Virus record (IMG/VR): IMGVR_UViG_3300010885_065725
Direction: 5' to 3' (one strand)
DNA length: 64,000 bases
Source of the DNA: a virus
Lineage: Duplodnaviria; Heunggongvirae; Uroviricota; Caudoviricetes
The notes beneath the pieces are model-generated. The model did no database searches and was not told where the DNA came from. It was given only the letters and a program-made list of their open reading frames with translations. This document shows, one piece after another, positions 1 through 64,000 of the stretch. How positions within the stretch are numbered: the stretch's first letter is position 1; each line of letters opens with the position of its first letter. The translations under genes and the position numbers were made by a program.

Positions 1-107
1 ATGCAAAACAAAAAGCTCTTCTCTTTGCATACCGGAATGGTCTGTGGTGCGATCAGCCAGTCAAAAAAGTCAATGTTGTTTTATCTTAATTTTTAGAGGC
101 ATATATT

Positions 108-1055
108 ATGAGAAAGAAAAGAACTGTTACCAAACCTGCAATAACAAAGAACAGGCAAAAACTTTTAGATATGGGATATTCCTTACAGGAAATTGTAGAA
201 AATAATTTGAATATTAATACAGTAGGTTTACATCAACAACAACAGAGTGCTCCTGTGTCTTCTGTTCAGGTAGCAGAAAGATTTATGAGTGACGAAGAAA
301 TTTTAGATCGTCAGGTATCTTTCTTTGATACTTTGGATAAGATTGCTCATGGTGTCGCAAATGGCATAAGTAAGGCTCTTGTTATCTCTGGCAGTGCAGG
401 TATCGGTAAATCGTATGGTGTAGAGAAGATATTGTCTAATATGGATGACAGTGAAGTTAATCATTGTTATGTTACCGGACATTGCACACCTACAGGTCTT
501 TTTCAGACATTTTATAATTATAGATTTGAAAAATGTGTCATTGTATTTGATGATACTGACAGTATTTTTAATAATGAGACATCATTAGGAATATTGAAGC
601 ATGCTCTGGACATGAAGAAGGAAAGAAAAATTTCATGGCTTTCTAAAACAGAAATAAAGGACGAAGATGGTGAAGTAATACCTGCAACATTCACATTCGA
701 GGCATCCGTAATTTTTATTTCTAATATCAATCTCTCTGCAATAGTAGAGCAGAATAATAAATTGTCTCCGCATGTGAACGCGATAATTTCCAGATCATTG
801 TATCTTGATTGCTATAGTATCTTTAAGACTGACCGTGACTATCTTTTGAGAATTGATTATTTGAAGGGTTCGATATTTAGAAGAGAAAACATTGACAATG
901 CTGGCAGAGATATTATAATGTCATACATCAGCGATAATTCTGCGAATATGAGAGAATTATCTCTGAGACTGATATCTAAATTGTGTCATATTTATAAAAT
1001 ATCTGGTAAAGATAATTTTTCTGAAATGGCAACTGCATTAACTGGAAGGAGATAA
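108..1055 (+). CDS. P-loop NTPase (AAA-like ATPase), function unknown
   Basis: Walker A GSAGIGKS and Walker B-like VIVFDDTDS in the translation. No specific family recognised. Confidence 0.4.
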   Translation: MRKKRTVTKPAITKNRQKLLDMGYSLQEIVENNLNINTVGLHQQQQSAPVSSVQVAERFMSDEEILDRQVSFFDTLDKIAHGVANGISKALVISGSAGIGKSYGVEKILSNMDDSEVNHCYVTGHCTPTGLFQTFYNYRFEKCVIVFDDTDSIFNNETSLGILKHALDMKKERKISWLSKTEIKDEDGEVIPATFTFEASVIFISNINLSAIVEQNNKLSPHVNAIISRSLYLDCYSIFKTDRDYLLRIDYLKGSIFRRENIDNAGRDIIMSYISDNSANMRELSLRLISKLCHIYKISGKDNFSEMATALTGRR

Positions 1056-1225
1056 AAAAATGACTGCAAGATACATTATAATACAAAAGAATTTCCCTAT
1101 TTGGAGTATATATTCGACAGAGCAAAAAATGTATGTCAACAGACTAGGACAAGAGGATAAACTTGGGTTTTTAACTCTTGTCGAAGCACAAGCATCATTG
1201 AATTTTATATTAAAAGGTTATTAAA

Positions 1226-1783
1226 ATGAATATATTTTATCTCTCAAAAAACACTTCAGAATGTGCACAGATGCACAATGATAAACATTGTGTAAAAATG
1301 ATACTGGAGTATTCTCAATTGCTTTCTACTGCTCACCGAATTCTTGATGGTGTAGAATATATCGATGATTCTTCTGGCAGAAATATCAAAAGATGGAAAC
1401 TTGATTTTGAAAGTTATGAAAATGTGTTGTACAAGGCAACACACATCAATCATCCTTCTGCAGTATGGGTAAGACAGACATACGAAAATTATCGATGGTT
1501 GCATGCACTGTTAAGGCATTTGTGTCGTGAGTACACTCACAGATACGGAAGGATACATAAATGTGAGTCTTCTGGTCTTGTAGAGAAATTATCATATACT
1601 CCTTTCAATATTCCTATTGTAGGATTATTTTCTGAGCCTCCTGCATGCATGCCAGAGAAATATATAATACATAATGATGCAGTATGGTCATACCAGAATT
1701 ATTATGTATTTGAGAAAGATCATCTTGCAAAATGGACAAAAAGAGAAGTTCCCGAATTTTATAGTAAAAGGAAAATGTTGTAA
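1226..1783 (+). CDS. hypothetical protein
   Basis: 185-aa ORF in a compact plus-strand gene string. No recognisable motif. Confidence 0.3.
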   Translation: MNIFYLSKNTSECAQMHNDKHCVKMILEYSQLLSTAHRILDGVEYIDDSSGRNIKRWKLDFESYENVLYKATHINHPSAVWVRQTYENYRWLHALLRHLCREYTHRYGRIHKCESSGLVEKLSYTPFNIPIVGLFSEPPACMPEKYIIHNDAVWSYQNYYVFEKDHLAKWTKREVPEFYSKRKML

Positions 1784-2235
1784 TGATAAAAAAAGTTGGA
1801 GTTATTTCTGGATGGATTGGAATGGTATTGATTCAATGTGCAACAGTACCTACCACAATAAAAATTCTTTATGGGACAACAGAGAGAATTCCTCCTATGG
1901 ACATGGTATTATTGGTATGGGCAGGATTGTTTCTTTTTCTTGTCCGTTCAATAATTAATAGAGACACATTGTATATTGTGTCGAATTCGACAGGAATATT
2001 TTTCCAGTCGCTTCTTTTGATAGTAATATTAATAAAATAGGAAAATATAAATGAATAATTATGTTGCAAAACATGCAGGTAAATTCAATACGTCAAAGAT
2101 AATTCCTTCAGGAAAAGAGTATGACAGAACAAAAAAATATGAAGAGGTAAATAATCATATTTTTTTTATGTCAGATGAAGAGAAAGAAGAGGATAAAATG
2201 CTGGAAGAAGAATTATTGTATTATTATATGAGGAA

Positions 2236-2874
2236 TTAAAATATTTCTACGATAATATCTTCTATGTCAGTAATTTTTTGTGAAAGAAGAATATCTGCAG
2301 AAGTTTGTTTTTTTACTGCAATCTTTATGTCATATTCTACATAGTCATTGCCACTCATTTCTCGCAGGATATTACAGTATTCTTCGTTTACCAGACCTAT
2401 TTCATGTTCCTGAACAACAAAAATGTCTTCCATTGCAACTGCAATATATTTTTGTTTTAGAAACATCTGCTTTTTTTCTGTTGCAATTCTTCTTACCATC
2501 GCATAATATGCAATAGTGGTCATGTAAGGGAATGCACCTATAGTCTTTTTTCCGGTTCTCTTAGAGATTGCTTCAGGATTATATCTATCGAAGTATCTTA
2601 TACAATTTTCTATTGCATCAGAAATCATTTCGTCCTTGAACGAATAATTCTGAAAACATGGCATATTTGCTATTCTTGTTGCAATGAGAATGATACATTC
2701 TCCGAGATATCTTGTTTGTGTAATAGAAGGATCAAGTTTTTTCAATTCGATCCATTTTATTGCTTCTTCTGTAAATTTTTCGTTGTCAATATAATTTTCT
2801 GTCTGCTTCTTGAATTTCGTTGTCATTGTATTATTATCCATTTTATATATAAAGAAATAGTGGTAGGAGATCAT
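2236..2874 (-). CDS. 55: late-transcription sigma factor (T4 gp55 family)
   Basis: Translation aligns by eye to T4 gp55 (GECIILIATRIAN..FKDEMISDAIENCIRYFDRYNPE..TIAYYAMVRRIATEKKQ vs T4 [57 protein letters not shown]). The true start may be the internal MDNN. Confidence 0.7.
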   Translation of the reverse strand: MISYHYFFIYKMDNNTMTTKFKKQTENYIDNEKFTEEAIKWIELKKLDPSITQTRYLGECIILIATRIANMPCFQNYSFKDEMISDAIENCIRYFDRYNPEAISKRTGKKTIGAFPYMTTIAYYAMVRRIATEKKQMFLKQKYIAVAMEDIFVVQEHEIGLVNEEYCNILREMSGNDYVEYDIKIAVKKQTSADILLSQKITDIEDIIVEIF

Positions 2875-2910
2875 AGCAGAAATGTTTCTACCACTATTTA
2901 TATAAAATTT

Positions 2911-3282
2911 CTAGTGTTTTATTTCAGATTCTTCGTTATCAGGATAATATATATTGCTCCATTTAGTATAATTTTCTTTGCCGTTATCGCTTGCCTCTTC
3001 TGCCCATACAACATCCAAAGCAGAGACTGCCACCATATCATATTTTGCAAAATGTATTGCAGGTGCCAGTTCAAGACTTTTTCCATGGTTGTATATGATC
3101 TGCAGAGGTTTTTTTAAAAGAAACACAGCCGAACCAAATTCATCATTAACATCGTCATCTTTATTGCCAAACCCTAAATTTTCTGACAATTCTTCTTTAG
3201 GAATAACTATTGCCGCAGAAAGATAATCTCTTTCTGCTATTTTCAAAACAAATATTCCCATATTTTTTTCATATTCTTTCAT
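2911..3282 (-). CDS. hypothetical protein
   Basis: 123-aa ORF with the same orientation and packing as its neighbours. Confidence 0.3.
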   Translation of the reverse strand: MKEYEKNMGIFVLKIAERDYLSAAIVIPKEELSENLGFGNKDDDVNDEFGSAVFLLKKPLQIIYNHGKSLELAPAIHFAKYDMVAVSALDVVWAEEASDNGKENYTKWSNIYYPDNEESEIKH

Positions 3283-3296
3283 ATAATTCTCTCTCT

Positions 3297-4082
3297 CTAT
3301 ACATTAATAATTTTTAATTGGAATGGTTCAGGTATTTCTTTTTTGTAGCCTCGTGCATTATTGATAACAGTACAATTTCCTATTTTATATTCGTGTCTCC
3401 AGTGAGTATGTCCACATATCCAGTAATTCACTCCTTCAAAATATTCTTCTGGTAGTTCATTCATGAAATATGCAGAAATGGGGTCTCTGGAATGCTTCTC
3501 TTCAAGAGATCTGAGAGAAGGAGGGAAATGTGTCACAACAACAGTTTTTCCTTCGTAGGGTGTCATAATTTCTTTTAAAAGAAATTCTTTTGCCTCAATA
3601 TGTAATTGTGTCATAATTTTTACAGAAAATATTTCTTCTCCATATTTTATCTGCCTAAAATCGTTGATGCTCTTTTCTAATTTCAATATGTCAAAAGGAT
3701 CTTTATTGTTGAACAACAAAGGAAGAGAACTGCAGTCGCTCCACAACAAAGAACAAATGAATCTGATCTTTCTTTTCTTGTTGTAGTACACCTGATTATT
3801 GAAACATCCTCCTGCCTTTATATTTTCCCATTTATAATTTTTTAGACTATTCCCAAGAGAAAAATATTCTTCTCCATAAAATTCATGGTTTCCTGGGATA
3901 TATACTACTTCTTTGTTTGTGAATCTCCAATCAATAAAGGAGCATCCATAAGTACCAGAATCAACATCTCCGCACACAATATATATGTCTGCATCATCAA
4001 GATATCCGAGTTCGTCCCATGGTCTAATATGAAGGTCACTCATTACTGCTATTTTCGTCATATTTTTGCTTCTGTTGGTCAA
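3297..4082 (-). CDS. calcineurin-like metallophosphoesterase
   Basis: Metallophosphatase motifs: MSDLHI, GDVDSG (GDxxD), GNHEFY (GNHE), GHTHW (GHxH). Confidence 0.6.
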   Translation of the reverse strand: MTNRSKNMTKIAVMSDLHIRPWDELGYLDDADIYIVCGDVDSGTYGCSFIDWRFTNKEVVYIPGNHEFYGEEYFSLGNSLKNYKWENIKAGGCFNNQVYYNKKRKIRFICSLLWSDCSSLPLLFNNKDPFDILKLEKSINDFRQIKYGEEIFSVKIMTQLHIEAKEFLLKEIMTPYEGKTVVVTHFPPSLRSLEEKHSRDPISAYFMNELPEEYFEGVNYWICGHTHWRHEYKIGNCTVINNARGYKKEIPEPFQLKIINV

Positions 4083-4090
4083 ATAATAAA

Positions 4091-4120
4091 AAAAGGCTAC
4101 GTCAGGTAGCCTTTTTATTT
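4091..4120. terminator. bidirectional rho-independent terminator hairpin
   Basis: GGCTAC-gtcag-GTAGCC stem-loop flanked by an A-run on one side and a T-run on the other, lying between two minus-strand genes. Confidence 0.5.
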
Positions 4121-4152
4121 AATGTTGTTATATGGTGCCTTAAATTTGATAT

Positions 4153-4614
4153 TTACGACATTTTTAATGAGTCTTCCAGAACTTTCACGCGGATATTATT
4201 GAAATAAAGTTGAGTGAGCCACAGATACTGTTCTTCTTTCGTTATTTCCTCGTCTAATACGATTTCAAGATCATCTTCTGTGTGATAGACTTCAAAAATA
4301 TTCGGCATTGTTTTCATGTCAATAGTTCCGGAAGGGAACAGAGAATCAATTTCTGAGTCTTCCATAAGAAAACACATCAATTCTATTGCAGAAGCATATC
4401 CTTTGAATCTGGAAGAATTACGGGAGAGTGACGTTGCAAGAACTTTACCGTATTCTATGCTCCATAGAATTGTCTGATTTTTTTCTTCTTCTTCTCTGTC
4501 TACTCTGTCATCCTCTTTTTTACAAAAGAAGAAAGAATAATTACCGAAAAACGTCAGATATATGTCTGTCAAGATTAAAAAAATAAGAATAATATATAAT
4601 ACTTCATTTGTCAT
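4153..4614 (-). CDS. hypothetical protein (acidic)
   Basis: 153-aa ORF followed by the terminator hairpin. Confidence 0.3.
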   Translation of the reverse strand: MTNEVLYIILIFLILTDIYLTFFGNYSFFFCKKEDDRVDREEEEKNQTILWSIEYGKVLATSLSRNSSRFKGYASAIELMCFLMEDSEIDSLFPSGTIDMKTMPNIFEVYHTEDDLEIVLDEEITKEEQYLWLTQLYFNNIRVKVLEDSLKMS

Positions 4615-4645
4615 TTTTTGCAGTTTCCCATTATAAATTAATAAA

Positions 4646-4915
4646 TTATTTTTGTTCTGTCGTAGACATAATAATAATTTCTAATTGTTCAGAATATTGT
4701 TTTCTGAGACGATCTCTTTCTATTATTTTTTCTTTTATTTCTTTTGAAATACACACAACATCTTTTGCTCCGAAAGTAGGGAGAATAGGTCTGTTGGGAA
4801 GTACAAGAGGAACAGTTTTATATATTATTCTTTCTGTTGGTGTCGGTGGTTCTGTATGAAAATAAGAACATCCACTAAGAAGGAATACTGCAATCACAAT
4901 ACTATATATTTTCAT
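4646..4915 (-). CDS. putative lipoprotein
   Basis: N-terminal signal sequence with lipobox-like LLSGC (MKIYSIVIAVFLLSGCS). Confidence 0.4.
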   Translation of the reverse strand: MKIYSIVIAVFLLSGCSYFHTEPPTPTERIIYKTVPLVLPNRPILPTFGAKDVVCISKEIKEKIIERDRLRKQYSEQLEIIIMSTTEQK

Positions 4916-5557
4916 ATCTTATGAATCCTGTCCGAATTGATCATCGAATTGGGCATCAACAGATTTCTTTTTTGCTTTTGCAGTATCTTCTGTCTGTTTT
5001 TTTCTTACTTTTTCTAATGCAACATTTGTTTTTTCTAATTGCTCTACTGCAACAGAATTTTGGTTTGCTCTTATTTCCTGCAGAACTGCCTTTTCTGTTA
5101 CTTCTGCAAGTGTCACTTCCTTTTTCTTTTCTGCAGTACTATTTTTGAAAAAGGAAGTTAAAAAAGTTATAATCAAATTTATTAGTGTCATAATATATGT
5201 AATTGTGTAGTTATTTTTTCGCGTTTGCAAGTAATTGCTGCACAGCAATCTCAATTGCAAGATTAATTGTAGAAGTTTTTATATCTTTCTGAGAATTTAC
5301 TAATTCTGCACCAATCAACTTAAACGCAGAAACGAATTTATCTTTAGAAGTAACGATAGAAGGATCTGCTTCAATAATATGTACTGATCTAACTGCAATA
5401 GGAATAACAATTAATAATTCTTGTTGCAGAGCAGTTCTGAACAAAACAGCAAATGCTTTTCCGATAGTGCCCAAATTTTTTAATAGAAATGTGATAATAG
5501 CTTGTGTCATTTTTTTTCCTTTATGATAATAGAATAATGCTTAATATTTATGTTTTT

Positions 5558-5746
5558 TTACCACATACCGAACCATATACCGAATCCATGAACAATTGCA
5601 ATAGGAAAAGCAATTGCACCTGCAATCAAAAATCCCCATTGTTCTGCTTCAATACAATTCAATACATGAGTTCCCCATGCAGAAATATTTACAATTAAAA
5701 TTGTTCCTACAATTAATACATATTGCATATCTTTATTTGGTTTCAT
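5558..5746 (-). CDS. small membrane protein
   Basis: 62 aa with two hydrophobic helices (VLIVGTILIVNI..; FLIAGAIAFPIAIV). Confidence 0.3.
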   Translation of the reverse strand: MKPNKDMQYVLIVGTILIVNISAWGTHVLNCIEAEQWGFLIAGAIAFPIAIVHGFGIWFGMW

Positions 5747-6139
5747 AATGTTTTCTCACTTAACAATTTTTTTTGCATATTTAAAGTTTCAAAATATTTA
5801 ATTATTGCTTTTATTTTTAAATTGTTCATATCAAAATAAATATAATTTTCTACTGCATTCAATATTTTTTCTTTTTCGAACGAAAATACTTCTTCTGAAT
5901 TATGCATAATCATCTGATCTTCTGATTAGATAAGAATCGTCTCCTAGAAGTTCCCATAACAATTTTTCTCCTATACAGAGACCAGTTGCTTCGATGATGT
6001 CATCTGTCAATTCAATGAACAGATCACTGTCTTCATTTTCTTGAACTTCTATTTCCCATGTAGGATTTTCGTTTTCTTCTGCCATATTATATTTCTCTCA
6101 TTTTAAAATTAAATAATTACGTTTTTTACTATTATACCA

Positions 6140-7849
6140 CTATTTTTTAAACATTGCAAATAAATTTGTTGTTTTCTTTGATTCATATCCTATAGAATTT
6201 AAAATTTTGGTCAATGGAGCAATGAATGCTTTTTCAAATTGCATATTATAATCTATATATTTTTCTAATTTAAATTCTTCTGGTAGTTCATCAGGAAATG
6301 CAATAATATTTTGCTGTAATGGATTAGGTTCTCTCATATAACAATATTTTACCTTGTCTCCGTCCACAATGTCGCTGTATATATGGGCAATTTTAAGTTT
6401 TTTTACTGTTCTATTGAAATTTATTGCTCCTCTTACCTGTGCAGGACATCTTTTCTTTACTCCATATTCAGAATAGTATTTCATCATGTTATCTATTCCT
6501 CTTGGAAATGAGATTTCGTGTACAGGTCGATTCATAAAATCTTTCTTTACGTCTTCAATATATTTTATGACTGTATCATTATCAGATGTCAGAATCAATT
6601 CAATAGAATTCTTCAGAGATTCTCTTATACATTCTGGAGTAGAAGATCGAACAACTTCTAGTCCCATTATCTTAATGTAATATGGGTCATACCATATGCC
6701 CTCAGAATTGTGTACCAACATGGCATACTTTTTCTTTGCAGTCCAAAAAGAAGTAGAAGATATTGCTTCTCTCTTGAAATGTAATTTATGTTCGTATCCA
6801 TTAGTATATTCGTACAATTCTGTATAACATTTATCGAACACCTTAGAAATTTTCTTTTCACATACTGCATCAAGAAATTCTACTTTTTCTTTTGTGGTAG
6901 CATCAGATTTAAATTTAGAAATAAATTCATTCATGTCCAGATATATCGAATCAGTATCTTCGTATACTACCCAATCTTTTGTGACAGGAGTATCAAATAA
7001 ATTATTCATATAATTATTAATATACTTTTCGCCATACTTCAATGCCATCTGCCCTGATGCCGTGATCGCAAGAGCAAGACGCAGATCAAACATCTTGAAA
7101 TATACATTAGAAATACCTCCATAGAGAGAATTCAATGTCAATTTCAATGCCTGTTCAAAATTGCTGTACATTGCTATCTCATTATCAATTTGTTTCCTTT
7201 CTTCTGCAGAATATTCTCCTACTATTCGCTTCAGGTCTAACATTTTCCCTTTATATGTCTTCCTGTCAGATAACATTTTCTTACACAGTATAGGCAAAAA
7301 TCCTTCTACATTCTTGTCGAACATTGCACCATTTGCCGCAATACAAATGTTCTCTTCTTTCAAATATTCCAGATCATATTCTTTTTCGACAAAAGAAGCG
7401 ATAGAATTATTTTCTTCGCTCATACCAACAAATGTTTCAGGAGAAATATTATATTGACAAATTAAACTAGGATAGAGAGCCGTTGCATCAAAAGATACTA
7501 TCCATTTTTTTAAGCCATGCGTAGGTTCTTTTACATATGCCCCTGCAAATTTTTCTGCCTCTACCTTTTGTATAGAAAATGGAGGAATTGTATTACTTTC
7601 TAGTAAATGATTGTTAATGATTGCTTCCCATGTCTTCACAGGAGAATAACAGTCACCATAGTTTATTTTTGCAATATATGCAATCTTTAGTGCAATCTGA
7701 ATGAGTGTAAGTTTTTCTTCTAGTCTCTTCACAAGATTAGTGTCTTGTATATTATATAAGACAAATTTGTTAAACGCTCTTTGTTTCAGGTCTTTATCTA
7801 ATGCACCATATTCCGCAAGAAGTTCACTATCACTCATTTCTTCAAACAT
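6140..7849 (-). CDS. 43: DNA polymerase, C-terminal polymerase-domain cistron (43B)
   Basis: Family B polymerase motifs: KxxxNSLYGG (KLTLNSLYGGISNVY) and YEDTDSIYL (YGDTDS motif C). The N-terminus aligns to T4 gp43 at about residue 370 (YNIQDTNLVKRLEEK..PVKTWEAIINN vs T4 YNIIDVESVQAIDKI..PIKTWDAIIFN). Length 569 aa; together with the 328-aa 43A this gives 897 aa, close to T4 gp43 at 898 aa. Confidence 0.8.
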   Translation of the reverse strand: MFEEMSDSELLAEYGALDKDLKQRAFNKFVLYNIQDTNLVKRLEEKLTLIQIALKIAYIAKINYGDCYSPVKTWEAIINNHLLESNTIPPFSIQKVEAEKFAGAYVKEPTHGLKKWIVSFDATALYPSLICQYNISPETFVGMSEENNSIASFVEKEYDLEYLKEENICIAANGAMFDKNVEGFLPILCKKMLSDRKTYKGKMLDLKRIVGEYSAEERKQIDNEIAMYSNFEQALKLTLNSLYGGISNVYFKMFDLRLALAITASGQMALKYGEKYINNYMNNLFDTPVTKDWVVYEDTDSIYLDMNEFISKFKSDATTKEKVEFLDAVCEKKISKVFDKCYTELYEYTNGYEHKLHFKREAISSTSFWTAKKKYAMLVHNSEGIWYDPYYIKIMGLEVVRSSTPECIRESLKNSIELILTSDNDTVIKYIEDVKKDFMNRPVHEISFPRGIDNMMKYYSEYGVKKRCPAQVRGAINFNRTVKKLKIAHIYSDIVDGDKVKYCYMREPNPLQQNIIAFPDELPEEFKLEKYIDYNMQFEKAFIAPLTKILNSIGYESKKTTNLFAMFKK

Positions 7850-8001
7850 AAAATCTCCAATAATAAATTTATACTATACTACAAAACATATTAAAATAAA
7901 TAGTAAACTTTTTAATTTTTATAAATAATATTAAAACAAAAAAATGCCAATCACGGGTTTCTGACACCCTATTGGCTCTAATACTATAACGGAGTATCAG
8001 C

Positions 8002-8757
8002 ATGAATATTTATACGACTATCATACCAACCTATCTTTACATCAAAAGGCATTCAGTTACCAAGTTAAAATACTTCGGTAAAACTTCCTTAGATGATCCA
8101 ATAAAATATCTAGGCTCAGGAACCTATTGGACAAAGCATATTAACAAACACGGCAAACAATTCGTTGATACTATTTGGTTATCTGATTTATATACTGATA
8201 TATCTATCTCCGAACACGCTCTTCATTTTTCGCACGAAAATGATATAGTTAAATCAGACGAGTGGGCTAATCTAAAACTAGAAAATGGTTTAGATGGCGG
8301 AGCATATTTACCATCACAACCTACAGTAGAAAGAATTTGTTATTGTGGAAATATTTTTCAAACTAAACACTCTAGCAAAAAGGCTACTTGTGGGTATTCC
8401 TGCTCAAATACCATTACTGCTAATAAAAGAATACCAATCGCATTAAATAATAATATCTATATATTTAAAAACCTATTCAATAACGAAATTATACACTCTA
8501 CTATTTTTGATTTTAAAAAATATTCTTTTCTTTCTGCAGCAAATATAAATCATTTAGTACATGGAAATCATAAAATAATAAAATATTGGACTATTTTTGA
8601 TACTGTAGCAAATAAATTTAGAAATGAAATTCCAAATAAATCTCCCCCAAAACCATTAACTAAAATTTGCTCCCATTGCAATAAAGAAATATCATATGCA
8701 AATTATGTTAGGTGGCATGGGGATAATTGCAAAATGATATCATTCATTATGAATTAA
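8002..8757 (+). mobile_element. free-standing GIY-YIG homing endonuclease gene (Seg-like)
   Basis: N-terminal GIY-YIG-type motifs PTYLYIKRHSVTKLKYFGKT...YLGSGTYW. Opposite strand to the polymerase cistrons it separates. GGAG ribosome-binding site upstream. Its 3' end overlaps the 43A stop. Confidence 0.75.
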
Positions 8758-9726
8758 ACCTCTCAATAAAAGCTCTTTTTTTATCAAAGTTCTCCTAAGC
8801 CCCAGTTCATCTATTTCTTGATGATCTGGGCGGATTTTTTCTATATCATATTCACCAGAATAAAATTCTTTGAATGTCTTATAGGGGTTTTTTAATTTGT
8901 TTTGTTTTAATTCATAATATCCAATCGTATCTAATTTATAATTTTCTCTTGTAATAAAAGTAAACTTCTTATATAAATTTAAGTAGTCAAGATGTTGCAC
9001 TCCATATATGTCATATGTGTTTACTATTTTTACACTCTTATCTTTTTTCTTTGTTCTTATTTCTCTTGCGCTCACTACTCCAAAAGGAGAAAGTCTTTTT
9101 GCATATTCTACTCCGAGAATCTCAGAAATTCTATTGTAGATATATGGAATATCAAATGATTCTGTGTTCCATCCGGAAACAATATCAGGATAATGAGAAG
9201 ACCAGTATTGTACGAATTTACGCAGAAGAACTATTTCTCCGTCACATTCTACATAATTAATGGATTCGTCCCCTGTATACGGCTTATATCCAAATGTTAT
9301 TATTCCATTCTTACTGGAACACAAAGTAATAAGAGTAATTTTTTCTTTTGCCGTGTCCGGATGTGGAAAACAATCTCCTACTTCTGTCTCAATATCAATA
9401 AAGCACATATCAATATCATTAATATTATACTTTACTTCTTCTTTATATTCTTCTGCAAGGAACTGATAGCTATAGTTACCATTCCCGTATAACTTCATGT
9501 TCTCTATATCTTTGTGTCGCTCAATAAAGCTCTTACATTCCTTTATGGTAACAAAACTATGCTCTACTAAAGGTTCTTTATATATCGTACAATGAGTAGC
9601 ATCTAGTTGAGATTTTGTGTATATTTTTGGAGAGAATTTAAACTTACTTCTGGTTCTTTCTCCATTTTCAATATACGAATAAAATAATGTGTCGCCAATC
9701 TGTCTAATATCAGTATAAAATTTCAT
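8740..9726 (-). CDS. 43: DNA polymerase, N-terminal 3'-5' exonuclease-domain cistron (43A)
   Basis: Exo I motif FIDIETE, and SGWNTESFDIPYIYNR, RLSPFGVV, LDYLNLYKKFTF align with T4 gp43 SGWNIEGFDVPYIMNR, RFSPIGRV, LDYLDLYKKFAF. Ends where 43B begins in the T4 alignment. Confidence 0.8.
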   Translation of the reverse strand: MKFYTDIRQIGDTLFYSYIENGERTRSKFKFSPKIYTKSQLDATHCTIYKEPLVEHSFVTIKECKSFIERHKDIENMKLYGNGNYSYQFLAEEYKEEVKYNINDIDMCFIDIETEVGDCFPHPDTAKEKITLITLCSSKNGIITFGYKPYTGDESINYVECDGEIVLLRKFVQYWSSHYPDIVSGWNTESFDIPYIYNRISEILGVEYAKRLSPFGVVSAREIRTKKKDKSVKIVNTYDIYGVQHLDYLNLYKKFTFITRENYKLDTIGYYELKQNKLKNPYKTFKEFYSGEYDIEKIRPDHQEIDELGLRRTLIKKELLLRGLIHNE

Positions 9727-9929
9727 CGATAGTCAAAAATATCTATTTGTGTATATTCCTTTCTTTTTTTGGTATTATGCATTCTATTGTTTTCACAATA
9801 TTCACATCCTCCATTATTTCTGCAGGACTTATCACATTTTTTTGAACCATAATATTTCTTTCTATGATCTTTTCTATTAGGATATTCTTTATCAAATGAC
9901 ATAATTTTCTCTTTTTTTATATTTAACAT
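9723..9929 (-). CDS. small Cys-rich (zinc-binding?) protein
   Basis: 68 aa with CDKSC...CEYC. Confidence 0.3.
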   Translation of the reverse strand: MLNIKKEKIMSFDKEYPNRKDHRKKYYGSKKCDKSCRNNGGCEYCENNRMHNTKKRKEYTQIDIFDYR

Positions 9930-9962
9930 ATATACACATAATACAGTATATTTTATGCACTG

Positions 9963-11681
9963 TCAAACAGAAATTTCTTCTATCAACGAAAAATTTCCTG
10001 TCTTTTCTGCTTTAAGATGTCGCCATTTTTCTGGAACATCCGAGATAGTATGAGAAACAATAAAAATATTTCTGTCGCCCATGTCATCTAACAATTTAAC
10101 AATTGCATCTGTTCCTACAGTGTCCATGCTACTGCTGAACAATTCATCGAATATCAGAAGGTTTGTATTGCAAGTATTCTTTCCTTCTGATATCTTACGG
10201 AACGCAAATAATACTGCAAGATTAATTCGTTGTTTCTCTCCTTCACTGAAATTTTGATATTTCATCAGATCTCTGTGTCGTGCCTTGATTGTCTCACCAA
10301 AACCTTCGTCCAGAGTAAAATTAACATAGAAATCAAGTTCTTGTAGATAATAATTTATCAATTGGTTCAATATAGGAACATATTTCTTTATAATATTAGA
10401 TTTGATTCCGGTATCTTTTAGAAGTTCTGCACAAACTTTATAATTATATATCTGTTGCGAAAGAATTTCTTTTTTCTCCTGCATATCAATAATTTTCTTT
10501 TCTATATCAATAATATCATTAGATTCTTTTTCTGTATTGATAGATTCCAATAATTTTACCAATTCCTTCTGTTGTGAACCAATAGTCCAAACATTTTTGC
10601 TCTTCAATTTATCTAGTTCTGCAATCTTATTGTCCTGCTCTCTTATTTTATTCATTACAACAAGAATAGCATTATATTCTTCTTCATATTTCTGCAATTT
10701 TGTGTCTGCTTTCTGGATTGCATCATTCAATGTAGAAATTTTTGTTTCGAACTGCTCAAGTTTCTGTTCTTTTAATTCTGAATCAATCTGTTGTGTGCAT
10801 GTAGGACATGAAGTTTTTGTATGGAAAAATTTGATTTCCTTTTCTTGTTCTCTGATCTGATACAGATATAATTTTTTATATTCTACTATTTTAGATTTCT
10901 TTTCTGATATGTCAGGCATCGCAGAAGTATTTTCATATAGATCAGTACGAATTTTTATGTGTGATTCTATTGACATATCAATACTTTCATTATCTTTTTC
11001 GCACACATCAATATTTTTTATCAAATCATTTTTTGTGTTACTTCTGTCCTGCTTAATTGCATCAATATATTTCTGTAATGACCATACCTTTTCTGTTGCA
11101 ATCTCTATTGCAGTATCTATTTCTCTTTTGTCCTGCACAACAGAATCATTCTGATCTTTAAGCAATTTTTTCATTGCCGTAAATACTTTTATGTCAAGCA
11201 GATCTTCTATGATAGTCCTGCGATCCCCTGCAGACAATTGCATGAATGGAACATACGATGCCGAACCAAGAATGACCAGTTGCGTAAAAGATTTATAATT
11301 CAATTTCAGTATCTGATCTTCTAGTATCTTCTGATAATCTTTTGTTGCTGCGTCCTGATTCTGTAATATTCCGTTCTCATATATCTCGAATATTGCAGGT
11401 TTTATTCCTCGAATAATTTTATATTCTTTTGTGCCAATATTGAAATGTAATTCTACTACACAATTCTTTGCATTAATAGAATTTACTACTGTTCCTTTTG
11501 TTATTTCTCTGAATGCTCTATTATAGAGCACAAAACATATCGTGTCCAGAATGCATGTAGATTTCCCACTACCATTTTTCCCAGAAATAAAGGTAACAGG
11601 AGAAGAATCAAGAGATATCTCTGTAGGAGCATTGCCATACGAAAGGAAATTCTGAAAAATAATTTTTTTGAATAGTATCAT
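9963..11681 (-). CDS. 46: recombination endonuclease ATPase subunit (gp46, Rad50/SbcC-like)
   Basis: N-terminal FQNFLSYGN...FISGKNGSGKST (Walker A), long coiled-coil middle, and C-terminal LLIFDE plus signature region. Length 572 aa vs T4 560 aa. Confidence 0.8.
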   Translation of the reverse strand: MILFKKIIFQNFLSYGNAPTEISLDSSPVTFISGKNGSGKSTCILDTICFVLYNRAFREITKGTVVNSINAKNCVVELHFNIGTKEYKIIRGIKPAIFEIYENGILQNQDAATKDYQKILEDQILKLNYKSFTQLVILGSASYVPFMQLSAGDRRTIIEDLLDIKVFTAMKKLLKDQNDSVVQDKREIDTAIEIATEKVWSLQKYIDAIKQDRSNTKNDLIKNIDVCEKDNESIDMSIESHIKIRTDLYENTSAMPDISEKKSKIVEYKKLYLYQIREQEKEIKFFHTKTSCPTCTQQIDSELKEQKLEQFETKISTLNDAIQKADTKLQKYEEEYNAILVVMNKIREQDNKIAELDKLKSKNVWTIGSQQKELVKLLESINTEKESNDIIDIEKKIIDMQEKKEILSQQIYNYKVCAELLKDTGIKSNIIKKYVPILNQLINYYLQELDFYVNFTLDEGFGETIKARHRDLMKYQNFSEGEKQRINLAVLFAFRKISEGKNTCNTNLLIFDELFSSSMDTVGTDAIVKLLDDMGDRNIFIVSHTISDVPEKWRHLKAEKTGNFSLIEEISV

Positions 11682-11753
11682 AATATATATTTTTTACAAA
11701 AAGAATTTTAAAAGTGGTATAATTATACCACCATTGAAATTAATAGAGGGGAT

Positions 11754-11948
11754 TTATTTTGAAGTTTTATTTTGTTGTACTACTTTCCAATTGTAGAATG
11801 CATCCTCTTTCAGTCTACTGAGATCCATTTTCAATGATTCATTAATCTCAGTCAACTTTTGCATATATTCTTCGCACTTTTTATCTCGGATGAAATGAAT
11901 TGTCATCTGTTCTCGCGTTCCCTCGTCATATATTACTGTTCCCTTCAT
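11754..11948 (-). CDS. hypothetical protein
   Basis: 64-aa ORF between gp46 and gp47. Confidence 0.25.
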   Translation of the reverse strand: MKGTVIYDEGTREQMTIHFIRDKKCEEYMQKLTEINESLKMDLSRLKEDAFYNWKVVQQNKTSK

Positions 11949-11954
11949 GAGAAT

Positions 11955-12188
11955 TTATCCCAACAAAATATCTTTAATTTCATCTTTACCATTAATTGTT
12001 TCTCTCAATTTTATAGGAGAATAAAATAATGATCCGGTTTCCAGAGATTTATAAATGAATGCAGATTCATTTGTTTCTGGATTGATTGCTGTTCCAACGT
12101 ATTTATATTCCATGTTCGTCTCGTGTAGTCTGAATTTCATTTTCTTTGTCTCTTTCATTTTTGACATCCTCTGGTTTTTTATTTCCAA
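11955..12188 (-). CDS. hypothetical protein
   Basis: 77-aa ORF between gp46 and gp47. Confidence 0.25.
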   Translation of the reverse strand: MEIKNQRMSKMKETKKMKFRLHETNMEYKYVGTAINPETNESAFIYKSLETGSLFYSPIKLRETINGKDEIKDILLG

Positions 12189-12271
12189 AAATTATGTCCC
12201 AATTATCATTATATTTCTGTTTGTCCATTTTTCTCTGTGCACTTCCCTTGCCACCATGCCATCCACTCATA

Positions 12272-13324
12272 TTAATTACTCGCTTCGATATATAATTTGT
12301 TGAAAATTTCTTTTATGTTATTACTATTTATATTATCTATTCCATCGATATAATTATTTATAATTTCCATTGTGTCATATATATCATTGCCTTCTTCTGA
12401 ATCTTCTGGGACACTATCATCAATATATTCAAAAGTTTCTTCTATTATCTTTAGATCTGCAGGGTTGTTATTCTGTAGTTGCAATATGAACTTATCATAT
12501 GCCTTTACGTCTCCTCTGTCCTCTACAGTCAACTTTATTATCTTTCCGACATATTGACTAAGATCTTTCGAAAAGTCCTTGTTATAGACGATTTTCTCGT
12601 ATATCGTAAAAGGATTTCTTATTTCTTCCATAGTTCCTGTATCTGTATCGTACACATGGAAATATTTTGGGTCGTCTGCATCTACCATAGTTATTTCATA
12701 TGGCGTACCTACATATGTTATATTGCCTTTATTTGACTTTGTATGATAGTGCCCACTCCAACAATTATCAAATTTCTTTAAAAATCCGGATTCCATTCCT
12801 TCCTTCATTTCGTATCCCTTGTTCATCGCAAACCCAGAAAGTTCAAGATGTCCGAATGCAACCTTACATTTAGTGTTCTTTATAGAGACAGAAGTTTCTT
12901 CTTCGTTCCCTTTGCATATCCATGGGAGCAATAATACAGTAGAATATTTCCCTTCGTCAGAAAATTTATATTCTGTCGGTTTCTTTATTACTTCAATATT
13001 TTTATATTTCTCAAGAAATAATTCAGAAAAAGAAATCTCTAATGTGTCCTTGTAGAATATATCATGGTTTCCAAGAATAGTTACCAGACGTATATTCTCT
13101 TCTTCAAAAATATCAAAGAAATACTTTTTTGCATTGTATATAGAAAGATGATTAGAAGTTTTTCTGCAATCTACTATATCTCCTAACTGAAGAACAACAT
13201 CAATGTTATGTTCTTTTATGTAAGGAAAAAATATTTCTTTATAAAATTTTTTAAAATATTCATCGAATATTGGGGATGCATTATGTACACCAAAATGAGT
13301 ATCTCCCAGAACAGCAATTTTCAT
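12272..13324 (-). CDS. 47: recombination nuclease subunit (gp47, Mre11/SbcD-like)
   Basis: Metallophosphoesterase motifs MKIAVLGDTHFG, LQLGDIVD, GNHD, GHYH. 350 aa vs T4 339 aa. Adjacent to gp46. Confidence 0.8.
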   Translation of the reverse strand: MKIAVLGDTHFGVHNASPIFDEYFKKFYKEIFFPYIKEHNIDVVLQLGDIVDCRKTSNHLSIYNAKKYFFDIFEEENIRLVTILGNHDIFYKDTLEISFSELFLEKYKNIEVIKKPTEYKFSDEGKYSTVLLLPWICKGNEEETSVSIKNTKCKVAFGHLELSGFAMNKGYEMKEGMESGFLKKFDNCWSGHYHTKSNKGNITYVGTPYEITMVDADDPKYFHVYDTDTGTMEEIRNPFTIYEKIVYNKDFSKDLSQYVGKIIKLTVEDRGDVKAYDKFILQLQNNNPADLKIIEETFEYIDDSVPEDSEEGNDIYDTMEIINNYIDGIDNINSNNIKEIFNKLYIEASN

Positions 13325-13789
13325 TTATTTCCACTCCCAAGTTTTGGAATCTTGTATTTTAATTTTTTGTAGCCACAATATCGCTTTTGCTAATATTTCT
13401 TCTGAATCTCTAAAACTTCCTAGTGCAGTATTGCATCCATTACAGAGATATCCTCTGATTGTTCCTGTATGATGACAATGATCAAGTTTTGCATGTTTTG
13501 CCGTTACCTTGTCTCCACAGATAGGACAATTAAATTCTGTCGGGGGAAGAGGATATGATTTTTTTATTATAGGATTAATGGCTTTCTTTGTGCTTCTGCA
13601 TGATATACAAGAAGGTCTTCTTAAAATTCTAAATTTCTCTGCAGAACTGGCATCGAAAAATTTTCTATTTGCCTCAAAAGATTCTAAAGGCAACTCTTTT
13701 TCGCATGTTTTGCAGATTTTTGTTTCTTTAGAGATTTTTTCGCCAAATAAATTTATCATATCTATAATATAAAAAAATGGGGATGACAC
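13325..13789 (-). CDS. 49: recombination endonuclease VII-like (gp49 family) with extra N-terminal zinc ribbon
   Basis: AKLDHCHHTGTIRGYLCNGCNTALG aligns by eye with T4 endonuclease VII NHLDHDHELNGPKAGKVRGLLCNLCNAAEG. Additional CKTC...CISC pair at the N-terminus. Confidence 0.55.
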   Translation of the reverse strand: MSSPFFYIIDMINLFGEKISKETKICKTCEKELPLESFEANRKFFDASSAEKFRILRRPSCISCRSTKKAINPIIKKSYPLPPTEFNCPICGDKVTAKHAKLDHCHHTGTIRGYLCNGCNTALGSFRDSEEILAKAILWLQKIKIQDSKTWEWK

Positions 13790-14130
13790 ATCTCCGCTAC
13801 GCAGAAATATGAAATCCCCTAATTAAAAATGGTCGTCTATTATAATCCGGACGATACGGATACTTGTTTGTACCATTGGTACATCAATTGGCTGGGGATG
13901 ATGAAGTCGAATCACCGATGACTGGATCAAAACCAGTTGCCTTACCGCTTGGCTAATCCCCAATAAATTTATCAGTATATTTTTAAAAATATACTGATAT
14001 TCGTAGTGTCACTACGATTCACCCAAATACTTTTAAGAATATACTGATTCGTATTAGCACTACGATTCGACACATTTTACCTTGCCCTTGCGGTCATGCT
14101 CCGCAGCTCAGTATATTCTTAATATAATTG
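13790..14130. ncRNA. structured non-coding region (candidate small RNAs, as in T4 tRNA-region stable RNAs)
   Basis: About 340 nt without ORFs, GC-richer than surroundings. Multiple hairpins (GGGGAT..ATCCCC twice, GTACCATTGGTAC palindrome). Two tandem ~35-nt repeats each carrying TCGTAGTG-CACTACGA-type stems (approximately 13985-14075). Directly abuts the tRNA genes. Confidence 0.3.
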
Positions 14131-14200
14131 GGAACCTTGTGGGAATCGAACCCACGTTATTCCCCACAGAGCGTCCTAACCACTAGACGATAAGAATAAA
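14131..14200 (-). pseudogene. degenerate tRNA-like element
   Basis: Minus strand has a canonical T-arm GTGGG-TTCGATT-CCCAC and a tRNA-Glu/Asp-like D-arm TCGTCTAGTGGTTAGGAC. The anticodon arm is about 6 nt short and no complementary acceptor stem is found. Confidence 0.25.
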
Positions 14201-14201
14201 C

Positions 14202-14277
14202 TGGTGAGCCGAGAGGAATTTGAATCCCCACTCATCGACTTATGAGGTCGCTGCATTAACCATTATGCTATCGGCTC
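14202..14277 (-). tRNA. tRNA-Met/Ile (anticodon CAU)
   Basis: Hand-folded 76-nt cloverleaf on the minus strand: acceptor GAGCCGA/TCGGCTC, D-arm GCAT-AATGGTTA-ATGC, anticodon arm GCGAC-CTCATAA-GTCGA (one mismatch at 27:43), T-arm GGGGA-TTCAAAT-TCCTC (one G:U), encoded CCA. Confidence 0.6.
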
Positions 14278-14371
14278 AAAACTAAAAATATAATAAATAG
14301 TTACACAATATATTACCTAAGGGTTCAAATTTATATAAAATAGCGTCCCTGCTATATTATATTATAAATTA

Positions 14372-14530
14372 CTTCTTTTTGCCTGTACCATTTCCAGTAT
14401 TTCCGCAAATAGTACATCTATTTGCTTCACCTCTGTTGTTTTTTGTCCACAATCTCATACCTTTGCCATATTCTTTTGATTGAAATACTGCAGAAGGTGA
14501 ATTATCTGGGCAATTACATGCTTTTATCAT
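14372..14530 (-). CDS. small zinc-ribbon protein (53 aa)
   Basis: Hand-translated: MIKACNCPDNSPSAVFQSKEYGKGMRLWTKNNRGEANRCTICGNTGNGTGKKK (CxC...CxxC). Below the 60-aa cutoff of the ORF track. Confidence 0.25.
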
Positions 14531-14546
14531 AATATATTTCCTATTT

Positions 14547-14744
14547 TTATACTAATTCGCCTTCTTTTGCTGTTTCTGCTTCTTCTTGGCTCTTCTTTTC
14601 TGCCAATTGAGCTTCACCTTGTTCACGGATTTTAGTAATCAGCGCAAAAATATCTTCAAAAGGATGTTTTCCTAATGATGCAAGGATAGCATTTACATCT
14701 GCAACAGTCAATGTAATATTTAATTCAATTTCAGATTCGTTCAT
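14547..14744 (-). CDS. hypothetical acidic protein
   Basis: 65-aa ORF upstream of the helicase gene. Confidence 0.3.
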   Translation of the reverse strand: MNESEIELNITLTVADVNAILASLGKHPFEDIFALITKIREQGEAQLAEKKSQEEAETAKEGELV

Positions 14745-14819
14745 GGTTATTTCCTGTTTAGTTGTGGTTGTGTATTTAAAGATTAGTATTATATATCATT
14801 TTTTTACATTTGTCAAGCT

Positions 14820-16331
14820 TTATTTTATTGTTACATCAATTATTTTATAATCAAACTTTTCTTCTGCATAATAATTTATTCTTTCCTGAAAATGTTTCAG
14901 AGTATGGTTCTGATTGCTCTTGTGAGAAATATCATCTGCAATGTCAAACATTATACACCCTTTTTTATTTTCTGCAAGTCTTAATATTCTTCCCAGTGAC
15001 TGCAGAACTTTTATTCTGCTTTTATATGGAGAACAAAGTACAAGATTATTCAATTTCTTTATTGATACTCCTGTACTAAAAATTCCGTATGATGCAACAA
15101 TAATTGCTCCATCAGAATTCTCTACTAATTTTCTTGTTTCTTCTCTTATGTCTGCAGAAATCTTTCCATGAAGAAAATATACTTTCTTGTGTCCAGCTTC
15201 CTTCAGCATTTTCTGTATCATATCACCATGCTTAATTCTTGTAAACAATAAAAGTGTATTTCCTTTCATTTGCATTGAAAGTTTCACAATAAATTTATTT
15301 CTGTTTTCATTTATAGATATAAAATCCATTTCAGATTTATAATCTATATCTATAAATAATTTTCTTGTTTCTGCAGGATAATTCAAAAGAAGACATTTTA
15401 TTTTTAACTGTGCGACATGATTATTTTTCATCAGTGTTGCAGTAGTAGTAGTATTGTATTCTTTTCCTGTCAGACCTTCTATCACTAATTTATGTGCCTT
15501 TGCTCCCTGCAATGTTCCTGTTGCTCCCATACGGTACTGAATATTATGAGCGTTCTCATATATAGATGTAAGAGATTTACCTATGATACCATGACATTCG
15601 TCCGTTATTATGGCATCGAATCCTCCTATTCTGTTTCCTTCTTTCATTGTCCCACTATAATATGGTGGTTTCAATTTGTATATTGACTGCCATGTAGTGA
15701 ATACAATTCTTTTGCCATAGTCGTCCTTGTCCATTCCTGCATAGACAGAATGGCAATATTTATGTATGTTCCACCCAGAGGCAGTAGAATAATCTGCAAA
15801 ATCTGATCTCATTTGTGTGACAAGAGAAATAGAAGGGAAAATAAATAATGCCCTTTTTATTAAATTATTGTCCAACAAATATCTTATAATAGAATACAAT
15901 ATCAAAGATTTTCCGGAAGACGTAGGAGAAACGAGAAGACATTTTTTTTCATTGATTGCATGATGTATCGCAGCAATCTGATAGTCTCTTGTTTCTATTG
16001 GCTTTCCATTGGAATGTGGTCTAATAATTTCTGTTATATATGTCTTTATTTCTTCTATAGAAACATCATTTTTTTCTATAACAGTTTCGTCAACATAGTC
16101 ATATCCAGAAGCATTCAAAAACTCTATCACATGAGAATACAATCCAGAATATATCATTCTTGTATTGATATTGAATAATCTTAGGCGACCATCCCACATT
16201 TTATTTTTATAGGCTGGCATGAACTGATATCCGTCTACCATAAAACTAAAATGATTCTGCAGTTCCATTGAGACACATGGTTCGCACAATATTCTCAAAT
16301 ATACTTCATTATATTTCGATATTGTTATCAT
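14820..16331 (-). CDS. uvsW: SF2 DNA/RNA helicase (T4 UvsW-like)
   Basis: Helicase motifs TRDYQ, SPTSSGKS (Walker A), DECH, TGTL. 503 aa vs T4 UvsW at about 502 aa. Immediately upstream of a UvsY homologue, as in T4. Confidence 0.6.
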   Translation of the reverse strand: MITISKYNEVYLRILCEPCVSMELQNHFSFMVDGYQFMPAYKNKMWDGRLRLFNINTRMIYSGLYSHVIEFLNASGYDYVDETVIEKNDVSIEEIKTYITEIIRPHSNGKPIETRDYQIAAIHHAINEKKCLLVSPTSSGKSLILYSIIRYLLDNNLIKRALFIFPSISLVTQMRSDFADYSTASGWNIHKYCHSVYAGMDKDDYGKRIVFTTWQSIYKLKPPYYSGTMKEGNRIGGFDAIITDECHGIIGKSLTSIYENAHNIQYRMGATGTLQGAKAHKLVIEGLTGKEYNTTTTATLMKNNHVAQLKIKCLLLNYPAETRKLFIDIDYKSEMDFISINENRNKFIVKLSMQMKGNTLLLFTRIKHGDMIQKMLKEAGHKKVYFLHGKISADIREETRKLVENSDGAIIVASYGIFSTGVSIKKLNNLVLCSPYKSRIKVLQSLGRILRLAENKKGCIMFDIADDISHKSNQNHTLKHFQERINYYAEEKFDYKIIDVTIK

Positions 16332-16787
16332 TTATCCTCCCATAGTGAGAGTCTGCCATGCAATATAATTTTTTATATCATAGCTGCGACTATGCAAACT
16401 TTTCATTATAGATTCTAATGTATATATGACAGTCTCCATATATACGACCTTATCATAAAATTTACTGAGTTCTTTATCAGAATTCAATATTTCATTCATT
16501 TCCGTTTTCAGAGGTTTATTTTCTTGGTACTGATCCCAATTTTTTTGTAGTAATTCTTCTTTGGTCAATTTGCCAGTATAATACCGCTGACGCAATGATT
16601 TCATTGCATTGTATTCATTGTATATCTTTCTGAGTTTTAATTTGTAGGCAGACAGTAATTCGAGGTATTTTGCATGTAAAGAAGGAACTTTTATGCTTTC
16701 TGTTGCGATATCGTTTCTGTCTACTACAGAATCAATTTTCCATGCCGAATTAATTTCATCAAGATTCATAATATATTTTTCTGCCAT
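16332..16787 (-). CDS. uvsY: recombination mediator UvsY-like
   Basis: C-terminal half (LRQRYYTGKLTKEELL..SDKELSKFYDKVVYMETVIYTLESIMKSLHSRSYDIKNYI) aligns by eye with T4 UvsY (LKARLDYYSG..SADKDVLKVDTSLQYWGILLDFCSGALDAIKSRGFAIKHI). Confidence 0.55.
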   Translation of the reverse strand: MAEKYIMNLDEINSAWKIDSVVDRNDIATESIKVPSLHAKYLELLSAYKLKLRKIYNEYNAMKSLRQRYYTGKLTKEELLQKNWDQYQENKPLKTEMNEILNSDKELSKFYDKVVYMETVIYTLESIMKSLHSRSYDIKNYIAWQTLTMGG

Positions 16788-16845
16788 ATTTAAAAATAAA
16801 TGTTATATATCTATTTATATAAAAAATATGACATGAAATATTTTT

Positions 16846-17535
16846 TTATTGTTGAAATGTATACCTGTGCACATGGATAGCATTACCATTGCTGTCCCGA
16901 TATTTTTCTGGTTCATTACCATCTGATTCTAAAGAACCACCGCGTGGAATAATTATTTTATTTTTGTTTTTTGGAAATACCGGATTACCTTCGGTATCTT
17001 TTGCTCTGCCAATGATACCAACTTTTGTTCCCTGTGGAATATCGACTCTTGCAACATGGCGAACAATTTCTCCGTTAGAGGTATTTGCAATGGTTTTACC
17101 GATATGTGGAGAAATATCTCCTAGATGTGGTGTCTGCACAGGAAAACTATTATTACCGACCATATTCTTGTTCATTGGCATATGCACAGTAACATTTGAT
17201 TTCAATTTGTGTTGTCTGGATGCCGTATCAAATTCTTTGATATTATGATCTCCAAATGAAGATCCAGCAGTTGTTTTGGAATTTGCAGACGCAACAAAAT
17301 GATCATCTAATGGTTTCGGATCGTCAAGATATTTTTTGATATGATGCACAGAATATTCATCTGTCTTTTTATGTGCAGATGCCAGCTTTCGCATTATCAT
17401 ATCTGAACCACTTTCATTTTTCTTTATGTCAGAATTTCCTCCAAGATGAGAATTAAAATTCTTTCTGGCATAATCATCCCAGTTCCGTTCAATATTATCT
17501 GCTTCTTCTGCAAGATATTCTTTAAATGTTTTCAT
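16846..17535 (-). CDS. internal head protein-like (T4 IP-type capsid targeting sequence)
   Basis: N-terminus MKTFKEYLAEEAD closely matches the T4 IPI/IPII/IPIII capsid-targeting sequence MKTYQEFIAEA. LxE-type sites for the prohead protease are present. Hydrophilic and unstructured-looking. Confidence 0.5.
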   Translation of the reverse strand: MKTFKEYLAEEADNIERNWDDYARKNFNSHLGGNSDIKKNESGSDMIMRKLASAHKKTDEYSVHHIKKYLDDPKPLDDHFVASANSKTTAGSSFGDHNIKEFDTASRQHKLKSNVTVHMPMNKNMVGNNSFPVQTPHLGDISPHIGKTIANTSNGEIVRHVARVDIPQGTKVGIIGRAKDTEGNPVFPKNKNKIIIPRGGSLESDGNEPEKYRDSNGNAIHVHRYTFQQ

Positions 17536-17966
17536 CGTTTGTCTAATCCGAATTCATAAGGTGAATCTGCATTGGTATACAGATGTTTTGCTGGATGTTT
17601 TTCATGAACTATTTTATAATCATCAAGATGTGATTCTCCATGATCTTTTGCATATGGTTTATGTATTGTTACCCAATCCCCATGATTTATTTTATCTGGA
17701 GCAGATTTTGGTACTGCCCTATATACATCGACCATAGATTCTGGTTTATTTTTTAAAGAATGTATTTTAGCAAAAACTGCTTTATCCCCAGATTTACCTG
17801 TACCATAATATTGTACTGCCTTATTAGAATATACATCATTTGGATACATCCCATTTGCAGTAACATCATGCAATGGTGCGCCAGAATCTTTGTTTGGTGC
17901 AGTATGAGATCCTTTATATTCTTCGTCTTCTAGTAATTTACCAATGAAAATTTTAAATGTTTTCAT
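17532..17966 (-). CDS. internal head protein-like (second paralogous capsid-targeting N-terminus)
   Basis: N-terminus MKTFKIFIGKLLEDEE. Start overlaps the upstream IP-like gene. Confidence 0.4.
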   Translation of the reverse strand: MKTFKIFIGKLLEDEEYKGSHTAPNKDSGAPLHDVTANGMYPNDVYSNKAVQYYGTGKSGDKAVFAKIHSLKNKPESMVDVYRAVPKSAPDKINHGDWVTIHKPYAKDHGESHLDDYKIVHEKHPAKHLYTNADSPYEFGLDKR

Positions 17967-17984
17967 TATTCTCTCCTTTATTTT

Positions 17985-18515
17985 CTAATGAAATTTAAAA
18001 TATGTGTATCTGAAGGTTGCATTGCATGTGATATATGTAGTATCTTCTGCAGTTGTTCCAAATGTGAGTGTAGATATCCTAATAGGAAACAAATCTGTAA
18101 AATGAACATCTAAATTTATATTATTATTATTTGTTAAAATACTCAATATTCCGTCAGATGTCAATTGTGATTGACCATTCACAGATGTTCTGCCAAATAG
18201 ACGCTTTTTCTCGCTCTCACTGAATTCTTTGAATTGATCCAATGATTCGGGATGACCAAGACCATATATCCAGTGTTGCAATTCCTTGTAGTTTTTTAGA
18301 TCTTCGTCCACAATAAAAGAAAGTTCTAAATCATCGTAATCTATTTTATCTGAAGGTACATGATAATCTTGTACTGGAGTACCAATATTTATACTTCCCA
18401 TGCTCAATTCAGGTATTGGACAGACTTGAGTAAAAAATGTCACAGTAGGTATCTTGTCTATCACAAGACGAAATCCTAGCTGCGAAAGAAATTTTGGTTG
18501 ATTTGGTAGAAGCAT
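17985..18515 (-). CDS. tail tube-fold family protein (gp19/gp48/gp54-like paralog)
   Basis: Pattern PKFLSQLGFRLVIDKIP..FFTQVCPIPE..DYDDLELSF resembles the gp19 N-terminal pattern (NLFQVEI..FQCKATALP..IPV..DRTFDDW). Confidence 0.3.
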   Translation of the reverse strand: MLLPNQPKFLSQLGFRLVIDKIPTVTFFTQVCPIPELSMGSINIGTPVQDYHVPSDKIDYDDLELSFIVDEDLKNYKELQHWIYGLGHPESLDQFKEFSESEKKRLFGRTSVNGQSQLTSDGILSILTNNNNINLDVHFTDLFPIRISTLTFGTTAEDTTYITCNATFRYTYFKFH

Positions 18516-19035
18516 TATTTATTTTCCAGAATTTTTTTTATATAAATAGTATTTATACATTAAATGTATTGAAAAAAAATGTATTGCCCCCATGTCATAT
18601 TTTGACATTACAAGAATTTCACCCTGCATAGTAATTGCAGAGATGTGTAAGTACAGATATCAGAACTGGAAATGGTCTGATTTATATTGGTACAAAGAAT
18701 TCGAAATTGCATGACAAAATACAGGAAAGTCATGTCTAAAATAAATACCGTATATGATGGTGTGAAACAAAACCTATATAGATACTGCTAATGACTTGAT
18801 TTAGTATCTATTACCGCTGGGATCTCAGTAAACAGATGTAAATGCAGACAGCCCAACCACTGCTTCCTTTTAATAATAAAGGTTTTCTTCAAGTATCTTT
18901 TCGAGAGATTATATGCATATGTGCTTTCTGTTTCGTAGAATGTTTCTTTTTTTTTATGTTACAGAAAGTATTATAATTTTTTCAGATTTTATCTTTCACA
19001 GGTAAAATCTATCCTCCTGAATTCTGCAACAGAAA

Positions 19036-19152
19036 AAGCTTCTGCAAAAGAAATCAAAAAATAAAAAAAAAGAAAAGCTTCTGCAAAAGAAATCAAAAAA
19101 TAAAAAAAAAGAAAAGCTTCTGCAAAAGAAATCAAAAAGAAAAGAAAATATA
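19036..19152. repeat. three tandem 39-bp direct repeats (iteron-like)
   Basis: Unit AAGCTTCTGCAAAAGAAATCAAAAAATAAAAAAAAAGAA repeats with AAGCTT at 19036, 19075 and 19114. A fourth partial copy (AAAAAGCTTCTGCAAAA) is at 21181-21200. Confidence 0.7.
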
Positions 19153-19156
19153 TAAA

Positions 19157-19185
19157 TTGACAATAAAAGAAAAATAATATATAAT
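19157..19185 (+). promoter_or_regulatory. consensus sigma70-type (T4 early-like) promoter
   Basis: TTGACA(19157-19162), 17-bp spacer, TATAAT(19180-19185), about 37 bp upstream of the ATG at 19222. Confidence 0.6.
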
Positions 19186-19221
19186 AATCTTTTTATTAAT
19201 TAATTTTAGAGAATTTTATAT

Positions 19222-19821
19222 ATGATAATATGTATTTCTGGAACACATCGAAACGGAAAGACAACAGTTGCAAAGGAAGTAGCAGAAAGAATGTCTTTTA
19301 ATTTTGTAGAAACAAATGTTTCTTCTATGGAACTATGGAAAAAGATAGGATCTGCATCTTCTGCAGTATCTTTTGCAGAACGACTTTTTATACAGAAAGA
19401 AGTATTTTTATATATAAAAAATATTATTGAAATAAGAAATTCTAGACCAGAAAACATATATATTCTTGATCGTTCTCCTATTGATCTCATAGGATATCTT
19501 CTTGCAAATATTGATTATTCTTGTTCTTCTATTTTTGATGAAGAAGTAAAATATCTTATATATGAAATTCAAGAATTTGTTCATGAAAATATAAAAAAAT
19601 CATATTTTCTGCATCTGAATCATTTTATTCCATTTTCTCCTGAGAACGGAAAGGACAATAAAATATATAATTCTTTTGGATATCGAAAGGCAATCTCTAA
19701 CAATATTCTTGCTTCTCATGTAGAATTTATAGATGACGAAAGATGGAAAGATATCTTTCCTAATAGAGACAACGAATATGCAGTAAATATAATCTTAAAT
19801 GACATGATAAAATTATTATGA
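19222..19821 (+). CDS. P-loop nucleotide/nucleoside kinase (possibly dNMP kinase gp1-like)
   Basis: N-terminal MIICISGTHRNGKTT resembles T4 gp1 LSGVKRSGKDT. About 199 aa, kinase-sized. Confidence 0.4.
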   Translation: MIICISGTHRNGKTTVAKEVAERMSFNFVETNVSSMELWKKIGSASSAVSFAERLFIQKEVFLYIKNIIEIRNSRPENIYILDRSPIDLIGYLLANIDYSCSSIFDEEVKYLIYEIQEFVHENIKKSYFLHLNHFIPFSPENGKDNKIYNSFGYRKAISNNILASHVEFIDDERWKDIFPNRDNEYAVNIILNDMIKLL

Positions 19822-20801
19822 TAGAAGAAAAAAGAAAGGAAAAGGCAGTATTTGCATTGGAATATGCAAGAAAAAGAGGGATTCCTTATTATGAATACAA
19901 TAAAGAAGAAAGACAAATAGAATTCGAAAAAATATGCAGATCCAAATTTGCAAAGGGTATTGCAGGAGACGAAGTGCTTCAATTGTTGCATGGAATAGGA
20001 CTTGCATGGTCATATTTTCCTCATCATTGGGGAATAAAAGTGATGAAAATGAAGACTCCTCTTGATGTGTTCTATGATGATGCAATGCTTTCAAAGGCAT
20101 TGATTTCAAGAATGAAATGGGGAGGGGACACAAATATAAAAGAAGATGGATTTCTTTCTGATGCACAATTGAGAAAGGCAATTCGTACTGCATCGGGTGT
20201 GCAGTCAGTGAGCAATTTTAGACCTGTTGCTGCAGCATCTATCTATCATAAATATGCAGGTAATGGCATTGTCTGGGACATGAGTTGTGGTTTTGGTGGC
20301 AGACTCCTTGGAGCATTTGCTTCTGCAAGAGTGAAAAAATATATAGGAACAGAACCTTCTTCTCTTACGTTCGAAGGTCTGAAAAATATAAAAAAAGATT
20401 TTTCTTTTCTTCCTATGCAAGTAGAACTGCATAAATGCGGATCAGAAAATTTTATTCCTTCTTGCAGAGTAGATCTGTGTTTCACTTCTCCGCCATATTT
20501 CAATACAGAACAATATTCTGAAGAAGAGACACAATCATTCAAGAAATTCGTTACTACAGAAGAATGGAATGAAGGATTTTTGAGAAAAACGATACGCAAC
20601 TGTTTCGTGTGTTTGAATCTCAATGGATATATGATAATTAATATTGCAAATGTAAAATATCATAAGACACTAGAAGAAGATACTGTTAGAATTGCAGAAG
20701 AAGAAGGTTTCGTTCTGCACGAGACATTAAAATTGAGATTGAGCAGTCTCACCAAAGGTGGCTTCAAATATGAACCGATTTTTGTATTTAAATTGATATA
20801 G
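19818..20801 (+). CDS. DNA methyltransferase (N6-adenine or N4-cytosine; SPPY motif)
   Basis: AdoMet motif I VWDMSCGFGGR and catalytic motif IV CFTSPPYF about 70 aa later. About 140-aa N-terminal extra domain. Confidence 0.55.
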   Translation: MIEEKRKEKAVFALEYARKRGIPYYEYNKEERQIEFEKICRSKFAKGIAGDEVLQLLHGIGLAWSYFPHHWGIKVMKMKTPLDVFYDDAMLSKALISRMKWGGDTNIKEDGFLSDAQLRKAIRTASGVQSVSNFRPVAAASIYHKYAGNGIVWDMSCGFGGRLLGAFASARVKKYIGTEPSSLTFEGLKNIKKDFSFLPMQVELHKCGSENFIPSCRVDLCFTSPPYFNTEQYSEEETQSFKKFVTTEEWNEGFLRKTIRNCFVCLNLNGYMIINIANVKYHKTLEEDTVRIAEEEGFVLHETLKLRLSSLTKGGFKYEPIFVFKLI

Positions 20802-21239
20802 ATAGAGATAGATATTATATGAACGAAAAAATAACTGACGAAGAATTGTATGAAATGTGGTCATACAGTGGAAATTCTCTTTTGCAGACATTGCGAAATG
20901 TATATGCCGCAGGATATGCAAAGGCAATAGAAGAAAAAGATATTCCTGTTGCAGAAATAGAAACATTATGCGAATGAAAATAATTTTAATAACCACAATA
21001 GTAATAGGAATTTTATTATTACTTCCTTTTTGTGCAATTACCGGATTTCCACAATAAATGATAAACTGGATAGAAACAAAAATTATACAAACCTTTTTAT
21101 TGCTCACAGTGATTCTTGCTTCTCCATTTATTATCTATGCAATGATTGCCGCAGAAATTTTATATAGAAAAGAGAAAAAAGAAAAAGCTTCTGCAAAATA
21201 AAATTAACCCTTTCCCCACCCTTTTTTAGAGTATATATT

Positions 21240-21671
21240 ATGATTAGCACTTTTCATAGAGATTTAGAATGTGGATTAGCAATAGAACGTAAAGTTTTAA
21301 ATGGCATACAAAAAAAATATCCAGCATCTGTAATTATAAATGGACATAAAGGATATGATATATTTATTCCTGAACTTAATAATTACATAGAAGTAAAGTC
21401 AGATGTAAAAAGTAATGACACAGGCAATTATGTTGTTGAGATAGAAATGAGTGGTAAGTTATCTGCCTTGATGACAACGACTGCCACTTATTGGGTATTC
21501 TATGATGGTAAAACCTTTTTGTGGATACGACCAATGGACATCATAAATTGCATCTTTCAGAATAAGCTAACTTTTGTGACGTTCACAGGTAAGGGAGACA
21601 GGAATAGTAAAAAAGCATTTCTAATTAAAAAAGAAATGTTAGCCAAATATTCTATAGGAACAGAAATATAG
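21240..21671 (+). CDS. PD-(D/E)xK nuclease-fold protein
   Basis: Core motif order E (AIERK) ... GYDIFIPE ... IEVKSD (D..ExK) in a 143-aa protein. Confidence 0.4.
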   Translation: MISTFHRDLECGLAIERKVLNGIQKKYPASVIINGHKGYDIFIPELNNYIEVKSDVKSNDTGNYVVEIEMSGKLSALMTTTATYWVFYDGKTFLWIRPMDIINCIFQNKLTFVTFTGKGDRNSKKAFLIKKEMLAKYSIGTEI

Positions 21672-24308
21672 AGTTTAATAAATATTAATTATACTATTTT
21701 AGAGGATATACTATGAGATTAATTTCAATAATAATTCTGGTAGTTCTATTATTCATTTGGTTTAACATAGAAATATCTTCTAATAATCCTTGTAGTTCTT
21801 TTTCAAGAACTCCTTCACTTTGTAATTCAGATATCCACGAATAAAAAAATGTATTGATTATATTATAGAGATGTGATATAATTATTACTACTTTTTTAAT
21901 TACGTGAGAATTTTATATTATGATCAAATATACACCCATTGTAGTATCAATCCATAGAGATACCGAACATCCAATATTTGGCGAAGGTGCCATACATCTA
22001 AAATTAGAAGATGAAGCAGGAGGATTTTTCTTTGATATCAGTCAGGATGGATCTTCTTTTAGAATTGATTATGCAGAAATTTTAGAATTAGCAAAAGCAG
22101 CAAAATTCTTAATTGAAGGTGCAGGAGAATCTAATGGTTAAATATCATATTATTGTTCTATGCAAAACTATTGCAGTATTTATATTATTTGCTATATTAC
22201 TTATAGTGTTGGCAATATATCCTGTGCAAGCTTTACTTGTATTAATGTTTATATTGATATATTCTATGGTAGATTTTTACCAAAAAGGATTGGAGTGCAA
22301 TAAATTATGATGAATGATGTTACGATTAAAGGTCTTGTAGATACCTCAATTGTCAAATTAGTTATGGCAATAAATGACTACAACAAAGGTAATCCAGAAT
22401 ACGCAGAGGGAAGAATTGCTGAAGCAATTGTTACATTGAATCACATAGCAAAGCGAGAAAACTTTGCTTCTGTTGAGTTGGATAATATTTTTAAACATTG
22501 TCACGATATGGTATTGGAAGAATTATGAAATTTTTACTTTTTGTTAATGTTGCTGCAATTTTAACGAACCTTTGGTATTTACTAACTGAAGGCTATACTG
22601 ATTTACATTTTGTAGCAATAAGTATGTCTTTTGTTGCAATGATAATGGCTATATGCATGCTGATAGAGGATATATGAAAAATAATGAAGATTCAAATGAT
22701 AGAACTATTGTAGCGCACCTTGCGTGGCGATATAGATATTCTCTGAGGGCATATTATTTAGTTAGAGATAACGAAAAATCTCCTAAACTTTTAGTCGATT
22801 TAGCGTATTGTAAAGCTCAAGAAGCTTGGGATGCTTATTATTCAAGTAGGAGGTATATATAAAGATGAAAACTTATACAACACAAGTATTGGGGATCTTT
22901 GATGAAGAAGCTTATTTTTTTAAAATTCCAGATGAATTAATAGCAGATTTACAATGGAAATCTGGTGATAAGGTTGAGTGGATAGACAATGGTGATGGCT
23001 CATATTCTGTAAGGAAAGTATAATGAAATTATATAGAAAGAAACCGATTTCAGTAGAAGCAATGCAGTTTGAATATAATTCAGAATGCTTATCAAAACTT
23101 CAAGAATGGATGGGTGACAATATGAAAACATCCGGAAAAGATAGACATATTGATGCAAAAGGTTGGCTAGAAGTAATGACTCTTGAAGATGGTTTAGGAC
23201 ACAGAACTATTGCTCATATGGCAACAGAAGGTGATTATATCGTCAAAGGTTCATTTGGAGAATTCTGGGCTGTTAAGCAGCACATATTTGAAGAGACTTA
23301 TGAGGTAGTAGAATGATTAAAAAAGAGTATGATGGCAATACAGGAATGTATTATTATGTTTATAAAGATATTAGGTTTAGTGTTTCTAATGAATCTTTAT
23401 CAGAAATTTATGATATTGATGTAATCGAAGAAATCAAACGTGGTATTGATATCGCATTAACAGGATACAATATTGAACCTGTGGTAGATTTAATTAACAA
23501 AACTGCTAAACTGATTATTACTAAGAGGGTTGTATAATGATAACAATTGAAGAAGCAAAAGATATACTGATAGAAGAACTACAATTAGAAAACATTAAGT
23601 TAAAAAAACTCAATGAACTATTGGAATCACGATGCGCCAATATGGAAATTCTTTATAAAAATGTTAAAGGAGATTACCTGATATGATTGAACAAGAAATG
23701 GAAATGGTACTGGTAGAAACAATTTCACAATATCGTATTAGATATGTTGTAGAAGTTCCAGTAGGCAAAACAGACTGGGCATTGGATACAGTAACTTGTG
23801 ATATGGCAAAAGAGTTCTCTCAACAATTTGTAGGAGAATCCCTTTTATCTTCCAGAGTGATTGAAGAAGAAGAAATGCTGGAACTTTTCGTACAAGATAA
23901 TGCATATGCCAAGAGCTGGTCTATTGAAACTATCTACGAAAACTGCGTAACTTCAGACAAGGATATGCAATGAACTTTGATATAAACCGAATGAAGGAAG
24001 CATTAGAATGCCCAACAATTGATCTGGAGGAATTCAAACTTATGATAGAGAAAGGTACAGCAATCTGGAAAGATGTTCCTGAAAATTGGTTAGAAGATTT
24101 GAGAGGTAATATTGATGAAGAGTATTGAAGAATTAAGGAAAGAATATGATGATGCTAAAGATTTTCTCAATGCTACATGGGAAGCTCTTAATGTTATTGA
24201 CAATAGTTTACAGAATGCTCATAAGCAGTATACTGATGCATATGAAAAGGTATCTAAATGTGCAGATGCATTATATCCTGCTACTTGGGAAGATTATACA
24301 AAATAAGT

Positions 24309-24337
24309 GTTTACTTTCTCCATATAGGTAGTATAAT
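24309..24337 (+). promoter_or_regulatory. early promoter cassette copy 1 (GTTTAC-17-TATAAT)
   Basis: GTTTAC 24309-24314, TATAAT 24332-24337, conserved leader, GAGAG ribosome-binding site, ATG at 24369 (likely true start MTDNRLF of ORF 24258..24632). Confidence 0.6.
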
Positions 24338-24821
24338 AAGACATACTTTGAAATTGAGAGATTATATTATGACTGATAACAGACTATTTAGAAGTGAACA
24401 AGATGTTCGTGAATATTTCATAGATACAATTGCTATGACAAATTCTCCGATGAGACGAAATATTTTAATAAAAGGGATTTATATTGATGCCAAATTAAGA
24501 AGAGAAATCTTAACAGGTGAATTTGCTGGAAAGGTTACGATCCAAGGTAAAGTAGTAGAATACGAATTTAAAAATTTAGGTGGTGGTGTGTATAGTTGCA
24601 GTGTTACTGGCAAATGGGGTTACAATGACTAGACAAGAAGAATTCCAAGCAGAACTCAAAGCACTGCTTAAGAAATATGACGCTGAGATTAGTCTTCAAG
24701 ATGTTGGTACTTGGGACAATGATAACATAATAGTATTTTATGGTAATACAAAATGGGATATAGATGGTGATATAATCGAAGGATTTGAGTTCACTGGAAG
24801 ATATTTTGATGGAGGTGAATA

Positions 24822-25349
24822 ATGATTGACGTTATAGAGTTATTAAAAAGGGCATCAACTTGTGCATTTTATGCAGAGAATATTAAGTTGTATGAGGACA
24901 TTAATAGTTACTTAGAAGATCCAGGAGCAGAGACAAGTAATGATTTAATAAATGATATTAATTATCTTATAACAGCTTTTGAGAACGGTGCTGATGCTGA
25001 TGATTATTGGGGAGATATTAGTGACCTTAGATACAATTTATTAAATGTCGAAGAAGCTCTTTTTCGAAAACTTGTTCAAGAGCCTGTTGCTTGGATGTAT
25101 GAACGCGAACACGAAAATTTTACAGAGCTTACTTTATCAGTAGGGTTTGAAAAGAATTTTGATGGAATAACAACACCACTATACGAAATTCCGCCAAAAT
25201 GTGAGCCTTCAAAACGTGAGCCTTTGATTAACGATGTTATAAAGAAAGAATTGACTCATCAAATCAGTTTTGTATACAGAGATGCTTTCGTTGACGGTAT
25301 TTTATATGCAGAACAACAACACGGTATTGGAGTTAAAGATGAGTCTTGA
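24822..25349 (+). CDS. family B-related protein (QEPVAW motif)
   Basis: Contains LVQEPVAWMYERE and PLYEIPPKCEP, shared with other family B members. Confidence 0.4.
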   Translation: MIDVIELLKRASTCAFYAENIKLYEDINSYLEDPGAETSNDLINDINYLITAFENGADADDYWGDISDLRYNLLNVEEALFRKLVQEPVAWMYEREHENFTELTLSVGFEKNFDGITTPLYEIPPKCEPSKREPLINDVIKKELTHQISFVYRDAFVDGILYAEQQHGIGVKDES

Positions 25350-25689
25350 AAGAGAGTTGTTAAAGAAGTGGGTTGATAAGTGTATGTGGCGAGGTTCTAA
25401 CATGAGCCTACTCGAAGAAACTAAAGAATTACTTGCCCGACCTGAAACTACTCAAGATCGTGATTTAGCATATATAGAAGCCTCAAGTTTGGCATTAAGT
25501 TTACATAAGAAATTTTATGCAGAAGAATCTCCGAATTTTGGATTATGTGATTCTACAGCAGGAATTATTACTCAAATTAATAATATGACTTGTGGACTGA
25601 TGAAAATACCAGATGAACCTGAACAAGAGCCTGTGGCTTGGCAATATAGAACAAAACCAAATTGGACCGGAAATTGGTCAAAGTGGTAA
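25270..25689 (+). CDS. family B paralog (likely starts at MSLERELLKK, about 25340)
   Basis: MSLERELLKK N-terminus and EQEPVAWQYR. Confidence 0.4.
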   Translation: MYTEMLSLTVFYMQNNNTVLELKMSLERELLKKWVDKCMWRGSNMSLLEETKELLARPETTQDRDLAYIEASSLALSLHKKFYAEESPNFGLCDSTAGIITQINNMTCGLMKIPDEPEQEPVAWQYRTKPNWTGNWSKW

Positions 25690-26138
25690 GATTGTAGAAA
25701 GGAATCTTATGAAGATTATATAAGAGTTCCTTTATTACACGATTGGACTTATGAAACTAGAGAACTCTACACATCACCAAAACGTGAGTCTAAGAGTGAT
25801 GATGAATCATATTATCAACACATAAAAGAACATAAACAACAATGTGAAGATGATTTTATCAACCAACAAAGTGAAGAGCAGTGGTATGCAAATAGTCTAG
25901 GAGAAGACGATGAGTAATTTATTGTTATTTACATTAGATTATATTGAAAGAGATGAAAATGGTAATATTTGTTGCGAGTCTTATGGATACCCTATAGAAG
26001 CAACCTCGATGACTATGGCGATTATGCAATTTTATTATGCTGAATCAACTAATAAAAATTATCATATTATTATGATTAAAGAAATATTAAAATCAAGTTG
26101 GGAATATGAGAAAGTGAGAAGGAGAATGGAGGTGAATA

Positions 26139-26822
26139 ATGAGTGAAAACCTAAGATTACCTATACCTTTTAATATGGGCAAAGGTGAAACAGACCACCC
26201 TATATTATCTATAGGTAGTTCTTATAGTGCACTTAGAGATGATGTGAGTACTTGGTTGGATGCACATACAACAAGTGGTTGGAAATTTAATTATGACCAT
26301 AATGAATATTGCTTATGGTTTGAGGATTTAAATGATATGAATTTATTTATTAAAACATACTCATATAACATAATAGAGAAGAAGATGAAACCAATTAAAA
26401 TTAACAAAAACACTTGGCACTATCAAGTTGCCACAAAATATACATATCGTGATATTCACTTTGTAGAAAGTATCTGTGAATATAATCGCAGGGTGTTTAT
26501 GGGACTTGCTGCTATTTGTCTAATTATACTTGCATCGTCTTTAGCATTATTGATATTACTTTCGCCAATCTTTTATACTGTACTCCATCTAATATATGGA
26601 TTAGAGTTTGATTCTGATTCAACTGAATCTGCTTTGATAGTAGCTGGTATAGGGTTTTACATGGGTATTCTTGGAATTTACATAGCACATTTACTTACAG
26701 AACGAGAATATAAAAAAGTCTATGAAATGCCAGAAAATGGTATAGAACGAAAAGATTCCTATATCAAGTCAGCGTGGAAGTCATTCAAAGATAAAGTTTG
26801 TGTTAAAGTAGAGTTTGAGTAA
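26139..26822 (+). CDS. membrane protein
   Basis: 227 aa with C-terminal multi-pass hydrophobic region (GLAAICLIILASSLALLILL; AGIGFYMGILGIYIAHLL). Confidence 0.4.
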   Translation: MSENLRLPIPFNMGKGETDHPILSIGSSYSALRDDVSTWLDAHTTSGWKFNYDHNEYCLWFEDLNDMNLFIKTYSYNIIEKKMKPIKINKNTWHYQVATKYTYRDIHFVESICEYNRRVFMGLAAICLIILASSLALLILLSPIFYTVLHLIYGLEFDSDSTESALIVAGIGFYMGILGIYIAHLLTEREYKKVYEMPENGIERKDSYIKSAWKSFKDKVCVKVEFE

Positions 26823-26829
26823 AATAAGT

Positions 26830-26858
26830 GTTTACTTTTATCTCTGATGTAGTATAAT
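26830..26858 (+). promoter_or_regulatory. early promoter cassette copy 2
   Basis: GTTTAC 26830-26835, 17-bp spacer, TATAAT 26853-26858. The same ~70-bp block as copies 1 and 3 runs through to the ATG at 26893. Confidence 0.6.
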
Positions 26859-26892
26859 AAGTTATACTTTTTTAGAAACGAGAGATTATATT

Positions 26893-27093
26893 ATGAATAA
26901 TAAAATTAAAGAACTTGCAGAAGAATCTGGCGTTAGGTTTTGGCATTCTGTATTCGAAAATGATTATGAAAATTTTGATATAGAAATGTTTGCTAATTTA
27001 ATTATAGAAGAGTGTGCAGATGCCTTGTATAAAAGCAGACAGCGTTATGCATCAGAATTTATACTTGAACAGTTTGGAGAAAAAGATGTCTAA
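26893..27093 (+). CDS. family A small protein (MNxKIKELA / EKFAELLI-type)
   Basis: MNNKIKELAEESG...FANLIIEECADALY. Paralogs at 28051, 28318, 28851, 30241, 35677 and 27537. Confidence 0.45.
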   Translation: MNNKIKELAEESGVRFWHSVFENDYENFDIEMFANLIIEECADALYKSRQRYASEFILEQFGEKDV

Positions 27094-27547
27094 AGAAAGA
27101 GAGTTGTTAAAACAGATACAGCAGTTTTTACAGTGTGATTGTGAAGATATTTATGGATTTGCTAGTGATATCGAAGAACTTTTAACACAACCTGAGCCTC
27201 GGCAGGATAGCCATTGCTATTGGTGCGATGGTGAATATGATGCTGGAGCAAGACTAGCCAAACTTGAACAAGAGCCTGTGGCTTGGATTGATGCGGGAAG
27301 TCTTAAGAGCTTACAAGCGACTACAGGTTATGCACTACGGTATTTAACAAATGATACTGAAAATCTTAATGTTGATGATGTGCCGCTTTATCTAGCACCA
27401 CCAAAACCTGAGCCAGCACCAATACCTCAACGTGCGCCAATGACACAGAGAGAAGCGTACCAAAGAGGTTACAACGCAGCAGTACGTGACTTAAAACAAA
27501 AAGTAGATAGTGTTTTTAATTTAATTATGGAGAAGGATGATGTATAA
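27014..27547 (+). CDS. family B protein (true start MSKERELLKQ at about 27084)
   Basis: MSKERELLK, EQEPVAW, PLYLAPPKPEP, C-terminal YNAAVRDLKQKVDSVFNLIME. Start overlaps the stop of the upstream family A gene. Confidence 0.45.
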   Translation: MQMPCIKADSVMHQNLYLNSLEKKMSKERELLKQIQQFLQCDCEDIYGFASDIEELLTQPEPRQDSHCYWCDGEYDAGARLAKLEQEPVAWIDAGSLKSLQATTGYALRYLTNDTENLNVDDVPLYLAPPKPEPAPIPQRAPMTQREAYQRGYNAAVRDLKQKVDSVFNLIMEKDDV

Positions 27548-27827
27548 AGAAAAGATTGAAAAATTTTGGTATGATGCGCAACATCCTTTTTATGTTCGCT
27601 ACTGCGAACCTGAAGTATTGGAAAAATTTGCCGAATTGCTGATTAAAAATATCATTGATGAAATATCACAGTATCATTCTTCGACAATCAATGCTGGATT
27701 TATTCCAGAAAACCCTACTAATGAACACTATGAAGAATGGGGATATATCAAGGGAATCAATTGTGGGTATAATGATGCAGTAGAACAGATTGTCGATGGT
27801 TTAAGTACATATTATGGAATAAAATAA
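27537..27827 (+). CDS. family A-related protein
   Basis: LEKFAELLIKNIIDE motif. Confidence 0.35.
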   Translation: MMYKEKIEKFWYDAQHPFYVRYCEPEVLEKFAELLIKNIIDEISQYHSSTINAGFIPENPTNEHYEEWGYIKGINCGYNDAVEQIVDGLSTYYGIK

Positions 27828-28050
27828 TGAGTAGAGAAATATTTGACTTACCACCCTATGACGAAATCTGGAATACCAAACCAAAACCAGAAATTACAAT
27901 GACAACTGTTGAAAATTCAGAATGGAAATGTTATCTTTTTGGTAGCATGGATGGCAATGGTCTTGTATTTCAACCAAGGAAGGGATCAGAGCCTAATTGG
28001 TTTTGGAGAAAGATGCAGTTTTTAATTTTCGGAAACAGATGGGTAAAGTA

Positions 28051-28314
28051 ATGAACGATAGAATTAAAGAATTTGCAGAAAAAGCAGAAAAATATACTAG
28101 CGATAAGAATCCTGAAGAAGATTCATATGGTCGCCCTGTTAATGAAAAAAAGTATATATATGATCGTGATGCAAAGTTTGCTGAATTGATTGCGAAGGAA
28201 ATTCTCAATATAGCGGATGAATGCGATACCTTTAGCCAGAACCCAGAATGGTTAATATGTGAAAGATTGGGTATCAACCATGACTGGCGAAGACAAGATA
28301 ATTTTTGGAGTTGA
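28051..28314 (+). CDS. family A-related protein
   Basis: MNDRIKEFAEKAE...FAELIAKEILNIADECD (start chosen at an internal Met of ORF 27997..28314). Confidence 0.35.
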   Translation: MNDRIKEFAEKAEKYTSDKNPEEDSYGRPVNEKKYIYDRDAKFAELIAKEILNIADECDTFSQNPEWLICERLGINHDWRRQDNFWS

Positions 28315-28317
28315 AGA

Positions 28318-28662
28318 ATGAACGATAAAATCAAAGAACTTGCAATACGGTCAGGTGTGGTTGAGTCTCACGTAGATTGGGAAGCTGCTGGTGGTAATCT
28401 TCTTGAAAAGTTTGCCGAGTTGCTTATCGTAGATTGTATAAGACTCTGTGCTAAAATTGAGGATAGTTATCTTGAAGGAGACGATTCCAATACTGATATT
28501 GCTATTGGTGCTGCCGTCTGTGGATATGATATTGGAAAGTATTTTGGAGTAGATATACAAGAACCTAAAAAGGTTTGTAAAAATAAAATAGATGGAAGTT
28601 GTACATTACACAACATCTTTTGTGGATATCCAGAATGTGAAATATTGAAAGGGGAAGAATAA
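28318..28662 (+). CDS. family A protein
   Basis: MNDKIKELAIRSGV...LEKFAELLIVDCIRLC. Confidence 0.4.
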   Translation: MNDKIKELAIRSGVVESHVDWEAAGGNLLEKFAELLIVDCIRLCAKIEDSYLEGDDSNTDIAIGAAVCGYDIGKYFGVDIQEPKKVCKNKIDGSCTLHNIFCGYPECEILKGEE

Positions 28663-28850
28663 TGGAATTTTTAGATAATGAAGAGATCTCAACAGAAACA
28701 CGATTAAAAGCAGCTAATATTTTTTCAGATTTATTAAATATTAGTATTATTGCATTAGAAAAACAACTTGAATTAGAAAAGCAACTTGAATATGAGCATT
28801 CTACAAAGAATTGGGCAGCAGATCAAGAAGGTATTCAGAGGATGGGATTA

Positions 28851-29035
28851 TGAATAAGAAAATGATTAACAACATTGCATTTGATTGTTATTCAAATGTA
28901 AACAATGATTTTGACACGGTAAAGTTTGCTGAATTGATTATCCAAGAATGTATGAACCAATGTTTTAGTGAAGATGATGAACAACGTATTGCCAAATATT
29001 TTGGGTATCATATTGAGGAAGAAGATAATGAGTAA
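28851..29035 (+). CDS. family A protein
   Basis: MNKKMINNIAFDCY...VKFAELIIQECMNQC...YFGYHIEEEDNE (start at an internal Met of ORF 28811..29035). Confidence 0.35.
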
Positions 29036-29384
29036 AGAAAGAGAGTTATTGAAGAGGGTCATAGAAATCGATGATGGTAATGGAGATTTCTATATTGACG
29101 GAAAACTAGAATTTGATATAAAAGAATTGCTCGCCCAGACTGAGCAAGATGAAAAATTAAAAGTTGATTTTCAAACACTTAGCGAGATGGGATTAAAACG
29201 ATTACAAGTTGGTGATAATTTAGTTCTACAAGAAAGCTGTGCTAAATCACCTACTTTAATAATTGCTGAAAATGGGAATGTGATGGAGATTATAGAGTAC
29301 AAAAAATTACTTGAAATTAGGAGTTTTATTGATGAAATTTTAAATTACGCAGATACACCTCAAATAGGAGAACTAAATGAGTAA
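29029..29384 (+). CDS. family B-related protein (N-terminal MSKERELLKR only)
   Basis: Shares the MSKERELLK N-terminus but lacks QEPVAW. Overlaps the upstream family A gene. Confidence 0.35.
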
Positions 29385-29718
29385 AGAAAGAGAGTTACTG
29401 AAGAAGATTTGGGAAGATCTTGATGCTGACAGAGATAATTACAATGCGTTATGCGATGAGATAGAAGGACTACTCGAAACCCCTAAGCAAGAGCCTGTTG
29501 CTTGGGTTAGTAAACTAACAGGATTTATTACTACAGAAGATCAAGGTGATACTTCATCTTGGGTACCACTCTACCTAGCACCACCAAAACCTGAAATCTT
29601 AACGCATAAACAAGATGTAGAAGCATACAAAAGAGTTTTCTACACGGGGTACAACGCAGCAGTCCGTGATTTAAAACGAAAAGTAGACAGCGTCTTTAAT
29701 TTAATTATGGAGGAATAA
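29377..29718 (+). CDS. family B protein
   Basis: MSKERELLKK, KQEPVAWVSK, PLYLAPPKPE, YNAAVRDLKRKVDSVFNLIMEE. Confidence 0.45.
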   Translation: MSKERELLKKIWEDLDADRDNYNALCDEIEGLLETPKQEPVAWVSKLTGFITTEDQGDTSSWVPLYLAPPKPEILTHKQDVEAYKRVFYTGYNAAVRDLKRKVDSVFNLIMEE

Positions 29719-30240
29719 TGACAGTATTAAGTGTTTCGCCTATCTACCAAGCTAAGTGTGAGTATGCAGATTTGGAGTATTTTTCGGAAGCAATTTATGA
29801 ACAACTTTCTAAGTATTGTGTAGAGAATATTAACAATATGGATATGGAAGATTTAGTTGCTGGCTACTTTGAAGTTTATATTAATTGGAAAAGAAGATGA
29901 ACATATTCAATAAATTTAATGTAATAGATACGCAGACTAGAATTATGTCTGATTTTGGCAAGGGGTTTACTTCTGATGTAAAATCAGAATTATCTTATGA
30001 AGATAATAGTCCTTGGAGTCAGGTGTATGAATACAGAACTTTATTGAGAGTCAGATTTAGTGCTGGTAAACAAGATTATGATATGGCATTGGAAAATGCT
30101 AAGAAGCAGACTCAAAGTTATCTTTATAATGATGTATTAATATCATTGCTTGAAATGAAAACTTGTGTGTATAATGGTGATGCTCGTGCTACACTAGAAG
30201 AAATAGATAAACTTAGAAACCTGATAATGGATATTGACTA

Positions 30241-30435
30241 ATGAATGAAAATATAAAAGAACTTGCAAAACAGTCTGGTATTGAAATATATGGATTAGGC
30301 AAAGATAGAACCAAATGGGAAAATAGTTTAGAAAAGTTTGCTGAATTGATTGTGGAAGACTGTCTTGAATTATGTACTGATAGTGATACATATATTGATA
30401 TATCAGAACATTTTGGCATTGAGGATGAAGAATGA
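30241..30435 (+). CDS. family A protein
   Basis: MNENIKELAKQSGIE...LEKFAELIVEDCLELC...HFGIEDEE. Confidence 0.4.
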   Translation: MNENIKELAKQSGIEIYGLGKDRTKWENSLEKFAELIVEDCLELCTDSDTYIDISEHFGIEDEE

Positions 30436-30674
30436 GCGATAAGCAATCAATGTATGCTTTGTGCATAGGTGTTCCTGCTCTTATATTGTTGTTAATAGTA
30501 TTAGCATACAATAGAGATGAACACTGGCAAGAGTTTCAAAAAGAACATAACTGTAAGGTTACTGGAAAGGTAGATGCCTCTGTTTTATATGCAAATAAAC
30601 ATAGTGTATATGTACCAGAGAAGACTACTTATTTATGTGACGATGGTATTCAATATACAAAATAAGGAAACACT

Positions 30675-31316
30675 ATGAAAATATATACTTCGAACTATCG
30701 ATCACACTGGCTGTCTCCTTATACAATCCTAGAGAAGTTTTTCTTCTGGAGAAAGGGATATGATGCATATGAACAAGAACCACCAAAATGGTTAAATAAT
30801 TTTTCAGAAGGATTATATAAGTTTTTAAATACGGTGCATCCTAGAATCAATTTCATAAAAATTGATCAATATGACGCATGGAATGCAGATCAAACAATTG
30901 CTTCTATTGTCCTTCCTATCCTGCGAGAAGTAAAAAAAGATAAACATGGTGCTTCTGCAGTAGACAACGAAGATTGTCCTGAACATTTGATGTCTTGTTA
31001 TTCTCCCAGAGTAGAAAGTGAATGGGATATAGATGACTTTTTTTTTCTTAGATATGAGTGGATGTTGGGTGAAATTATATGGTCATTTGAACAGATAATT
31101 AATAAAGATCATTGGGAAGAACAATATTATTCTGGTAATGCAGACTATATGACAATAGAATCTGATGAAGAAGATGATGGGATAAAGTTACTGGAAATAG
31201 TAAAAAGTCCTAACCATACACAAGAGACTGATTGGGAAGGAATGAAACTACATCAGAAGAGAATCAATAATGGATTAAGATTATTCGGAAAATATTTTCA
31301 ATCCTTTTGGACATAA
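30675..31316 (+). CDS. hypothetical protein
   Basis: 213-aa ORF, no recognisable motif. Confidence 0.3.
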   Translation: MKIYTSNYRSHWLSPYTILEKFFFWRKGYDAYEQEPPKWLNNFSEGLYKFLNTVHPRINFIKIDQYDAWNADQTIASIVLPILREVKKDKHGASAVDNEDCPEHLMSCYSPRVESEWDIDDFFFLRYEWMLGEIIWSFEQIINKDHWEEQYYSGNADYMTIESDEEDDGIKLLEIVKSPNHTQETDWEGMKLHQKRINNGLRLFGKYFQSFWT

Positions 31317-31577
31317 TAATAAAATATTTAAAATAATGCTTTACATTTGATATAAAAGGTATATAATATACATACTTATTAAATATTATTATTATGAGGA
31401 AAAAATGAAAAAGTATTTTAAAATGTTTTTTGGGTGTGTGATATTTGTTGGAATATCCGGATATTTATTGCCGTATCTATTTTCACAACCTTCGGACATG
31501 GCAGTATTGTTAGGAATTGTTGTATTGTCACTATTGGCACCTTTTGTATATATTTATGGGAAATGGGTATTTAAAGT

Positions 31578-32429
31578 ATGAAAAAATTATTATTAGCAGT
31601 AGCAATTGCGTCAACTCTAACAGCATGTTCTGATGTACCTTCAGGATATGTCGGAGTAAAAGTTAATCTTTTAGGATCTGATAAAGGTGTAGATGTAACA
31701 GAATTGGGAACTGGAAGATACTGGATTGGTTGGAATGAGAAATTATATACTTTTCCTACTTTCTCTCAGAATCAAGTCTGGACAAAGGATAAAACCGAGG
31801 GTTCTCCTAATGATGATTCGATGAGTTTTCAAACCGTTGAAGGTCTTTCTGTCAATACTGATCTTGGAATCACTTATGCAATTGATCCAAAGAAAGTATC
31901 TATTATCTTTCAGAAATATCGTAAAGGAATTGACGAGATCACTTCTGTATATATGAGAAGTATGGTACGTGATGCATTAGTAACAGAAGCATCTACACGA
32001 CCTATCGAATCTGTCTATGGAAAGGGTAAAGCAGAACTTATCGAAGCAGTTCAGGTAAGAGTTAAAAAACAAACAGAATCTATTGGTATTATGGTAGAAA
32101 AAATCTATTTAGTTGGTGACTTAAGATTGCCAGAGTCTATTACTAACTCTATCAATGCTAAAATAGAAGCAACTCAAAAGACTCAACAACGTGAAAACGA
32201 GATTCAACAATCCAAAGCAGAAGCAGACAAGTTAGTAGAAGAAGCCAGAGGTGATGCAGCATCTACTCTGCTGAGAGCAAATGCAGAAGCTCAGGCAATT
32301 GCTGTGAAAGGTAAGGCAATTTCTGATAATCCTCTTGTTATTCAATTGAATTCTATTGAAAAATGGAATGGTCAATTACCTACTACAATGATTCCAGGTT
32401 CTTCTACTCCTTTTATTAATATTAAATAA
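31578..32429 (+). CDS. SPFH/band-7 (prohibitin-like) domain lipoprotein
   Basis: Lipoprotein signal MKKLLLAVAIASTLTAC. The body resembles SPFH-domain proteins (VPSGYVGVKVNLLG..., coiled-coil KIEATQKTQQRENEIQQSKAEADKLVEEARG). Confidence 0.45.
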   Translation: MKKLLLAVAIASTLTACSDVPSGYVGVKVNLLGSDKGVDVTELGTGRYWIGWNEKLYTFPTFSQNQVWTKDKTEGSPNDDSMSFQTVEGLSVNTDLGITYAIDPKKVSIIFQKYRKGIDEITSVYMRSMVRDALVTEASTRPIESVYGKGKAELIEAVQVRVKKQTESIGIMVEKIYLVGDLRLPESITNSINAKIEATQKTQQRENEIQQSKAEADKLVEEARGDAASTLLRANAEAQAIAVKGKAISDNPLVIQLNSIEKWNGQLPTTMIPGSSTPFINIK

Positions 32430-33889
32430 AAATATTAATTTTTTTTATATTATGTAGTATAATACTTTTATGCTACATAATATTTTCAACATTAAAAATA
32501 TATAATAAAATGAATAAAATAACAGTTTTATGGGTAGTAACAGAAGAGACATTTCCAGTACGATATTTTAAATACGAAGATTACAATCTTGCAGTAGAAT
32601 GTATGATAGAAGAAATTAGAAAATGTTCTAGTATTCCATATACTTTCAATGAGTTATATTTTGCTGTATATGAGTCGAATCCACTAACAAAAGATGTAGA
32701 AGAATTATTAAAATTTAGAAGAGAAGTATGAAAAGATATAATGTAAAGGGAATGCCAGTAGAGTTCATTGAAGTATTGAATGGCTACTGGATAAAACACG
32801 AAGATTACGAGAATACTGTTCTTGATTATAATAAAATTATTTCTAGAATGTCAGATTCTGGAGAATCTTTTCGACAAGCAATTAAAGATGAATGCAATGA
32901 AAAACTAGAAAAACAACATCGTATAATTATCTATCTGTCCACGGCAACATTTGCTATGGCTTCAATATTATTATTTAAGGTATTATCGTAATGAAAGATT
33001 TTACAAAAGATGAAGAATTGACTTATAATACACTTTTATTAAACGTAAGAACTGCTTCTAGTAGTAATTGTAATTACCATATAGCACGACTTAAAGATTT
33101 TGTTGATGTAATGATAGCCAAACAAAATGGCTATTGTCCTGGTGGCTACGAAATTCCTTAATTTTTTATATTATGCATAATTATATTAGTCGATGGAAAA
33201 ATGCTCTTCGTTGGGCACAAAAGATCAAGGCATCTTTTGATACAGGAAAATATATTTTAGTTCATGACGAAGAAATATATACCCCTAATTATTGGAAAAT
33301 TGAAATAGACGAAGAAAGACAATTTATCATATTAATCTGTGAATCTAAAAATAGTAGAGAACGGATTTATGAATATGATTTAGAATATGATCATGGTTCT
33401 TATGATACTATAGCAGTATCTAATGAAAGATTTAGTACATATAAACTTTATAAGGTAGAAGAATGAGTGCAGATTTAGATAAATTGTTTAAAAAGAAAAA
33501 AATATATCCAGAAGATGTATTTATAGATATAGAAACAGGAAATTACAAAGCAAAAACTACTAATTGTCATGATTCTTGCCATGGCGGACATGGCACACAT
33601 GGCAGTCATATTGATCATGGTAACGGGAAAATAGATAAACCAGATTATCCTAAAGCAGTTCCATTGCCATCAGTAATTTGGATATTTCTTAGTGGAATAT
33701 TTTTCCTATTTTTTATTAATAGAAGAAAATGACTAGAGAAATGTTCAAAAAGTTTGTAAAAGAAATTAATAATATCTATTACTCCATGGAATGGATTCCA
33801 GAAGGTAATGTATCTGATGAAATTTTTGAAGAGGAAAATGAAATGCCTGAAAATTTAAAGGTATTATTGGTGAAACTTGTTTATGATAT

Positions 33890-34297
33890 ATGGTAGAAAT
33901 GATGAGTGAAGAAAGAAAGTTAATAAAGGATATGAAAATCTTACTAGAATGCACGGACATGGGTGGTCTACAGCGTCAAGCTGATGTGTTAATTGGGAGA
34001 GCTGTAAAACTACTCGCCCAACCTGATCAAGAGCCAGTAGCTTGGATGTATGACTGGAAAACAAAAGTTGAGCAACCATTTTTTGAATATAAAAATCATG
34101 TGACGACTGATATTACAGATAAAACTCAAATGGAGAATATCCGACCACTCTATATAGCACCACCAAAACCTGATCCTTTGGGTGCTGAAAGATTAAAAGC
34201 CATAGCAGTCGCAGATGAATTTTTACTTTATTGCAATGAAGATGAATTTATAGACATTGCCAGAGCTATTGAGAAAGCTCACGGTATAAGTATATGA
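33890..34297 (+). CDS. family B protein
   Basis: MSEERKLIKDMK, DQEPVAWMYDWK, RPLYIAPPKPDP. Confidence 0.4.
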   Translation: MVEMMSEERKLIKDMKILLECTDMGGLQRQADVLIGRAVKLLAQPDQEPVAWMYDWKTKVEQPFFEYKNHVTTDITDKTQMENIRPLYIAPPKPDPLGAERLKAIAVADEFLLYCNEDEFIDIARAIEKAHGISI

Positions 34298-34926
34298 AAG
34301 TCTATATTGTGACTGCCTATAGATGGGGTGATAGAGAGACGCATAGTTATGTTGTTGGTGTATTTGATGATAAAGAATTATCAATATTGGCTGCAAAAAC
34401 AGAAAAAGAATGGCGTGGAGGAAAATATGATTGTGAAGTAGTTTCTATGAAACTGAATGAATCACGAGAAAACAATAATTATGTAGTAGAATATAAAATC
34501 GAGGAATATTTTAAAAATGAAAAATTATAAAGAATTTATGGAAGCAGTGTTAGCTGGTGAAATCTTATATAAAGCTATTACTGATATTAAGATGAAACTT
34601 TGTCCAACAACTTTAAATATATCTTTAAAGAGTAAGGATGGTGTTTGGGTAGAAAATGTCTGTTGGTATTTTCCTGATATAGCAGAATGGGAAATTCTAC
34701 CAAAGACTATCAATATCAATGGTATTGAAGTTCCTGAACCAGTTAGGAAACCTTTAGCACATCAACAGAATTATTATTTGTTAGCAATCTATAGAGAAGT
34801 TTTTTATTGTTCTTGGCTTAGTACTGAACAAGATTATATGTGGTTAAATCAAGGTTTGATTCATCTAACAAAAGAAGCAGCCATTATTCACAGAGATGCT
34901 TTATTATCATTTACACAAAAATAGTT

Positions 34927-34955
34927 GTTTACTTTCTCTCTAGATGTAGTATAAT
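34927..34955 (+). promoter_or_regulatory. early promoter cassette copy 3
   Basis: GTTTAC 34927-34932, 17 bp, TATAAT 34950-34955, conserved leader, ATG at 34989 (57-aa ORF MNESIEYEINF..., not in the ORF track). Confidence 0.6.
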
Positions 34956-35676
34956 AACTTATACTTTTTAGAAACGAGAGATTATATTATGAATGAGTCA
35001 ATTGAATACGAAATAAATTTTACCCATTGGAATATCCTTCAAGGAAAGCATGAAAATAGATATGATTTTTTCAAGGCGAAATCTATAAAAGAAGTCAAAG
35101 CAATGACATATTGGAAATATGGCGATTTGATTGATATTTTATCTGTAAAGGTATTTGAATGAAACAACCAATTTTTACACCAACAATGACAAAGATGCAT
35201 TTATGAAAATATATTTATTATGGCAAAATGAAAATCGTGGATATGATACCTATGATTCTGTCGTTGTTGCAGCAGAAGATGAAGAGTCTGCTAGACAAAT
35301 CCATCCTAGCACTTGCTCGGAAAACCCTTGGAGTATAGGAAGTTGGAGTTGGGGTAGTAACTGGTGTTCTTCTCCTGATGATGTTAGTGTTGAATATATC
35401 GGAACATACGAAGGCGAAAAAACTAAACCCCATATAATTTTGGCATCATTTAACGCAGGGTGATAAGATGAGTGTTAAATTACAGCAGTTAGTTGAAGCA
35501 GAAATGGAACTGTATATGGAAGGTCTTTATGCCGATTCCAAATCTGCTCAATGGAGCTTAGAAGACTTTTCAAAAGAAGTGGTGAAGTTATGTGCTGAAC
35601 ATATCTTGAACAGTTCCGACAGACACAGAAGAGAATACTTTGCTGAATCTTTATTAGAAAACTTTGGAGTAGAATA

Positions 35677-35886
35677 ATGAAACCTAAAATTCTAGAAATT
35701 GCAAAGAAAGCTGGATTCCAAGAAGGATTCAGTTGGGCAATGGAATCATTTAGTATAGATACATTTGCCAAATTGATTATAGAAGATGCTTTGGATATAA
35801 TGAAAGATGAAATTTCTTATTATAGCGATTGGAGTGTTGCAGAAGGTACTTCTAAAAAAATCAAAGAACATTTTGGAGTTGAGTGA
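35677..35886 (+). CDS. family A protein
   Basis: MKPKILEIAKKAGFQEG...FAKLIIEDALDIMKDE...HFGVE. Confidence 0.35.
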   Translation: MKPKILEIAKKAGFQEGFSWAMESFSIDTFAKLIIEDALDIMKDEISYYSDWSVAEGTSKKIKEHFGVE

Positions 35887-36996
35887 TGGATGATAAAATT
35901 AAACAACTAAAAGAACTTTGGGTTAAAGCTCCATTAGAAGAATCAAAAGAACCCTATGTTGCATACAGAGTTGCACAAGAAACAGATGCAATGGTAGATA
36001 GTATTAGAAGGATGGCACACTATATGGCGTGTAAAGAATGGGAAGATTATCTCAATCAACTGAAAAAAGATAGGATATAATATAAATGATTGAACCAATA
36101 GATTTTAGTAAGTATGAAGTTCCAGAATTTCCTCATAGTATCCATTATCGGAATGATAAAGATGGTTACGAAGAGGCATTAGTAAACTGGCATAAACTAA
36201 ACGAGTCCACTGAGGCAGAATTTACAGTAAGGCTTGAATATTACTTGATGGATTATCTATCAATAGAGTTAAATGATGATTCTGTTGATATTGGTAAGAT
36301 TCAAACTTTAGTAGAGATTGCTATGAGTTATGTTGAGGGATGGGAAGAAGTAGTAGAACTTGCTGTTAGAATGTTACCTTTGATTATGGAGAAGAAATTA
36401 TGACCCCAGAAGAAAAGATTATGCAGTTGTCTGTGGGTAAAGTTGTAAAGTGGAATAGATCAAAATATCCTAATCATGTATTATATGTGCATATAATTGG
36501 GTTTGTTACTTGTTCAGGATGGACATTATCCACAGGTGTTATAGTTAATAATCATGGGAGCCAGTTATCAGCACCAGTACCATCAGAAGAGCTTGAATTA
36601 TGATGAATAAAACATATAAATAAAAATATAGCAGACCTTATATAAATTCGCATGGTCATATTGTCAGGATGCGACTAAAACTTGACAAGCTACCCTATTA
36701 AATTCCTACTATTTGAGAAATATATAATGCAAAATTATTCAAGAAAAAAAATTAAAGTAAAAATAATGAATACATCAAAATTGACATTCATTAAGCATAC
36801 AGGAAATGTTTGTCCTATCCCTATGGATTCTGTTGTTGTATATAGAACAACTTCCCCAGAAAATTTCAGAAGTCATGTACATGTTGCTGCGTCTGCAGAT
36901 GTTCTTACATGGGACGATTCTGCTCATATGGGAAGAATTTATGAGTATGCGATCATAAAATAAACATTGACAGATTATTGAGAAGAATATATAATA

Positions 36997-37998
36997 TTGC
37001 TTTCAACTTACATACATTATGAGAGAATAAAAAAAATGGCACATGAATTGACGATTAGAGAAAATGGGTTTGTAGAAACTGCGTGGACAGGAGATAGAAG
37101 TAAAATTTGGCATTTACAAGGACAACAATTGAGTGAAAATTCTTCAATAGAAGAATGGAAAGTACAGAGTGGTCTTGATTGGGATATTCTAGGATCTCCT
37201 ATTTCTTTTCAAGGAAATGGCGACAGAACTATTTTTCCTAGCAAGAAAGCACTCTATCGCAGTGATACTGTTGCTCCTCTTTCTATTGTAGGAAGCGACT
37301 ACAAAATTGTTCAGCCAGGAGAAGTATTAGAATTCTTCAGAGATCTCGTAGAGAATCACGGAATGAAACTTTCTGCGGCAGGATCTCTGTATGGCGGAAA
37401 AAAATTCTGGGCAACTGCAGAAGTAGGGAAGAGCGAAGAAATCACTTCTGGTGACGTAGTAGAAGGTTTTCTTTTACTCACAACTTCTGCAGATGGTACA
37501 CTTGCAACAACAGCAAAATTCTCTTCTGTACGCACCGTTTGCAACAATACCCTCAATATTGCATTAAATGGTTCAGGAAACCTTGTGAAGGTCTCTCACA
37601 AGTCGATTTTTGATGCTTCACAAGTAAAGATTGATCTTGGATTGATTGATACTGGCTGGAACAATTTTGTGAAGGATCTGCGTAATTTCAGCAACCAAGA
37701 AATCTCGCCTTCTTTTGCAAAAAGTTTTATTTTTGATCTTGTAATGAATAAAAAATTAGAAGTTAATGAACAACCAGATTCTGTTCATGACATTACTGCA
37801 AACATTATGAGTAAATTTCGTAATGGAATCGGAAACGAAGGTAAGACTTCATGGGATCTGTTGAATGGTATTACAGAATTTTATACTCATGAGAAAGGCA
37901 GAACAAGAACAACAGATGCATTATTCTGGAACAATTTTTATGGTTCTCAGGCAAAAATGAAATCTGACGCATACGATAGTTTACTATTGGCTGCATAA
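36997..37998 (+). CDS. hypothetical protein (probable start MAHELTIRENG at about 37036)
   Basis: About 320-aa ORF in the early region. No confident family assignment. Confidence 0.3.
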   Translation: MLSTYIHYERIKKMAHELTIRENGFVETAWTGDRSKIWHLQGQQLSENSSIEEWKVQSGLDWDILGSPISFQGNGDRTIFPSKKALYRSDTVAPLSIVGSDYKIVQPGEVLEFFRDLVENHGMKLSAAGSLYGGKKFWATAEVGKSEEITSGDVVEGFLLLTTSADGTLATTAKFSSVRTVCNNTLNIALNGSGNLVKVSHKSIFDASQVKIDLGLIDTGWNNFVKDLRNFSNQEISPSFAKSFIFDLVMNKKLEVNEQPDSVHDITANIMSKFRNGIGNEGKTSWDLLNGITEFYTHEKGRTRTTDALFWNNFYGSQAKMKSDAYDSLLLAA

Positions 37999-38073
37999 CA
38001 ATTTACTCTGTGCAAAGAGCCCTCTCAGGGATAGTGTAAAAAGCTATCCCTTTTTTTATTATAAGGAATTTAT

Positions 38074-38541
38074 ATGAGATACATTATTTTAATTACATTA
38101 CTATTTTCTTTTCCTTTGTATGCAACAGAAAATAATTCTGTTCCATTGGGAGCAATAAATGAAAATATCACACAAGAAAATATTCATTCTACAATTTGTG
38201 TGCCAAATTTTACTGATACGATACGACCAGATACACAATATACAAACAAATTGAAATTTTTGCAGATAGAACAACGAAAATATTCTGATAATAATATGAG
38301 ATCATATGAAGAAGATCATTATATTCCTTTGGGTATTGGCGGTCATCCCAGAGATAAAAATAATCTATGGCCGCAGCCATATTCCGGAAAATGTGGAGCA
38401 AAGATAAAAGATATTCTGGAATCGAAGTTGCATAATATGATATGTTCCGGAAAAATTCTTTTGAAGGATGCCCAAAAAGAAATTTCTACTGATTGGGTCG
38501 CATCATATAATAGACATATCAGACCTTTGAAGTGCAATTAA
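38074..38541 (+). CDS. secreted hypothetical protein
   Basis: N-terminal signal peptide MRYIILITLLFSFPLYA. Stop is adjacent to the start of the oxygenase-like gene. Confidence 0.35.
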   Translation: MRYIILITLLFSFPLYATENNSVPLGAINENITQENIHSTICVPNFTDTIRPDTQYTNKLKFLQIEQRKYSDNNMRSYEEDHYIPLGIGGHPRDKNNLWPQPYSGKCGAKIKDILESKLHNMICSGKILLKDAQKEISTDWVASYNRHIRPLKCN

Positions 38542-38542
38542 A

Positions 38543-39085
38543 ATGGGAAAAAAATATATAAAATTATATGAAAATGTACTTTCTGCAGAAATCTGTGAAC
38601 AACTGATAAAAAAATTTGATACTTCCACAGAATCAGAAAGTTTTGATGATGACACAAAAAAATTGGATCAGGTCACTCTTGATATGATAAATGATCCTCT
38701 TGCTATTGCAGTAGGAAATATTGCAGTAAATCTATTCGAATATCATGTATATTCGTGTGGAATGCTTCCGTGTCAGATACCACAGGATTTCGGTCTCGAA
38801 GGAATAAGAATAAAAAAATATTATGATACTTCTTGTCAGTTTCTTCCGCACTGTGATGTACTGGATCATGCATCTGCAAAAAGATATCTTTCTTTTCTAT
38901 TTTATTTGAATACAATAGAAGATGGTTCTGGCAGGACAGTTTTTATTGATGGAGAAAATGGAATGGCAATACAACCCAAACAAGGGAATTGTCTGGTATT
39001 TTTCCCTACTCCTGCGAACCCTCATTATGCAGAATCTTGCAATATGGATAAATATATTCTGAGTACATATATAAACTATATATAG
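38543..39085 (+). CDS. 2OG-Fe(II) oxygenase superfamily protein (prolyl hydroxylase/PhyH-like)
   Basis: HxD (LPHCDV) ... GRTVF ... second His in LVFFPTPANPHY, the typical double-stranded beta-helix iron-binding arrangement. Confidence 0.5.
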   Translation: MGKKYIKLYENVLSAEICEQLIKKFDTSTESESFDDDTKKLDQVTLDMINDPLAIAVGNIAVNLFEYHVYSCGMLPCQIPQDFGLEGIRIKKYYDTSCQFLPHCDVLDHASAKRYLSFLFYLNTIEDGSGRTVFIDGENGMAIQPKQGNCLVFFPTPANPHYAESCNMDKYILSTYINYI

Positions 39086-39275
39086 AGAAAGGAAATTGTT
39101 ATGTCATACTGGTTATTGAATTTTACTTTTGCAGGAATGTTCCTGTATACATCATATGTATTTGCAAAATTTTTAAAAGATAGAAATGATGATGACGATG
39201 ACGATCTGTATTGATATAATTTAAAATATGATATCACTGCCATATGAATAATATGGCAGTGATGATAGATATATT

Positions 39276-40955
39276 TTAATCTTTCATTCCAAGTTTTTTA
39301 ACATTTGCTGTACTAGGAACTTCTTTACCTACATGTGCAGGTCTTCCAGTAGCCTTTTCATGTGCAAAAGCTTCTTCTTGTTCGTCAGGATGATTTGCAT
39401 GCAGAATACCTGTAGCATGATCCAATCTATTAGTATCATGGAACATTGTACTATGAGACAAATCGTGTTTAGGTGTAGAACTTACTGCACTAGAAACAAT
39501 AGCCAATCCAACTCTCTTACCTGATCTTGTTTTAGTTGTTCCTGCATTTTGTTCTTCGTCTGCTGCACGATTATCATGTGCAGGTGTTATTGCATCATAG
39601 TCTTGATAATGATATCTTCTACGTTTAGTAGATCCATCAGAATCTTTTCTACTTTTAGTAGTCCATCCCCAACCATTGGGATGATGAAATTCTTCCTTAG
39701 TAGAATCTTTTTCTGAAACACCTTCTTCTTTATGACCTTCAGGAATATCTTTTCCTATCTTCCACGATCTAAATTTTTTGGTATTATTCATAAAATCTTC
39801 ATGATTTGTATATACTTTATCATGTGTTTTCTTTGATTTACTATTAGGTCTACGAATGTTTGCTACCACATATTGATTCATTGGATGTGGATTAGAGTCA
39901 CTTTCTGTGGTCTGTTCTGTCATATGTTCATCACGATTCTTCAGAGGATTAACAAATTCTGAAGTACCTGTGTCAGGATTCTTTTTTACAAATGGTCCTG
40001 AATTCGACCAAACTTTAAAATTTCCACTTTTAGGATCATTTTTATCTTGTGGATTCTTGGTATAACCATATCGAGTATATTTTACTCCAGCGTCCTGTGC
40101 TATTTTTTTGTTTAATGTATTGTGTAATTCGTTATATTTTTCATCATGATCATTAGTATAATTATCGCCTCTAAGTAAAAGATTACGATTATCTCTTCCT
40201 GCTTTTGCGTGCGCAAGTTTTATTTCATGCATTAATGTTAATACATGATCTCCATGACTTTCTAATGAATGACGTTCTGCTTGGCTATAGTGATCACGAG
40301 AAACACGATTAGTATCTTGTTGTCCTTGAGCTTTTTGTGCAAGACAACTACCACCAATACCTTTTTTTGCTCCTGTTCCACCACAAGAGGCAGTAGCATG
40401 ATTACATGTCACTTGATTGGAAATTGAACCATCACCAAGGATATGTGGATACACTGCAGGTGAACCTGAAATACCATATGTATGATTTTTTTTGCCACCG
40501 ATTACAACATCATTTGCAGTTTCATTTTTAGTATTTCCATGTAAATGTTTGCCACCTAAACCAGCAGCCTTTCTTCTTGCTTTTGCTCCAGCAACAGCAA
40601 TTCTTTGTTCTGCAGGTTCTAATTTATGAAAATTGTTTGCTACATCAACTGCATTATCGGAAAGTTCTTTATTTGATAATTTTTTATCTTGTTTTCCATA
40701 TACATTTTCTAATTTTTCCTGTTTTGCAGTTCTTAGTCCAGTATATTTTTCTGTAAACTTTGCATTTTTTTCTGGATCAAAATCAATATCTTCTTCTAAT
40801 GGACATTCACCTTCTGAAATTTCACTTTCATGAAGTTTTGTAATTTTAGGAAAAGGTTGTCCGATATATCCAGCATCCATTCCCAGGAATCCCTGATTAT
40901 CTTCGTCCCTTTGTTCTTTAGCATTTTCTTTATCGTGATCTTTAAATCCTAACAT
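39276..40955 (-). CDS. large low-complexity His/Gly/Lys/Asp-rich protein (possible virion internal or ejected protein)
   Basis: 559 aa, strongly hydrophilic, no hydrophobic core segments. Immediately downstream of the gp23 terminator in the late structural block. Confidence 0.35.
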   Translation of the reverse strand: MLGFKDHDKENAKEQRDEDNQGFLGMDAGYIGQPFPKITKLHESEISEGECPLEEDIDFDPEKNAKFTEKYTGLRTAKQEKLENVYGKQDKKLSNKELSDNAVDVANNFHKLEPAEQRIAVAGAKARRKAAGLGGKHLHGNTKNETANDVVIGGKKNHTYGISGSPAVYPHILGDGSISNQVTCNHATASCGGTGAKKGIGGSCLAQKAQGQQDTNRVSRDHYSQAERHSLESHGDHVLTLMHEIKLAHAKAGRDNRNLLLRGDNYTNDHDEKYNELHNTLNKKIAQDAGVKYTRYGYTKNPQDKNDPKSGNFKVWSNSGPFVKKNPDTGTSEFVNPLKNRDEHMTEQTTESDSNPHPMNQYVVANIRRPNSKSKKTHDKVYTNHEDFMNNTKKFRSWKIGKDIPEGHKEEGVSEKDSTKEEFHHPNGWGWTTKSRKDSDGSTKRRRYHYQDYDAITPAHDNRAADEEQNAGTTKTRSGKRVGLAIVSSAVSSTPKHDLSHSTMFHDTNRLDHATGILHANHPDEQEEAFAHEKATGRPAHVGKEVPSTANVKKLGMKD

Positions 40956-41004
40956 AATATTTCCTGTGATATTCTAATATAATTATTATATTTATTATAT
41001 TTTT

Positions 41005-41034
41005 AATAATAAAAAAGGGAGCCATATGGCTCCC
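41005..41034 (-). terminator. rho-independent terminator after the major capsid gene
   Basis: GGGAGCCATATGGCTCCC perfect hairpin (41017-41034). On the minus strand it is followed by TTTTTTATT. Confidence 0.65.
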
Positions 41035-41059
41035 TTAATGTCATACTTTCAAATTAAAA

Positions 41060-42607
41060 TTAACTCAAGTTTAATACTTTAACTTTACGGAAATATACGT
41101 TAGAGTTTACAGCACCTACACCAGAAGTAATCACAGCAGCATTACCAGATGCAAATGGGTTTGCTACCATACCATAACGAGTTTTGAAACCAATTTTTGG
41201 TTGGAAAGTACCAGGATCAACTGCACGAACCATTTGTAAAGGAACATATGGGCAGTAGAACAAACCAGCATCATATGCAGAAGTACCTTTATAACCCATC
41301 ACATAGAATTGTGATGCAGCACCAGCATTTGCAGAATATGGATCAACATAAACTTTGATGCGACCATTTAGCATACCAGCAAAGGTAGAATTGGCTTCAT
41401 CAATATCAAGACCATTATTACTATTAAGAGCAGGAGCATAATCCAATTTACCACTCATTGCAAGAGCAGATGCAACGTCAGAAGAACAAATAATAAAGTT
41501 ACCTTTACCTCTACGAGTAGTTTGCGCAATATCATTGGCATCACGTTCGATTTGGAACAACATACCTTTGAATTTTTCTGCAGACCAACGACCATTTGAA
41601 TCGATATCTAAATCAAAAGTACCTGCAGTAGTAACAACACCAGCTCTTGCGCCAGGAAGAGCAGTAGTATAGATAGTACGCAATACTTCACGATTGATTT
41701 CTGCAAGAACTTCTTGTGAAAGGATATTAGATAATTCAGATTCTGCATCCAGACCATGAACTGCCTTAAGATCTTGTGCAAGTTCCAAAGAATACTCAGC
41801 TTTTAATGCACGAGTAACAGCAGTAACAGTAGTCTTCTCGATAGAGAATGCCATTTGTGGGAAAGCAGTAGCACCACCAAAATCTTCACCAGTAATAGTA
41901 GAAACTGCAGTACCATAACTATATGCAAAAATACCTGCTGAATTTGCATCAGAAACAGCAATTGCTGCACCACCAGTACCATCAAGACCAGTAATAGTTA
42001 CACCAGTACTAGCAGCAGTATGAGCAGAAACTTTTGCAAAAGGAACGCCAGAACTATTAAAAAGAATTGCTCCAACTAAACTTACTGCATAAGCTGCAGA
42101 AAGAGTAATAGATGTTGCAGCAGCAGTAATACCAGCACTTGCATTGCCTAAAGGAGCAGGATCTGCAGGGTTAGTACCAATTTGAGCAAGACCAGTACCA
42201 CTGAAAGCAGAATTTGCTTCGTTGAATAATGCTTCTGTACCATTTTGAGTAGAATATTTTGATTTCATTGCAAAAATCAAACCAGTAGGCATTTGCATTG
42301 GTTGTACACCACAAATGTCATATGCAATCAATTGTGGCATAGATCTACGTACTAATGAAATTAATACGGGGTCCCATTTTGCAACACCGTCAGCATTAGG
42401 CATAAATGTTCCACCTTGACCAATACCATTGGCAGGTGCAGTTTCAAACAATGCATTACTTTCTTCACGCATTGCTTTTTCTTGATTTTCTAACATAATG
42501 GCAGTAACTGCTCTACGATGTTTGTCAGCAAGTTTTGGCATGTTTGGGTGATCAAGTACTGCAGACCATTTTTGGTCAAGACCGTTTTCTTCAGTTAAGT
42601 AAGCCAT
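41060..42607 (-). CDS. 23: major capsid protein (gp23 family)
   Basis: VRRSMPQLIAYDICGVQPMQMPTGLIFAMK matches T4 gp23 VRRAIPNLIAFDICGVQPMNSPTGQVFAL. LKAEYSLELAQDLKAVHGLDAESELS matches LKAAYSIELAQDLRAVHGMDADAELS. 515 aa vs 521 aa. Confidence 0.9.
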   Translation of the reverse strand: MAYLTEENGLDQKWSAVLDHPNMPKLADKHRRAVTAIMLENQEKAMREESNALFETAPANGIGQGGTFMPNADGVAKWDPVLISLVRRSMPQLIAYDICGVQPMQMPTGLIFAMKSKYSTQNGTEALFNEANSAFSGTGLAQIGTNPADPAPLGNASAGITAAATSITLSAAYAVSLVGAILFNSSGVPFAKVSAHTAASTGVTITGLDGTGGAAIAVSDANSAGIFAYSYGTAVSTITGEDFGGATAFPQMAFSIEKTTVTAVTRALKAEYSLELAQDLKAVHGLDAESELSNILSQEVLAEINREVLRTIYTTALPGARAGVVTTAGTFDLDIDSNGRWSAEKFKGMLFQIERDANDIAQTTRRGKGNFIICSSDVASALAMSGKLDYAPALNSNNGLDIDEANSTFAGMLNGRIKVYVDPYSANAGAASQFYVMGYKGTSAYDAGLFYCPYVPLQMVRAVDPGTFQPKIGFKTRYGMVANPFASGNAAVITSGVGAVNSNVYFRKVKVLNLS

Positions 42608-42712
42608 GTTTTTATTTACCTTTAATAGTTAAAATTTTTCTAATTATTAGGACATAAATTATATTTATGTCCACATCTATAATATTTATATAAATTTATT
42701 TTTTACAATAAA

Positions 42713-43456
42713 TTAAAGTTTTGAAATTGCATCCATATAATGTTTCATATATGCTGGAACTTCTACAACTTTACCATTTTCGTTGATACCAACTTCTTCT
42801 GCTAATACATTTAGTTTGGCAGTTGTTTTAGGAAAATAGTTTTCTTTGATAGTAACAACATTTTCTTTGTATAATTCTTCTGATTCAAAAGAAATATGTT
42901 CTACCAAAGATTTTAATTTTTCGCTGTCTATTGCAGTCAAACCTTTTGCTTCTTCTGCAACAATAGATAACTTAACAAGATCAGAAACTTTCTTATGAAG
43001 ACCAATATTTTTTTCTAATTGTTCATTCAATTGTTCTTCAAGAGTTTCTACCTTTACTTCCATCTCACCGAGAACATCATATTTTTCTTCTGGAACATCG
43101 ATATAAGATTCTTGGAAAAGATTTTTCATGCCAGAGATGAAATTTTCTGTAATTTCATTTTTGATACCAGTTTCTAGTTGTAGTTTGTTTTCTTCTACCC
43201 ACTCAGAAATAGCATAGTTTAAAAAAGAATCGATTTTTTCGGTCAATTCTGTTTTTGCTTCTTCCAGAGAATCTTCGAATTTTTGTTCGAATTCTTCTGA
43301 GATAATAGCAACTTTATCAGAAACTTTTACAGCAACAACAGTTTCAAAAATAACTTTTAATTTATCTTTAAAATCTTCTGTTAAATCTGTTCCTTCAAAC
43401 AAATTGCCGAAATCTACTGATTCCTCAATTTTTTCTACTTTTTCATCTTCTTGCAT
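42713..43456 (-). CDS. 22: prohead core scaffold protein (gp22-like)
   Basis: Highly acidic coiled-coil protein between the protease and major capsid genes. T4 late promoter motif TATAAATA on the minus strand at about 43495-43502 upstream. Confidence 0.55.
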   Translation of the reverse strand: MQEDEKVEKIEESVDFGNLFEGTDLTEDFKDKLKVIFETVVAVKVSDKVAIISEEFEQKFEDSLEEAKTELTEKIDSFLNYAISEWVEENKLQLETGIKNEITENFISGMKNLFQESYIDVPEEKYDVLGEMEVKVETLEEQLNEQLEKNIGLHKKVSDLVKLSIVAEEAKGLTAIDSEKLKSLVEHISFESEELYKENVVTIKENYFPKTTAKLNVLAEEVGINENGKVVEVPAYMKHYMDAISKL

Positions 43457-43514
43457 TTATATTACTCCAATAAATTTTTATATATATTAATGTTATTTAT
43501 ATGTTTTTATATTT

Positions 43515-44168
43515 CTATAATCTATTAATAAAAGCATTGAACCTTGCTTCTATCAAATTTTGCATTTCTTTTGCAGATGCCTTGCGTATGGCAGTCTTTG
43601 TTTCTTCATGAAATTGTTCTACCCATTCGCCATCTACCTGTACCCATTCTTTATTTTCCATTACAGAATTAACGAATGCAGCAGGAGCAGAAGGATCAGA
43701 AACAATATCGATAGTTCTAAGAGAAAAATCTGATTGCACTTCATTTAGACCATCGTCTCTCTTCTTTAGACTTCCCAGTGCACGACTAGAGACTCCGAAT
43801 TTTACTCCTTCGTCCATCAGTGCTTTCACAATTTTACCGCATGGAGTATTCAGAACTTTTGCTTTTCCGTATACGTCTGTTCCTTCCATTTTTAGTTCGG
43901 TAATTAAATGACTCGCTTCTCTTGGATCAACAGAGACTCTATTCAATGGATGGTTTAATTCTCCCATTGCTCTATTTTCTAAAATATATTCTTTATTATA
44001 TTTGTTTACTTCTCTTTCCATTATATCTGTAGGGTATATCCTTCCATTTCTATTTCCTACTGCAGACTGCATGAATACACCAGAAATAGAATATTTCTTT
44101 GCTCCACCTTCTGCAGCTTCCAAAATAGAATCTACTGATTCAAATAGTTCAGTGAGTAACTTTGCCAT
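43515..44168 (-). CDS. 21: prohead core protease (gp21 family)
   Basis: ELNHP and SSRALGSL match T4 gp21 ELNHP..SSRGLGSL. 217 aa vs 212 aa. Confidence 0.75.
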   Translation of the reverse strand: MAKLLTELFESVDSILEAAEGGAKKYSISGVFMQSAVGNRNGRIYPTDIMEREVNKYNKEYILENRAMGELNHPLNRVSVDPREASHLITELKMEGTDVYGKAKVLNTPCGKIVKALMDEGVKFGVSSRALGSLKKRDDGLNEVQSDFSLRTIDIVSDPSAPAAFVNSVMENKEWVQVDGEWVEQFHEETKTAIRKASAKEMQNLIEARFNAFINRL

Positions 44169-44650
44169 TAGGATACTTCTCCATTTGTATCAGATTTTAC
44201 TACAGTAATTTTTTTAGAAGGATCTTTACGCAACATAGATTTCATGATATTATTCGCATGATCTTCTGAATCAAATGTTTTCCATTTTTTTCCATTGATA
44301 TGAACTTCATGTGGATGTTGTTGTGCAGTCGCATAATTATTTGCTGCTCTCTTGTATGCAACAGATTTACCTTTGAATCTAGGATCTTCGTCATCTGCTT
44401 CGTCATGTCCAATATAGTCTTCTTTTTCTTTTTGAGAAAAAGAACTGCCGAAACCACCGACACCATATTTGACTGTTGGTGCACCGACAGTCCATTTTCG
44501 TGCTTCCTCTATTGAAGTGTCAGGATCAGAAGAAGAAACAATTTCTGTTACTTCATATGTCATCATAGATAATTCTAAATCTTCTACTAAATGTTTATAT
44601 GTTTTCATATTATTAGAAATTCCAAGGTAGTGCATTATGGGCTTGTGCAA
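44168..44650 (-). CDS. prohead core/internal protein with capsid-targeting sequence (gp67/68-position)
   Basis: Contains MKTYKHLVEDLE (T4 capsid-targeting-like) 15 residues in; an alternative start is at that Met (plus coordinate 44608). Sits between the portal-proximal gene and the protease, as gp67/gp68 do in T4. Confidence 0.4.
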   Translation of the reverse strand: MHKPIMHYLGISNNMKTYKHLVEDLELSMMTYEVTEIVSSSDPDTSIEEARKWTVGAPTVKYGVGGFGSSFSQKEKEDYIGHDEADDEDPRFKGKSVAYKRAANNYATAQQHPHEVHINGKKWKTFDSEDHANNIMKSMLRKDPSKKITVVKSDTNGEVS

Positions 44651-46097
44651 CTTTTTTTGCGTGTGCCTTATTGTCTACGGGAAGAGTAATTCCACCTACA
44701 GGTTGTCTAGAATCAGTAATTTGTACTTTATATCCTTTTACTTTTGTGCCAAAATAGTGTGCAAATTTTTCTGGAGATTCTTCTTCTAATGATTCTTTTA
44801 TAAATTGTTTTGCAGTACCATGAGCATCATCTTTATCTGAAGTATGATAATCACCATCACTCAAATGTTTGCCATTTTTAAAATGTTTTACACGATATTC
44901 GTCCCAATCTGAATCCTTATATACTTTTGCAGTTTTTGTTCCACAATCGCTATGATGAGTACCGACCAGTTTCATACCTTCTTCTAATGCTTCAGAAGTA
45001 CTTTCACATGATGATTTTTCATTGAACAACCCTTGTGCGATTTGTTGTTTCATTCCTTCTAATGTTTCTGCAACTTTTGCAGAAAGAACTGTCTGCAATT
45101 GATCTTTTGCTGCAATTAGATCATCTGTTGCAATCGAATCAAATAAATCTTCTGTAATATTTTCCACGGTAAGAGCCTTGTTTTTAGGTAAATTTAATCC
45201 CATAATATGGGCATTATTGAATGAAGGAGCAATTCTTTTTCTTGGTGCATTTGCTGCTGCTCTTTTTGCCATGATATCTGATGCAGTTTGTTTCATACCA
45301 GAAATGGCAGAAGAAAATTTTGCAGATGCTCTATCAAGAAAAGAAGGTTTACTGTCCGGTAAATGTTTTGCGATCAGATCAGAATGTTTATCAGAACCAG
45401 CATCTTTTAATGCTCTCAGATGATTGATAGCAGCTTCTTTTACTCCTGCAGAACCAGACTCAAGTGAATGAGAAAGTTGAGTCTTATTTGCAAGACCATG
45501 TTGCAACACAAATTTCTTATCTTCTTCGCTTCCGTGTGCAAATATTGCATGTTTATGATCTGCAGTAATACTTTTCTTTGCATCTGCAATAGTATCAGGA
45601 GTACCCATTCTTACTGCTGCTCTAAGTGTCCCTACAGAGTTGACATTCTTATGAAAATTCTTATCTAATTGATTTGTAGATTTTTTCTGAGAAGCAATAT
45701 GAGAAGATACATCATCCAACGAATTATCATCTAAATGTCCAGAAAATAATAATGCATGTCTTGCATAGTCATCATGAAACTTATCATTTGTTCCTGCACC
45801 ATGTTTCATAATACTTGATGCAACATCAGGAGAAATAGATTTATTATGAAAAGTATGGAGATAATTGTGCATTGCCTCATATGATTTTTTACTTTTCAAT
45901 GCTTCTTGTAGAGTCTGACCTTCTTCTTCTTCATCTTCTACAGATTCTCTTTGCTTCGCATAATATGCTGCAAGTGCCATTTCTTTTCTTTTTGATTTAG
46001 ATTTTCCTTCAAATCTTGGATCATCAGATTTTATAAAATCATCAATAAAATCTTTTGCAGATGCAGAATCATCTAATATTTCTTGTATTTGTGTCAT
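44613..46097 (-). CDS. hypothetical head-module protein
   Basis: 494-aa hydrophilic ORF between portal and prohead core genes. TAATG stop/start coupling with the downstream gene. Confidence 0.3.
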   Translation of the reverse strand: MTQIQEILDDSASAKDFIDDFIKSDDPRFEGKSKSKRKEMALAAYYAKQRESVEDEEEEGQTLQEALKSKKSYEAMHNYLHTFHNKSISPDVASSIMKHGAGTNDKFHDDYARHALLFSGHLDDNSLDDVSSHIASQKKSTNQLDKNFHKNVNSVGTLRAAVRMGTPDTIADAKKSITADHKHAIFAHGSEEDKKFVLQHGLANKTQLSHSLESGSAGVKEAAINHLRALKDAGSDKHSDLIAKHLPDSKPSFLDRASAKFSSAISGMKQTASDIMAKRAAANAPRKRIAPSFNNAHIMGLNLPKNKALTVENITEDLFDSIATDDLIAAKDQLQTVLSAKVAETLEGMKQQIAQGLFNEKSSCESTSEALEEGMKLVGTHHSDCGTKTAKVYKDSDWDEYRVKHFKNGKHLSDGDYHTSDKDDAHGTAKQFIKESLEEESPEKFAHYFGTKVKGYKVQITDSRQPVGGITLPVDNKAHAKKVAQAHNALPWNF

Positions 46098-46141
46098 AAT
46101 ATTTTTATATTCCTGTACGAATTATGTATTAATAGTATTAT

Positions 46142-48052
46142 TTATAATTTTATAATATCTGCGATAACTATCCCATTAGAAGAAATAGCGACAACTTCAT
46201 CTATTTTCATCGTAGAAAGAAAGATATCTAAATTATTTGATAATTTAGAAAAAGGAAATTCTTCTATATTTTCATAATTTTCTTTGATATTATGCCCAGT
46301 TATTTTTGCAATAGTTTTTCCACCTTTAGTAACAGTAATTGCCTTTCCTTTTTGTACTGCAGCCATTACCTTAGAAAAAGAATGTTCTGTATCTGCAAGA
46401 TTCATTACTGAACTGATTCCACTTGCATCAGTAATTCCACCACCTGCACCTCCACCTGCCGCATCATCTTGACCATCTGCAGATCCATCATCTCCACCAC
46501 CATCTGCATCAGGTTGTGGCGGATAATAAATTGGATTACTAAATTCTTGCATTATCAATGCATTTTGTTCGTCAACTTCTTCGTCTGTCTGTTTGAATAT
46601 ATTTTTACGTACATAGTCATGAGAAAAATATTTACCGATATAGGGTTCTATTGCAGAAGCAGAAGCAATCCTTTCATTCAATATTTCGTTTATTTTTAAT
46701 TCTTCAAAATAATTATCTTGTGCATATACAACAACAATATCATTTTTCAATATTTCCCAGTCTTGTAATGCAATGATACCTTTCAGAATCAATTGTCTTT
46801 TCAATGTCTCAAGAAATAAATACGAAAATCTTTTCTGAAGTCTGTACACAAATTTCATGAAATTTATTTCGTCTCTAGAAATTTCACTACTTCTTCCAAG
46901 ATTGAATCCTGTCTGTGAAATTAATCTTGAGAGAGGAACATTCAATGCATAATATAATTTTGTTTTGAAATAATCTACATCGATCATATCAGTAAAAGAT
47001 GGATTTGCTCCAGGAAGAGTATCTATCTTTGTTCCTGAATTACCGCCACGAGTAGGCATCCAGAAATCTTCTAGCATACTCATGAATTTTTTGTTGTCTC
47101 TTACTTCACCAGTAGTTCCGTCATATACAATTTTATTGCGATATTTGTTCATCACATCTTGTACATGAGATTCTGCTTTCAATTTTGGAAGATTACCGAC
47201 ATCAATATAGAAAATTCTGCGTTCTGGTGCCCTTGCCAGCTTGTATATCACAACCGCATCTTCTAACATTCTCAATTGATTTGCAGGGCGTATTGCCTTG
47301 TGCAGATGACTCAATGTTTGTTTAGAAGATTCATCCATTAATCCTGATGTGACATATACAATACTGTCCGGATTGAATTTTATTGCTTTGCCATTGGCAG
47401 ATGCTTGGTTTTGGTTTTGATTTGGAGAATGAAAAGCATTTTCTGAATACAAAAAATATTCTTCTATAGAAGAAACAATATCTACTCCATCGGAGTTCTT
47501 TTGCTTATTGATTTGTCGAACTTTCTTAATCTTTGGTGCATCGATCTGACGCATTTCAAGAATACCATCTTGAGGATTTTTTTCGTCTACTACAATATTA
47601 TAATATAATCTTCCATCAATATACCATTTCTTAAATATTGCATATGATTTTTCTGCAAAATTAAGTAATTCCATTACCTTTTTGAATTCTTGTAGAATAT
47701 TCATTTTGATAGATTTGGATACCTGTAGATTATCCAAATTTAATGATACAGGATATATATCTCCATCATCATATACCAATGCCTCATTTATGATATTATC
47801 AATCGCAACATCAATTTCTGTGAACATCGAAAGATTTCGATATCTAGTGATAAGATCTTGATCAGAAGTATTCTGAGTACCAAGATCAACATATGTAGAT
47901 CCAAAATATGAAGATACTCCGGATACAGTCGATGCACCATCATCAGAAATTGGAGATATTGGCGATGGTGCCTCTACTTTTGTAGATCCACCGAGATCTA
48001 CTCCATAATTCCCATTTGGTTTTTTTCTTAATGCTCTATTATTTCTTGCCAT
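46142..48052 (-). CDS. 20: portal vertex protein (gp20 family) with C-terminal extension domain
   Basis: HLHKAIRPANQLRMLEDAVVIYKLARAPERRIFYIDVGNLP and TLPGANPSFTDM..ALNVPLSRL align with T4 gp20. 636 aa vs 524 aa. The extra part is a Gly/Asp linker (GGGDDGSADGQDDAAGGGAGGG) plus an about 100-aa domain. Confidence 0.85.
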   Translation of the reverse strand: MARNNRALRKKPNGNYGVDLGGSTKVEAPSPISPISDDGASTVSGVSSYFGSTYVDLGTQNTSDQDLITRYRNLSMFTEIDVAIDNIINEALVYDDGDIYPVSLNLDNLQVSKSIKMNILQEFKKVMELLNFAEKSYAIFKKWYIDGRLYYNIVVDEKNPQDGILEMRQIDAPKIKKVRQINKQKNSDGVDIVSSIEEYFLYSENAFHSPNQNQNQASANGKAIKFNPDSIVYVTSGLMDESSKQTLSHLHKAIRPANQLRMLEDAVVIYKLARAPERRIFYIDVGNLPKLKAESHVQDVMNKYRNKIVYDGTTGEVRDNKKFMSMLEDFWMPTRGGNSGTKIDTLPGANPSFTDMIDVDYFKTKLYYALNVPLSRLISQTGFNLGRSSEISRDEINFMKFVYRLQKRFSYLFLETLKRQLILKGIIALQDWEILKNDIVVVYAQDNYFEELKINEILNERIASASAIEPYIGKYFSHDYVRKNIFKQTDEEVDEQNALIMQEFSNPIYYPPQPDADGGGDDGSADGQDDAAGGGAGGGITDASGISSVMNLADTEHSFSKVMAAVQKGKAITVTKGGKTIAKITGHNIKENYENIEEFPFSKLSNNLDIFLSTMKIDEVVAISSNGIVIADIIKL

Positions 48053-48110
48053 AATTCCACATAATATTAATTGTTATATATATTATGTATTTATATAGAT
48101 TTCATAATAT

Positions 48111-48150
48111 AATAAAAAAGAAAGCCATACTATGTAGCATGGCTTTTTTA
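48111..48150. terminator. terminator hairpin after the tail tube gene
   Basis: AAAGCCATAC-tatgt-AGCATGGCTTT stem-loop with flanking A-run and T-run. On the minus strand it follows gp19 and precedes a TATAAATA motif (plus 48090-48097) upstream of the portal gene. Confidence 0.55.
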
Positions 48151-48172
48151 GTTGACCAAAAAAAAATAATTA

Positions 48173-48772
48173 TTATATTATTGGAAAATTTCCTACTGGA
48201 GTAGAAATACCTATTCCTAATCCACCAGTACCTGTAGTGTTAGAAGTCCAAAATTGGTATGCGAAAGTAACATTAAAACTTTCTATTGTGTTATTATTAT
48301 TAAAATCTAGTGCAATTGCAGAAACATCCACAGGAAAAGCATCAACAAATTTATATGATTTTACAATTTCATTATTTCTGTCATACTGGTTTACACCCAT
48401 ATCTGATTGATATTTTGCAGGATTTGTTTGTCCAGTATTATCTTGGTTTCTATTCATATATTCCATCCATGCTTCGAATGCATTACGAATAGAAAAGTCA
48501 GTATCGTTATATATAGAAATTGTCCATGGAGCAAAAGTTCTTTCTCCTGCAAGGAAAACAGATCTTCCTCTATATGGGACGTTGGTTGCATCAATTCTTG
48601 ATTCTGGTAATGATGCTGCATAACACATGAATTGCGCTTTTAAAGGTGCAATTGCTGTGAATCCAGATGTTACTGCCGTAGGAAAAGAAAGATCAACAGA
48701 AAATTGATTAGGTCTTGCTCCTCCTCCTTGTAAATTTGCCTTAAATGCACTTATACTAGCTATTGTTGCCAT
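48173..48772 (-). CDS. 19: tail tube protein (gp19 family)
   Basis: RPNQFSVDLSF..FMCYAASLPE..ERTFAPWTISIYND follows the T4 gp19 pattern RPNLFQVEISY..FQCKATALPA..DRTFDDWTVTVMND. Confidence 0.75.
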   Translation of the reverse strand: MATIASISAFKANLQGGGARPNQFSVDLSFPTAVTSGFTAIAPLKAQFMCYAASLPESRIDATNVPYRGRSVFLAGERTFAPWTISIYNDTDFSIRNAFEAWMEYMNRNQDNTGQTNPAKYQSDMGVNQYDRNNEIVKSYKFVDAFPVDVSAIALDFNNNNTIESFNVTFAYQFWTSNTTGTGGLGIGISTPVGNFPII

Positions 48773-48866
48773 TGTTTTTCCTTATTAGATATTTAGGTAT
48801 ATTTCTTATTTATTAAATGATAAAATAGATGGTCAATATTTATATTGACCATCAAAATATTATTTT

Positions 48867-51206
48867 TTATGCTCCAGCTTCTGAAAAAGATATTCCAGAA
48901 CGAGTAGAAATAAAATTAAGAGTAATATATCTAATAGAATGGTTTGGTTTAATATATATAGAGGCAACAAAATTATTACTATCTATAACATCAGGAGTAT
49001 TATTTGTTTCGTCACATATTACCATAAAATCTGTAATACCACGTCTTCCTTTCACATCACGTAAGAAAGGTTCTACCATTGCTTTAAATTGATTACGAGT
49101 AAATGCATCATTATATTCAAATAATTTAAATTTTGATGCTGTCGCAATAGATTTCTCTAATACAATAAATAATCTTCTTATTCCAATAGCATCAAATGAT
49201 GTTGAATTTCCTATTGCAGTTTTATCTCCAAATAATATAGTTCCTTGACCAGGAAAACTTACAATTGGATTTATTCTTGCTTGAAATAAAGCATCTCTAT
49301 TTTGTTGTGAAGGATTAAATGCCAATTTAGCAACATTTTTAATTTGTCCTCTAGTATATCCTGCAGGAGACCACCATGCATCATGTGTATAATCACAACG
49401 TGCACATAATCCTGCAATATCACCATTCAATGGGACATATCGATATATATCACTATATCTATCATATTGATATTTATAGCCACTATCTATTACACCATAA
49501 GAAGATGACATAATACTATTGGCATAAGTAATCATATCATTTTGTTGTTGTATATTTTTACCAACAATTGGAGTACCATTTACAAGTTGTGGAGAAACAA
49601 ATGCGATAGCATCTTTTTTATTTTCTGCAAGAGAAATAACATAATTTGCTAAAGTTGCACTAGATTCTCCTACTGGTATTAATGCAATATCATATGTCTC
49701 TGCGTTCGCATATAAATCATATGCCATCATGATATCGCCATCAGTAGATTTTATTCCATTACTTCCAGAAGTCAAATTATAATCCTGACTAGTAACAGCA
49801 AGACTATCAAAAATAATTCCAGATGACGCATATGTTGCCCAATTATTTATTCCTATAGGTAAATTATTTGCATATATATAATTAGAATTTTTCGCTAAAA
49901 CAGTTTTATAATAATTTGATGTTCCATTTGGACTTATTGCATTTGAAGCTTTAGAAACAGATTCGTATTTTTCTAATATTGTACCAACAGTACCACTAAA
50001 TAGACCATGTGTATCAATAACTACTATATGAAGTTCATCATTTGTAGCCTTTAATCCAGCAGCAAATTGTGAAGTACCAGGAGTATGTTGAAATAAATTT
50101 TTATATTTCCATTGTGTTTTATATCCTGTGCCATTATAGTGTACTTTTGCTACTTCTTGTAAAGTTACCGTAGTTCCTGCTGATTGGACAATACCGATAA
50201 TTATATTATTTTCAGTCAAGATAACATCACCAAAAACGGCAGTTGCACCAAAATTTGCATTTGTGCCATATACTTGTTTAGAACTTACTTTCCCCACATT
50301 TGATGTAGCATCATTTCCACCTCTAGATGCTTGAAATTGTAATTCAGTTATTCCACTATTAGAAACTGTATAAGTTCCATTAAATATATCAGAATCTGTA
50401 ACAATAATTAGTTGCCCAATAGATAAATTATGTGTTCCTTTTGTTGTAAAAGTAATTACATTATTTGTTCTAGTAGCAAGTAAAATTTCTACATTAGATG
50501 TACTTTTTACACTAGTGGTAGCTGGACCACTAGTGTAATTAAAATTTGTTTTATCACAAATACTTACTGAAATAGAATTTCCAAATTCTCCAGGATATTT
50601 AGCTATAAATTTTCCGTTTATATAATTACCAATTTTTAATGTATAATCTTCGTAATTATTGATAATATTTCTAGCTACTGAAATAAATGGTTGAAGTAAT
50701 CCAGTATATATGCTATAATCTGATAATGTTGCAGTTGGGTTAGTGCCAGCAGTAACGCTAACTACTTGCCCAAGAACTTTATCAGTATCTATTATTATAT
50801 AATATCCTATAAGAGAAGCATCTACGCCACCACTAATAACTTTACTTCCTGCAGTATATGTTATAGTTGCTGCACCTGAAATTAATGCCTGACTCCAAAG
50901 TGGATCACCATCGCTATTATCAAAAGAATTAAATGCATATCTTGCAGGTGCTCTTGTTACCAATAAATTGTTTGCATATGAAAGAAAGTTTGATGCAGTA
51001 AAAAAAGATTTATATGTTCTGTCATTTGGTTTGCCAAATAATTGAACTAATTCATTTTCGCTTGTTACCAATTGTGGAGAAAGAACTTCGCCCCATTCAA
51101 AATATCCAGCAGTACCTGCAGGAGAAGTTGCAATACTTGGGATTATATCTGATAAATCTTGTTCTTTTACTATAACGCCTGGTGAAACTAAAAAGCTACC
51201 ACTCAT
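48867..51206 (-). CDS. 18: tail sheath protein (gp18 family)
   Basis: YKYQYDRYSDIYRYVPLNGDIAGLCARCD..SPAGYTRGQIKNV..GDKTA..IRRLF..LFEYNDAFTR..CDETNNTPDVIDSNNFVASIYIKP..YITLNF align with the T4 gp18 C-terminal region. Minus-strand TATAAATA at about 51258-51265. Confidence 0.9.
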   Translation of the reverse strand: MSGSFLVSPGVIVKEQDLSDIIPSIATSPAGTAGYFEWGEVLSPQLVTSENELVQLFGKPNDRTYKSFFTASNFLSYANNLLVTRAPARYAFNSFDNSDGDPLWSQALISGAATITYTAGSKVISGGVDASLIGYYIIIDTDKVLGQVVSVTAGTNPTATLSDYSIYTGLLQPFISVARNIINNYEDYTLKIGNYINGKFIAKYPGEFGNSISVSICDKTNFNYTSGPATTSVKSTSNVEILLATRTNNVITFTTKGTHNLSIGQLIIVTDSDIFNGTYTVSNSGITELQFQASRGGNDATSNVGKVSSKQVYGTNANFGATAVFGDVILTENNIIIGIVQSAGTTVTLQEVAKVHYNGTGYKTQWKYKNLFQHTPGTSQFAAGLKATNDELHIVVIDTHGLFSGTVGTILEKYESVSKASNAISPNGTSNYYKTVLAKNSNYIYANNLPIGINNWATYASSGIIFDSLAVTSQDYNLTSGSNGIKSTDGDIMMAYDLYANAETYDIALIPVGESSATLANYVISLAENKKDAIAFVSPQLVNGTPIVGKNIQQQNDMITYANSIMSSSYGVIDSGYKYQYDRYSDIYRYVPLNGDIAGLCARCDYTHDAWWSPAGYTRGQIKNVAKLAFNPSQQNRDALFQARINPIVSFPGQGTILFGDKTAIGNSTSFDAIGIRRLFIVLEKSIATASKFKLFEYNDAFTRNQFKAMVEPFLRDVKGRRGITDFMVICDETNNTPDVIDSNNFVASIYIKPNHSIRYITLNFISTRSGISFSEAGA

Positions 51207-51284
51207 ATTAATACCTCTTATAAATATATATGTTATTAAAAATTTTGTATAATTATATTTATATAATACTGTTTTTTTGTATAT

Positions 51285-53051
51285 TTAATCCCAGTTTCCT
51301 AATTGTTTTAAATAATTTTCATAATCTTGGTTTCCAGTTAGCCATACATCAGTTGGTGTAATATCGATAATATCATCGTCATCTATTCCATTTAATATGA
51401 ATCCAAAAGGAGTAAGTTCTTGATCTATTCTCATTTCTTGTTGCGAATACATCAATTTTCGTACATCATCATCAGTAAAATCTTTAAAAAATTGTGATGT
51501 TGCAAGAAAAGAAAATAAAATAAGACACATAACAAGATCATCATGTGTTCCTTGTTCTGCCTGATACTTTCCTTTATATATAGTAAACGTAGAAAGTTCT
51601 GCAACAATATCAAAATCATTTACCATCAATTTATCATTTTCTAATAACTGTTTAAGGTTCGCACAACCTATTCTTCTTGTTTTCACTGTAGTACGAATAC
51701 CTGCCATTCCTTGTTTTCCCCATTCTGATATGATATCTCTGTCCGTATATATCACATGCTCATATTCTAAATCTTGATTCAAAATATCTGCTACTTGTCC
51801 TCCAATATCATTAATTTCTATTAATACTTTTGCCTCATTATAATCTTTGCATACTTTCAATATAATATTTGGATATAACATAGGAGGAATAGAATTACTT
51901 TTGTATTTTGCTACTACTTGATATGGCATTATTGTCACATCAAAAACTAACATTGCAGAATAATCTATACCTTGTCCTCTTGATACGTCTACTGTTGCAA
52001 TATATACATGATTTTGTTCTGGAGCAAAATATATATCCAACTCATCTTTAATATGAATTGCATTCAGATATACTATATTCTTTAGGCAATGTGCAGAAAT
52101 TAATGTATTGGAACTTCCTTGGAAATCTGCTTCCATTTCTTGCATGAATTTTATTTCACCAAGAACTTTTCTTTGATCGTCTGCCCATGCCTTGGTTCTT
52201 CCAGGAACTTGATCCCATGTGACTTTCAATACTTTAAAACCATTTCTTCCTTCCAGACCATCCATATACATTTTATAAAAATGATTTAATCCTAATGGAG
52301 TAGAAGAAATAAATATTTTTGTACTTTCTCCAGAAGATATTGTAGGATATACAGAAGTAAAGAAGTTTTCTGCAAGAGTATTGGAAACGAATGCGAATTC
52401 GTCAAGTACAATACAGTTCACTGCATATCCACGGATAGCAGAAGAAGAAGTAGATTCTGCCATGATAATAGAACCATTTTCTAATATCATTTTAGATTTA
52501 TTAAATTCTTGTACGCCCTGTTGCAGCCATATCGGAAGATTTTCGTATATGTCCTGACATTTGCGCATAATTTCGCGTGAAGTTGCGCCTCTGTTTGCGA
52601 GAATAGCAGATATTTTATTATCATTGAACAATGTGAACCATATAAGATAACATGACATTGTAAGAGTATTATGAGAAAGTATTTCATTAGAAAAAAATCT
52701 ATGATCTTCTGAATCAACAGAAATGTCATACATTTCTTCTTCTTGTTCAAAAATTTCTTTTGAAATTACTTTATATATCCCTCTGGATGTAACAAGAGAA
52801 GTGACATAACATATACAATCTTTTGCATAAATTTGGTTATATTCTGCATCAAATAAAATATGTGTATCTGCACATTCTAGAAAATATCCATTCTCTAATG
52901 TGATTTTATATTTTTGATATGGGATTGTTTTGTATATATGTGTAATTGGTTGCCATCCGGTATCCGTAGATATTTTCCAATCTGGTGGCAATTCTATAGA
53001 ATCTGTGAATTTTCTTTCTGATAAAGTTGATAATTGCATATAATATAACAT
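51285..53051 (-). CDS. 17: large terminase C-terminal fragment preceded by intein C-fragment (IntC-TerL_C)
   Basis: First 125 aa contain Hint blocks B (ENGYFLECADTHILF) and F/G (YDISVDSEDHRFFSNEILSHN). Then T-LTMSCYLIWFTLFN aligns to T4 gp17 GK|TTVVAIFLAHFVCFN, followed by Walker B (DEFAFV), LGLNHFY and the nuclease domain. An in-frame TGA lies immediately upstream of the ATG. Confidence 0.85.
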   Translation of the reverse strand: MLYYMQLSTLSERKFTDSIELPPDWKISTDTGWQPITHIYKTIPYQKYKITLENGYFLECADTHILFDAEYNQIYAKDCICYVTSLVTSRGIYKVISKEIFEQEEEMYDISVDSEDHRFFSNEILSHNTLTMSCYLIWFTLFNDNKISAILANRGATSREIMRKCQDIYENLPIWLQQGVQEFNKSKMILENGSIIMAESTSSSAIRGYAVNCIVLDEFAFVSNTLAENFFTSVYPTISSGESTKIFISSTPLGLNHFYKMYMDGLEGRNGFKVLKVTWDQVPGRTKAWADDQRKVLGEIKFMQEMEADFQGSSNTLISAHCLKNIVYLNAIHIKDELDIYFAPEQNHVYIATVDVSRGQGIDYSAMLVFDVTIMPYQVVAKYKSNSIPPMLYPNIILKVCKDYNEAKVLIEINDIGGQVADILNQDLEYEHVIYTDRDIISEWGKQGMAGIRTTVKTRRIGCANLKQLLENDKLMVNDFDIVAELSTFTIYKGKYQAEQGTHDDLVMCLILFSFLATSQFFKDFTDDDVRKLMYSQQEMRIDQELTPFGFILNGIDDDDIIDITPTDVWLTGNQDYENYLKQLGNWD

Positions 53052-53087
53052 TCATAATAATAGTTATCTATATTTATCAATAATATA

Positions 53088-53120
53088 TAAAATAAAGGGC
53101 AACCCCTATTGGTTGCCCTC
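53088..53120 (-). terminator. rho-independent terminator upstream of the IntC-TerL_C cistron
   Basis: GGGCAACC-cctatt-GGTTGCCC hairpin. On the minus strand it is followed by TTTATTTT, between the 83-aa ORF and the IntC-TerL_C start. Confidence 0.55.
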
Positions 53121-53133
53121 CTATAAGAAATTT

Positions 53134-53385
53134 TTAGAACACTACTGGTACGTCTACCATAGGTTCACTAGATTTCTCTGTTTTTGTTTTATAATATTTC
53201 TTTCCCATTCTAAATGCATCACTTAGATATACATCTAACATTGTTGCAAAATGATCTTTTGCATCAACAAATGCTTTAGTTTGTTCTTCTGGTGTAGAAT
53301 ATACAGTAATACATGGTGTCATTACTATATTGAAAAGAGCATCACATTCTTCCGGAGATGCCGTAACATTAGATCTTATTTTCAT
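53134..53385 (-). CDS. hypothetical protein (intervening between terminase halves)
   Basis: 83-aa ORF in a different frame from TerL_C. No Walker A or terminase similarity. Confidence 0.3.
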   Translation of the reverse strand: MKIRSNVTASPEECDALFNIVMTPCITVYSTPEEQTKAFVDAKDHFATMLDVYLSDAFRMGKKYYKTKTEKSSEPMVDVPVVF

Positions 53386-53764
53386 AAGTACTCCTGTATT
53401 CTGTTATAAATTTCTTGGTAATAGTTTTTCCTTCATCAGTTGCCATAAAATTAGCTACCCCTTTTATGATATCATCCTGCATGAGCCATTTCTGCTCTTC
53501 TCCAGTCAGGGCTAAGTTTATAGCTTCTTCTAAAGTATATTGTTTTTCTTGTAGCGAAGACGCAATAATAGAAGACCTCCCTATATCTACACGTTCTGCA
53601 TCAATTATTTCTTTTACCATACTACGCAAATCAGATAGATTCACCGTAACATTTTCCTGTTTAATAGGAATTACGTCTATAGGATTGTTGTTTACTTGTG
53701 GAACTACATTTGCCTTTAATGCTGCAAGTTGTAATTCAAGACTTGATAATAAAGAAGTCGTCAT
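53369..53764 (-). CDS. hypothetical protein (candidate small terminase by position only)
   Basis: 131-aa ORF upstream of the large terminase C-fragment. No convincing similarity to T4 gp16 by eye. Confidence 0.2.
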   Translation of the reverse strand: MTTSLLSSLELQLAALKANVVPQVNNNPIDVIPIKQENVTVNLSDLRSMVKEIIDAERVDIGRSSIIASSLQEKQYTLEEAINLALTGEEQKWLMQDDIIKGVANFMATDEGKTITKKFITEYRSTYENKI

Positions 53765-53824
53765 ATATTATTTCTCTGTTTTAAGAATCAATAAACCATA
53801 CCGTTTCATCTTAGGACGATACTC

Positions 53825-54742
53825 TCAAGATCGTACATTAGTTGCAGTTTGTCCAGAACCTATCATAGTTCCAAGATTCACTGTACTTTGTGTATTATGT
53901 TGAATAGCTTGGGCAACAGTACCTAACAAACCAATGATTTGTTGGTTGGCAGTAGCTTGAGCTTGAGCAACGGCAGTTTGATTAACATTAGTAATTACAC
54001 TAACATTACCTGAGTCAACGATACCACGAGTTTGTGTATGTCTATGGTCATCCAAAGCTACTGCTAATTGACGTTGTAAATCAAGTTCTCTAGCATTAGG
54101 AATAGATGCAGCCAAAGCAGCAATAGAAGCTCTAGTTTTCTCACCATCATTAGCAATAGCAAGAGAAGTAGCATAAGTGCTTTGAGCAATGTTAGTATTA
54201 ACAACACCAAAACCAGCAGCAGTTGCAGCAGATAATGTACCAACAGACCCATTAACTAAATCACCAGTTTCATGTACTTCATTGATTACATCTTTGGCGA
54301 CATTGTTTATACTAGCAAGAATACCTGATTGACCTTGCAAGTTGGCAATTTCAGCATTTAATGTAGCAATTTGAGCAGCATTAGATTGAGCTTGCAAAGC
54401 AGATTGTAATTGACCTTCTGCTTTCCAGATTTCTCCTTCAACATTACCTAAAGATTGTGAATTTAATGCACCAGTGACGATGTTTTGTACATCACCAGTA
54501 GTTAATGCGTTAGCAGCAGCTACAGTAGCAGCAGTACCATCTAACCCATTTCCGCCCAATATACCTGAACGACCTAATAATAGACCAAGTAGAACACCTC
54601 CACCTAATCCGTCTTGACCTTGATTACCACCTAAAATGTTACCCATACTGCCTCCTAATATTGAAGATAAATCCGCGTTTTTAAGAATATTATTTAAGTC
54701 GGTTGGAAGTTCGACTGCCATAAGTTTTCTCCTTATTGCCAT
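53825..54742 (-). CDS. Gly/Ala/Gln/Asn-rich coiled-coil protein (structural?)
   Basis: 305 aa with N-terminal glycine-rich repeats (GGSMGNILGGNQGQDGLGGG..GILGGNGLDG) then an Ala/Gln-rich helical region. Lies between the two terminase cistrons. Confidence 0.3.
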   Translation of the reverse strand: MAIRRKLMAVELPTDLNNILKNADLSSILGGSMGNILGGNQGQDGLGGGVLLGLLLGRSGILGGNGLDGTAATVAAANALTTGDVQNIVTGALNSQSLGNVEGEIWKAEGQLQSALQAQSNAAQIATLNAEIANLQGQSGILASINNVAKDVINEVHETGDLVNGSVGTLSAATAAGFGVVNTNIAQSTYATSLAIANDGEKTRASIAALAASIPNARELDLQRQLAVALDDHRHTQTRGIVDSGNVSVITNVNQTAVAQAQATANQQIIGLLGTVAQAIQHNTQSTVNLGTMIGSGQTATNVRS

Positions 54743-54992
54743 AATTTCCTAGACATGCTAGGTCATTTTTGTTGCTTAGTGCAACAAAACTGAATTTACT
54801 AACCGCGACTATCTAGCTTGAATAGATCTCGTTGTCGTGTTAGTAACATTGGCAATACATACGGATAAATCTTCATAATATATTAGTGGTATTTCGCAAA
54901 ATACCTAAAACAATACGTCTGCGTAGCCAATGGTAAAACTTTGTTCACACATTTCATGTGAATCAAATATGTATTTATATATTTAAAATCTT

Positions 54993-55421
54993 CTAAAGTT
55001 CTGGTTTGAAATATTCTATATATTTTTGCCAAAGAAAAAAATGTCCTATTGACATTTCATATTCTTTTTCATCATTATCTTTCACTCTGATTGTAGTATC
55101 ATGACAGACACATTTTCCTACCTGTCGTGCAGTATTTAATAATACCTTTCTATTTTCATGCATTGCCCTAATAAATTCTATTTGGTAATCATACATATTA
55201 AATGGTACTAAACCTCTGTCTACATGTACCACTTTTACATAATTAGTAATAAAATATACTGGATCTTCTTTACATTTCATATATTCTTCAATTTGTTCTT
55301 TTGTATATTGAAGATGTACATTTGTTCCCTTTATCCTTGGATTATTTCTGTATGATTTAATCTTTGGTACAGGATTCAATACTTTTACTACAGGTATCGA
55401 TTTACTTGATTTTTTTATCAT
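54993..55421 (-). CDS. 17: large terminase N-terminal fragment fused to intein N-fragment (TerL_N-IntN)
   Basis: EQIEEYMKCKEDPVYFITNYVKVVHVDRGLVPFNMYDYQIEFIRAMHENRKVLLNTARQVGK aligns with T4 gp17 [63 protein letters not shown]. Followed by CVCHDTTIRVKDNDEKEYEMSIGHFFLWQKYIEYFKPEL-stop (intein block A begins with Cys). Confidence 0.8.
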   Translation of the reverse strand: MIKKSSKSIPVVKVLNPVPKIKSYRNNPRIKGTNVHLQYTKEQIEEYMKCKEDPVYFITNYVKVVHVDRGLVPFNMYDYQIEFIRAMHENRKVLLNTARQVGKCVCHDTTIRVKDNDEKEYEMSIGHFFLWQKYIEYFKPEL

Positions 55422-55622
55422 GTCAATTAAAATTATGTTCTGATGACTGTCGTTGTTTTTCGTTTCTTTCGTTTTCTTCTTCTATATGTTTTATCAATAA
55501 ACTACTATAAATATCTAATTCATATGGAAACATATTTTCTATGTCAGATAATGAATAATTATGATGCTGCATCAATGCAAAATTTAATTTATAATAGTTA
55601 AAAAGAGAATTGTGTTGTAAAA

Positions 55623-56333
55623 CTATAAAAAAAAATCAGAAAGTCCAGATAATAAAAATGTATTTTCTTTCTCACATTTTGTGCAAGTAAAAACAACTTT
55701 TTCTTCTAATTTAGGAATATTTTCAAAAAAATCTCTGATCAATTCCATCTGTTTATTATTCAGACTATCAATAAAATCTATAAGTTCTTCTTTTGTTTGA
55801 TCTTTTGTGTAATATGCAGTTTCTTTGTCATATATATAATCAATACATTTTGCAATTGCATTATATTTTGATTCGGAATCATCTTCTTCGAGTTCTTCTA
55901 CTGCTTCAATCAGATCGATAGTAGGATATTTCATTACAATCCCAACAGCATCTGTCAGTTGTATTTTTGTAGAATCTTTCTTAGGAGATTCTACTTTAAT
56001 TTCTGTGAGATTTATATTGTGTGCCATTTCATGCTCACAACTTTGACATTTTATTTGTAATTCTAATATTTCTCCTACAGATTTTGCTCTAATATTAATA
56101 AAAAGATATTCTATATCGAACAATGGAGTATTTTCTGGGTCTAGTTGTCCTTCTGTACAATTAATTACAATTTGTTTCAATGCCATTACCATTTGTTCTT
56201 GATCTTCTGACTGGAATGCAGTAAGAAGAATTTTTTCTTCTTTTACAACAAATGGTCTATATGTGATTTTTTTCTTCGAAGAAGGAAGAATCAACGAATA
56301 TTTTGGTGAAATTAATTTTGGTAATCCTGACAT
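55623..56333 (-). CDS. hypothetical protein with two CxxC pairs
   Basis: CQSCEHE and CTKCEKE zinc-ribbon-like motifs. 236 aa. Confidence 0.3.
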   Translation of the reverse strand: MSGLPKLISPKYSLILPSSKKKITYRPFVVKEEKILLTAFQSEDQEQMVMALKQIVINCTEGQLDPENTPLFDIEYLFINIRAKSVGEILELQIKCQSCEHEMAHNINLTEIKVESPKKDSTKIQLTDAVGIVMKYPTIDLIEAVEELEEDDSESKYNAIAKCIDYIYDKETAYYTKDQTKEELIDFIDSLNNKQMELIRDFFENIPKLEEKVVFTCTKCEKENTFLLSGLSDFFL

Positions 56334-56360
56334 TATGTATTCTCGCTATTATATAATTAT

Positions 56361-57089
56361 TTAAATATTATTTCCAAATGGTATATGAGATATAATATTT
56401 TGTGGGATATATGGAAATGTTTGTGCTTCTATTGTTTTAATAAGATTTCTTGGTGTATCTATTACCTGTTGTTTAAGTAACGAAGATGGCAACCATTTCC
56501 TGTATACAAATCCTATTTCTAATCTTTGTGCTTCATTTTGATATTTATAATTAAGATTCATCTGATTCATTACTGTAGGATATGCTCCAAATAATGTAAC
56601 ATGATACACAGATTCCATTTTTTTATTTAATTGGTGTACTTCTATTGTAGTTTCATATTGATCAGAAAAATTCAAATTGTGAGTAACAGGATCAGAAATA
56701 CTGAATACCCATGCATCAAAAAAATTCTTTACTGCCATATCCTGTTCTGCAATAAAAGAACACATTATATTTCCGTATGTGACATTATATGGAATAGGTT
56801 TAGAAGGACCATATGTCACTGCATCCTGTGTAATAATATTTACAGAAGGAAGAGAAGATGCGTCACATAATAATGATAATGTAGTACCATAAGAAGAATA
56901 TCTTGAAAGACTTTTTGGTAAAAATATATTTACCTTAAATAAATTAGGATTTGAAACCCCTTTAGTTTTTACTAATGCAATAAATTTGCTTAAATCACCT
57001 TCTGCATCCTTTTTAAATAATGCATCAGTAATTCTTCCTAAAGTAAAAACTCCTGCTTCTTTTGCAATAGTCGATAATAAATTACTCAT
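56361..57089 (-). CDS. tail tube-fold family protein (gp19/gp48/gp54-like)
   Basis: NPNLFKVNIFLPKS..LLCDASSLPSVNI..KNFFDAWVFSI parallels the gp19 pattern PNLFQVEISY..FQCKATALPAGI..RQKFVDWQSI. Confidence 0.35.
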   Translation of the reverse strand: MSNLLSTIAKEAGVFTLGRITDALFKKDAEGDLSKFIALVKTKGVSNPNLFKVNIFLPKSLSRYSSYGTTLSLLCDASSLPSVNIITQDAVTYGPSKPIPYNVTYGNIMCSFIAEQDMAVKNFFDAWVFSISDPVTHNLNFSDQYETTIEVHQLNKKMESVYHVTLFGAYPTVMNQMNLNYKYQNEAQRLEIGFVYRKWLPSSLLKQQVIDTPRNLIKTIEAQTFPYIPQNIISHIPFGNNI

Positions 57090-57717
57090 AAAATTTGCCT
57101 TTCCATACGTCAGAAGATTTAACTGAAGAATAACCTTTTCTTGTTTTAGTAGAACCTTTACGGAAATCTTCTACAGGAAGTAATATTGCCATGTGCCAAT
57201 CATTGGGGTCAATCTTTAAAAACTTGCCACCACTGCGAGATATGACATGTGTATACAGATATTTATGTATACATGGCTCCAACACAGATGCTTTTGCAGA
57301 ATTTCTTAATAATTCCCAACTCAGTTGCATTTTTCTGTCATTTTCAATTTTATTTTTTGCAACAGAAAAATTATTTATTTTTGATAATTCTTTTAATAGT
57401 GCCCATCGCACTCTTTGTGGGACATAATGTAAATTGAATCCTGTGAATGTGTCCTTGTCTGCACCAAATGGCAGACACAAAGGAAATACGTCATATACAG
57501 GCAATGTTGCCTTATATTTAGGGTCGTATATATACAAATACATTGATCCTACTTCAAGATCATTTGTCAGCATCTCATCATATGTAAAAAGTTTATTTTG
57601 AGTCACAAGACCTCTGGACTTCAATTCCTTTACTTTTTGCATATACCATTCTATGCTTCTGTTTCTGCTTTTGGCATCAAAACGAATTTCATCAAATATA
57701 TTAATTTTTTGTGCCAT
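57082..57717 (-). CDS. hypothetical morphogenesis-module protein
   Basis: 211-aa ORF with start/stop overlap to its neighbours. No confident family. Confidence 0.25.
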   Translation of the reverse strand: MAQKINIFDEIRFDAKSRNRSIEWYMQKVKELKSRGLVTQNKLFTYDEMLTNDLEVGSMYLYIYDPKYKATLPVYDVFPLCLPFGADKDTFTGFNLHYVPQRVRWALLKELSKINNFSVAKNKIENDRKMQLSWELLRNSAKASVLEPCIHKYLYTHVISRSGGKFLKIDPNDWHMAILLPVEDFRKGSTKTRKGYSSVKSSDVWKGKFYE

Positions 57718-58331
57718 TATATTATCTTTAATCCTAATTCGTTTCTTAAATAGTGCTCTGTCCAGACCTGAAATTCCATATCATTGTCATAACAAAATTG
57801 TTTTGCTGCATTCCATTTGGAAATATTTTTTGCATATACAAAACATTCATTTATATATTTTCTTGTTTTTCTTGTTCCCATCTTAGGTTCAAGAGTTTGT
57901 TTGTGTGGTTTTATTTCTACCATTATTTTCTTTCCATCATCAAATTCAATGAAAAGATCTACCAAATATTTATGTTGTTTTCCGTCTGTCATACAAATAT
58001 ATGTAATAGGAACTTCACTGCTCCATTTGGAAATATTTACACAGTTTTCTAAAAATTTCATTGTTTGTCTTTCCCATAGAGACAAATATCTTATCTTATC
58101 TGGATTTCCAATATATTTTTCTGGTCGTGTTAATTTATATTTTCCTGAATATGCCATATTAAAAAATATTTGTTGACTAACATGTGAATATGTTTTATAG
58201 TATTTATCAACAAAGATTGTATTGTAAAATAATAATAAATAATTTGGAGTGAGAGAAATGTCTAGTGATTGGATATATCTAATATATGTTATTGGTAGTG
58301 GGATGTTCTTTTTTTTAATCAATGTCTGCAT
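57717..58331 (-). CDS. 4: head completion protein gp4-like (PD-(D/E)xK fold)
   Basis: KYIGNPDKIRYLSLWERQ..WSSE..YLVDLFIEFDDGKKIMVEIKP resembles the remembered T4 gp4 RYIGNPEN..SGWEL..WGSE..YFPDFYIEVREG..YLIEVKP. Confidence 0.4.
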   Translation of the reverse strand: MQTLIKKKNIPLPITYIRYIQSLDISLTPNYLLLFYNTIFVDKYYKTYSHVSQQIFFNMAYSGKYKLTRPEKYIGNPDKIRYLSLWERQTMKFLENCVNISKWSSEVPITYICMTDGKQHKYLVDLFIEFDDGKKIMVEIKPHKQTLEPKMGTRKTRKYINECFVYAKNISKWNAAKQFCYDNDMEFQVWTEHYLRNELGLKII

Positions 58332-58506
58332 ATGGGTAGTAGCGGCATTGTTTATTGGGGCGATAATTGGTATAATATTTTTGGTTTTAAGAGTAATCTT
58401 TATAGTTATTTTTTCTCCAATAATATTTATAGCAAAAATATTATTTTCTCCTCCGGTGATCTGGGGAGTAGTTGTTATTTTGGTAGGGTGGTATTATATT
58501 CACTAG
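58249..58506 (+). CDS. small membrane protein
   Basis: 85 aa, almost entirely hydrophobic (2-3 predicted helices). Confidence 0.3.
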   Translation: MREMSSDWIYLIYVIGSGMFFFLINVCIWVVAALFIGAIIGIIFLVLRVIFIVIFSPIIFIAKILFSPPVIWGVVVILVGWYYIH

Positions 58507-58677
58507 CATTATATTTTTAATAAAAATATGAGGAAAAATGATAACAAAAAATAAATTTTATATAGTAAAAAAAGAAACAAAAGAAGTAGTATTTTCTTCT
58601 AATAGACAATGGATAATAGAAGCAATATACGAATTTTATGATAATATCAAATACACAATACAATGGGGAATTAAATA

Positions 58678-58941
58678 ATGCAGTATGAATATACATGTGG
58701 AAACTGTGATCATATTTGGGAAAGACAATTGAAACTTTCTGAATATAAAACACCTATCGACAGCCCTTGTCCTTCATGCGAAGAATCTGGCAATATTTCA
58801 CAATATTTTGGTGGAATGCCTGTCCATATAGATTCACATAAATTAGGAATAAAAAAACCTGATGCAGGATTCCGAGAAGTTATGGCAAAAATACATGAAA
58901 AATCTCCAGGAAGTGAATTAAAAAATTACGTAAATTGGTAA
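58678..58941 (+). CDS. zinc-ribbon protein (FmdB-like)
   Basis: YTCGNCDH...CPSCEE double CxxC. Confidence 0.4.
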   Translation: MQYEYTCGNCDHIWERQLKLSEYKTPIDSPCPSCEESGNISQYFGGMPVHIDSHKLGIKKPDAGFREVMAKIHEKSPGSELKNYVNW

Positions 58942-59741
58942 CTCCCCAAACACAAAAACCATTAAGGAAATTTATGGCACGTAAACCTAAAATTGTGGAT
59001 AAACATTTTGAAGATATCTCACAATATAAAGTAGATAAAGAGATAAAGGAAAATCAACCCTCTAATAGACTTAAGATTAAGATAGAAGATCTAAAAACAT
59101 TAAAACCATTGACTAAAAATCAAAAGTTATTTTTTGATTCTTATGCAAATGGTGATGAAGCAATTATGTTATATGGTTCTGCTGGTACAGGTAAAACTAT
59201 AATCTCGATTTATAGAAGTTTAGAAACTGTACTTGATAAAGGTAATCCATATAGTAAACTCATTATTGTTAGACCTGCTGTTGCTAGTAGAAATCAGGGG
59301 TTTCTGCCTGGGGATGCTGCAGAAAAATTAGCAGTATTTTGTGAGGCATATATCAATATATGTTCTACATTATTTAATAGAAGCGATGCTTTTACTCGAT
59401 TAGTCGAACAAAACCATCTTGAAGTTGTTAGTTCTAGTTATCTTAGAGGGTGTACTTTTGACAATGCTATCATAATATTTGAAGAATTTCAGAATGAAAC
59501 GTGGGCAAATATACAAACTGTTATATCCAGATGTGGGAAAAATACTAAACTTATTTTAGCTGGTGATTTTAAACAATCAGATTTGAATCAAAGTAGAAAT
59601 GATCAAACTGGATTTAATGAATTGCTTAAAGTTGCTAAGATAATGGACGAATTTACTCTTATAGAATTTGATTCATCCGATATCGTTAGATCAAAGTTTG
59701 TTAAGAATTTTATTATTGCTTGTGAGAAATTGGATCTTTAA
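58935..59741 (+). CDS. phoH: PhoH-like ATPase
   Basis: LYGSAGTGKT Walker A, GFLPG, and IFEEFQNETW..LAGDFKQSDL match PhoH-family signature regions. T4-like phages commonly carry phoH. Confidence 0.7.
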   Translation: MVTPQTQKPLRKFMARKPKIVDKHFEDISQYKVDKEIKENQPSNRLKIKIEDLKTLKPLTKNQKLFFDSYANGDEAIMLYGSAGTGKTIISIYRSLETVLDKGNPYSKLIIVRPAVASRNQGFLPGDAAEKLAVFCEAYINICSTLFNRSDAFTRLVEQNHLEVVSSSYLRGCTFDNAIIIFEEFQNETWANIQTVISRCGKNTKLILAGDFKQSDLNQSRNDQTGFNELLKVAKIMDEFTLIEFDSSDIVRSKFVKNFIIACEKLDL

Positions 59742-60564
59742 TGCACACCCACCCACTGTGTGATTGCGTCTTATTATTTGCGATATTGCACATACTACTA
59801 TAATTGAGTGCATGGTCTATACAGAAATGTTTCAGACCATGTACTTTATATATGTCTCCAGTAGGAGAAGTTACTATATATGATTTTCTACTAGAAATGC
59901 CAATATTGATTTTTATTTCTTCTGATCTTTTTTTCCCTTTACCAGAAATAGACTGCTTTCTTTTTGTTTCTTCCGATCTTCTCAATCCTTTTGCATTACC
60001 TACCAGTTCCCCGGACAAATATCTATGATCTGTTTTATCTACATAATGTATTATCCCAGTGATATCTTTTGTAGTCACTTTATTTTTAGCAACACTAATC
60101 AATTCCCCTGACAAATATCTATGGTCTGTTTTATCTATTAGAAAATTATTCCCAATTTTATCTTTTACTGCAACTTTTCCTTTACCTCCATATCCCCCAC
60201 CACCATCTATTCCATTTTCCAATTTTAAATTAGCCCATTTATCAGATTTAACTATATCCCAATGTTCTGATATTAATATAGAAAATTCTATTAGAATTTT
60301 TTCATTTATAAACAAATCAGAAAGCCAAATAGTTTCAACAAACTGAGTACCATGTTTTTTTATATGTCTTGTCCAATATTTACCTGATCCTAAATATTTG
60401 TTTGGATCTTTCTTGGTAGTCTTTCCAAAGTATTTTAATCCTGTGACAGAGTGTTGTTTTATATAAAGATATGTAGGCTTTAAAACTTTATAAATAGATT
60501 TGCTGGGCATAATTGTTTCCTTAATGATTAATAGAATGTTTAGAATAGGTAGATGTTTCAGCAT
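59713..60564 (-). mobile_element. GIY-YIG homing endonuclease gene (paralog of 8002..8757)
   Basis: N-terminus PTYLYIKQHSVTGLKYFGKTTKKDPNKYLGSGKYWTRHIKKHGTQFVETIWLSDL is near-identical to the first homing endonuclease (PTYLYIKRHSVTKLKYFGKTSLDDPIKYLGSGTYWTKHINKHGKQFVDTIWLSDL). C-terminal repeats (IHYVDKTDHRYLSGEL twice) suggest DNA-binding modules. Convergent with phoH, overlapping it. Confidence 0.7.
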
Positions 60565-60757
60565 CGTGACCTATATCCTATTTATACATATTAAAAATAA
60601 AATATTGACATTTAATAATAATTATTATATAATTGTTCCTTGTGTATTCATATAGTTTTTTTATCTTAAGCAAAATTTAAGAAACTTTTTATATTGTATT
60701 GTTTGTATATAATGGTTAATGTGAGTTAAGAAAGGTAGTACATTGTTGTGCTACCTA

Positions 60758-60765
60758 TATAAATA
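60758..60765 (+). promoter_or_regulatory. T4-type late promoter TATAAATA
   Basis: Exact TATAAATA followed by AAGGAG ribosome-binding site and the ATG at 60779. Confidence 0.55.
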
Positions 60766-60778
60766 AAGGAGAAACCCA

Positions 60779-61153
60779 ATGAGAATGCTAATTTTAGCCA
60801 CTCTGATGCTTATCTCTGGCAATGCAGTATCGTCAGAACAAAAACATGATCGACATTCCCAACAGATAAAGTTCAACAAAACTGGGATTGCTTCATGGTA
60901 CGGTTATAATCATGCAGGGAAGTTGACTGCCTCTGGTAGCAGGTTTAATCCTGCAAATATGACTGCCGCTCATAAATTTTTAAAATTTGGCACAAAGTTA
61001 AAGGTAACAAATCTTAAAAATAATAAATCTGTTGTTGTGACAATAACAGATAGAGGACCTTACATCAAAGGTAGAAGTATTGACCTAAGTAAAGGTGCTG
61101 CAAAGAGAATAGGTATTCTCGGAGTGGCAAATGTAAAGATGGAAAAAGTATGA
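60779..61153 (+). CDS. secreted RlpA-like double-psi beta-barrel protein
   Basis: Signal peptide MRMLILATLMLISGNAVS. ASWYGYNHAGKLTASGSRFNPANMTAAHKFLKFGTKLKVTNL..VVVTITDRGPY..RSIDLSKGAAKRIG matches the RlpA/DPBB_1 consensus. Confidence 0.55.
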   Translation: MRMLILATLMLISGNAVSSEQKHDRHSQQIKFNKTGIASWYGYNHAGKLTASGSRFNPANMTAAHKFLKFGTKLKVTNLKNNKSVVVTITDRGPYIKGRSIDLSKGAAKRIGILGVANVKMEKV

Positions 61154-61665
61154 CAATATTTTTTTAATTCACACGAGAGAAAGAAAAAATGGCATTAAAA
61201 GTTTCTAATAAAAACAGAAAAAAGCATGTTGCGGAAATTATAGAAAAAGAAATGCCTATTTGTAATGTTTTCAGGTCATCAGAGTTTAAAAAAGAATTTG
61301 TGATGCCTGAAAATATTATTCTTAAATATGTGATAAAAGATACACCGAAAGAACAAATTTTTAATTATAAATATATATTTTATATGATTATATTGTTATC
61401 TATTTCAGCTATGGTATTTTTATAATGGAAATACTTACGGATTTTTGGTTCATGAATAACGTATATACTATTGTTATTCCTATTTGCGCATATTTTTCCT
61501 ATAAAAAAGGCTATAATACAGGTGTAGATGAAGTATTAGATGATCTCGAGAATAAGGGCATCATCAAATTTGAAGAAGAAGAAGAACAATAATAGTTGAA
61601 ATATATTTAAATACCTGATATAATTAGGTCTGTTTTTACTTTAATGAATAATGAGAATATAAATT

Positions 61666-62358
61666 ATGAAGATTTCACAAAATACAATTGCAATATTGAA
61701 AAACTTTTCTACTATCAATGGAAATTTTTGGTATCCAGGAGAAGGAAATGTTATTTCTACTATTTCTCCTATGGGGAACATTTTTGCAAATGCCACAATC
61801 GAAGAAGACTTCGCAAAAGAATTTTGTATATATGAATTGAGTGATTTTCTTTCTGTGATATCTATTGCAGAAGAGCCATGGTTAGTTTTGCAGGACACGC
61901 ATGCAGAAATTTCATGGAAAAGTAGTAAACTTAAGTATGGGTATGCAGACAGTGAAATATTTGATGTAGAAAATTCATCCTTCAAATATTTAAAGGCTGG
62001 ATTCACTATGCCAGAATGTGAAATTTCTTTCAGATTAGATGCAGAAAATATTATTGCAATAAGAAAGGCATCTGCAGTTCTTAAGGCGCAAAATATTTCT
62101 ATTTCTTCTTCTGATGGTGGTATCATTCAGCTCACTACCTACGACAAAACAAACCCTAATTCAAACAGATTTGAAATATATCTGCCAGAAACTACTCCAC
62201 ATAAATTTAATATGGAACTGAGTATCGAAAATCTTAGAATTATTGCAGGAGACTATATTGTAAATATATCTTCGAATAATACTGCACATTTTCAAAAAAG
62301 TACCAATGATGTTAATTACTATATTGCAATGGATGAAAGTTCTGCATTCCAACAGTAA
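61666..62358 (+). CDS. 45: sliding clamp (gp45 family)
   Basis: MKISQNTIAILKNFSTINGNFWY vs T4 gp45 MKLSKDTTALLKNFATINSGIML. 230 aa vs 228 aa. Confidence 0.7.
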   Translation: MKISQNTIAILKNFSTINGNFWYPGEGNVISTISPMGNIFANATIEEDFAKEFCIYELSDFLSVISIAEEPWLVLQDTHAEISWKSSKLKYGYADSEIFDVENSSFKYLKAGFTMPECEISFRLDAENIIAIRKASAVLKAQNISISSSDGGIIQLTTYDKTNPNSNRFEIYLPETTPHKFNMELSIENLRIIAGDYIVNISSNNTAHFQKSTNDVNYYIAMDESSAFQQ

Positions 62359-62378
62359 TAATAAGGTATAAATAAATT

Positions 62379-63326
62379 ATGAATCTAGCGAAAAACGAAG
62401 AATTTATTTGGTCACAGGAATATCGACCACGAACTATAGACGATTGTATTCTTCCTGTAGAATTAAAGAATACGTTCAAAAGTTATATTGCGTCAGGGCA
62501 ACTACAGAACATGTTATTGGCAGGATCTGCTGGAACAGGTAAAACTAGTGCGGCTCTTGCGCTGTGTGATGAAATTGATGCAGATGTATTGTTTATTAAT
62601 GCATCATTGGAGACAGGTGTAGATGTAGTGCGAACAAAACTCGCACAATTTACTTCTACAGTTTCTCTTCAATCTAAATTAAAAGTAATAATTCTTGATG
62701 AAGTTGACAGAAGTTCTGCTCAATTTCAAGATTCTTTGAAATCGTTTATGGAAACATTTTCAAAGAATACAAGATTTATTCTTATAACGAACCATAAAGA
62801 AAAAATAATTGATCCTATTCAGTCAAGGTGCGCATTGGTAGAGTTTAAAATACCTGCAAAAGAAAAACCTAAACTGGCAAAACAATTATTGGTTCGTTTG
62901 AAACAAATTCTTGATGAAAAGAATATTGAGTATGACGAGAAGGTAATAAGAGAATTAATTTTGAAGTTTTTTCCTGATAATAGAAAAATTATCAACGAAC
63001 TTCAGAGATATTCTATTTCGGGCAAAATAGATGTAGGTATACTTGTTAATTTTTCTGATGATACATTCAGAGAATTAGTTGTCCTACTAAAAGAAAATAA
63101 TTTTCCTGTTTTAAGAAAATGGGTAAATGACAATTCAGATATTGAACCTTCAATGTTATTTAATAAACTGTATTCGACATCAAAGAATTATGTAGAGGAT
63201 ACGAGTATTCCTGAATTAGTATTGATACTTTCAAAATATTCTTATCAATCTACTCTTGTAGTTGATCATGAACTCAACAATATCGCATGTTTTGTTGAAA
63301 TCATGGGCGGTTGTTCTTTTAAATAA
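62379..63326 (+). CDS. 44: clamp loader large subunit (gp44, AAA+)
   Basis: LLAGSAGTGKTSAALAL Walker A, IILDEVDR Walker B, SRC sensor motif. 315 aa vs 319 aa. Directly after gp45. Confidence 0.75.
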   Translation: MNLAKNEEFIWSQEYRPRTIDDCILPVELKNTFKSYIASGQLQNMLLAGSAGTGKTSAALALCDEIDADVLFINASLETGVDVVRTKLAQFTSTVSLQSKLKVIILDEVDRSSAQFQDSLKSFMETFSKNTRFILITNHKEKIIDPIQSRCALVEFKIPAKEKPKLAKQLLVRLKQILDEKNIEYDEKVIRELILKFFPDNRKIINELQRYSISGKIDVGILVNFSDDTFRELVVLLKENNFPVLRKWVNDNSDIEPSMLFNKLYSTSKNYVEDTSIPELVLILSKYSYQSTLVVDHELNNIACFVEIMGGCSFK

Positions 63327-63344
63327 TATAACAGGTAAATAAAA

Positions 63345-63746
63345 ATGATTAAATCTTTTAATGAAGTAAGTAACATAAACAGTTCTCCACAACCTATGGT
63401 TGCATCAATGGTTGCCTTGTGTTTCGATGCAAGAACAAAGGCACATATGGCACATTTGCAGACTACAAGTTATGCACAACATATTGCATTGAATGAATTC
63501 TATGATAGTATTGTAGATTTAACAGATGCATTTGCAGAATCATACCAAGGTAGATATGGAATCATTCGTCAATATCCTTCTATATCAATTCAAAGTAAAG
63601 ATGGAATAGGAATAGTGAAAGAATTGCGCAAATGGATCGATGAAAATAGAAAATCTTGTGGAGATCTTTCTGAACTACAAAATGACATTGATGCTATTGT
63701 TAGTCAATGTGATTCTACAATATATAAACTTACTAATCTTTCATGA
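63345..63746 (+). CDS. hypothetical protein inserted between gp44 and gp62
   Basis: 133-aa ORF. T4 has gp44 and gp62 adjacent. Confidence 0.3.
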   Translation: MIKSFNEVSNINSSPQPMVASMVALCFDARTKAHMAHLQTTSYAQHIALNEFYDSIVDLTDAFAESYQGRYGIIRQYPSISIQSKDGIGIVKELRKWIDENRKSCGDLSELQNDIDAIVSQCDSTIYKLTNLS

Positions 63747-64000
63747 CAGAAAAACTTACTCCATTTTCTTATGTAAAAACTATTAATAGCAAAGAGCAAC
63801 AATATTCTGATTTGTCTGAATATATTCCTTATGTTATCAATAGAGGGTTTTCTTATACATGGGACACTATAATGTTTGCGAATGCGATGAATATGGTTTC
63901 TCATACTAGTAAAGAAATGCAATATGATTTTTATTATTATGGAATAGAAAAGAAAAAAAGATTTGGTAAATGGTTAAAAAAAGATAATTTTGCTGATGTT
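63744..64000 (+). CDS. 62: clamp loader small subunit (gp62-like), 5' partial (runs off window end)
   Basis: Hand translation MTEKLTPFSYVKTI...YDFYYYGIEKKKRFGKWLKK. KRFGKWLKK resembles T4 gp62 KRYGKWAKL. Position after gp44. Confidence 0.45.

Follow-up and report, generated by a model that had tools for sequence, protein, structure and literature searches.

How does a T4-like phage make its polymerase when gene 43 is divided between two open reading frames (ORFs) with an opposite-strand endonuclease gene between them? We addressed this question in a window of 64,000 nucleotides, the whole stretch of viral DNA analyzed here (IMG/VR record IMGVR_UViG_3300010885_065725), whose relevant features are collected in Table 1. 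A sequence-only reading had described two cistrons, 43A and 43B, separated by an opposite-strand GIY-YIG homing endonuclease gene (HEG). The ORF coordinates, strands, and lengths were exactly as claimed, and the endonuclease gene does overlap the 3' end of 43A, sharing 18 nt with it (8740-8757). The Pfam families recognized are PF03104 in 43A (E 7e-21) and PF00136 in 43B (E 4e-29), and on phrog_262, the PHROG phage DNA polymerase profile, 43A covers positions 7-307 and 43B positions 300-852, the two meeting at 300-307. Gene 43 adjoins gp46/47-like genes, a normal T4-like replication-gene context. We consider it likely, with a probability of roughly 70%, that gene 43 encodes a two-subunit PolB broken in its exonuclease domain, that a tail on 43A and a head on 43B aid its reassembly, and that this arrangement is a selected module of which the nuclease is an occupant.

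Table 1. Coordinates of gene 43 and associated features in the window.
Feature	Position	Strand	Details
Gene 43A	8740..9726	-	328 aa; N-terminal domain and exonuclease part with Exo I and Exo II
Gene 43B	6140..7849	-	569 aa; Exo III helix, remaining N-terminal domain, palm, fingers, thumb
Free-standing HEG	8002..8757	+	251 aa; convergent with 43A
Inserted block	7771..8859		1,089 nt; tail, HEG, hairpin, intergenic region, head; blastn boundaries
43A C-terminal tail	8743..8859	-	39 aa, S290-E328; not in unsplit polymerases
43B N-terminal head	7772..7849	-	26 aa (MFEEMSDSELLAEYGALDKDLKQRAF), acidic, pI 4.2; not in unsplit polymerases
Exo I FIDIE	9388..9402	-	43A residues 109-113; RB69 D114/E116; alignment and motif search
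Exo II NTESFDIPY	9142..9168	-	43A residues 187-195; RB69 D222; alignment and motif search
Exo III YNIQD	7742..7756	-	43B residues 32-36; RB69 Y323/D327; alignment and motif search
43B ribosome-binding site GGAG	7855..7858	-	5 nt 5' of 43B ATG; direct reading
HEG ribosome-binding site GGAG	7991..7994	+	7 nt 5' of HEG ATG; direct reading
TATAAATA box	7920..7927	+	T4-type late-promoter consensus; 74 nt upstream of HEG start, HEG orientation
Hairpin GCCAAU.GGGU...ACCC...AUUGGC + U7	7946..7976	-	Gene-43 sense strand
Sigma-70-like promoter TTGACA-17-TATTAT	9938..9966	-	11/12 match; region's best; upstream of 68-aa ORF

A frameshift, which the sequence-only reading had judged unlikely, or an assembly artifact is excluded because contigs L006 and L007, which come from different samples, carry HEG and 43A proteins identical to those of the window and because the interruption is a block of 1,089 nt. 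A related concern is that the two cistrons represent a pseudogene in decay, or a chimera made during assembly, with another polymerase replicating the genome. With 64 kb of genome visible, a second polymerase could sit elsewhere, and three short contigs end at or near the hairpin between the cistrons, which makes the assembly ambiguous there. However, the identity of the 43A and HEG proteins in independent samples, the intact exonuclease and polymerase motifs, the persistence of the split architecture across polymerases whose 43A bodies share 34-62% identity, and the gp46/47-like neighborhood make this very improbable.

Group I introns are frequent in phage polymerase genes, and the interruption could in principle be spliced out of the RNA, as a group I or II intron whose ORF is antisense, or out of the protein, as a split intein, to give a single gp43. 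The polymerase gene of one relative (L015) has a group I intron (91.8 bits, E 2.5e-23), and joining 43A up to D294 to 43B from K28 restores exact collinearity with unsplit relatives. However, an Rfam scan of window positions 5500-10500 on both strands returned nothing at E<=1, with a method sensitive enough to pick up the L015 intron. Pfam likewise found no intein or Hint domain, and at 39 and 26 aa the extensions fall short of the size of split-intein halves. In all relatives, moreover, what is conserved of the tail and head is the translated peptide, and a separate stop codon, ribosome-binding site, and ATG go with them. Splicing of either kind is scarcely credible here, and we infer that 43A and 43B are translated as separate polypeptides.

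The sequence-only reading had made 43A the exonuclease and 43B the polymerase, meeting at about T4 residue 370. Alignment to RB69 gp43, in which 43A spans residues 3-305 and 43B residues 310-901, and to T4 and unsplit relatives instead puts the break at RB69 ~313-318 (T4 ~310-315). Judged by these alignments, it interrupts the 3'-5' exonuclease domain a few residues ahead of the Exo III helix, leaving Exo I and Exo II in 43A and Exo III in 43B (RB69 exonuclease residue numbers, including exoIII D327, are from PMC3564110). Because the cut passes between Exo II and Exo III, neither protein has all four catalytic carboxylates. Across the pair, all exonuclease and polymerase motifs are intact, including polymerase motifs A (DATALYPS), B (KLTLNSLYG), and C (DTDS), which a motif search located in 43B.

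Two relatives with an intact polymerase and no insertion, L012 and L013, of the kind that the sequence-only reading had proposed to look for, define the boundaries of the inserted block. In blastn against L012 (79% identity overall, 81% in the 43B part), window positions 9516-8860 correspond to L012 62-718 and 7770-6155 to L012 732-2344, so that DNA homology ends at 8860 and picks up again at 7770; L013 (59%) yields the same boundaries. The block stands in place of 4-5 codons of the uninterrupted gene (EKDW in L012), and the L012-type sequence around TTCTATGAGAAGGACTGGGACACATTC is the intact allele at the insertion site. The block gives 43A a stop codon and its tail, and 43B a ribosome-binding site, an ATG, and its head. 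Since unsplit close relatives are 830-844 aa long and the extra 65 residues here are the tail plus the head, the match between the summed products and T4 gp43 (897 vs 898 aa), noted in the sequence-only reading, is a coincidence.

Tail and head could be neutral leftovers of insertion, with the fragments joining through the native exonuclease-domain interface alone and their charge incidental. The tails of four diverged split relatives (P0142, P0207, P0208, and P0216) are only 13-20% identical to that of the window, and AF2 predicts a tail helix at 43A residues 307-321 with moderate confidence (block-mean pLDDT 56-74) and disorder at residues 298-304. In phage Aeh1, discussed below, comparable tails are dispensable for heterodimer formation (PMC3045599). 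Against this reading stands the charge pattern. While the proximal half of the tail is acidic, its final 20 aa (GLRRTLIKKELLLRGLIHNE, pI 10.9) are basic, and in all split relatives examined, diverged ones included, the tail end is basic (11/11, pI 9.7-11.7) and the head acidic (4/4, pI 4.1-4.4). A head motif, [ML]SD.EL[LS]..Y...D.[IL]K...[WF], is kept in L008, L010, and L015 and is common to polymerases whose 43A bodies are just 34% identical. Conserved tail residues carry synonymous codon differences (10 of 17 vs L008, 8 of 20 vs L015), which indicates selection on the peptide, and at this codon level there are signs of purifying selection on the tail. In addition, tail-like and head-like segments are fused in frame via a short turn in two natural proteins (P0367 and P0372). 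We therefore find neutral leftovers doubtful and suggest that the oppositely charged ends of tail and head probably help the two halves reassemble. An AF2 model of 43A and 43B, built as one fused chain and so presupposing their association, has a pLDDT of 88.9 and a pTM of 0.82 and superposes on RB69 gp43 with a TM of 0.83; the head begins one long helix running into Exo III, with pLDDT rising from 78 to 95.

The same split occurs in at least 13 representative clusters, all from uncultured phages. Searching with the final 70 residues of 43A placed the tail at the C-terminus in 13 of 19 representatives of clusters at 50% identity, and the layout of 43A, antisense ORF, and 43B recurs in L008/L009, L010, L015, and the P0130 contig. 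What fills the gap varies. In the window it is a gene whose product combines a Seg-like N-terminal domain of GIY-YIG fold with a zinc-finger-like C-terminal end (CxxC...H...C); in L015 it is a classical GIY-YIG gene, in L009 an HNH-like ORF, in L010 a weak-NUMOD3 ORF, and in L014 a decayed remnant. The sequence-only reading had held that this HEG split the polymerase, as would be so if the present endonuclease had recently inserted into an intact gene 43 of the lineage. The closest relative, L012, is indeed unsplit, the block boundaries are sharp, and in the proposal of Crona et al. an insertion of this kind brings the tails along with the endonuclease (PMC3045599). However, homologous tails and heads accompany unrelated nucleases or a decayed HEG, and tail plus head is also found without any interruption; the module thus predates this HEG or is separable from it. 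The module could have come from an allele that was split beforehand, by homing-type gene conversion, which would be acquisition rather than creation. We consider creation by the present nuclease quite unlikely; from these comparisons, it is an occupant of a gap in which other nucleases share the same split, tail, and head. Between the window and L014, nucleotide identity is 79% in the tail and 53% in the body; the closest split polymerase shows the opposite order, with body identity above tail identity. The module or its parts may thus have been transferred between polymerase genes, an interpretation that draws mainly on one short contig, L014.

The intergenic region holds several candidate expression signals. 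A hairpin had been reported at about 7925-7975; it is present, but at 7946-7976, as a single copy within the window (dG -17.3 kcal/mol, z -4.1, with 0 of 200 shuffles folding equally well). Its stable stem and the U7 that comes after it on the gene-43 sense strand make it terminator-like, and the same DNA read on the opposite strand is part of the HEG 5' leader. A near-identical hairpin sequence occurs in L014, in which the polymerase body is only 40% identical. As for 43B as an independent cistron, the proposed ribosome-binding site was confirmed and the promoter was not supported: GTTTAC (7908-7903) and TATAAAT (7873-7867) are 29 nt apart, and a sigma-70 scan found zero sites between the hairpin and 43B. 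That scan was not enriched overall (15 sites vs 14.9 expected). By its consensus match, the 9938..9966 promoter likely drives 43A and possibly the whole 43A-43B transcript. The 68-aa ORF downstream of this promoter overlaps the 43A start. The TATAAATA motif has 32 matches in the window vs 15.5 expected, a count reached in 0 of 100 shuffles, and its boxes precede structural genes as well as both copies of the HEG, which suggests that the box ahead of the HEG may act as a promoter.

The 43A/43B splits of Aeromonas and Acinetobacter phages reportedly come from the work of Petrov et al. in 2006 and 2010. Split gene 43 is known in Aeromonas phages 44RR, 25, 31, and 65 and in Acinetobacter phage 133, and the Aeromonas 43A/43B products co-purify and are active (PMC2988022, PMC3061061). 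As in the window, a T4-type PolB is made from two cistrons, the gap in phage 25 holds a seg-type GIY-YIG free-standing endonuclease gene, and 44RR is the HEG-less version of the Aeromonas split, as L014 is for the split here. The arrangement had been likened to that of Aeromonas phages, but it is not that of phages 25 and 44RR: the Aeromonas break lies at the fingers tip (44RR 43A is 498 aa), whereas ours falls ~180 residues earlier, between Exo II and Exo III. The window further differs in having an antisense HEG that overlaps the 43A 3' end and in lacking an intron. The nearest cultured relatives (~42% identity), Synechococcus phages ACG-2014f and S-CREM2, also have two cistrons, annotated in S-CREM2 as 'DNA polymerase subunit A/B', and share the basic end (...E[LM]KRRG[LV] in subunit A) and acidic start (...LS[ND].EL... 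in subunit B). Their break is again at the fingers tip (~490 aa; ACG-2014f 43A is 491 aa, S-CREM2 subunit A 487 aa), and their gap holds small same-strand ORFs in place of an antisense HEG. Other two-polypeptide PolBs, in Methanothermobacter (palm), Rhodothermus phage RM378 (between its N domain and its palm domain), and Nanoarchaeum (split intein), all break at other positions, and a parting of Exo III from Exo I and Exo II is not reported for these three. Split polymerases are already known; by motif placement, the break here lies within the exonuclease active site rather than between domains.

Another parallel is the nrdA-a / mobE / nrdA-b arrangement of Aeromonas phage Aeh1, reportedly described by Friedrich in 2007. 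There too, a free-standing homing endonuclease fragments an essential enzyme gene and separates active-site residues, oppositely charged C- and N-terminal extensions missing from intact homologues are present (pI 10.4 and 3.8, against 10.9 for the last 20 aa and 4.2 here), and neither RNA nor protein splicing is involved (Crona et al. 2011, PMC3045599). Aeh1 differs in that the enzyme is ribonucleotide reductase and the HNH endonuclease MobE lies on the same strand and is co-transcribed; the role of its tails is experimental (PMC3045599), whereas ours is deduced, and the tail/head module here, unlike that of Aeh1, spans many lineages with several nucleases. T4 topoisomerase genes 39/60 with mobA are another HEG-associated split of a replication enzyme, albeit a different one, whose tail-like extensions were pointed out by Crona et al. 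(PMC3045599). The 'fractured genes' of Dassa et al. (2009, PMC2677866), with split inteins and a free-standing endonuclease, resemble the window in coming from environmental phage-like DNA, in having an endonuclease gene between the halves of an enzyme gene, and in a hairpin upstream of the endonuclease. Those genes rejoin by protein trans-splicing, whereas the window has no intein motifs and only the short extensions.

Taken together, we propose that 43A and 43B would reassemble non-covalently into a normal PolB fold. The proofreading site would then be composite, since two separately made polypeptides come together, with three carboxylates from 43A and one from 43B. The main driver of assembly may be that the 43B Exo III helix packs back into the 43A exonuclease fold, aided by the basic tail helix lying alongside the acidic head helix. 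Such a solution was demonstrated by experiment for the mobE-split NrdA of Aeh1, an analogy that may be imperfect because the Aeh1 tails are needed for higher-order assembly and not for heterodimer formation. The endonuclease gene would probably use its own TATAAATA box for late transcription, transcripts of gene 43 made early would pass antisense through it, and the hairpin may terminate or stabilize the 43A message. Split, tail, and head may be an old, selected trait of one polymerase-allele lineage, with the gap serving as a landing pad for exchangeable free-standing nucleases. Nuclease-triggered recombination with co-conversion of the flanks may carry all or part of the module from one polymerase gene to another.

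We found that gene 43, encoding the DNA polymerase gp43, is divided in this T4-like phage between two cistrons, 43A and 43B, with an antisense ORF (HEG) between them, and all three are as a sequence-only reading had described them, with exact coordinates, strands, and lengths for 43A and 43B. The Exo I (FIDIE) and Exo II (NTESFDIPY) motifs are in 43A and, in a MAFFT alignment with T4, RB69, and unsplit relatives, correspond to RB69 D114/E116 and D222. Exo III (YNIQD) occupies residues 32-36 of 43B and aligns in the same way to RB69 Y323/D327, and polymerase motifs A (DATALYPS), B (KLTLNSLYG), and C (DTDS) all lie within 43B, the two pieces together carrying the full motif set of a T4 gp43-type family B polymerase. 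A second candidate for Exo III, YNIND at residues 100-104 of 43A, fits Yx3D but precedes Exo I and was rejected.

Features of the split polymerase gene and related elements in the window
Feature	Coordinates	Strand	Details
43A	8740..9726	-	328 aa; PF03104, E 7e-21; PHROG DNA polymerase profile positions 7-307
HEG ORF	8002..8757	+	251 aa; convergent with 43A, overlapping its last 18 nt
43B	6140..7849	-	569 aa; PF00136, E 4e-29; PHROG DNA polymerase profile positions 300-852
Inserted block	about 7771-8859		1,089 nt
Hairpin	7946-7976		-17.3 kcal/mol, z -4.1
Sigma-70-like promoter (consensus match)	9966-9938		TTGACA-17-TATTAT
TATAAATA match in the gap	7920		
TATAAATA matches just upstream of head, portal, and sheath genes (examples)	42683, 43494, 46139, 48088, 48837, 51256	-	
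Second HEG family member	59713..60564	-	283 aa; N-terminal domain 67% identical to the first copy
PhoH-like gene	58935..59741	+	full length; convergent with the second HEG copy, 3' end overlapped by 29 nt
TATAAATA match upstream of second HEG copy	60579-60586	-	

In a phmmer search against the PDB, RB69 gp43 residue 305 was the last aligned to 43A and residue 310 the first aligned to 43B. The catalytic residues of the RB69 exonuclease are D114/E116, D222, and D327, and R338 marks the C-terminal end of the exonuclease domain (PMC3564110). Because these positions bracket RB69 ~313-318 (T4 ~310-315), the break as aligned falls within the exonuclease domain and cuts across its active site, leaving one polypeptide with three catalytic carboxylates and the other with the fourth. 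The sequence-only reading had placed the junction at about T4 residue 370 and labeled the pieces as exonuclease (43A) and polymerase (43B), a division of labor at odds with the location of Exo III in 43B. It had also noted that the pieces add up to 897 aa, against 898 aa for T4 gp43, which is a coincidence, as unsplit close relatives are 830-844 aa long. That reading had seen a true split but set it at the wrong place and misjudged what it means.

A search with 43B, of the kind proposed earlier for finding an intact relative, recovered two loci in which the gene is contiguous. P0241 (locus L012) is 79% identical overall and continuous across the junction, its N-terminus being cut by the contig end, and P0244 (L013) is a complete 844-aa protein with 59% identity. 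Where the gene is broken in the window, both carry ...TTCTATGAGAAGGACTGGGACACATTCGTC..., and the unsplit protein sequence across the junction, ...TFRDFYEKDWDTFVLYNIQD..., is split into two pieces in the window. By blastn, window 9516-8860 corresponds to L012 62-718 and window 7770-6155 to L012 732-2344, with sharp boundaries; therefore, 1,089 nt in the window replace 13 nt of L012. Within this block are the end of 43A with its stop codon, then the nuclease gene and a hairpin, and, after an AT-rich spacer, a GGAG, an ATG, and the start of 43B. Consequently 43A reads ...TFKEFY followed by a 39-aa C-terminal extension (S290-E328, the tail), and 43B begins with a 26-aa extension (the head) before NKFVLYNIQD. 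As with the Aeh1 NrdA gene, close homologues are contiguous, and the gap in the split form holds a free-standing endonuclease gene, here a putative one.

The split arrangement is not an artefact, because identical 251-aa and 328-aa proteins occur in the same layout on two more contigs from other samples; this excludes the frameshift error that the sequence-only reading had named, and thought unlikely, as what would refute it. The window comes from a T4-like myophage, with gp46/gp47-like SbcCD, helicase, major head protein, portal, tail sheath, and PhoH genes as neighbors. It has no megablast match, and the closest GenBank polymerases are cyanophage enzymes at ~42% identity, so the phage is far from cultured phages. 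Splicing at the RNA or protein level might in principle reunite such pieces. In the Aeromonas phage 25 variant of the split, 43B contains a group I intron, but Rfam gave no match in window 5500-10500 at E<=1, either in the gap or in 43B, while the same method detected an intron in another split locus, L015, at 91.8 bits. The layout is also shared with split-intein "fractured genes" (PMC2677866), though the mechanism differs: Pfam revealed no intein or Hint domain in 43A or 43B, the extensions are only 39 and 26 aa long, and the junctions, read directly, lack an intein-like Cys/Ser/Thr nucleophile pattern.

The ORF in the gap had been called a GIY-YIG homing endonuclease, and this is supported at the level of the fold, as the 251-aa protein has the beta-beta-alpha-beta-alpha core of the GIY-YIG catalytic domain. 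The profile evidence is thinner: no Pfam model, PF01541 included, and no NCBIfam model matches the window protein, PF01541 is matched weakly by 8 of 46 HEG family members (best E 0.012), and Foldseek against the PDB returned no match. A reading of the motifs offers plausible equivalents of I-TevI Y6/Y17/R27/E75/N90 in YLY, YFG, Glu 78/79, and an invariant N90, the R27 position apparently being Tyr. The family comprises 422 homologues, in which a ~100-aa N-terminal domain is almost invariant and the C-terminal modules are variable; NUMOD3 is found in 27 of 46 members, and the window copy, with no NUMOD3 match, keeps the C..C...H...C end of the family. GenBank annotates relatives with 27-37% identity as Seg-like or SegD. 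A second family member elsewhere in the window is situated between whole genes and splits none. We also observed that the HEG stop codon TAA (8755..8757) is the reverse complement of TTA, the codon for Leu324 in the RGL motif of the 43A tail. The HEG stop in L015 and the stop of a HEG remnant in L014 are likewise complementary to a TTA that encodes Leu in the tail, perhaps an easy way of letting convergent genes share ends.

GGAG precedes the HEG ATG by 7 nt and the 43B ATG by 5 nt, the latter bearing out the ribosome-binding site proposed in the sequence-only reading. The 43B promoter proposed with it did not hold up, since its GTTTAC and TATAAAT elements are 29 nt apart and a sigma-70 scan finds no site between the hairpin and 43B, nor any enrichment overall. 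The hairpin looks like a terminator, because U7 comes after it on the gene-43 sense strand, and 43B might be transcribed by read-through from the strong predicted sigma-70-like promoter upstream of 43A. The T4-type late-promoter box TATAAATA has 32 matches in the window against 15.5 expected, and it lies upstream of the structural genes and of both HEG copies, with the orientation of the gene that follows, a distribution that fits a T4-type late promoter in this phage. This enrichment and placement suggest that HEG may be expressed late, and early gene-43 transcripts would then run antisense through it. Three short, independent contigs break off at the hairpin upstream of HEG or right next to it (L014 2601..2743; the 5' ends of L006 and L007; window 7915-7980), which suggests population heterogeneity or a sequence common to several genomes. 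We considered a dispersed repeat as the cause of these breaks, but the hairpin is single-copy in the window and is shared with L014 instead.

As in Aeh1, the 39-aa tail and 26-aa head are absent from intact homologues. The tail follows the pattern FKEFYSGEYD[IV]...L..RT.IK.EL..RG[LI] and the head [ML]SD.EL[LS]..Y...D.[IL]K...[WF]. The last ~20 tail residues are basic in 11 of 11 tails (pI 9.7-11.7), and all four heads are acidic (pI 4.1-4.4). In the window, the corresponding values are 10.9 for the last 20 aa of the tail and 4.2 for the head, the whole 39-aa tail having a net charge of -2 through its acidic proximal half. Codons at conserved tail residues differ synonymously (10 of 17 against L008, 8 of 20 against L015), which indicates that the tail peptide is probably under selection. 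In a search of the whole library, 19 representatives at 50% identity matched the last 70 aa of 43A, and in 13 of these the match ended at the C-terminus of the protein. In two others of the 19, the polymerase N-terminal pieces P0367 (526 aa) and P0372 (739 aa), a tail-like segment is fused in frame via a short turn to a head-like one, with no stop, HEG, or restart; these two represent either the ancestral loop state or splits that were "healed". Because these natural fusions join the two segments, they argue that the tail and head helices would be neighbors in the folded enzyme. Together with the apparent purifying selection, they lend indirect support to the extensions being needed for assembly or activity.

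An AlphaFold2 model of 43A joined to 43B as a single fused chain, which presupposes their association, reached pLDDT 88.9 and pTM 0.82 and matched RB69 gp43 in Foldseek (TM 0.83, E 1e-66). In this model, tail residues 298-304 are disordered, the conserved basic stretch 307-321 forms a helix of moderate confidence (56-74), and the head opens a single long helix that runs on into Exo III, along which pLDDT climbs from 78 to 95. The two gp43 pieces are probably rejoined through their oppositely charged extensions. The extensions might be suspected of having arisen as degenerate copies of the native region around Exo III, since the tail aligns onto the native Exo III helix in both MAFFT and BLAST. 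This was rejected, as an HMM of the native junction, built from 27 non-redundant unsplit polymerases, scores the extensions no better than shuffles, the sole marginal case being the long head of locus L010 (6 of 300 shuffles).

The split recurs among uncultured phages. None of the best 120 homologues of 43A (P0124-P0240 hit list) is a full-length polymerase; one group, of ~320-345 aa, ends at the break seen in the window, and a larger one, of ~480-500 aa, at the fingers tip. Some of the hits of ~330-345 aa are unsplit genes cut short by a contig end. Locus L008/L009 encodes a 325-aa 43A, antisense ORFs, and a 571-aa 43B, and L010, a 194-kb contig with a 43A 34% identical to that of the window, encodes a 333-aa 43A and a 593-aa 43B with an antisense ORF bearing a weak NUMOD3 match. 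In L014, the HEG has decayed to an ATG-stop and a C-terminal zinc-finger remnant, while the tail, hairpin, and ribosome-binding site are retained. In L015 and the P0130 contig, there are three polymerase pieces, with an antisense ORF after each upstream piece and overlapping its end. The occupants of the gap thus differ: a Seg-like GIY-YIG ORF in the window, a classical GIY-YIG ORF in L015, an HNH-like ORF in L009, and the remnant in L014.

L015 (6001..11354 of JGI 3300001765 contig MIS_1000455) has its polymerase gene in three or more pieces. A 320-aa 43A is followed by an antisense classical GIY-YIG ORF (279 aa), a middle piece of 232 aa with ...ELKRRGVYTH at its end, and an HNH-like ORF of 154 aa, also antisense. 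A short exon comes next, and between it and the last piece the Kx3NSxYG motif is interrupted by a group I intron (RF00028, positions 9209-9425, 91.8 bits). L015 combines the split of the window with a phage-25-like fingers split and an intron. Among the best 120 homologues of 43A, 76 are 440-570 aa long, many ending near the fingers tip, and 19 of those have [KR][KR]G[LIVM] within the last 14 residues. Fingers-tip splits appear to be very common among uncultured relatives, in a hit list that also holds contig-end truncations. We found no split at the window's position in a cultured phage among the top hits of 2,565 matching GenBank records; a GenBank marine-virus record (L016) aligning into the tail proved to encode an intact 830-aa polymerase.

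Tail and body identities are discordant across relatives. P0123 on L014 has 40% identity to the window in the body (53% nt) and 73% in the tail (79% nt; same codon at 21 of 27 conserved residues), P0186 has 36% and 61%, and P0122, the closest split polymerase, has 62% and 46%. L014 also has the hairpin sequence of the window and a related zinc-finger remnant, and among the closest relatives split and unsplit alleles alternate (79% unsplit, 60% split, 59% unsplit). Such patterns would be expected from nuclease-triggered recombination that co-converts the flanks, a reading that draws largely on one short contig, L014. The discordant identities, the second HEG copy in the window, and the widespread family are consistent with homing.

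A bolder and, in our view, unlikely reading is that the tail end EL.RRG[LIV]-stop and the head start Met..[LM]SD.EL are portable adaptors that travel with the nuclease cassette, a module from a fingers-tip split having been ectopically copied into the exonuclease domain. Fingers-tip splits in cyanophages and L015 do carry the same basic-end and acidic-start motifs. An HMM of 56 fingers-tip tails placed nine of 16 tails from the exonuclease-domain split above the 99th percentile of controls, a weak group signal spanning only ~10 residues, in which the tail of the window is not significant; copying of the module from a fingers-tip split is speculation only. If true, free-standing homing endonucleases could carry their own "antidote" peptides and split essential genes at new positions, and the split form would then spread by homing, making gene fission transmissible.

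Split gp43 is known from Aeromonas phages 44RR, 25, 31, and 65 and Acinetobacter phage 133. In every one of these the break is at the fingers tip, and the 44RR 43A is 498 aa long (PMC3061061, PMC2988022). The window shares with the Aeromonas 25/44RR type the division into two cistrons. The likening of the two in the sequence-only reading fails on position (328 vs 498 aa for 43A): the Aeromonas break is at the fingers tip, leaving a 43A of ~490-500 aa, and that of the window is at RB69 ~313-318. Cyanophages ACG-2014f and S-CREM2 are also split at the fingers tip, unlike the window, and a non-exhaustive literature search turned up no description of a break between Exo II and Exo III. In mechanism, the nearest parallel is nrdA-a/mobE/nrdA-b of Aeh1, in which oppositely charged tails were born with the insertion and are essential for activity (PMC3045599); the extensions in the window are also opposite in charge. 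Crona et al. predicted that such tails occur in other fragmented genes as a general neutralizer of fragmentation by mobile nucleases (PMC3045599).

The split described here is a new position for a known phenomenon, the homing endonuclease-associated split of an essential phage gene, and many uncultured phages share this break across the proofreading active site. Gene callers report such pieces as truncated polymerases, which is a warning for annotation. The break would mark a second permissive fission point in family B polymerases, useful for engineering split or conditionally proofreading enzymes. The loci also form a broad, sequence-diverse natural data set for testing the tail prediction of Crona et al., including fused controls and nuclease-less variants. 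In these phages, the gap in an essential gene serves unrelated putative homing endonucleases as a common landing site, and there are signs that the split passes between polymerase alleles.

Follow-up and report, generated by a model that had tools for sequence, protein, structure and literature searches.

Two adjacent genes joining T4 internal-protein-type leaders to ADP-ribosyltransferase-like bodies, candidate injected proteins of a T4-like phage near the cyanomyoviruses

Genes at the gp3–uvsY junction and around the prohead protease

The stretch of DNA analysed here (64,000 nt, termed the window) derives from a new T4-like phage with a G+C content of 31.6%, whose major capsid protein (MCP) is ≈56% identical to cyanomyovirus MCPs; no near DNA match to the window was found among GenBank phages. 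It is not a Tequatrovirus but belongs to a distant lineage close to the cyanomyoviruses. A preliminary description of the stretch had reported two adjacent ORFs, both starting with MKTFK, at nt 16846–17966 and beside uvsY. Both were recovered at exactly this span, on the minus strand, and the neighbouring gene was indeed identified as uvsY (Table 1). The two genes are here termed A, with the N-terminus MKTFKIFIGKLLEDEEYKGSH, and B, with the N-terminus MKTFKEYLAEEADNIERN; the stop codon of A and the start codon of B overlap by 4 bp (ATGA). No match to Pfam or NCBIfam was obtained for A, for B or for a third gene, termed C; in PHROGs, C had no match and B only a non-significant one (phrog_2874, E 0.13).

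Table 1. Position of the genes and sequence features discussed in the text
Feature	Coordinates (nt)	Strand	Description
Gene A	17532..17966	minus	144 aa; 13-aa CTS-like leader and ≈125-aa minimal ART-like domain (phrog_2579)
Leader of A	17928..17966	minus	MKTFKIFIGKLLE, then DEE
Gene B	16846..17535	minus	229 aa; 10-aa CTS-like leader and C3/VIP2-type ART fold with degenerate catalytic motifs
Leader of B	17506..17535	minus	MKTFKEYLAE, then EAD; predicted gp21 cut after E10, between L-A-E and E
gp3 homologue (tail completion/sheath stabiliser)	17985..18515	minus	phrog_45; tblastn to cyanophage and KVP40 gp3
T4-type late-promoter motif TATAAATA	18550..18557	minus	≈35 nt upstream of gp3
uvsY	16332..16787	minus	PF11056, 6.8e-22; downstream edge of the slot; own TATAAATA at 16812–16819
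Gene C	44168..44608	minus	146 aa, starts MKTYKHLVE, then DLE after the putative cut; lies immediately 5' of the prohead protease gene
gp21-type prohead serine protease	43515..44168	minus	Peptidase_S77, 2e-41; phrog_207, 2e-70; enzyme expected to cut the leaders
gp22-type scaffolding core	42713..43456	minus	T4_CASP, 1.6e-60; phrog_237, 8e-69; expected docking partner of the leaders

The operon holding A and B begins with gp3, from which A is separated by only 18 nt. Identification of this first gene as a gp54 homologue, which would have made the locus syntenic with T4 alt, was considered and rejected. The late-promoter motif preceding gp3 occurs 32 times in the window against 15.5 copies expected, and also precedes the genes for MCP, scaffold, portal, tail tube and sheath. 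No minus-strand terminator was found within gp3-A-B, and an early sigma-70 promoter before A was likewise not favoured, such sites showing no enrichment (18 against 18.7 expected). The late motif, the tight or overlapping gene junctions, the lack of a terminator and of any sigma-70 excess thus lead to the prediction that A and B are expressed late, alongside the structural proteins; late expression is what loading of a prohead requires.

Both genes are inserted into a gp3–uvsY junction that is otherwise conserved: in cyanophage Syn19 only a 53-aa ORF separates gp3 from uvsY, and A and B are absent. In the closest relative found (L003) the same slot is occupied by three genes, namely a 142-aa ASCH-like one (MKTFIEYMTE), a 292-aa one (MITFRELID) and an orthologue of B, 63% identical. 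The presence of different leader-bearing genes makes the slot resemble the polymorphic internal protein (Ip) loci of T-even phages. A tagged locus beside uvsY/uvsW is not a general T4-like feature, since among 80 IMG/VR uvsW loci (40–46% identical) only two leader-like N-termini were detected, both downstream of uvsW; the insertion is therefore lineage-specific.

A third occurrence of the leader had been placed inside ORF 44168..44650, in the prohead-core position. The leader is real and so is its position, but the gene is shorter, starting from the ATG at nt 44608 with the N-terminus MKTYKHLVEDLELS. Indeed, the homologues of C (P0128–P0130) start at the same Met, indicating that the longer, TTG-initiated ORF is not the gene. 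Two of them, P0129 and P0130, begin with MKSY(I/K)(H/N)LVEDLELS, the first ≈22 residues are conserved among the homologues, and P0129 sits, as C does, before a Peptidase_S77 gene. Alignment of the MCP propeptide site with that of T4 (E65–A66) was also attempted and was ambiguous.

The leaders and the T4 capsid-targeting sequence

Reference leaders were taken from the T4 genome (NC_000866), where IPII and IPIII carry MKTYQEFIAE and IPI carries MKTFKEFTSTTTPVSTITE (MKTFKEFTS...ITE), in each case followed by Ala after the cut. According to work of the Black laboratory, residues 1–10 of IPIII suffice for packaging, residues 4 and 7 being involved in targeting and residues 8 and 10 in processing, and gp21 cleaves behind the Glu of an L/I-X-E motif (PMC9026906). 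The B leader shares MKTFKE with IPI and the terminal -E(F/Y)(I/L)AE with IPII and IPIII, thus fitting T4 at all four mapped positions (4, 7, 8 and 10). The A leader (MKTFKIFIGK) fits at F4, F7 and I8, with a Lys at position 10, and the C leader (MKTYKHLVED) has Leu at position 7 and Glu at position 9. All three end in an L/I-x-E site, LAE (residues 8–10) in B, LLE (11–13) in A and LVE (7–9) in C. Given the Lys at position 10, the cut in A would have to occur at LLE, three residues on, which is the sole L/I-x-E site of the whole protein. In AF2 models the leaders are flexible, with pLDDT ≈52 for residues 1–20 of A and <50 for residues 1–14 of B. T4 is the only phage in which the function of a capsid-targeting sequence (CTS) has been demonstrated, and its gp22 is only distantly related to that of the window.

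To quantify the resemblance, all 621 ATG starts of the window followed by at least 40 codons were scored with BLOSUM62 against MKTYQEFIAE (self-score 51). B scored 38, A and C 27 and a fourth candidate, ORF 34517..34924, 28, the next best start being at 21; in shuffled windows, 0.03 starts reached a score of 22 or more. The 559-aa ORF that follows the MCP gene (MLGFKDHDKE) was discarded as a tagged protein, having no hydrophobic residues at positions 7 and 8. A comparison set of ≈0.72 Mb (≈6,000 ATG starts), mostly T4-like and made up of the 80 IMG/VR uvsW loci and four relatives, L003–L006, contained only two independent N-termini with a score of 24 or more outside those relatives. The resemblance of the leaders to that of T4 exceeds chance.

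The leader also proved to be conserved within the family of B and modular within that of A. Only seven homologues of B could be detected among 1.8 billion representatives, and all seven carry a leader, in forms such as MKTYKEFMLE, MITFKQFITE, MKTFKDFILE, MKSFKEFNE, MKTFKQFINE and MIIPFKQYIVE. Five to six of the ten leader residues are kept, against a body identity of 23–37%; conservation is thus higher in the leader than in the body, pointing to selection on the leader. Protein A belongs to a large family: its residues 13–142 match positions 337–461 of the phrog_2579 profile (1.8e-29), whose name, "ParB C-terminal domain", comes from ParB fusions and not from a known function, and 190 matches were collected, with a conserved domain beginning (D/E)Y(K/R)GxHxAP. 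The region before this domain varies as a module. Of the members, 113 could be classified: 16 are leaderless, 45 carry a short leader (10–25 aa) and 52 a long extension (80–118 aa); 17 of the 45 short leaders are T4-style and 31 contain [LI]xE. The tagged forms belong to T4-like contexts. Gp301 of Schizotequatrovirus VH7D, a member of the family, starts with MKTYTEFLSE. A tagged copy adjoins Gp23 in locus L087, and P0072 shares a contig with Gp23 and is followed by a gene that is tagged as well (MKSFKQFIKEE). On the other side, a leaderless form comes from an actinophage-like contig that also encodes WhiB and an integrase, and the forms with long extensions (≈100 aa) are found in SU10-like podoviruses, directly upstream of terminase and portal.

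Environmental viruses in IMG/VR were then scanned for DNA encoding M-K-(T/S)-F-K-(E/Q)-(F/Y)-(I/M), a pattern leaving position 10 unconstrained. At least 130 tagged ORFs in at least 120 loci were retrieved, with the leader placed on at least 67 unrelated bodies. Among the matches listed, 112 of 130 ORFs have Glu at position 10, as do 55 of 67 families sharing no body similarity, and T4 hallmark genes lie in the short flanks of 47 of 120 loci. Some of the tagged genes listed follow one another in tandem arrays, four in one locus (L139) and three in each of two others (L173 and L217). The tagged cargo identified by Pfam, again among the matches listed, includes S-AdoMet (SAM) lyase, ART-PolyVal, Tox-ART-HYD1, ADPrib_exo_Tox, poly(A) polymerase-type nucleotidyltransferase, muramidase-type domains, sulfotransferase and RNA ligase. 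Cultured cyanomyoviruses (S-RIM2, S-RIM8 and Syn33) carry a tagged 106-aa family (MKSFKQFISE...) in the gp16–gp17 interval, with neighbouring genes annotated as virion proteins.

These data bear on a reading in which the leader would be no signal at all, A and B would be cytoplasmic enzymes like T4 ModA and ModB, and MKTFK would derive from AT-rich, easily translated codons or from shared short-helix ancestry. The AT-rich composition of the genome, where MK- starts are common, is consistent with it, T4 itself makes unpackaged ARTs (PMC9503650), and packaging of A and B is a prediction. Codon bias, however, fails to account for the aromatic residues at positions 4 and 7, the Ile or Leu at position 8 and the Glu at position 10, the last recurring at an unconstrained position in most of the unrelated families listed. 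Moreover, homologues of A outside T4-like phages lack the leader, the B family conserves it above the body, and tagged genes occur in tandem arrays and beside structural genes. We consider it improbable that the leader is not a signal. The reading of the leaders as capsid-targeting sequences of the T4 IPI, IPII and IPIII type, as previously noted, is on the contrary strongly supported by the matches at mapped positions, the L/I-x-E site, conservation in the B family, modularity in the A family, the presence of both gp21 and gp22, the predicted late operon and the hypervariable slot.

Folds and catalytic residues of the two bodies

Remote homology searches and structure prediction, suggested as a follow-up in the preliminary description, assigned ADP-ribosyltransferase (ART)-superfamily folds to B, clearly, and to A, weakly. 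The description of the two proteins as "unrelated-bodied" stands in so far as A and B share no detectable homology beyond the leader: as paralogues they were rejected, with an hhalign probability of 2.7% and only the leader aligning. It does not stand if taken to mean that the bodies are anonymous, both being assigned, with this difference in strength, to the same superfamily.

Protein B clearly falls in the C3/VIP2/Alt fold clade. B itself has no Pfam match at E ≤1; its link to PF03496 is transitive, through the homologue P0126, which is detected from B at E 2e-9 and matches PF03496 at 6.7e-7. The B profile also matches Plx2A at 1e-3. In the alignments the catalytic positions are all altered: YRG reads HMP, with Met119 in place of the Arg (context VTVH-M-P), STS reads DIS (G-D-I-S-P), and Q/ExE reads KNK, just before the IIIPRGG strand (K-N-K-IIIPRGG). 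Of the R-S-ExE set, B has thus lost the Arg, the first Ser and both Glu. The same type of degeneration was seen in P0002 and P0123–P0125, STS and ExE being retained only in the distant homologues P0126 and P0127. As read from these alignments, B and its closer relatives would be ART-fold proteins without the canonical catalytic residues, and the loss of R-S-ExE suggests that B may have no enzymatic role. B more likely acts by binding, as a putative inhibitor, decoy or ligand binder.

For protein A, the assignment to the ART fold is weak, and no match to any Pfam LPD or ART-PolyVal model was found. Three residues, R83, T100 and E138, do not vary among 60 sequences; R83 (YRAVP, strand 78–86) falls on the first core strand, T100 (GDWVT, strand 98–100, followed by a helix) on the second and E138 (xEFG, strand 139–141) on the last. 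We infer that they form an R-S/T-E-like site; the conserved residues of A also include H21, D97, Y105 and H109. On this basis A is probably an active, NAD+-using enzyme that would modify a target in the host as infection begins. Its structural matches include the ART anti-CRISPR AcrIF11 and, in viral models (Foldseek, probability 1.0), phage polyvalent proteins of 560–1475 aa in which the A domain is embedded. Polyvalent proteins are themselves inferred to be embedded in the virion and injected (Iyer et al.; PMC5512222, PMC9503650).

Predicted packaging, possible functions and comparison with known systems

Taken together, A and B are very probably prohead-packaged cargo in which Alt-like proteins would be joined to an Ip-type tag. 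The sequences, folds, conservation patterns, protease and scaffold genes and genomic context are observed; packaging, cleavage, injection, enzymatic activity and target are inferred. A likely course of events would be the following. A and B would be made late in infection and docked by the leader onto the gp22 scaffolding core during prohead assembly; gp21, the S77 protease, would then cut behind the leader (LAE10 in B, LLE13 in A), and the mature proteins, of 24 kDa (B) and 15 kDa (A), would remain inside the head and reach the cell together with the DNA.

Targeting to the core might also serve assembly only, A, B and C behaving like gp67, gp68 and IPIII and being later degraded, expelled or kept as DNA-associated filler. 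C does occupy the T4 gp67/gp68 position upstream of gp21, T4 IPIII mutants show head-assembly defects (PMC9026906), and B is basic and catalytically degenerate. Unlike core assembly parts, however, A and B are accessory, being absent from the cyanophage relatives and swapped in L003, and their folds are those of enzymes and toxins. In addition, the A domain rides in polyvalent proteins for which injection has been inferred (PMC5512222, PMC9503650), and since the sole L/I-x-E site of A lies in its leader, the body should survive gp21. A purely assembly-related role is thus improbable in our view.

Granting packaging and injection, A and B are probably host-manipulating or anti-defence cargo. 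Which of the two applies is a question of function only, and either answer is compatible with the packaging model. Host take-over, for example an Alt-like modification of RNA polymerase or of translation factors, would have its precedent in Alt, the only characterised head-packaged ART, which modifies the host RNA polymerase; B lies in the same Alt/C3/VIP2 fold clade, and its IIIPRGG strand aligns with EMEVILPRG of T4 Alt, with a non-significant score. Against take-over speak the occurrence of the same leader on a SAM lyase elsewhere, SAM lyase being a classic anti-restriction enzyme, the presence of AcrIF11 among the structural matches of A and the variable accessory slot, which resembles arms-race loci. 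Furthermore, each of the three T4 Ips whose targets are known inhibits a defence system (PMC12373910). This evidence is not decisive, and a take-over function without anti-defence activity appears possible, though we doubt it.

A broader scenario can be put forward only tentatively, and it is unlikely to hold in all its parts. The leader would be an ancient address label across the T4 superfamily (Tevenvirinae, Schizotequatrovirus, Kyanoviridae and the lineage of the window), usable as a search handle for injected effectors. A would be an active minimal ART, covalently disabling a target of host defence or first response in an AcrIF11-like manner, and B an injected ART pseudoenzyme, countering NAD+-dependent or ART-based defence as a decoy, an inhibitor or a binder of NAD/ADPr ligands.

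Injected proteins act ahead of phage gene expression and are therefore the first answer of the phage to host immunity, but functions are known for only a handful of them, namely T4 Ip1–3 (against GmrSD) and Alt. Here the T4 packaging tag recurs with little change far from T4, in a lineage near the cyanomyoviruses, on putative cargo with enzyme folds, and the environmental scan suggests that it marks at least 67 unrelated families in viral contigs, including a SAM lyase and several ARTs. The tagged families amount to a concrete list of candidate injected effectors that can be tested, and the tag could be used for loading foreign proteins into non-coli T4-like phages.

Among known systems, the T4 proteins IPI, IPII and IPIII and the other T-even Ip genes share with A and B a leader of ≈10 residues ending in L/I-x-E on otherwise unrelated bodies. 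They are likewise accessory genes in variable loci, in need of a gp21 protease and a gp22 core. However, the T4 Ips are proteins of 8–20 kDa, basic (pI 8.9–9.5), acting as non-enzymatic inhibitors of the GmrSD type IV restriction system (PMC12373910), whereas A and B have enzyme-type ART folds. The pI is 9.1 for mature B, 6.9 for mature A, which unlike the T4 Ips is not basic, and 5.5 for C. The loci differ as well, A and B lying between gp3 and uvsY in a lineage near the cyanomyoviruses and the T4 Ips coming from a Tequatrovirus.

The ART-superfamily bodies make Alt a functional precedent at least as close as IPI. T4 Alt, a mono-ADP-ribosyltransferase that is packaged in the head, processed by gp21 and injected, shares its fold clade with B, for which packaging, trimming by gp21 and delivery along with the DNA are likewise predicted. 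On the other hand, Alt has 682 aa, a large N-terminal region, a 7-residue propeptide (MELITEL...) and an intact R-S-ExE, whereas B has 229 aa, an Ip-type leader and no catalytic residues. B is not an orthologue of Alt: no tblastn match was found in 50,697 phage records, and the B profile scored ≈1.5 bits against T4 Alt. Relative to the C3 exoenzymes, VIP2 and iota-like toxins (PF03496), B presents Met119, D-I-S and K-N-K where these have the Arg of YRG, STS and Q/ExE.

A shows no sequence similarity and low structural scores with AcrIF11 and with the minimal ARTs of Tpt1/KptA type, and its conserved residues define a family of its own, apart from both. AcrIF11 is not known to be packaged in virions. 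The polyvalent and MuF-fused effector modules (Iyer et al. 2017, 2022) embody the same idea, that is the routing of effector domains into the virion for early delivery; there the domain is fused to MuF, portal or a polyvalent chain, whereas A and B are stand-alone domains carrying a putatively cleavable tag of 10–13 aa.

In T-even phages the leader is an established means of recognising Ip genes (PMC9026906, PMC12373910), and head-packaged ARTs are an established theme, represented by Alt and by MuF-fused and polyvalent ARTs (PMC9503650). In the full texts covered by our literature search, the Ip-type leader was not described outside the T-evens or on ART-fold cargo, an absence which is not proof. 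A and B extend a known principle rather than found a new one; they carry an Ip-type tag on a body with the ART fold of the Alt clade (B) or an ART-like one (A), in a lineage near the cyanomyoviruses.

Leaders on A-family proteins and on their neighbours

Members of the A family (phrog_2579; A is the tagged gene between gp3 and uvsY) were found to carry two recurrent leaders. The first, of the T4 Ip type, opens gp301 of Vibrio phage VH7D, whose RefSeq name is 'ParB C-terminal domain' and whose gene adjoins regA in the replication cluster, not near structural genes. The second, M(K/R)LS(H/L)(I/L)x(K/R)xILE, likewise with I-L-E at its end, was observed in homologues P0012, P0014, P0016, P0026-29, P0035, P0043 and P0051 and in contig L088; it may be a targeting peptide that a different myovirus lineage uses as an alternative. 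A clamp-loader homologue is common to the window and to the one contig examined that encodes this second leader.

In L003, the closest relative found, the leader-bearing genes of the gp3-uvsY slot differ from those of the window. The 142-aa product showed a sub-threshold resemblance to Pfam ASCH (E 0.003; 18.6 bits, cut-off 21.2 bits), and no known domain was found in the 292-aa product, nor a recognisable one in the 474-aa tagged protein that follows an A homologue in a T4-like contig (L087).

Features of the 64,000-nt window and of other loci
Locus	Coordinates	Strand	Feature	Remarks
VH7D (L001)	3001..3438		gp301, A-family member	start MKTYTEFLSE
L003	8693..9121		142-aa ASCH-like protein	leader MKTFIEYMTE
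L003	9123..10001		292-aa protein	N-terminus MITFRELIDNNIITEE
L087	301..879		A homologue	leader MKTFKQFITE
L087	887..2311		474-aa tagged protein	leader MKSFKQFIKEE; directly after A homologue
Window	34517..34924	+	135-aa ORF	CTS-like N-terminus MKNYKEFMEAVLAGE; score 28 vs T4 leader
Window	44613..46097	-	494-aa hydrophilic ORF	function unassigned; inside head module
Window	39276..40955	-	559-aa hydrophilic ORF	function unassigned; inside head module, after MCP
Window	19034..19138		39-bp perfect tandem repeat	2.7 copies, 100% match
Window	19157-19185		sigma-70 consensus	TTGACA-17-TATAAT, 12/12
Syn33 (L220)	2501..2785		MKSFKQFISE protein	between gp16 and gp17
S-SCSM1 (L219)	2501..2821		MKSFKQFISE protein	just upstream of terL
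L119	1441..2151		S-adenosylmethionine (SAM) lyase	leader MKTFKEFIQE; PF23780, 2.4e-17
L139	6502..9422	-	tandem array of tagged genes	consecutive
L173	1082..3419	+	tandem array of tagged genes	consecutive
L217			tandem array of tagged genes	consecutive

Further features of the window

The 135-aa ORF belongs to a run of small plus-strand genes and provides a fourth CTS-like start after A, B (the tagged gene beside A) and C (the tagged 146-aa protein upstream of the prohead protease); its product has no clean L/I-x-E site and gave no match in a Pfam search.

In the head module, residues 316-360 of the 494-aa ORF form a gp67-like segment (E 6e-4 to T4 gp67), and the same ORF shares the motif D(D/E)DPRF(E/K)GKS with C. 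The 559-aa ORF is apparently missing at the post-MCP position in the one relative examined, the contig encoding the C homologue P0129.

Both the 39-bp repeat and the sigma-70 consensus fall within the 700-bp intergenic stretch separating the divergent gp3 operon from plus-strand genes, a region that may have a regulatory or origin role.

Leaders in cyanomyoviruses and IMG/VR contigs

In cultured cyanomyoviruses, a conserved 'hypothetical protein' of 95-106 aa opens with MKSFKQFISE, its gene lying amid virion-protein genes; Kyanoviridae therefore have the T4-type leader, which appears not to have been annotated there as such.

Scanning IMG/VR for leader-encoding DNA retrieved a tagged SAM lyase on a contig also encoding gp17 and gp18 and, among the matches listed, in L128, L134, L148, L152, L158, L161 and L175. 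Because SAM lyase is a known anti-restriction enzyme, the tagged form, with its T4-type leader, is a candidate injected SAM lyase. Also among the matches listed, the three tandem arrays consist of 3 or 4 consecutive genes with unrelated bodies, all starting with MKTFKQFI.E, an arrangement resembling Ip cassettes.

Follow-up and report, generated by a model that had tools for sequence, protein, structure and literature searches.

Why should three short intergenic segments within a block of small phage genes be nearly the same from promoter to start codon? We addressed this question in a 64,000-nucleotide stretch of viral DNA (herein, the window) that, judging from its gene content, belongs to an uncultured T4-like myovirus, with genes for DNA polymerase, a gp46-like nuclease, helicase, UvsY, major head protein, portal, sheath, and terminase. 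Its best cultured matches are cyanophages, and the ~50 to 56% protein identity of the portal and head proteins indicates a distant relationship. Matches to the T4 late-promoter motif TATAAATA are more frequent in the window than expected (32 versus 15.5), and many of them lie upstream of structural genes. All three full segments lie inside a variable (hyperplastic) block that is flanked by a minus-strand replication module and a minus-strand structural module, and the proteins encoded downstream of them had no match in a Pfam scan. The account that we consider probable is that these segments are early promoter and translation-initiation cassettes resembling the promoter-early stem-loops (PeSLs) of T4-type phages, kept alike by functional constraint together with recombination.

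An earlier note, made from the sequence of the window, had reported three near-verbatim cassettes, and these are indeed present, at pairwise identities of 0.80, 0.80, and 0.90 (Table 1). Each is ~75 bp long, joins a putative host-type early promoter to a ribosome-binding leader, and occupies the entire space between two genes, running from the stop codon of one to the ATG of the next. The parts follow a single order, specifically an A-rich stretch, GTTTAC, a 17-bp spacer, TATAAT, AACTTATAC, a U-rich stretch, GAGAG, ATTATATT, and ATGA. The AT-rich stretch 5' of the -35 element reads AAAATAAG or AAAAATAG and includes the TAA or TAG that ends the gene before it, 3 to 9 nt 5' of the -35. The ~30-nt leader 3' of the -10 element is unstructured and U/A-rich, and it runs into an initiation region composed of a weak purine Shine-Dalgarno sequence (GAGAG), an 8-nt A/T spacer, and ATG followed by A; the GAGAG and its 8-nt distance from the ATG are identical in 3/3 cassettes. 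The ORFs thus opened encode 87, 66, and 57 amino acids for cassettes 1, 2, and 3, respectively.

Table 1. Positions of the cassettes, their diverged relatives, and associated features in the window
Feature	Start	End	Strand	Details
Variable (hyperplastic) block	19222	39085	+	~60 co-directional ORFs, mostly small, without Pfam match
Cassette 1	24300	24372	+	TAA 24304-24306; GTTTAC 24309-24314; TATAAT 24332-24337; GAGAG 24356-24360; ATG 24369-24371
Cassette 2	26820	26896	+	TAA 26820-26822; GTTTAC 26830-26835; TATAAT 26853-26858; GAGAG 26880-26884; ATG 26893-26895
Cassette 3	34918	34992	+	TAG 34922-34924; GTTTAC 34927-34932; TATAAT 34950-34955; GAGAG 34976-34980; ATG 34989-34991 (gene g34989)
First promoter of block	19157	19224	+	perfect TTGACA-17-TATAAT 19157-19185; same leader class TTTTAGAGAATTTTATATATGA; ATG 19222
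Leader-only remnant	21202	21242	+	CCCTTTTTTAGAGTATATATTATGA; without recognisable promoter; ATG 21240
Leader-like remnant	21672	21715	+	TTATACTATTTTAGAGGATATACTATGA; ATG 21713
Diverged family member	21845	21922	+	TTGATT-17-TATAAT 21854-21882, then TACTTTTTTAATTACGTGAGAATTTTATATTATGA; ATG 21920
Diverged family member	31330	31407	+	CTTTAC 31339-31344, 17-bp spacer, TATAAT 31362-31367, then ATACATACTT; ATG 31405
Intrinsic-terminator-like hairpin	38027	38051	+	9-bp stem, then T run; near block end

The match to the T4 early promoter proposed in the earlier note also holds. The T4 consensus has GTTTAC at -36 to -31 and TATAAT at -12 to -7, an A-rich segment at -40 to -44, and a GT-rich segment 5' of -12 (Miller et al. 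2003, via Nolan et al. 2006, PMC1524935). The cassettes of this phage have both boxes at the 17-bp spacing, the A-rich (UP-like) segment, and the GT-rich one, and, as in T4, they stand in front of small novel ORFs that share the orientation of early genes. Unlike in T4 early promoters, conservation runs ~40 nt past the -10, through leader, start region, and start codon. A middle promoter of the MotA type, which in T4 has the box (a/t)(a/t)(a/t)TGCTTtA 11 to 13 bp upstream of the -10, was considered and rejected, as TGCTT is lacking from the cassettes in the window.

Searching the whole window for the exact motif GTTTAC-N17-TATAAT, a check that the earlier note had proposed, returned three sites only, namely the three cassettes; with one mismatch allowed there were 6 matches against 1.29 expected, a count reached by 1 of 100 shuffles. 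The 17-mer GAGAGATTATATTATGA likewise occurs exactly three times. A profile built from the three copies recovered them at E values of 1e-20 to 1e-22, with the next best match in the window at E 0.23, and a profile from 20 family members found the same three and no further full copy, the profile search covering the 64 kb and 5 kb of extension. More diverged relatives and remnants are nonetheless discernible, like the full copies in the small-ORF block at 19.2 to 39.1 kb (Table 1); the one at 31330 has a different leader and a GAGGA Shine-Dalgarno sequence, and it scored E 0.11 with the family profile. An initiation region of the type (G)AGAG..TATAT(T)ATGA is used by eight genes, comprising the three behind cassettes and those starting at 108, 19222, 21240, 21713, and 21920; several of the eight are clearly promoter-proximal. 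Most other genes use GGAG or AGGA.

The three cassettes become similar at the upstream stop codon or slightly 5' of it, and the similarity stops 1 to 3 nt past the ATG. Within these limits, the longest common exact runs are 16 to 27 nt and the promoter spacer differs freely between copies; beyond them, the flanking coding DNA does not align between copies. These boundaries are difficult to reconcile with recent segmental duplication, by which the cassettes would be leftovers of tandem gene-plus-promoter duplications, produced by the same process as the paralogous families of the region and having only ordinary promoter function. Two such families do lie between and around the cassettes (family A, genes 26893, 28318, 30241, 35677, and 28811; family B, genes 27014, 29377, 33890, and 24822). 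However, their members are 30 to 42% identical at the protein level, as opposed to the 80 to 90% DNA identity of the cassettes, and only 1 of ~10, the gene behind cassette 2, follows a cassette. Further, the genes adjoining the three cassettes have no homology to each other, the same cassette precedes other genes in other phages, and the degenerate remnants expected upstream of most paralogues were not seen. We thus regard this explanation as largely refuted and highly improbable, and on the same evidence the suggestion in the earlier note that the repeats could drive gene-family expansion is not supported.

Conservation through the leader might reflect a structured RNA, but no conserved RNA structure was found. 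Leader and start region fold no better, and slightly worse, than shuffled sequence (z of +0.6, +0.9, and +1.2), Rfam gave no match with E up to 1 on either strand between 19000 and 39500, and no consensus RNA structure emerged across the cassette family. The sole hairpin, AGTATAA-TAAS-TTATACT, is a 5- to 7-bp A/T palindrome over the -10 (-1.1, -3.0, and -3.2 kcal/mol; z of -0.07 to -1.08). It was rejected as a conserved element, given that family pairing is 76% against 74% in shuffled columns (79 of 500 shuffles reached the observed value) and that one of its base pairs cannot form in 9 of 20 family copies. Nor does any cassette adjoin a terminator-like site; the only strong intrinsic-terminator-like hairpin on the plus strand of the block (Table 1) lies away from all of them. 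Selection on the RNA would therefore act only via a linear, unstructured translation-initiation region. In this respect, the short unstructured U/A-rich leader (ACUUUUUAGAAAC...), purine Shine-Dalgarno sequence, A/U spacer, and AUG recall the leader of T7 gene 10, a strong phage translation leader with a U/A-rich 'epsilon' enhancer. The likeness appears to be one of design, not homology, and the Shine-Dalgarno sequence of the cassettes is weak; GAGAG presumably pairs with the anti-Shine-Dalgarno over only ~3 nt, so that strong translation is an assumption. Masking of the ribosome-binding site in read-through RNA was also considered, a pyrimidine-rich UUUCUC in the spacer of cassettes 2 and 3 being able to pair with GAGAGA in such RNA and being absent from RNA initiated at the promoter of the cassette itself. 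This candidate was rejected, with fold z values of -0.8, -1.4, and +0.4 relative to shuffled sequence and neither covariation nor an excess of pairing over shuffled columns among 20 family members. Such masking, relieved by an internal promoter, is the arrangement in T4 e, soc, 49, and I-TevI (reviewed in PMC3014915).

An unstructured leader would also suit an operator shared by the cassette genes, which would then be switched off or spared together, either through a RegA-type repressor binding the invariant AU-rich start-codon segment GAGAGAUUAUAUUAUGA or through a Shine-Dalgarno sequence that, without GGAG, escapes a RegB-type nuclease. T4 RegA binds unstructured AU-rich sites overlapping the AUG (SELEX consensus aaAAUUGUUAUGUAA), and every T4-related genome with a sequence by 2010 was reported to have regA. 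Conservation between the -10 and the ATG far exceeds that of the neighbouring genes, and the GAGAG of the cassette genes differs from the GGAG of most internal genes, which is the RegB target. On the other hand, the cassettes agree with the SELEX site at only 4 of the 9 positions that precede the AUG, the level of chance in AT-rich sequence, and the window ORFs scanned with Pfam contained no RegA or RegB homologue, although the usual site of regA would lie beyond the right end of the window (in T4-like phages it lies just beyond genes 44/62, and the clamp-loader gene at 62379-63326 is at that edge). We consider such an operator improbable as the main explanation. It is compatible with PeSL-like cassettes.

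Members of the cassette family occur before different genes in related uncultured phages (L004/L007, L041/L244, L120, L245, L072/L109, and L247), with ~20 copies in the 9-kb contig of L247; several were found by an exact 16-mer of the leader, which inflates the apparent invariance of that segment. Cassette 3 is 92% identical to its counterpart at L004_3668, including an identical run of 52 nt (TGTAG...ATGAATGA) that starts immediately 5' of the -10 and ends 5 nt beyond the ATG, as opposed to 70 to 77% identity in the adjoining genes; where the two copies differ, it is in the promoter spacer or 5' of the -35. In the L247 cassettes, TGCTTGA lies 18 bp from the -10 and is placed, by that distance, as a -35 element, and four copies have a GGGCAAAGCCC hairpin in the leader. 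Copies are more alike within a genome (mean identity 0.84 in the window and 0.75 in L247) than between the two (0.68), and each genome has variants common to its own copies, GTGTTTAC and CTTTTTAG in the window and GTGCTTGA and CTTAAT in L247.

The earlier note had also proposed looking for deletions or duplications between cassette copies in relatives, and the related contigs contain rearrangements of several kinds. Nested indels bounded by cassettes lie between two anchor genes, g23683 and g36086. In L245, a single cassette separates the anchors; in L004/L007, they are ~1 kb apart, with one full cassette and one lacking its -10; and in the window, ~12 kb and three cassettes intervene, with exact junctions that cannot be placed across relatives this distant (70 to 77% nucleotide identity). 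In addition, the homologue of g34989 occupies different places in L004 and L247, behind a cassette each time. The -10 of one L004/L007 cassette was removed by a 38-bp deletion between its two internal TACTTT repeats. L247 also contains chimeric cassettes, in which its own 5' half (AAAGTGCTTGA...) is joined to a leader type common to other phages.

These observations bear on whether the cassettes need a shared history at all, as strong promoters could have arisen independently, each tuned to the optimum of the same host polymerase and ribosome, without recombination between copies. Such convergence is in keeping with the variable promoter spacer and with the closely similar promoter halves (AAAATAAGTGTTTACTTTT...GTAGTATAAT) that recur in many viral contigs lacking other relationship. 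It also fits that near-identical copies of this phage from three samples do not differ in their arrangement around cassettes 2 and 3, so that no ongoing rearrangement was caught. We nevertheless regard convergence alone as unlikely, given that identity includes positions without a known consensus role (for example, AACTTATACTTTTTAGAAAC), that each genome's copies have their own variants, and that cassettes are found chimeric, -10-deleted, and at the borders of nested indels. The earlier note had ascribed conservation into the leader to selection on the RNA or to recent duplication and recombination; selection and recombination both seem to apply, as the 52-nt run and the rearranged cassettes suggest, with the qualification that no RNA structure is conserved.

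Recombination of this kind has been described for PeSLs, known from RB49/phi1, T4/PST, and KVP40/nt-1 (Arbiol et al. 2010, PMC2839356; Comeau et al. 2014, PMC4122927), where the elements activate early genes and also provide the sites at which recombination shuffles genes. The cassette class is therefore not new, although the earlier note did not recognise this, and the copies in the window closely resemble it. Like PeSLs (~70 to 100 bp), they are repeated and intergenic, with the same order of parts (a stop codon in an AT-rich stretch, sigma-70-like -35 and -10 elements, and a Shine-Dalgarno sequence and start codon at the 3' end), and their promoters fit the T4/PST PeSL consensus TTTACW-N17-TAYWAT. 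They too are concentrated in variable early regions before small ORFans and mark the edges of indels and relocated genes when related phages are compared; exchange points appear between the -10 and the Shine-Dalgarno sequence, and the -10-deleted cassette resembles the published degraded '1/2 PeSLs'. They differ in lacking the defining stable stem-loop terminator, in being far sparser (3 full copies in 64 kb) than in L247 or in RB49, which has ~50 per genome, and in being most strongly conserved in the 5' leader and initiation region instead of the AT-rich segment at the upstream end.

Taken as PeSL-like elements, each cassette would by itself supply all the signals needed to express the gene that opens an early transcription unit, with the gene before it ending inside the A-rich, UP-like stretch. 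The sigma-70-type promoters would be used by host RNA polymerase straight after infection, and the leader may allow a promoter-proximal gene, for which coupling to an upstream ORF cannot be counted on, to initiate translation by itself. The promoter boxes, start region, and translation-initiation region would be under purifying selection, with the promoter spacer left to drift, and the cassettes would also be kept alike by homologous exchange that recurs among the copies of one phage and with those of related phages. Through such exchange, the cassettes would become breakpoints for the insertion, deletion, and relocation of cassette-plus-gene modules, a role in the variable region that would correspond to the behaviour described for the PeSLs of T4-type phages.

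The earlier note had described three near-identical promoter-leader cassettes of about 70 bp, and both the observation and the coordinates were borne out when the sites were read directly, with a frequency well above chance. Specifically, the order of elements is identical in all three copies (see the table), and a motif search of the window found the exact arrangement GTTTAC-N17-TATAAT only in them; allowing up to one mismatch gave six matches, against 1.29 expected. The 17-mer GAGAGATTATATTATGA occurs exactly three times in the window, and a profile built from the three copies recovered them at E about 1e-20, with no other match with E <0.2, while a broader family profile returned the same three. 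No further cassettes were found in the 5 kb searched to the left of the window. Between pairs of copies, identity is 0.80 to 0.90 and the shared exact runs measure 16-27 nt. In the alignment, similarity starts at the upstream stop codon and ends 1-3 nt past the ATG, and the coding DNA flanking the three sites is unrelated; each cassette fully occupies one of the few intergenic gaps of the plus-strand block, within which all three lie. An origin of the repeats by gene duplication was rejected, since the flanking genes are not homologous. A transposon-like element was likewise rejected, as no terminal inverted repeats or target duplications were seen by eye and every copy runs in the same direction as the genes and stops at the ATG.

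Cassette elements, related features and arrangement of two anchor genes in the window and in contigs of related uncultured phages (L245, L004, L007)
Feature	Position	Strand	Remarks
Cassette 1, A-rich stretch with stop of preceding ORF	TAA 24304-24306	plus	AAAATAAG; read from sequence
Cassette 1, promoter	GTTTAC 24309-24314; TATAAT 24332-24337	plus	17-bp spacer; read from sequence
Cassette 1, 3' part	GAGAG 24356-24360; ATG 24369-24371	plus	leader, GAGAG, ATTATATT, ATG, then A; read from sequence
Cassette 2, element starts	GTTTAC 26830; TATAAT 26853; GAGAG 26880; ATG 26893	plus	read from sequence
Cassette 3, element starts	GTTTAC 34927; TATAAT 34950; GAGAG 34976; ATG 34989	plus	read from sequence
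Diverged cassette relatives	21845-21922; 31330-31407	plus	
Leader-only remnants	21202-21242; 21672-21715	plus	
Perfect TTGACA-17-TATAAT sigma-70 consensus promoters	19157-19185; 36967-36995	plus (19157-19185)	near both ends of early block
Plus-strand block	19.2-39.1 kb	plus	~60 ORFs, mostly small; flanked by two minus-strand modules
Split family-B DNA polymerase, gp46-like nuclease, helicase, UvsY, endonuclease VII	2-18 kb	minus	
Major head protein, portal, sheath, large terminase	39-58 kb	minus	
Paralogue family A, small genes (within 24822-35886)	26893, 28318, 28811, 30241, 35677		
Paralogue family B, small genes (within 24822-35886)	24822, 27014, 28968, 29377, 33890		
Anchors g23683/g36086, L245			separated by little more than one cassette
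Anchors g23683/g36086, L004/L007			separated by few genes, one -10-deleted and one full cassette
Anchors g23683/g36086, window			separated by ~12 kb holding cassettes 1, 2 and 3

The source of the window is a T4-like myovirus, judged by gene content, and the plus-strand block, whose ORFs show a positive GC skew and match no Pfam family, has the layout of the variable (“hyperplastic”) early region in T4-type phages. Enriched in the window is the late-promoter motif of T4, TATAAATA, with 32 matches against 15.5 expected, often upstream of structural genes. A megablast search with 12 kb against phage genomes returned no matches, that is, no close cultured phage, and in protein searches the head and portal proteins were ~50-62% identical to their cyanomyovirus and Methylophilales-phage counterparts. 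Two JGI metagenomes and an SRA run contain stretches 100% identical to the window, and a search of bacterial genome contigs for the source or host gave only chance promoter-like matches in Firmicutes.

Several features of the minus-strand modules are recorded here in their own right. The DNA polymerase is in two parts (exonuclease 8740-9726, polymerase 6140-7849), between which, on the opposite strand, lies an HNH/homing-endonuclease-like ORF (8002-8757) with a paralogue at 59713-60564 (minus strand) and two homologues in the related contig L244. Also between the halves is an inverted repeat, GCCAAT...ATTGGC (7938-7977), followed on the minus strand by a T run, which looks like a terminator; this region is 80-86% identical to the related contigs L004 and L041, L004 has a similar repeat at 1249-1278, and GTTTAC and TATAAAT motifs stand just downstream of the window repeat on the minus strand. 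Two tRNA genes, Gln-TTG and Met-CAT (13889-14277, minus strand), lie within the replication/recombination module. In the large-terminase ORF (51285-53051, minus strand), the first ~140 residues are 47% identical to the first ~136 of a gp46-like ORF of L244 and the terminase profile match begins only near residue 100-130, which suggests either that the two have an N-terminal module in common or that an ORF was extended too far.

T4 early promoters have been described as carrying GTTTAC at -36 to -31, TATAAT, an A-rich stretch at -40 to -44, and a GT-rich stretch 5' of -12 (PMC1524935). The promoter half of the cassettes matches this description, and the earlier identification of the elements as putative early promoters thus holds. 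A cassette-type extended -10 (ATGTAGTATAAT) without a clear -35 is also present in the intergenic gap at 32430-32509, where it sits within a 9-bp inverted repeat (ATTATGTAG...CTACATAAT). Further, many otherwise dissimilar viral contigs (e.g., L148, L163, L134, L193, and L031) contain the cassette's 5' half (AAAATAAGTGTTTACTTTT ... GTAGTATAAT), in some cases together with a GAGAGA..TATATTATG initiation region; the recurring half may be a promoter optimum common to the phages of one host group. Within the window, the Shine-Dalgarno sequence of most genes is GGAG or AGGA, while a (G)AGAG..TATAT(T)ATGA type of initiation region was found in eight genes, namely the three cassette genes and those starting at 108, 19222, 21240, 21713, and 21920. 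As several of these eight are clearly promoter-proximal, the leader appears to be specialised for stand-alone initiation at the first gene of a transcript.

The cassette family was recovered in several uncultured relatives through pattern scans of viral and metagenomic contigs followed by a cassette-profile filter, which was needed because scans with short exact motifs returned mostly unrelated AT-rich contigs. One copy, in the related contigs L004 and L007, is 92% identical to cassette 3 and shares with it an identical run of 52 nt, from TGTAG through ATGAATGA, the differences being confined to the promoter spacer and to positions upstream of the -35, although neighbouring genes have only 70-77% DNA identity to the window. 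Because the chance of 52 unchanged positions at ~25% background divergence is about 3e-7 (0.75^52), such a run would hardly be expected unless selection or a recent exchange had acted, in keeping with the earlier proposal of selection and/or recombination behind the conserved leader. The same two contigs also carry a damaged copy (L004 3415-3458, L007 837-880), in which 38 bp between two TACTTT direct repeats are deleted, such that the spacer and -10 are lost and the -35 and full leader are kept before a 66-aa ORF.

The metagenomic contig L247 (Ga0209770_10002585, 1-9001) holds ~20 cassettes in 9 kb, before almost every small ORF. Their 5' half (AAAGTGCTTGAC...) is particular to L247, as for the most part is the leader. 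In two chimeric copies, the L247 5' half is joined to the leader type common to other phages, and in four copies the leader contains a GGGCAAAGCCC hairpin, placed after the start region and before the Shine-Dalgarno. Mean copy identity is 0.84 within the window, 0.75 within L247, and 0.68 between them, and the copies of one genome have genome-specific variants in common. Richer in GC is the sequence behind two tandem minus-strand copies of L247 (about 1632-1677 and 1769-1813), and these copies might drive a candidate non-coding RNA; a tRNA search of the contig found none.

Between g23683 and g36086, two genes that the relatives have kept and that serve as anchors, the content varies from little more than one cassette to ~12 kb. 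Further, the gene behind cassette 3, g34989, has one homologue that opens the block in L004 and another, in L247, that lies downstream of the g36086 homologue; each stands behind a cassette. This pattern of indels and relocation is what would be expected if cassette-plus-gene modules had been moved by recombination between cassettes. We infer such recombination rather than having observed it, since the relatives are too diverged for exact placement of junctions and near-identical contigs from three samples offer no variant arrangement around cassettes 2 and 3. The suggestion that the cassettes could have driven expansion of gene families is not supported: the two families of small paralogues, which have no Pfam match, are old (members 30-42% identical in protein sequence), only one member lies behind a cassette, and the three cassettes are flanked by unrelated genes.

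Control at the RNA level, also raised in the earlier note, holds only in a weak sense, that of a linear initiation region that is conserved; RNA structure was looked for and not found. Specifically, the -10 palindrome AGTATAA-TAAS-TTATACT with its T run was rejected as a terminator, its folds (-1.1 to -3.2 kcal/mol) being no better than shuffled ones; across 20 family members, pairing was seen in 76% of cells, compared with 74% in shuffled columns, and one pair is broken in 9 of the 20 copies because of a common CTCATA variant. Pairing of the pyrimidine-rich spacer with GAGAG, which would mask the Shine-Dalgarno in read-through RNA, was likewise rejected, as the folds were not significant and no covariation was seen. 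RNAalifold gave no consensus structure for the cassette, and Rfam gave no match to it. No terminator-like hairpin was found adjoining any cassette, the only strong one on the plus strand being at 38027-38051. Compared with shuffled sequence, the leader and start region folded a little less well (z +0.6 to +1.2), which fits an open initiation region.

It is a long shot, in our estimate, that the invariant unstructured leader/start-codon segment ACUUUUUAGAAACGAGAGAUUAUAUUAUGA is a shared RNA operator, through which one phage post-transcriptional switch acts on the cassette genes. A RegA-like repressor bound over the AUG could serve as this switch, or else the transcripts could evade a RegB-like nuclease specific for GGAG. 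The segment is like T4 RegA sites in kind, being AU-rich and unstructured over the AUG, but not convincingly so in sequence, and RegB cuts GGAG, whereas the cassette has GAGAG without GGAG. No regA was found among the window ORFs scanned, and its usual place, just beyond the clamp-loader genes, falls off the right end. Were the operator reading true, capture behind a cassette would bring a gene early transcription and a timed translational shut-off together.

The closest published counterparts are the promoter-early stem-loops (PeSLs) of T4-type phages. These conserved cassettes, about 100 bp long at most, combine an AT-rich stretch with the stop codon of the upstream gene, a sigma-70-like promoter, a stem-loop terminator of variable position and, for the gene that follows, its Shine-Dalgarno and start codon; they are concentrated in variable regions before ORFans, adjoin indels between related phages, and can recombine into mini-circles (PMC2839356, PMC4122927). 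The window cassettes share every sequence-level trait of PeSLs except a stable stem-loop, which was looked for and not found, and because of this we call them PeSL-like promoter-leader cassettes and do not count them as full members. The -10-deleted copy of L004/L007 also matches the published degraded “1/2 PeSLs”. The window cassettes appear to have two roles of PeSLs, those of promoter and of recombination point, but lack the terminator that isolates PeSL modules transcriptionally.

The feature is real, clear, and largely explained: it is a fresh example of a described kind of element, in a lineage without an earlier report of them, and opens no new class of mechanism. The stem-loop terminator appears dispensable in this lineage, and the most strongly conserved part of the cassette is the 5' leader. 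These cassettes extend the PeSL idea, that of portable promoter/ribosome-site cassettes that express newly acquired genes and mark swap sites, to a deep-branching, uncultured T4-like lineage known only from metagenomes. The cassette would also offer a ready-made candidate strong promoter and leader, and its consensus marks early transcription units and likely borders of variable islands in these genomes.

Follow-up and report, generated by a model that had tools for sequence, protein, structure and literature searches.

Naturally split inteins of the large terminase subunit (TerL) include AceL-TerL, GOS-TerL, their consensus Cat-TerL (PDB 6DSL) and the 'Terminase' locus described by Dassa et al. 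2009 (PMC2677866). They share several traits with the intein presented here: the intein sits in a T4-type large terminase, the source is uncultured phages, class-1 chemistry is expected, a short IntN (25–37 aa) is combined with a long IntC (104–122 aa) containing all motifs except block A, and the split falls after helix α1, at the S2 position (PMC13014065, from which the definitions of S1 and S2 are taken). The nucleophiles and the insertion site are different. GOS-TerL has Ser1 and Cys+1 (PMC11766414) and CatC has a Cys at +1, following SH(A) in the alignment, whereas our intein has Cys1 and Thr+1 and interrupts Walker A at GK|T. AceL and GOS appear, from these comparisons, to be located at a second TerL site; the Cat consensus (6DSL) matches that site (...RGGSFN|C...) with E=1e-10 vs E=0.016 for our intein. 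In searches with the latter, 6DSL ranks behind gp41-1 (single sequence), behind VidaL and gp41-1 (profile) and at 42 in Foldseek. An AceL/GOS/Cat-TerL allele was rejected based on the different nucleophile, the different insertion site and the distant sequence, and the 'AceL-TerL type' label of the original prediction does not apply if taken to mean the same intein.

By profile and by fold, the closest solved structures are VidaL (PDB 6VGV) and gp41-1 (6QAZ), with TM 0.85 and 0.80–0.84, respectively. VidaL is also atypically split, but after β2, at the S1 position, and with an IntN of 16 aa (PMC13014065); gp41-1 differs in its canonical split and its host protein, a helicase. The TerL inteins of Vi01-like Ackermannviridae occupy the same site (ARQSGK|C ... 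FLSHN|TTVVAAFLLW) and belong to the same intein family, with 31–37% identity over IntC. Our intein is the Walker-A TerL allele, inserted between the Lys and the Thr of GK(T/S). Besides the Vi01-like phages, Campylobacter CPt10, Delftia PhiW-14 and Vibrio Kuja/VAP7 carry this allele, which is found in 309 GenBank phage records. In Salmonella phage Maynard it is a single-ORF, cis-splicing mini-intein of 159 aa (annotated 'intein from Cys110-Asn268'); the contiguity of the other records is judged from annotation only. Where Maynard has the α1–β3 linker, our locus has a stop codon, then 1.9 kb with other genes, then a second start codon. Split-intein halves around a free-standing homing-endonuclease gene (HEG) were described by Dassa et al. 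(PMC2677866) under the name 'fractured genes'. Relatives of our locus match this arrangement exactly, whereas the locus itself differs in having three unrelated genes and a leader.

The window, i.e. the whole 64-kb stretch of DNA that was analysed, comes from a T4-like phage with a G+C of 31.6%. Two minus-strand ORFs, 54993..55421 and 51285..53051, are present as originally predicted; they carry the N-terminal part of TerL with a 39-aa IntN, and IntC with the remainder of TerL, and are 1,941 nt apart (53052–54992). TerL is encoded here by two genes, with a split intein at GK|T of Walker A, and is highly likely to be assembled by trans-splicing. The features of the locus are as follows:

55113..55421, minus strand: TerL N-extein, residues 1–103, ending ...ARQVGK, the first half of Walker A
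54996..55112, minus strand: IntN, 39 aa, with Cys1 and block A (CVCHDTTIRV); TAG at 54993–54995
54743..54992, minus strand: non-coding leader that separates TerL-N from the cassette
54979..54972, minus strand: T4-type late-promoter motif TATAAATA in the leader (putative)
53825..54742, minus strand: cassette gene 1 (p305), Gly-rich hydrophobic N-terminus and a long predicted α-helix
53369..53764, minus strand: cassette gene 2 (p131), dN/dS 0.12 vs the relative L004
53134..53385, minus strand: cassette gene 3 (p83), 17-nt overlap with p131, dN/dS 0.13 vs L004
53121..53094, minus strand: intrinsic terminator at the end of the cassette, GGAGGGCAACC-AATAGG-GGTTGCCCTTT and a T-run, 11-bp stem
53071..53078, minus strand: late-promoter-like GATAAATA, about 20–30 nt 5' of the IntC start, read from the sequence
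52668..53051, minus strand: IntC, with block B (ADTHILF), block F (YDISVDSEDHRFF) and block G (ILSHN)
51285..52667, minus strand: TerL C-extein, 460 aa, nucleophile Thr+1 first (TLTMSCYLIW...), stop codon included

The N ORF starts 1 nt past the stop of a gp51-like gene and encodes 142 aa, i.e. 103 aa of TerL (...LLNTARQVGK) followed by the 39 aa CVCHDTTIRVKDNDEKEYEMSIGHFFLWQKYIEYFKPEL and TAG. The C ORF encodes 588 aa, with 128 aa of IntC (...EILSHN) from the first ATG (53051), then TLTMSCYLIWFTLFN.... The IntC start is probably ATG 53039 (MQLSTLSERKF...), which is conserved in frame in L004 and gives 124 aa; the predicted length of 125 aa is close to both values. The two intein halves lie on separate ORFs, with TAG after ...KPEL on one side and the terminator, TGA immediately 5' of the first ATG and the conserved ATG before IntC on the other; both the TGA and the hairpin had been predicted. 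Each half has a PHROG TerL match, and the matches meet at the junction (N-extein vs PHROG 5989 TerL: E=4.9e-24, residues 22–105). Of the P-SSM4 TerL, residues 8–89 align with the N ORF and those from 88 onward with the C ORF (44% identity of the C-extein to residues 88–521). In the joined exteins, ARQVGKTLTMSCYLIWFTLFN aligns with PRQSGKSTIVTAYLLWYVLFN of P-SSM4 and Walker A is complete (GK|T). The C-extein carries the remainder of the ATPase domain and the nuclease domain (Pfam Terminase_6N, E=1.5e-10; Terminase_6C, E=1.2e-10). The TerL locus has no frameshifts and no internal stops. Neither a second TerL, i.e. an alternative intact terminase, nor a second intein was found in the 64-kb window, which also holds portal, sheath, tube and capsid genes.

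All catalytic intein positions are found in the two halves. At the border ...RQVGK|CVCHD... the Cys nucleophile is the first intein residue, and this Cys1 is kept in all three split alleles compared and in contiguous members. After block A, IntN contains strand β2 (EYEMSIG), helix α1 (HFFLWQKYIEYF) and the tail KPEL; in relatives, IntN varies from 34 to 66 aa with the same pattern. IntC contains the block B His in ADTHILF, the block F Asp and His in DISVDSEDHRFF, and ILSHN|T, i.e. His-Asn and then Thr+1. An alignment of 30 sequences shows no variation at the block B His, the block F Asp and His or the terminal His-Asn, and Cys1 is present in all rows with IntN (13/13). Of the best 150 of 917 cluster representatives, HN closes the intein in 148, and the +1 residue is Thr or Ser in 149. 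Concerning known inteins, gp41-1 matches IntC with E=9e-8 (phmmer, single sequence), and a profile search with the intein gives VidaL (E=8e-13), gp41-1 (E=1e-10) and CatC (E=4e-8). The Pfam Intein_splicing match (PF14890; E=4e-4) covers only the last 35 aa and, with 20.6 bits, falls short of the curated cut-off of 35.8. The AF2 model of fused IntN and IntC is a HINT fold (pLDDT 90.4, pTM 0.85), and all 50 of the Foldseek PDB matches listed are inteins or BIL (HINT) domains. In the model, IntN has β-strands at 12–16 and 22–26 and a helix at 27–39 with a low-confidence linker after it; the only low-confidence stretch consists of the IntN tail and the IntC head. The split lies directly after helix α1, with β1, β2 and α1 on IntN, followed by a disordered junction. 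The intein is an S2 atypical split, with block A only on IntN and blocks B, F and G on IntC. The motifs, the matches to solved inteins, the HINT model and purifying selection all agree with the atypical split at GK|T that had been proposed.

The two genes carry a split intein inside GK|T, and trans-splicing would therefore be needed to make TerL. We infer that the two halves are spliced into one protein, by class-1 protein trans-splicing of TerL(1–103)–IntN(39 aa) and IntC(about 124 aa)–TerL(460 aa). IntN (β1, β2 and α1) would dock on the near-complete IntC and complete the HINT fold. An N–S acyl shift at Cys1 would be followed by passage of the N-extein to the hydroxyl of Thr+1, cyclisation of the terminal Asn (...SHN) would free the intein, and an O–N shift would give TerL of 563 aa, in which Walker A is intact (ARQVGK-TLT).

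The gap between the two genes, on whose content the original prediction is silent, is the most unusual part of the locus: a three-gene cassette and a conserved leader are present in place of an endonuclease gene. No endonuclease gene or remnant was found in the gap or in the rest of the window by comparison with 14 HEGs of related loci (E of at least 0.4). The 250-nt leader contains about 200 nt of conserved sequence, 83% identical to L004 despite saturated synonymous sites in the flanking genes. It has no Rfam match; it is probably structured, with a fold z of -3.3 and, among 62 predicted pairs, three compensatory and one broken. It ends in a hairpin, CCTAG-N5-CTAGG, right before the p305 start, and the same hairpin is found upstream of p305 homologs elsewhere, with covariation. 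The proteins p305, p131 and p83 have no Pfam or PHROG match and no similarity to the 14 HEGs; p305 was rejected as an endonuclease. The AF2 model of p305 has a pLDDT of 66 and a helix at 82–213. At least 155 homolog clusters of p305 exist, none with a Pfam domain or a reliable functional name, and its homologs in other phages are located outside TerL. p131 is found alongside p305 in L004 and in the loci L011–L017, and the whole cassette also occurs free-standing in other phages. Two pairs of the terminator stem have compensatory changes in L004. Of the promoter motifs, TATAAATA is present at 32 places in the window vs about 16 expected, and GATAAATA is conserved in L004, inside the conserved block TTGATAAATATA; the promoter assignments rest on these 8-nt motifs and, like the other expression signals, are putative.

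An error of assembly, by misjoined contigs or strains or by a chimeric insertion, could also produce such a gap; the sequence is metagenomic, and the Logan assembly does break within p305. The chance of this is close to negligible: the JGI contig L009 and the Logan contigs L010 and L103 overlap the window at 100% identity and jointly cover two stretches, one from TerL-N over the leader as far as p305, the other from p305 over p131, p83 and TerL-C and on into sheath (they come from different assembly pipelines and are independent in that respect), and L004, with proteins 78–88% identical, has the same gene order. Removal of the 1.9-kb insert from RNA or DNA, as an intron or an excising element, would leave a contiguous, cis-splicing intein–TerL; contiguous versions of the intein exist, some with an in-frame endonuclease at the same point, and the leader RNA appears structured. 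This is very improbable, as a search for group I and group II introns gave no match at E<=1, neither direct repeats at the insert boundaries nor a recombinase are present, the insert contains three conserved ORFs along with a promoter-like motif and a covarying terminator of its own and is found free-standing in other phages, and IntN ends in a stop while IntC has its own conserved ATG.

A decaying TerL, broken by foreign genes, would imply a working terminase outside the window or a defective phage. The window is a part of the genome and the gap genes also occur in other phages; even so, we consider this quite unlikely. Sequence comparison with L004 gives saturated synonymous sites (pS 0.6–0.87) and a pN of 0.07 for the exteins (N-extein 0.074), 0.165 for IntC (pS 0.82) and 0.295 for IntN, which varies more than any other part (54% identity to L004); these values indicate strong purifying selection on both exteins and both intein fragments. 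The five-gene layout of L004, read on 24 contigs, the intact frames and the absence of a second TerL in the 64 kb also argue against decay. Alternatively, the intein halves could be only a non-covalent dimerisation module, with TerL a two-subunit enzyme that is not spliced. Split-intein halves bind one another tightly, and gp43 DNA polymerase, likewise essential, is encoded in the same window by two ORFs with no intein motifs, so the phage seems to tolerate split enzymes. This reading is quite unlikely too: the P-loop itself is cut (GK|T), and an unspliced complex would keep about 165 intein residues in the nucleotide-binding loop. Moreover, Cys1, the terminal HN, T/S+1 and the block B His are kept in hundreds of diverged members; being needed for the chemistry, they would be needless to a pure dimeriser.

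The family is not rare, contrary to the original prediction: clustering at 50% leaves 917 representatives, and IMG/VR contains at least 521 loci, most of them split. Since the architecture is found in hundreds of related sequences, it is not due to chance. Looking at TerL loci, 36 of 42 are split and 27 of the 36 contain a HEG in the gap; in IMG/VR, all insert-bearing split TerL loci (27/27) have a same-strand HEG there, encoding 246–428 aa with a GIY-YIG and/or a Vsr/PD-(D/E)xK-like domain. Contiguous versions at the same site have a variable linker exactly at the split point, and some have an endonuclease in frame there. The split point corresponds to the position of the free-standing HEG of relatives; this gene is absent from the present lineage, and the gap is filled by the three cassette genes with a leader and a terminator of their own. 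As the HEG is gone and the cassette lies in its place, the split state would be old and fixed. The split-intein TerL design is real in this phage, and it is of a kind already known and, in metagenomes, common.

The large terminase (TerL) of the window is encoded by two ORFs separated by a gap of 1,941 nt. The ORFs and the elements between them are listed below.

54993..55421, minus strand: ORF of the TerL N-terminal extein (TerL-N) and the intein N-fragment (IntN), 142 aa, TAG stop
54979..54972, minus strand: late-promoter-like motif TATAAATA, 5' of the gap cassette
54743-54992, minus strand: non-coding leader from the TerL-N stop to p305, 250 nt
54750-54770, minus strand: hairpin CCTAG-N5-CTAGG, ~25 nt before the p305 coding sequence begins
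53825..54742, minus strand: p305, ORF of 305 aa
53369..53764, minus strand: p131, ORF of 131 aa
53134..53385, minus strand: p83, ORF of 83 aa
53121..53094, minus strand: intrinsic terminator closing the cassette, 11-bp stem and T-run
preceding IntC, minus strand: conserved late-promoter-like sequence motif GATAAATA
51285..53051, minus strand: ORF of the intein C-fragment (IntC) and the TerL C-terminal extein (TerL-C), 588 aa

The first 103 aa of the N ORF are TerL-N, of the T4-type large terminase, with the C-terminal ...KVLLNTARQVGK; they are directly followed by the 39-aa IntN (CVCHDTTIRVKDNDEKEYEMSIGHFFLWQKYIEYFKPEL) and the TAG stop. IntC comprises the first 128 aa of the C ORF, ending ...YDISVDSEDHRFFSNEILSHN, after which TLTMSCYLIWFTLFNDNKISAILANRG... 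and the remaining TerL are found. PHROG TerL profiles match both ORFs, and the profile positions abut at the junction. Pfam Terminase_6N and Terminase_6C match the C ORF from residue 129 on, and the TerL of Prochlorococcus phage P-SSM4 aligns with the N ORF over residues 8-89 (…PRQSGKST) and with the C ORF from ~88 onward. These coordinates and alignments bear out the original prediction of a terminase split around two intein halves. The in-frame TGA predicted directly upstream of the C-fragment gene is the codon preceding its first ATG, and the predicted terminator is the one at 53121..53094. In L004, a diverged relative, this upstream ATG is out of frame and the second ATG alone is conserved, which suggests that IntC probably starts at 53039 (MQLSTLSERKF…, 124 aa).

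Concerning the intein itself, no class-1 catalytic position is missing: the fragments contain Cys1, block B as ADTHILF, block F as DISVDSEDHRFF and block G as ILSHN, and the +1 residue is Thr. The Pfam intein model matches only the last 35 aa of IntC, below threshold (E=4e-4); the fused IntN and IntC match the solved inteins gp41-1 (E=9e-8) and CatC, the consensus Cat-TerL intein (E=0.016), and a 30-sequence family profile matches VidaL (E=8e-13), gp41-1 (E=1e-10) and CatC (E=4e-8). An AlphaFold2 model of the fusion RQVGK-IntN-IntC-TLTMS, built with the 30-sequence family alignment, has a pLDDT of 90.4 and a pTM of 0.85. IntN contributes two strands (12-16, 22-26) and one helix (27-39), confidence is low at ~41-58, exactly the IntN tail and the IntC head, and the remainder is a β-rich body; based on this fold, the break is placed directly after helix α1. 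Every one of the 50 Foldseek matches listed from the PDB is an intein or a BIL (HINT) domain, with VidaL (TM 0.85) and gp41-1 (TM 0.80-0.84) scoring highest. Intein blocks A, B and F/G are distributed over the two fragments as was proposed. A split after helix α1 is the S2 position, given to AceL-TerL and GOS-TerL in a 2026 paper, in which VidaL and PolB16 have the S1 position (PMC13014065). The window contains no second intein.

In the proposed mechanism, two precursors, TerL-N-IntN and IntC-TerL-C, would be made. The start of TerL-N-IntN lies 1 nt past the stop of a gp51-like gene, so the two may be translationally coupled, and IntC-TerL-C would be expressed downstream of its own promoter-like motif. 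IntN would dock on IntC, and class-1 trans-splicing would proceed from the Cys1 thioester through transfer to Thr+1 to Asn cyclisation. The product would be a 563-aa TerL with Walker A restored and the junction ...VLLNTARQVGK-TLTMSCYLIWFTLFNDNK. What the analysis shows directly is the gene anatomy, the catalytic residues, the fold, their conservation and the recurrence of the layout; splicing and the role of the expression signals are inferred.

The competing explanations are non-covalent assembly of the halves, a decayed locus, removal of the insert at the RNA or DNA level, and misassembly. Regarding misassembly, the N-fragment protein is found identically on a JGI contig and one Logan contig, and the C-fragment protein on a second Logan contig. 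At 100% identity, these contigs jointly cover the region, one part running from gp26 and gp51 through TerL-N and the leader into p305, the other from p305 through p131, p83 and TerL-C to sheath and tube. The five-gene order is also kept on the 24 contigs read of the relative L004/L005, whose N fragment is 78% identical. No near-identical DNA is found in GenBank phages. A decayed locus is opposed by the search for an alternative intact terminase, in which alignment with the P-SSM4 TerL revealed no second TerL-like sequence within the 64 kb. Compared with L004, the window is saturated at synonymous sites (pS 0.6-0.87), and pN is 0.07 for the exteins, 0.165 for IntC and 0.295 for IntN; with non-synonymous change so far below synonymous change, both intein fragments are under purifying selection.

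Removal at the RNA or DNA level is opposed by the absence of any Rfam group I or group II intron match in the gap at E<=1 and of direct repeats (excision model) or a recombinase flanking the insert. The sole Rfam match in the gap, the MicX sRNA (53082-53187, plus strand, overlapping the terminator hairpin), was rejected as most likely due to chance (30.9 bits vs a gathering score of 75). Taken together, these four explanations are quite unlikely. A short IntN and a long IntC meeting at GK|T, with the terminase produced by protein trans-splicing as the original prediction held, is very probably the correct explanation and the best one.

A word-indexed protein search with IntC gave 3 matches only, and an exhaustive HMMER search was needed; this yielded 917 cluster representatives at E<=1e-3, of which 514 reach E<=1e-10. 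Among the 150 best representatives, 148 have the terminal HN, the +1 residue is Thr in 102 and Ser in 47, and ~138 have the TerL motif after the intein. The ORF begins with IntC, and is therefore split, in 112 of the 150; 21 are contiguous, with …GK|C… upstream within the same ORF and a variable ~20-60-aa linker exactly at the break point of the split members. IMG/VR holds at least 521 related loci. The split form is abundant in metagenomes, against the rarity that had been supposed. Cyanophage TerLs, whose tblastn alignments apparently started inside the intein (query position 57), were rejected as carriers: inspection showed proteins of the usual kind, 550 aa long, with the overlap produced by BLAST extension.

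Both halves are within reach at 42 TerL loci of the best 80 of the at least 521 IMG/VR loci. At 27 of the 42 the gene is split with a 0.9-2.05-kb insert, which in all 27 carries a same-strand ORF homologous to ORFs of the relatives L008 and L006. The L006 ORF has a GIY-YIG domain, and the C-terminus of both is Vsr/PD-(D/E)xK-like (sub-threshold). Nine of the 42 are split with adjacent halves (endonuclease remnants in three) and six are contiguous (endonuclease in frame in one). Split-intein halves around an endonuclease gene constitute the 'fractured gene' arrangement (Dassa et al. 2009, PMC2677866), the same as in the 27 insert-bearing relatives. In two contiguous versions (L083, P0094), the S2 position carries an in-frame endonuclease insertion; these may be a stage in between the contiguous and fractured states. 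In a third lineage (L006 5303-7127 and L007; N fragment 65% identical), the gene after TerL-N-IntN lies on the opposite strand and encodes a GIY-YIG and Vsr-like endonuclease, with no TerL C fragment within the next 5 kb; its TerL halves may be dispersed in the genome.

The same IntC is also found at the P-loop of a gp46/SbcC-like ATPase in ~35 of the best 80 IMG/VR loci. In these loci (within L019-L096) and in P0018, P0033, P0051, P0055 and P0058, the long IntC opens its own ORF at the P-loop GK|S/T, the hosts being gp46/SbcC-like recombination ATPases, a ClpX-like ATPase and a DnaB-like helicase; the atypically split family is therefore not TerL-specific. In GenBank, 309 phage records have a related intein in TerL, including Vi01-like Ackermannviridae, Campylobacter CPt10, Delftia PhiW-14 and Vibrio phages. 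Salmonella phage Maynard is annotated with an 'intein from Cys110-Asn268' (ARQSGK|CVRGDT…FLSHN|TTVVAAFLLW), at the same insertion site as in the window. The allele is thus already known in contiguous form from cultured Vi01-like phages.

AceL-TerL and GOS-TerL are characterised natural atypically split TerL inteins with an IntN of 25 and 37 aa, respectively, GOS-TerL having Ser1/Cys+1 (PMC11766414). Near Walker B, many TerLs of the match list contain a second intein, inserted at …RG(G)SFN|C…; for one of these, comparison with the Cat consensus (6DSL_B) gives E=1.1e-10, and the residue following CatC is Cys. From these comparisons, and not from native exteins, we infer that AceL, GOS and Cat belong to this second site. 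The Cat consensus fits the second site far better than it fits the window intein (E=0.016 only), which would make the latter a separate allele. Of the proposed AceL-TerL type, the S2 split topology is thus retained and the identity of the allele probably is not. By eye, many related TerLs (the multi-intein P0021, P0024, P0025 and P0030; also P0022, P0037, P0039, P0049 and P0060) have a second or third intein at …RG.S.N|C…, and some C fragments end in a second-site IntN that continues directly, within one ORF, into a GIY-YIG endonuclease.

The gap of Dassa-type fractured genes holds a homing-endonuclease gene, whereas that of the window holds three other same-strand genes. With 14 related endonucleases as queries, no such gene or remnant was found in the gap or anywhere in the window; among the cases found, only the window and L004 have a gap without one. 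No Pfam, PHROG or GenBank-phage (tblastn) match was obtained for p305, p131 or p83. The p305 family comprises at least 155 clusters, without a reliable functional name or a Pfam domain, and its AlphaFold2 prediction, of low confidence (pLDDT 66, pTM 0.24), shows a Gly-rich N-terminus and one long helix. The p305-p131-p83 module (53134-54742, minus strand) is widespread (L011-L017, L098-L102, L106-L108). It is present outside TerL in other phages, even at 71-86% identity, where its neighbours are tail-fibre-like genes, a cell-wall hydrolase, a giant protein of DarB-like type or a response-regulator-like gene. The cassette is therefore a portable one, which landed in the fractured TerL or replaced its endonuclease. 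The promoter-like motifs and the terminator, whose stem has two compensatory changes in L004, may serve as expression signals bracketing the cassette.

The leader is 83% identical between the window and L004, although the neighbouring genes are saturated at their synonymous sites. None of 200 shuffles folds as well (z=-3.3), and the two-sequence consensus has 62 pairs with three compensatory changes and one broken pair. Rfam gives no match, and the stretch is a candidate for a novel structured leader or small RNA. When IMG/VR and the metagenome collection were scanned for exact words of the leader, nothing matched, the source contig included, so these collections probably lack that contig. The CCTAG-N5-CTAGG hairpin recurs upstream of p305 homologs in the unrelated phage contigs L012, L014 and L017, once as CCCGG/CCGGG (covariation), and seems to be a conserved element in the 5'-UTR of the cassette.

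Other features of the window are as follows.

8740..9726 and 6140..7849, minus strand: gp43-type DNA polymerase in two ORFs (profile positions 7-307 and 300-852)
8002-8757, plus strand: 251-aa ORF between the polymerase halves, GIY-YIG-like by eye only
59713-60564, minus strand: free-standing HNH-type homing-endonuclease-like gene (PHROG 314, E=2e-11)
13889-14277, minus strand: two tRNA genes, tRNA-Gln(TTG) and tRNA-Met(CAT)

The polymerase halves are ~890 nt apart; their broken ends carry no intein motifs, and their gap has no intron match at E<=1. This gene seems to be split without any intein. The 251-aa ORF has no Pfam or PHROG match, and the HNH-type gene overlaps the 3' end of an opposite-strand PhoH-like gene.

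The S2-type naturally split intein in this phage terminase is real, and what sets it apart is its gap, with a conserved leader and a cassette that encodes no endonuclease. It is conceivable, but unlikely, that the locus is a domesticated fractured gene, in which the presumed intein-breaking endonuclease was lost, the gap was occupied by a conserved three-gene late cassette with a structured, possibly new, RNA leader, and trans-splicing is obligate and possibly regulatory. For example, the N half would be coupled to baseplate-hub genes and the C half placed under its own promoter; with separate transcription units, active TerL would form only when both are on.

The known workings of inteins and terminases are unchanged by the finding. 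Within the family, hundreds of natural S2-split variants combine Cys1/Thr+1 chemistry with an IntN of 34-66 aa and, since matched contiguous relatives are included, provide a ready-made series for the study of fragment association and extein dependence. An essential packaging ATPase is able to remain split at its P-loop over long evolution, even without a selfish endonuclease, and the gap of a fractured gene can serve as a landing site for unrelated cargo.
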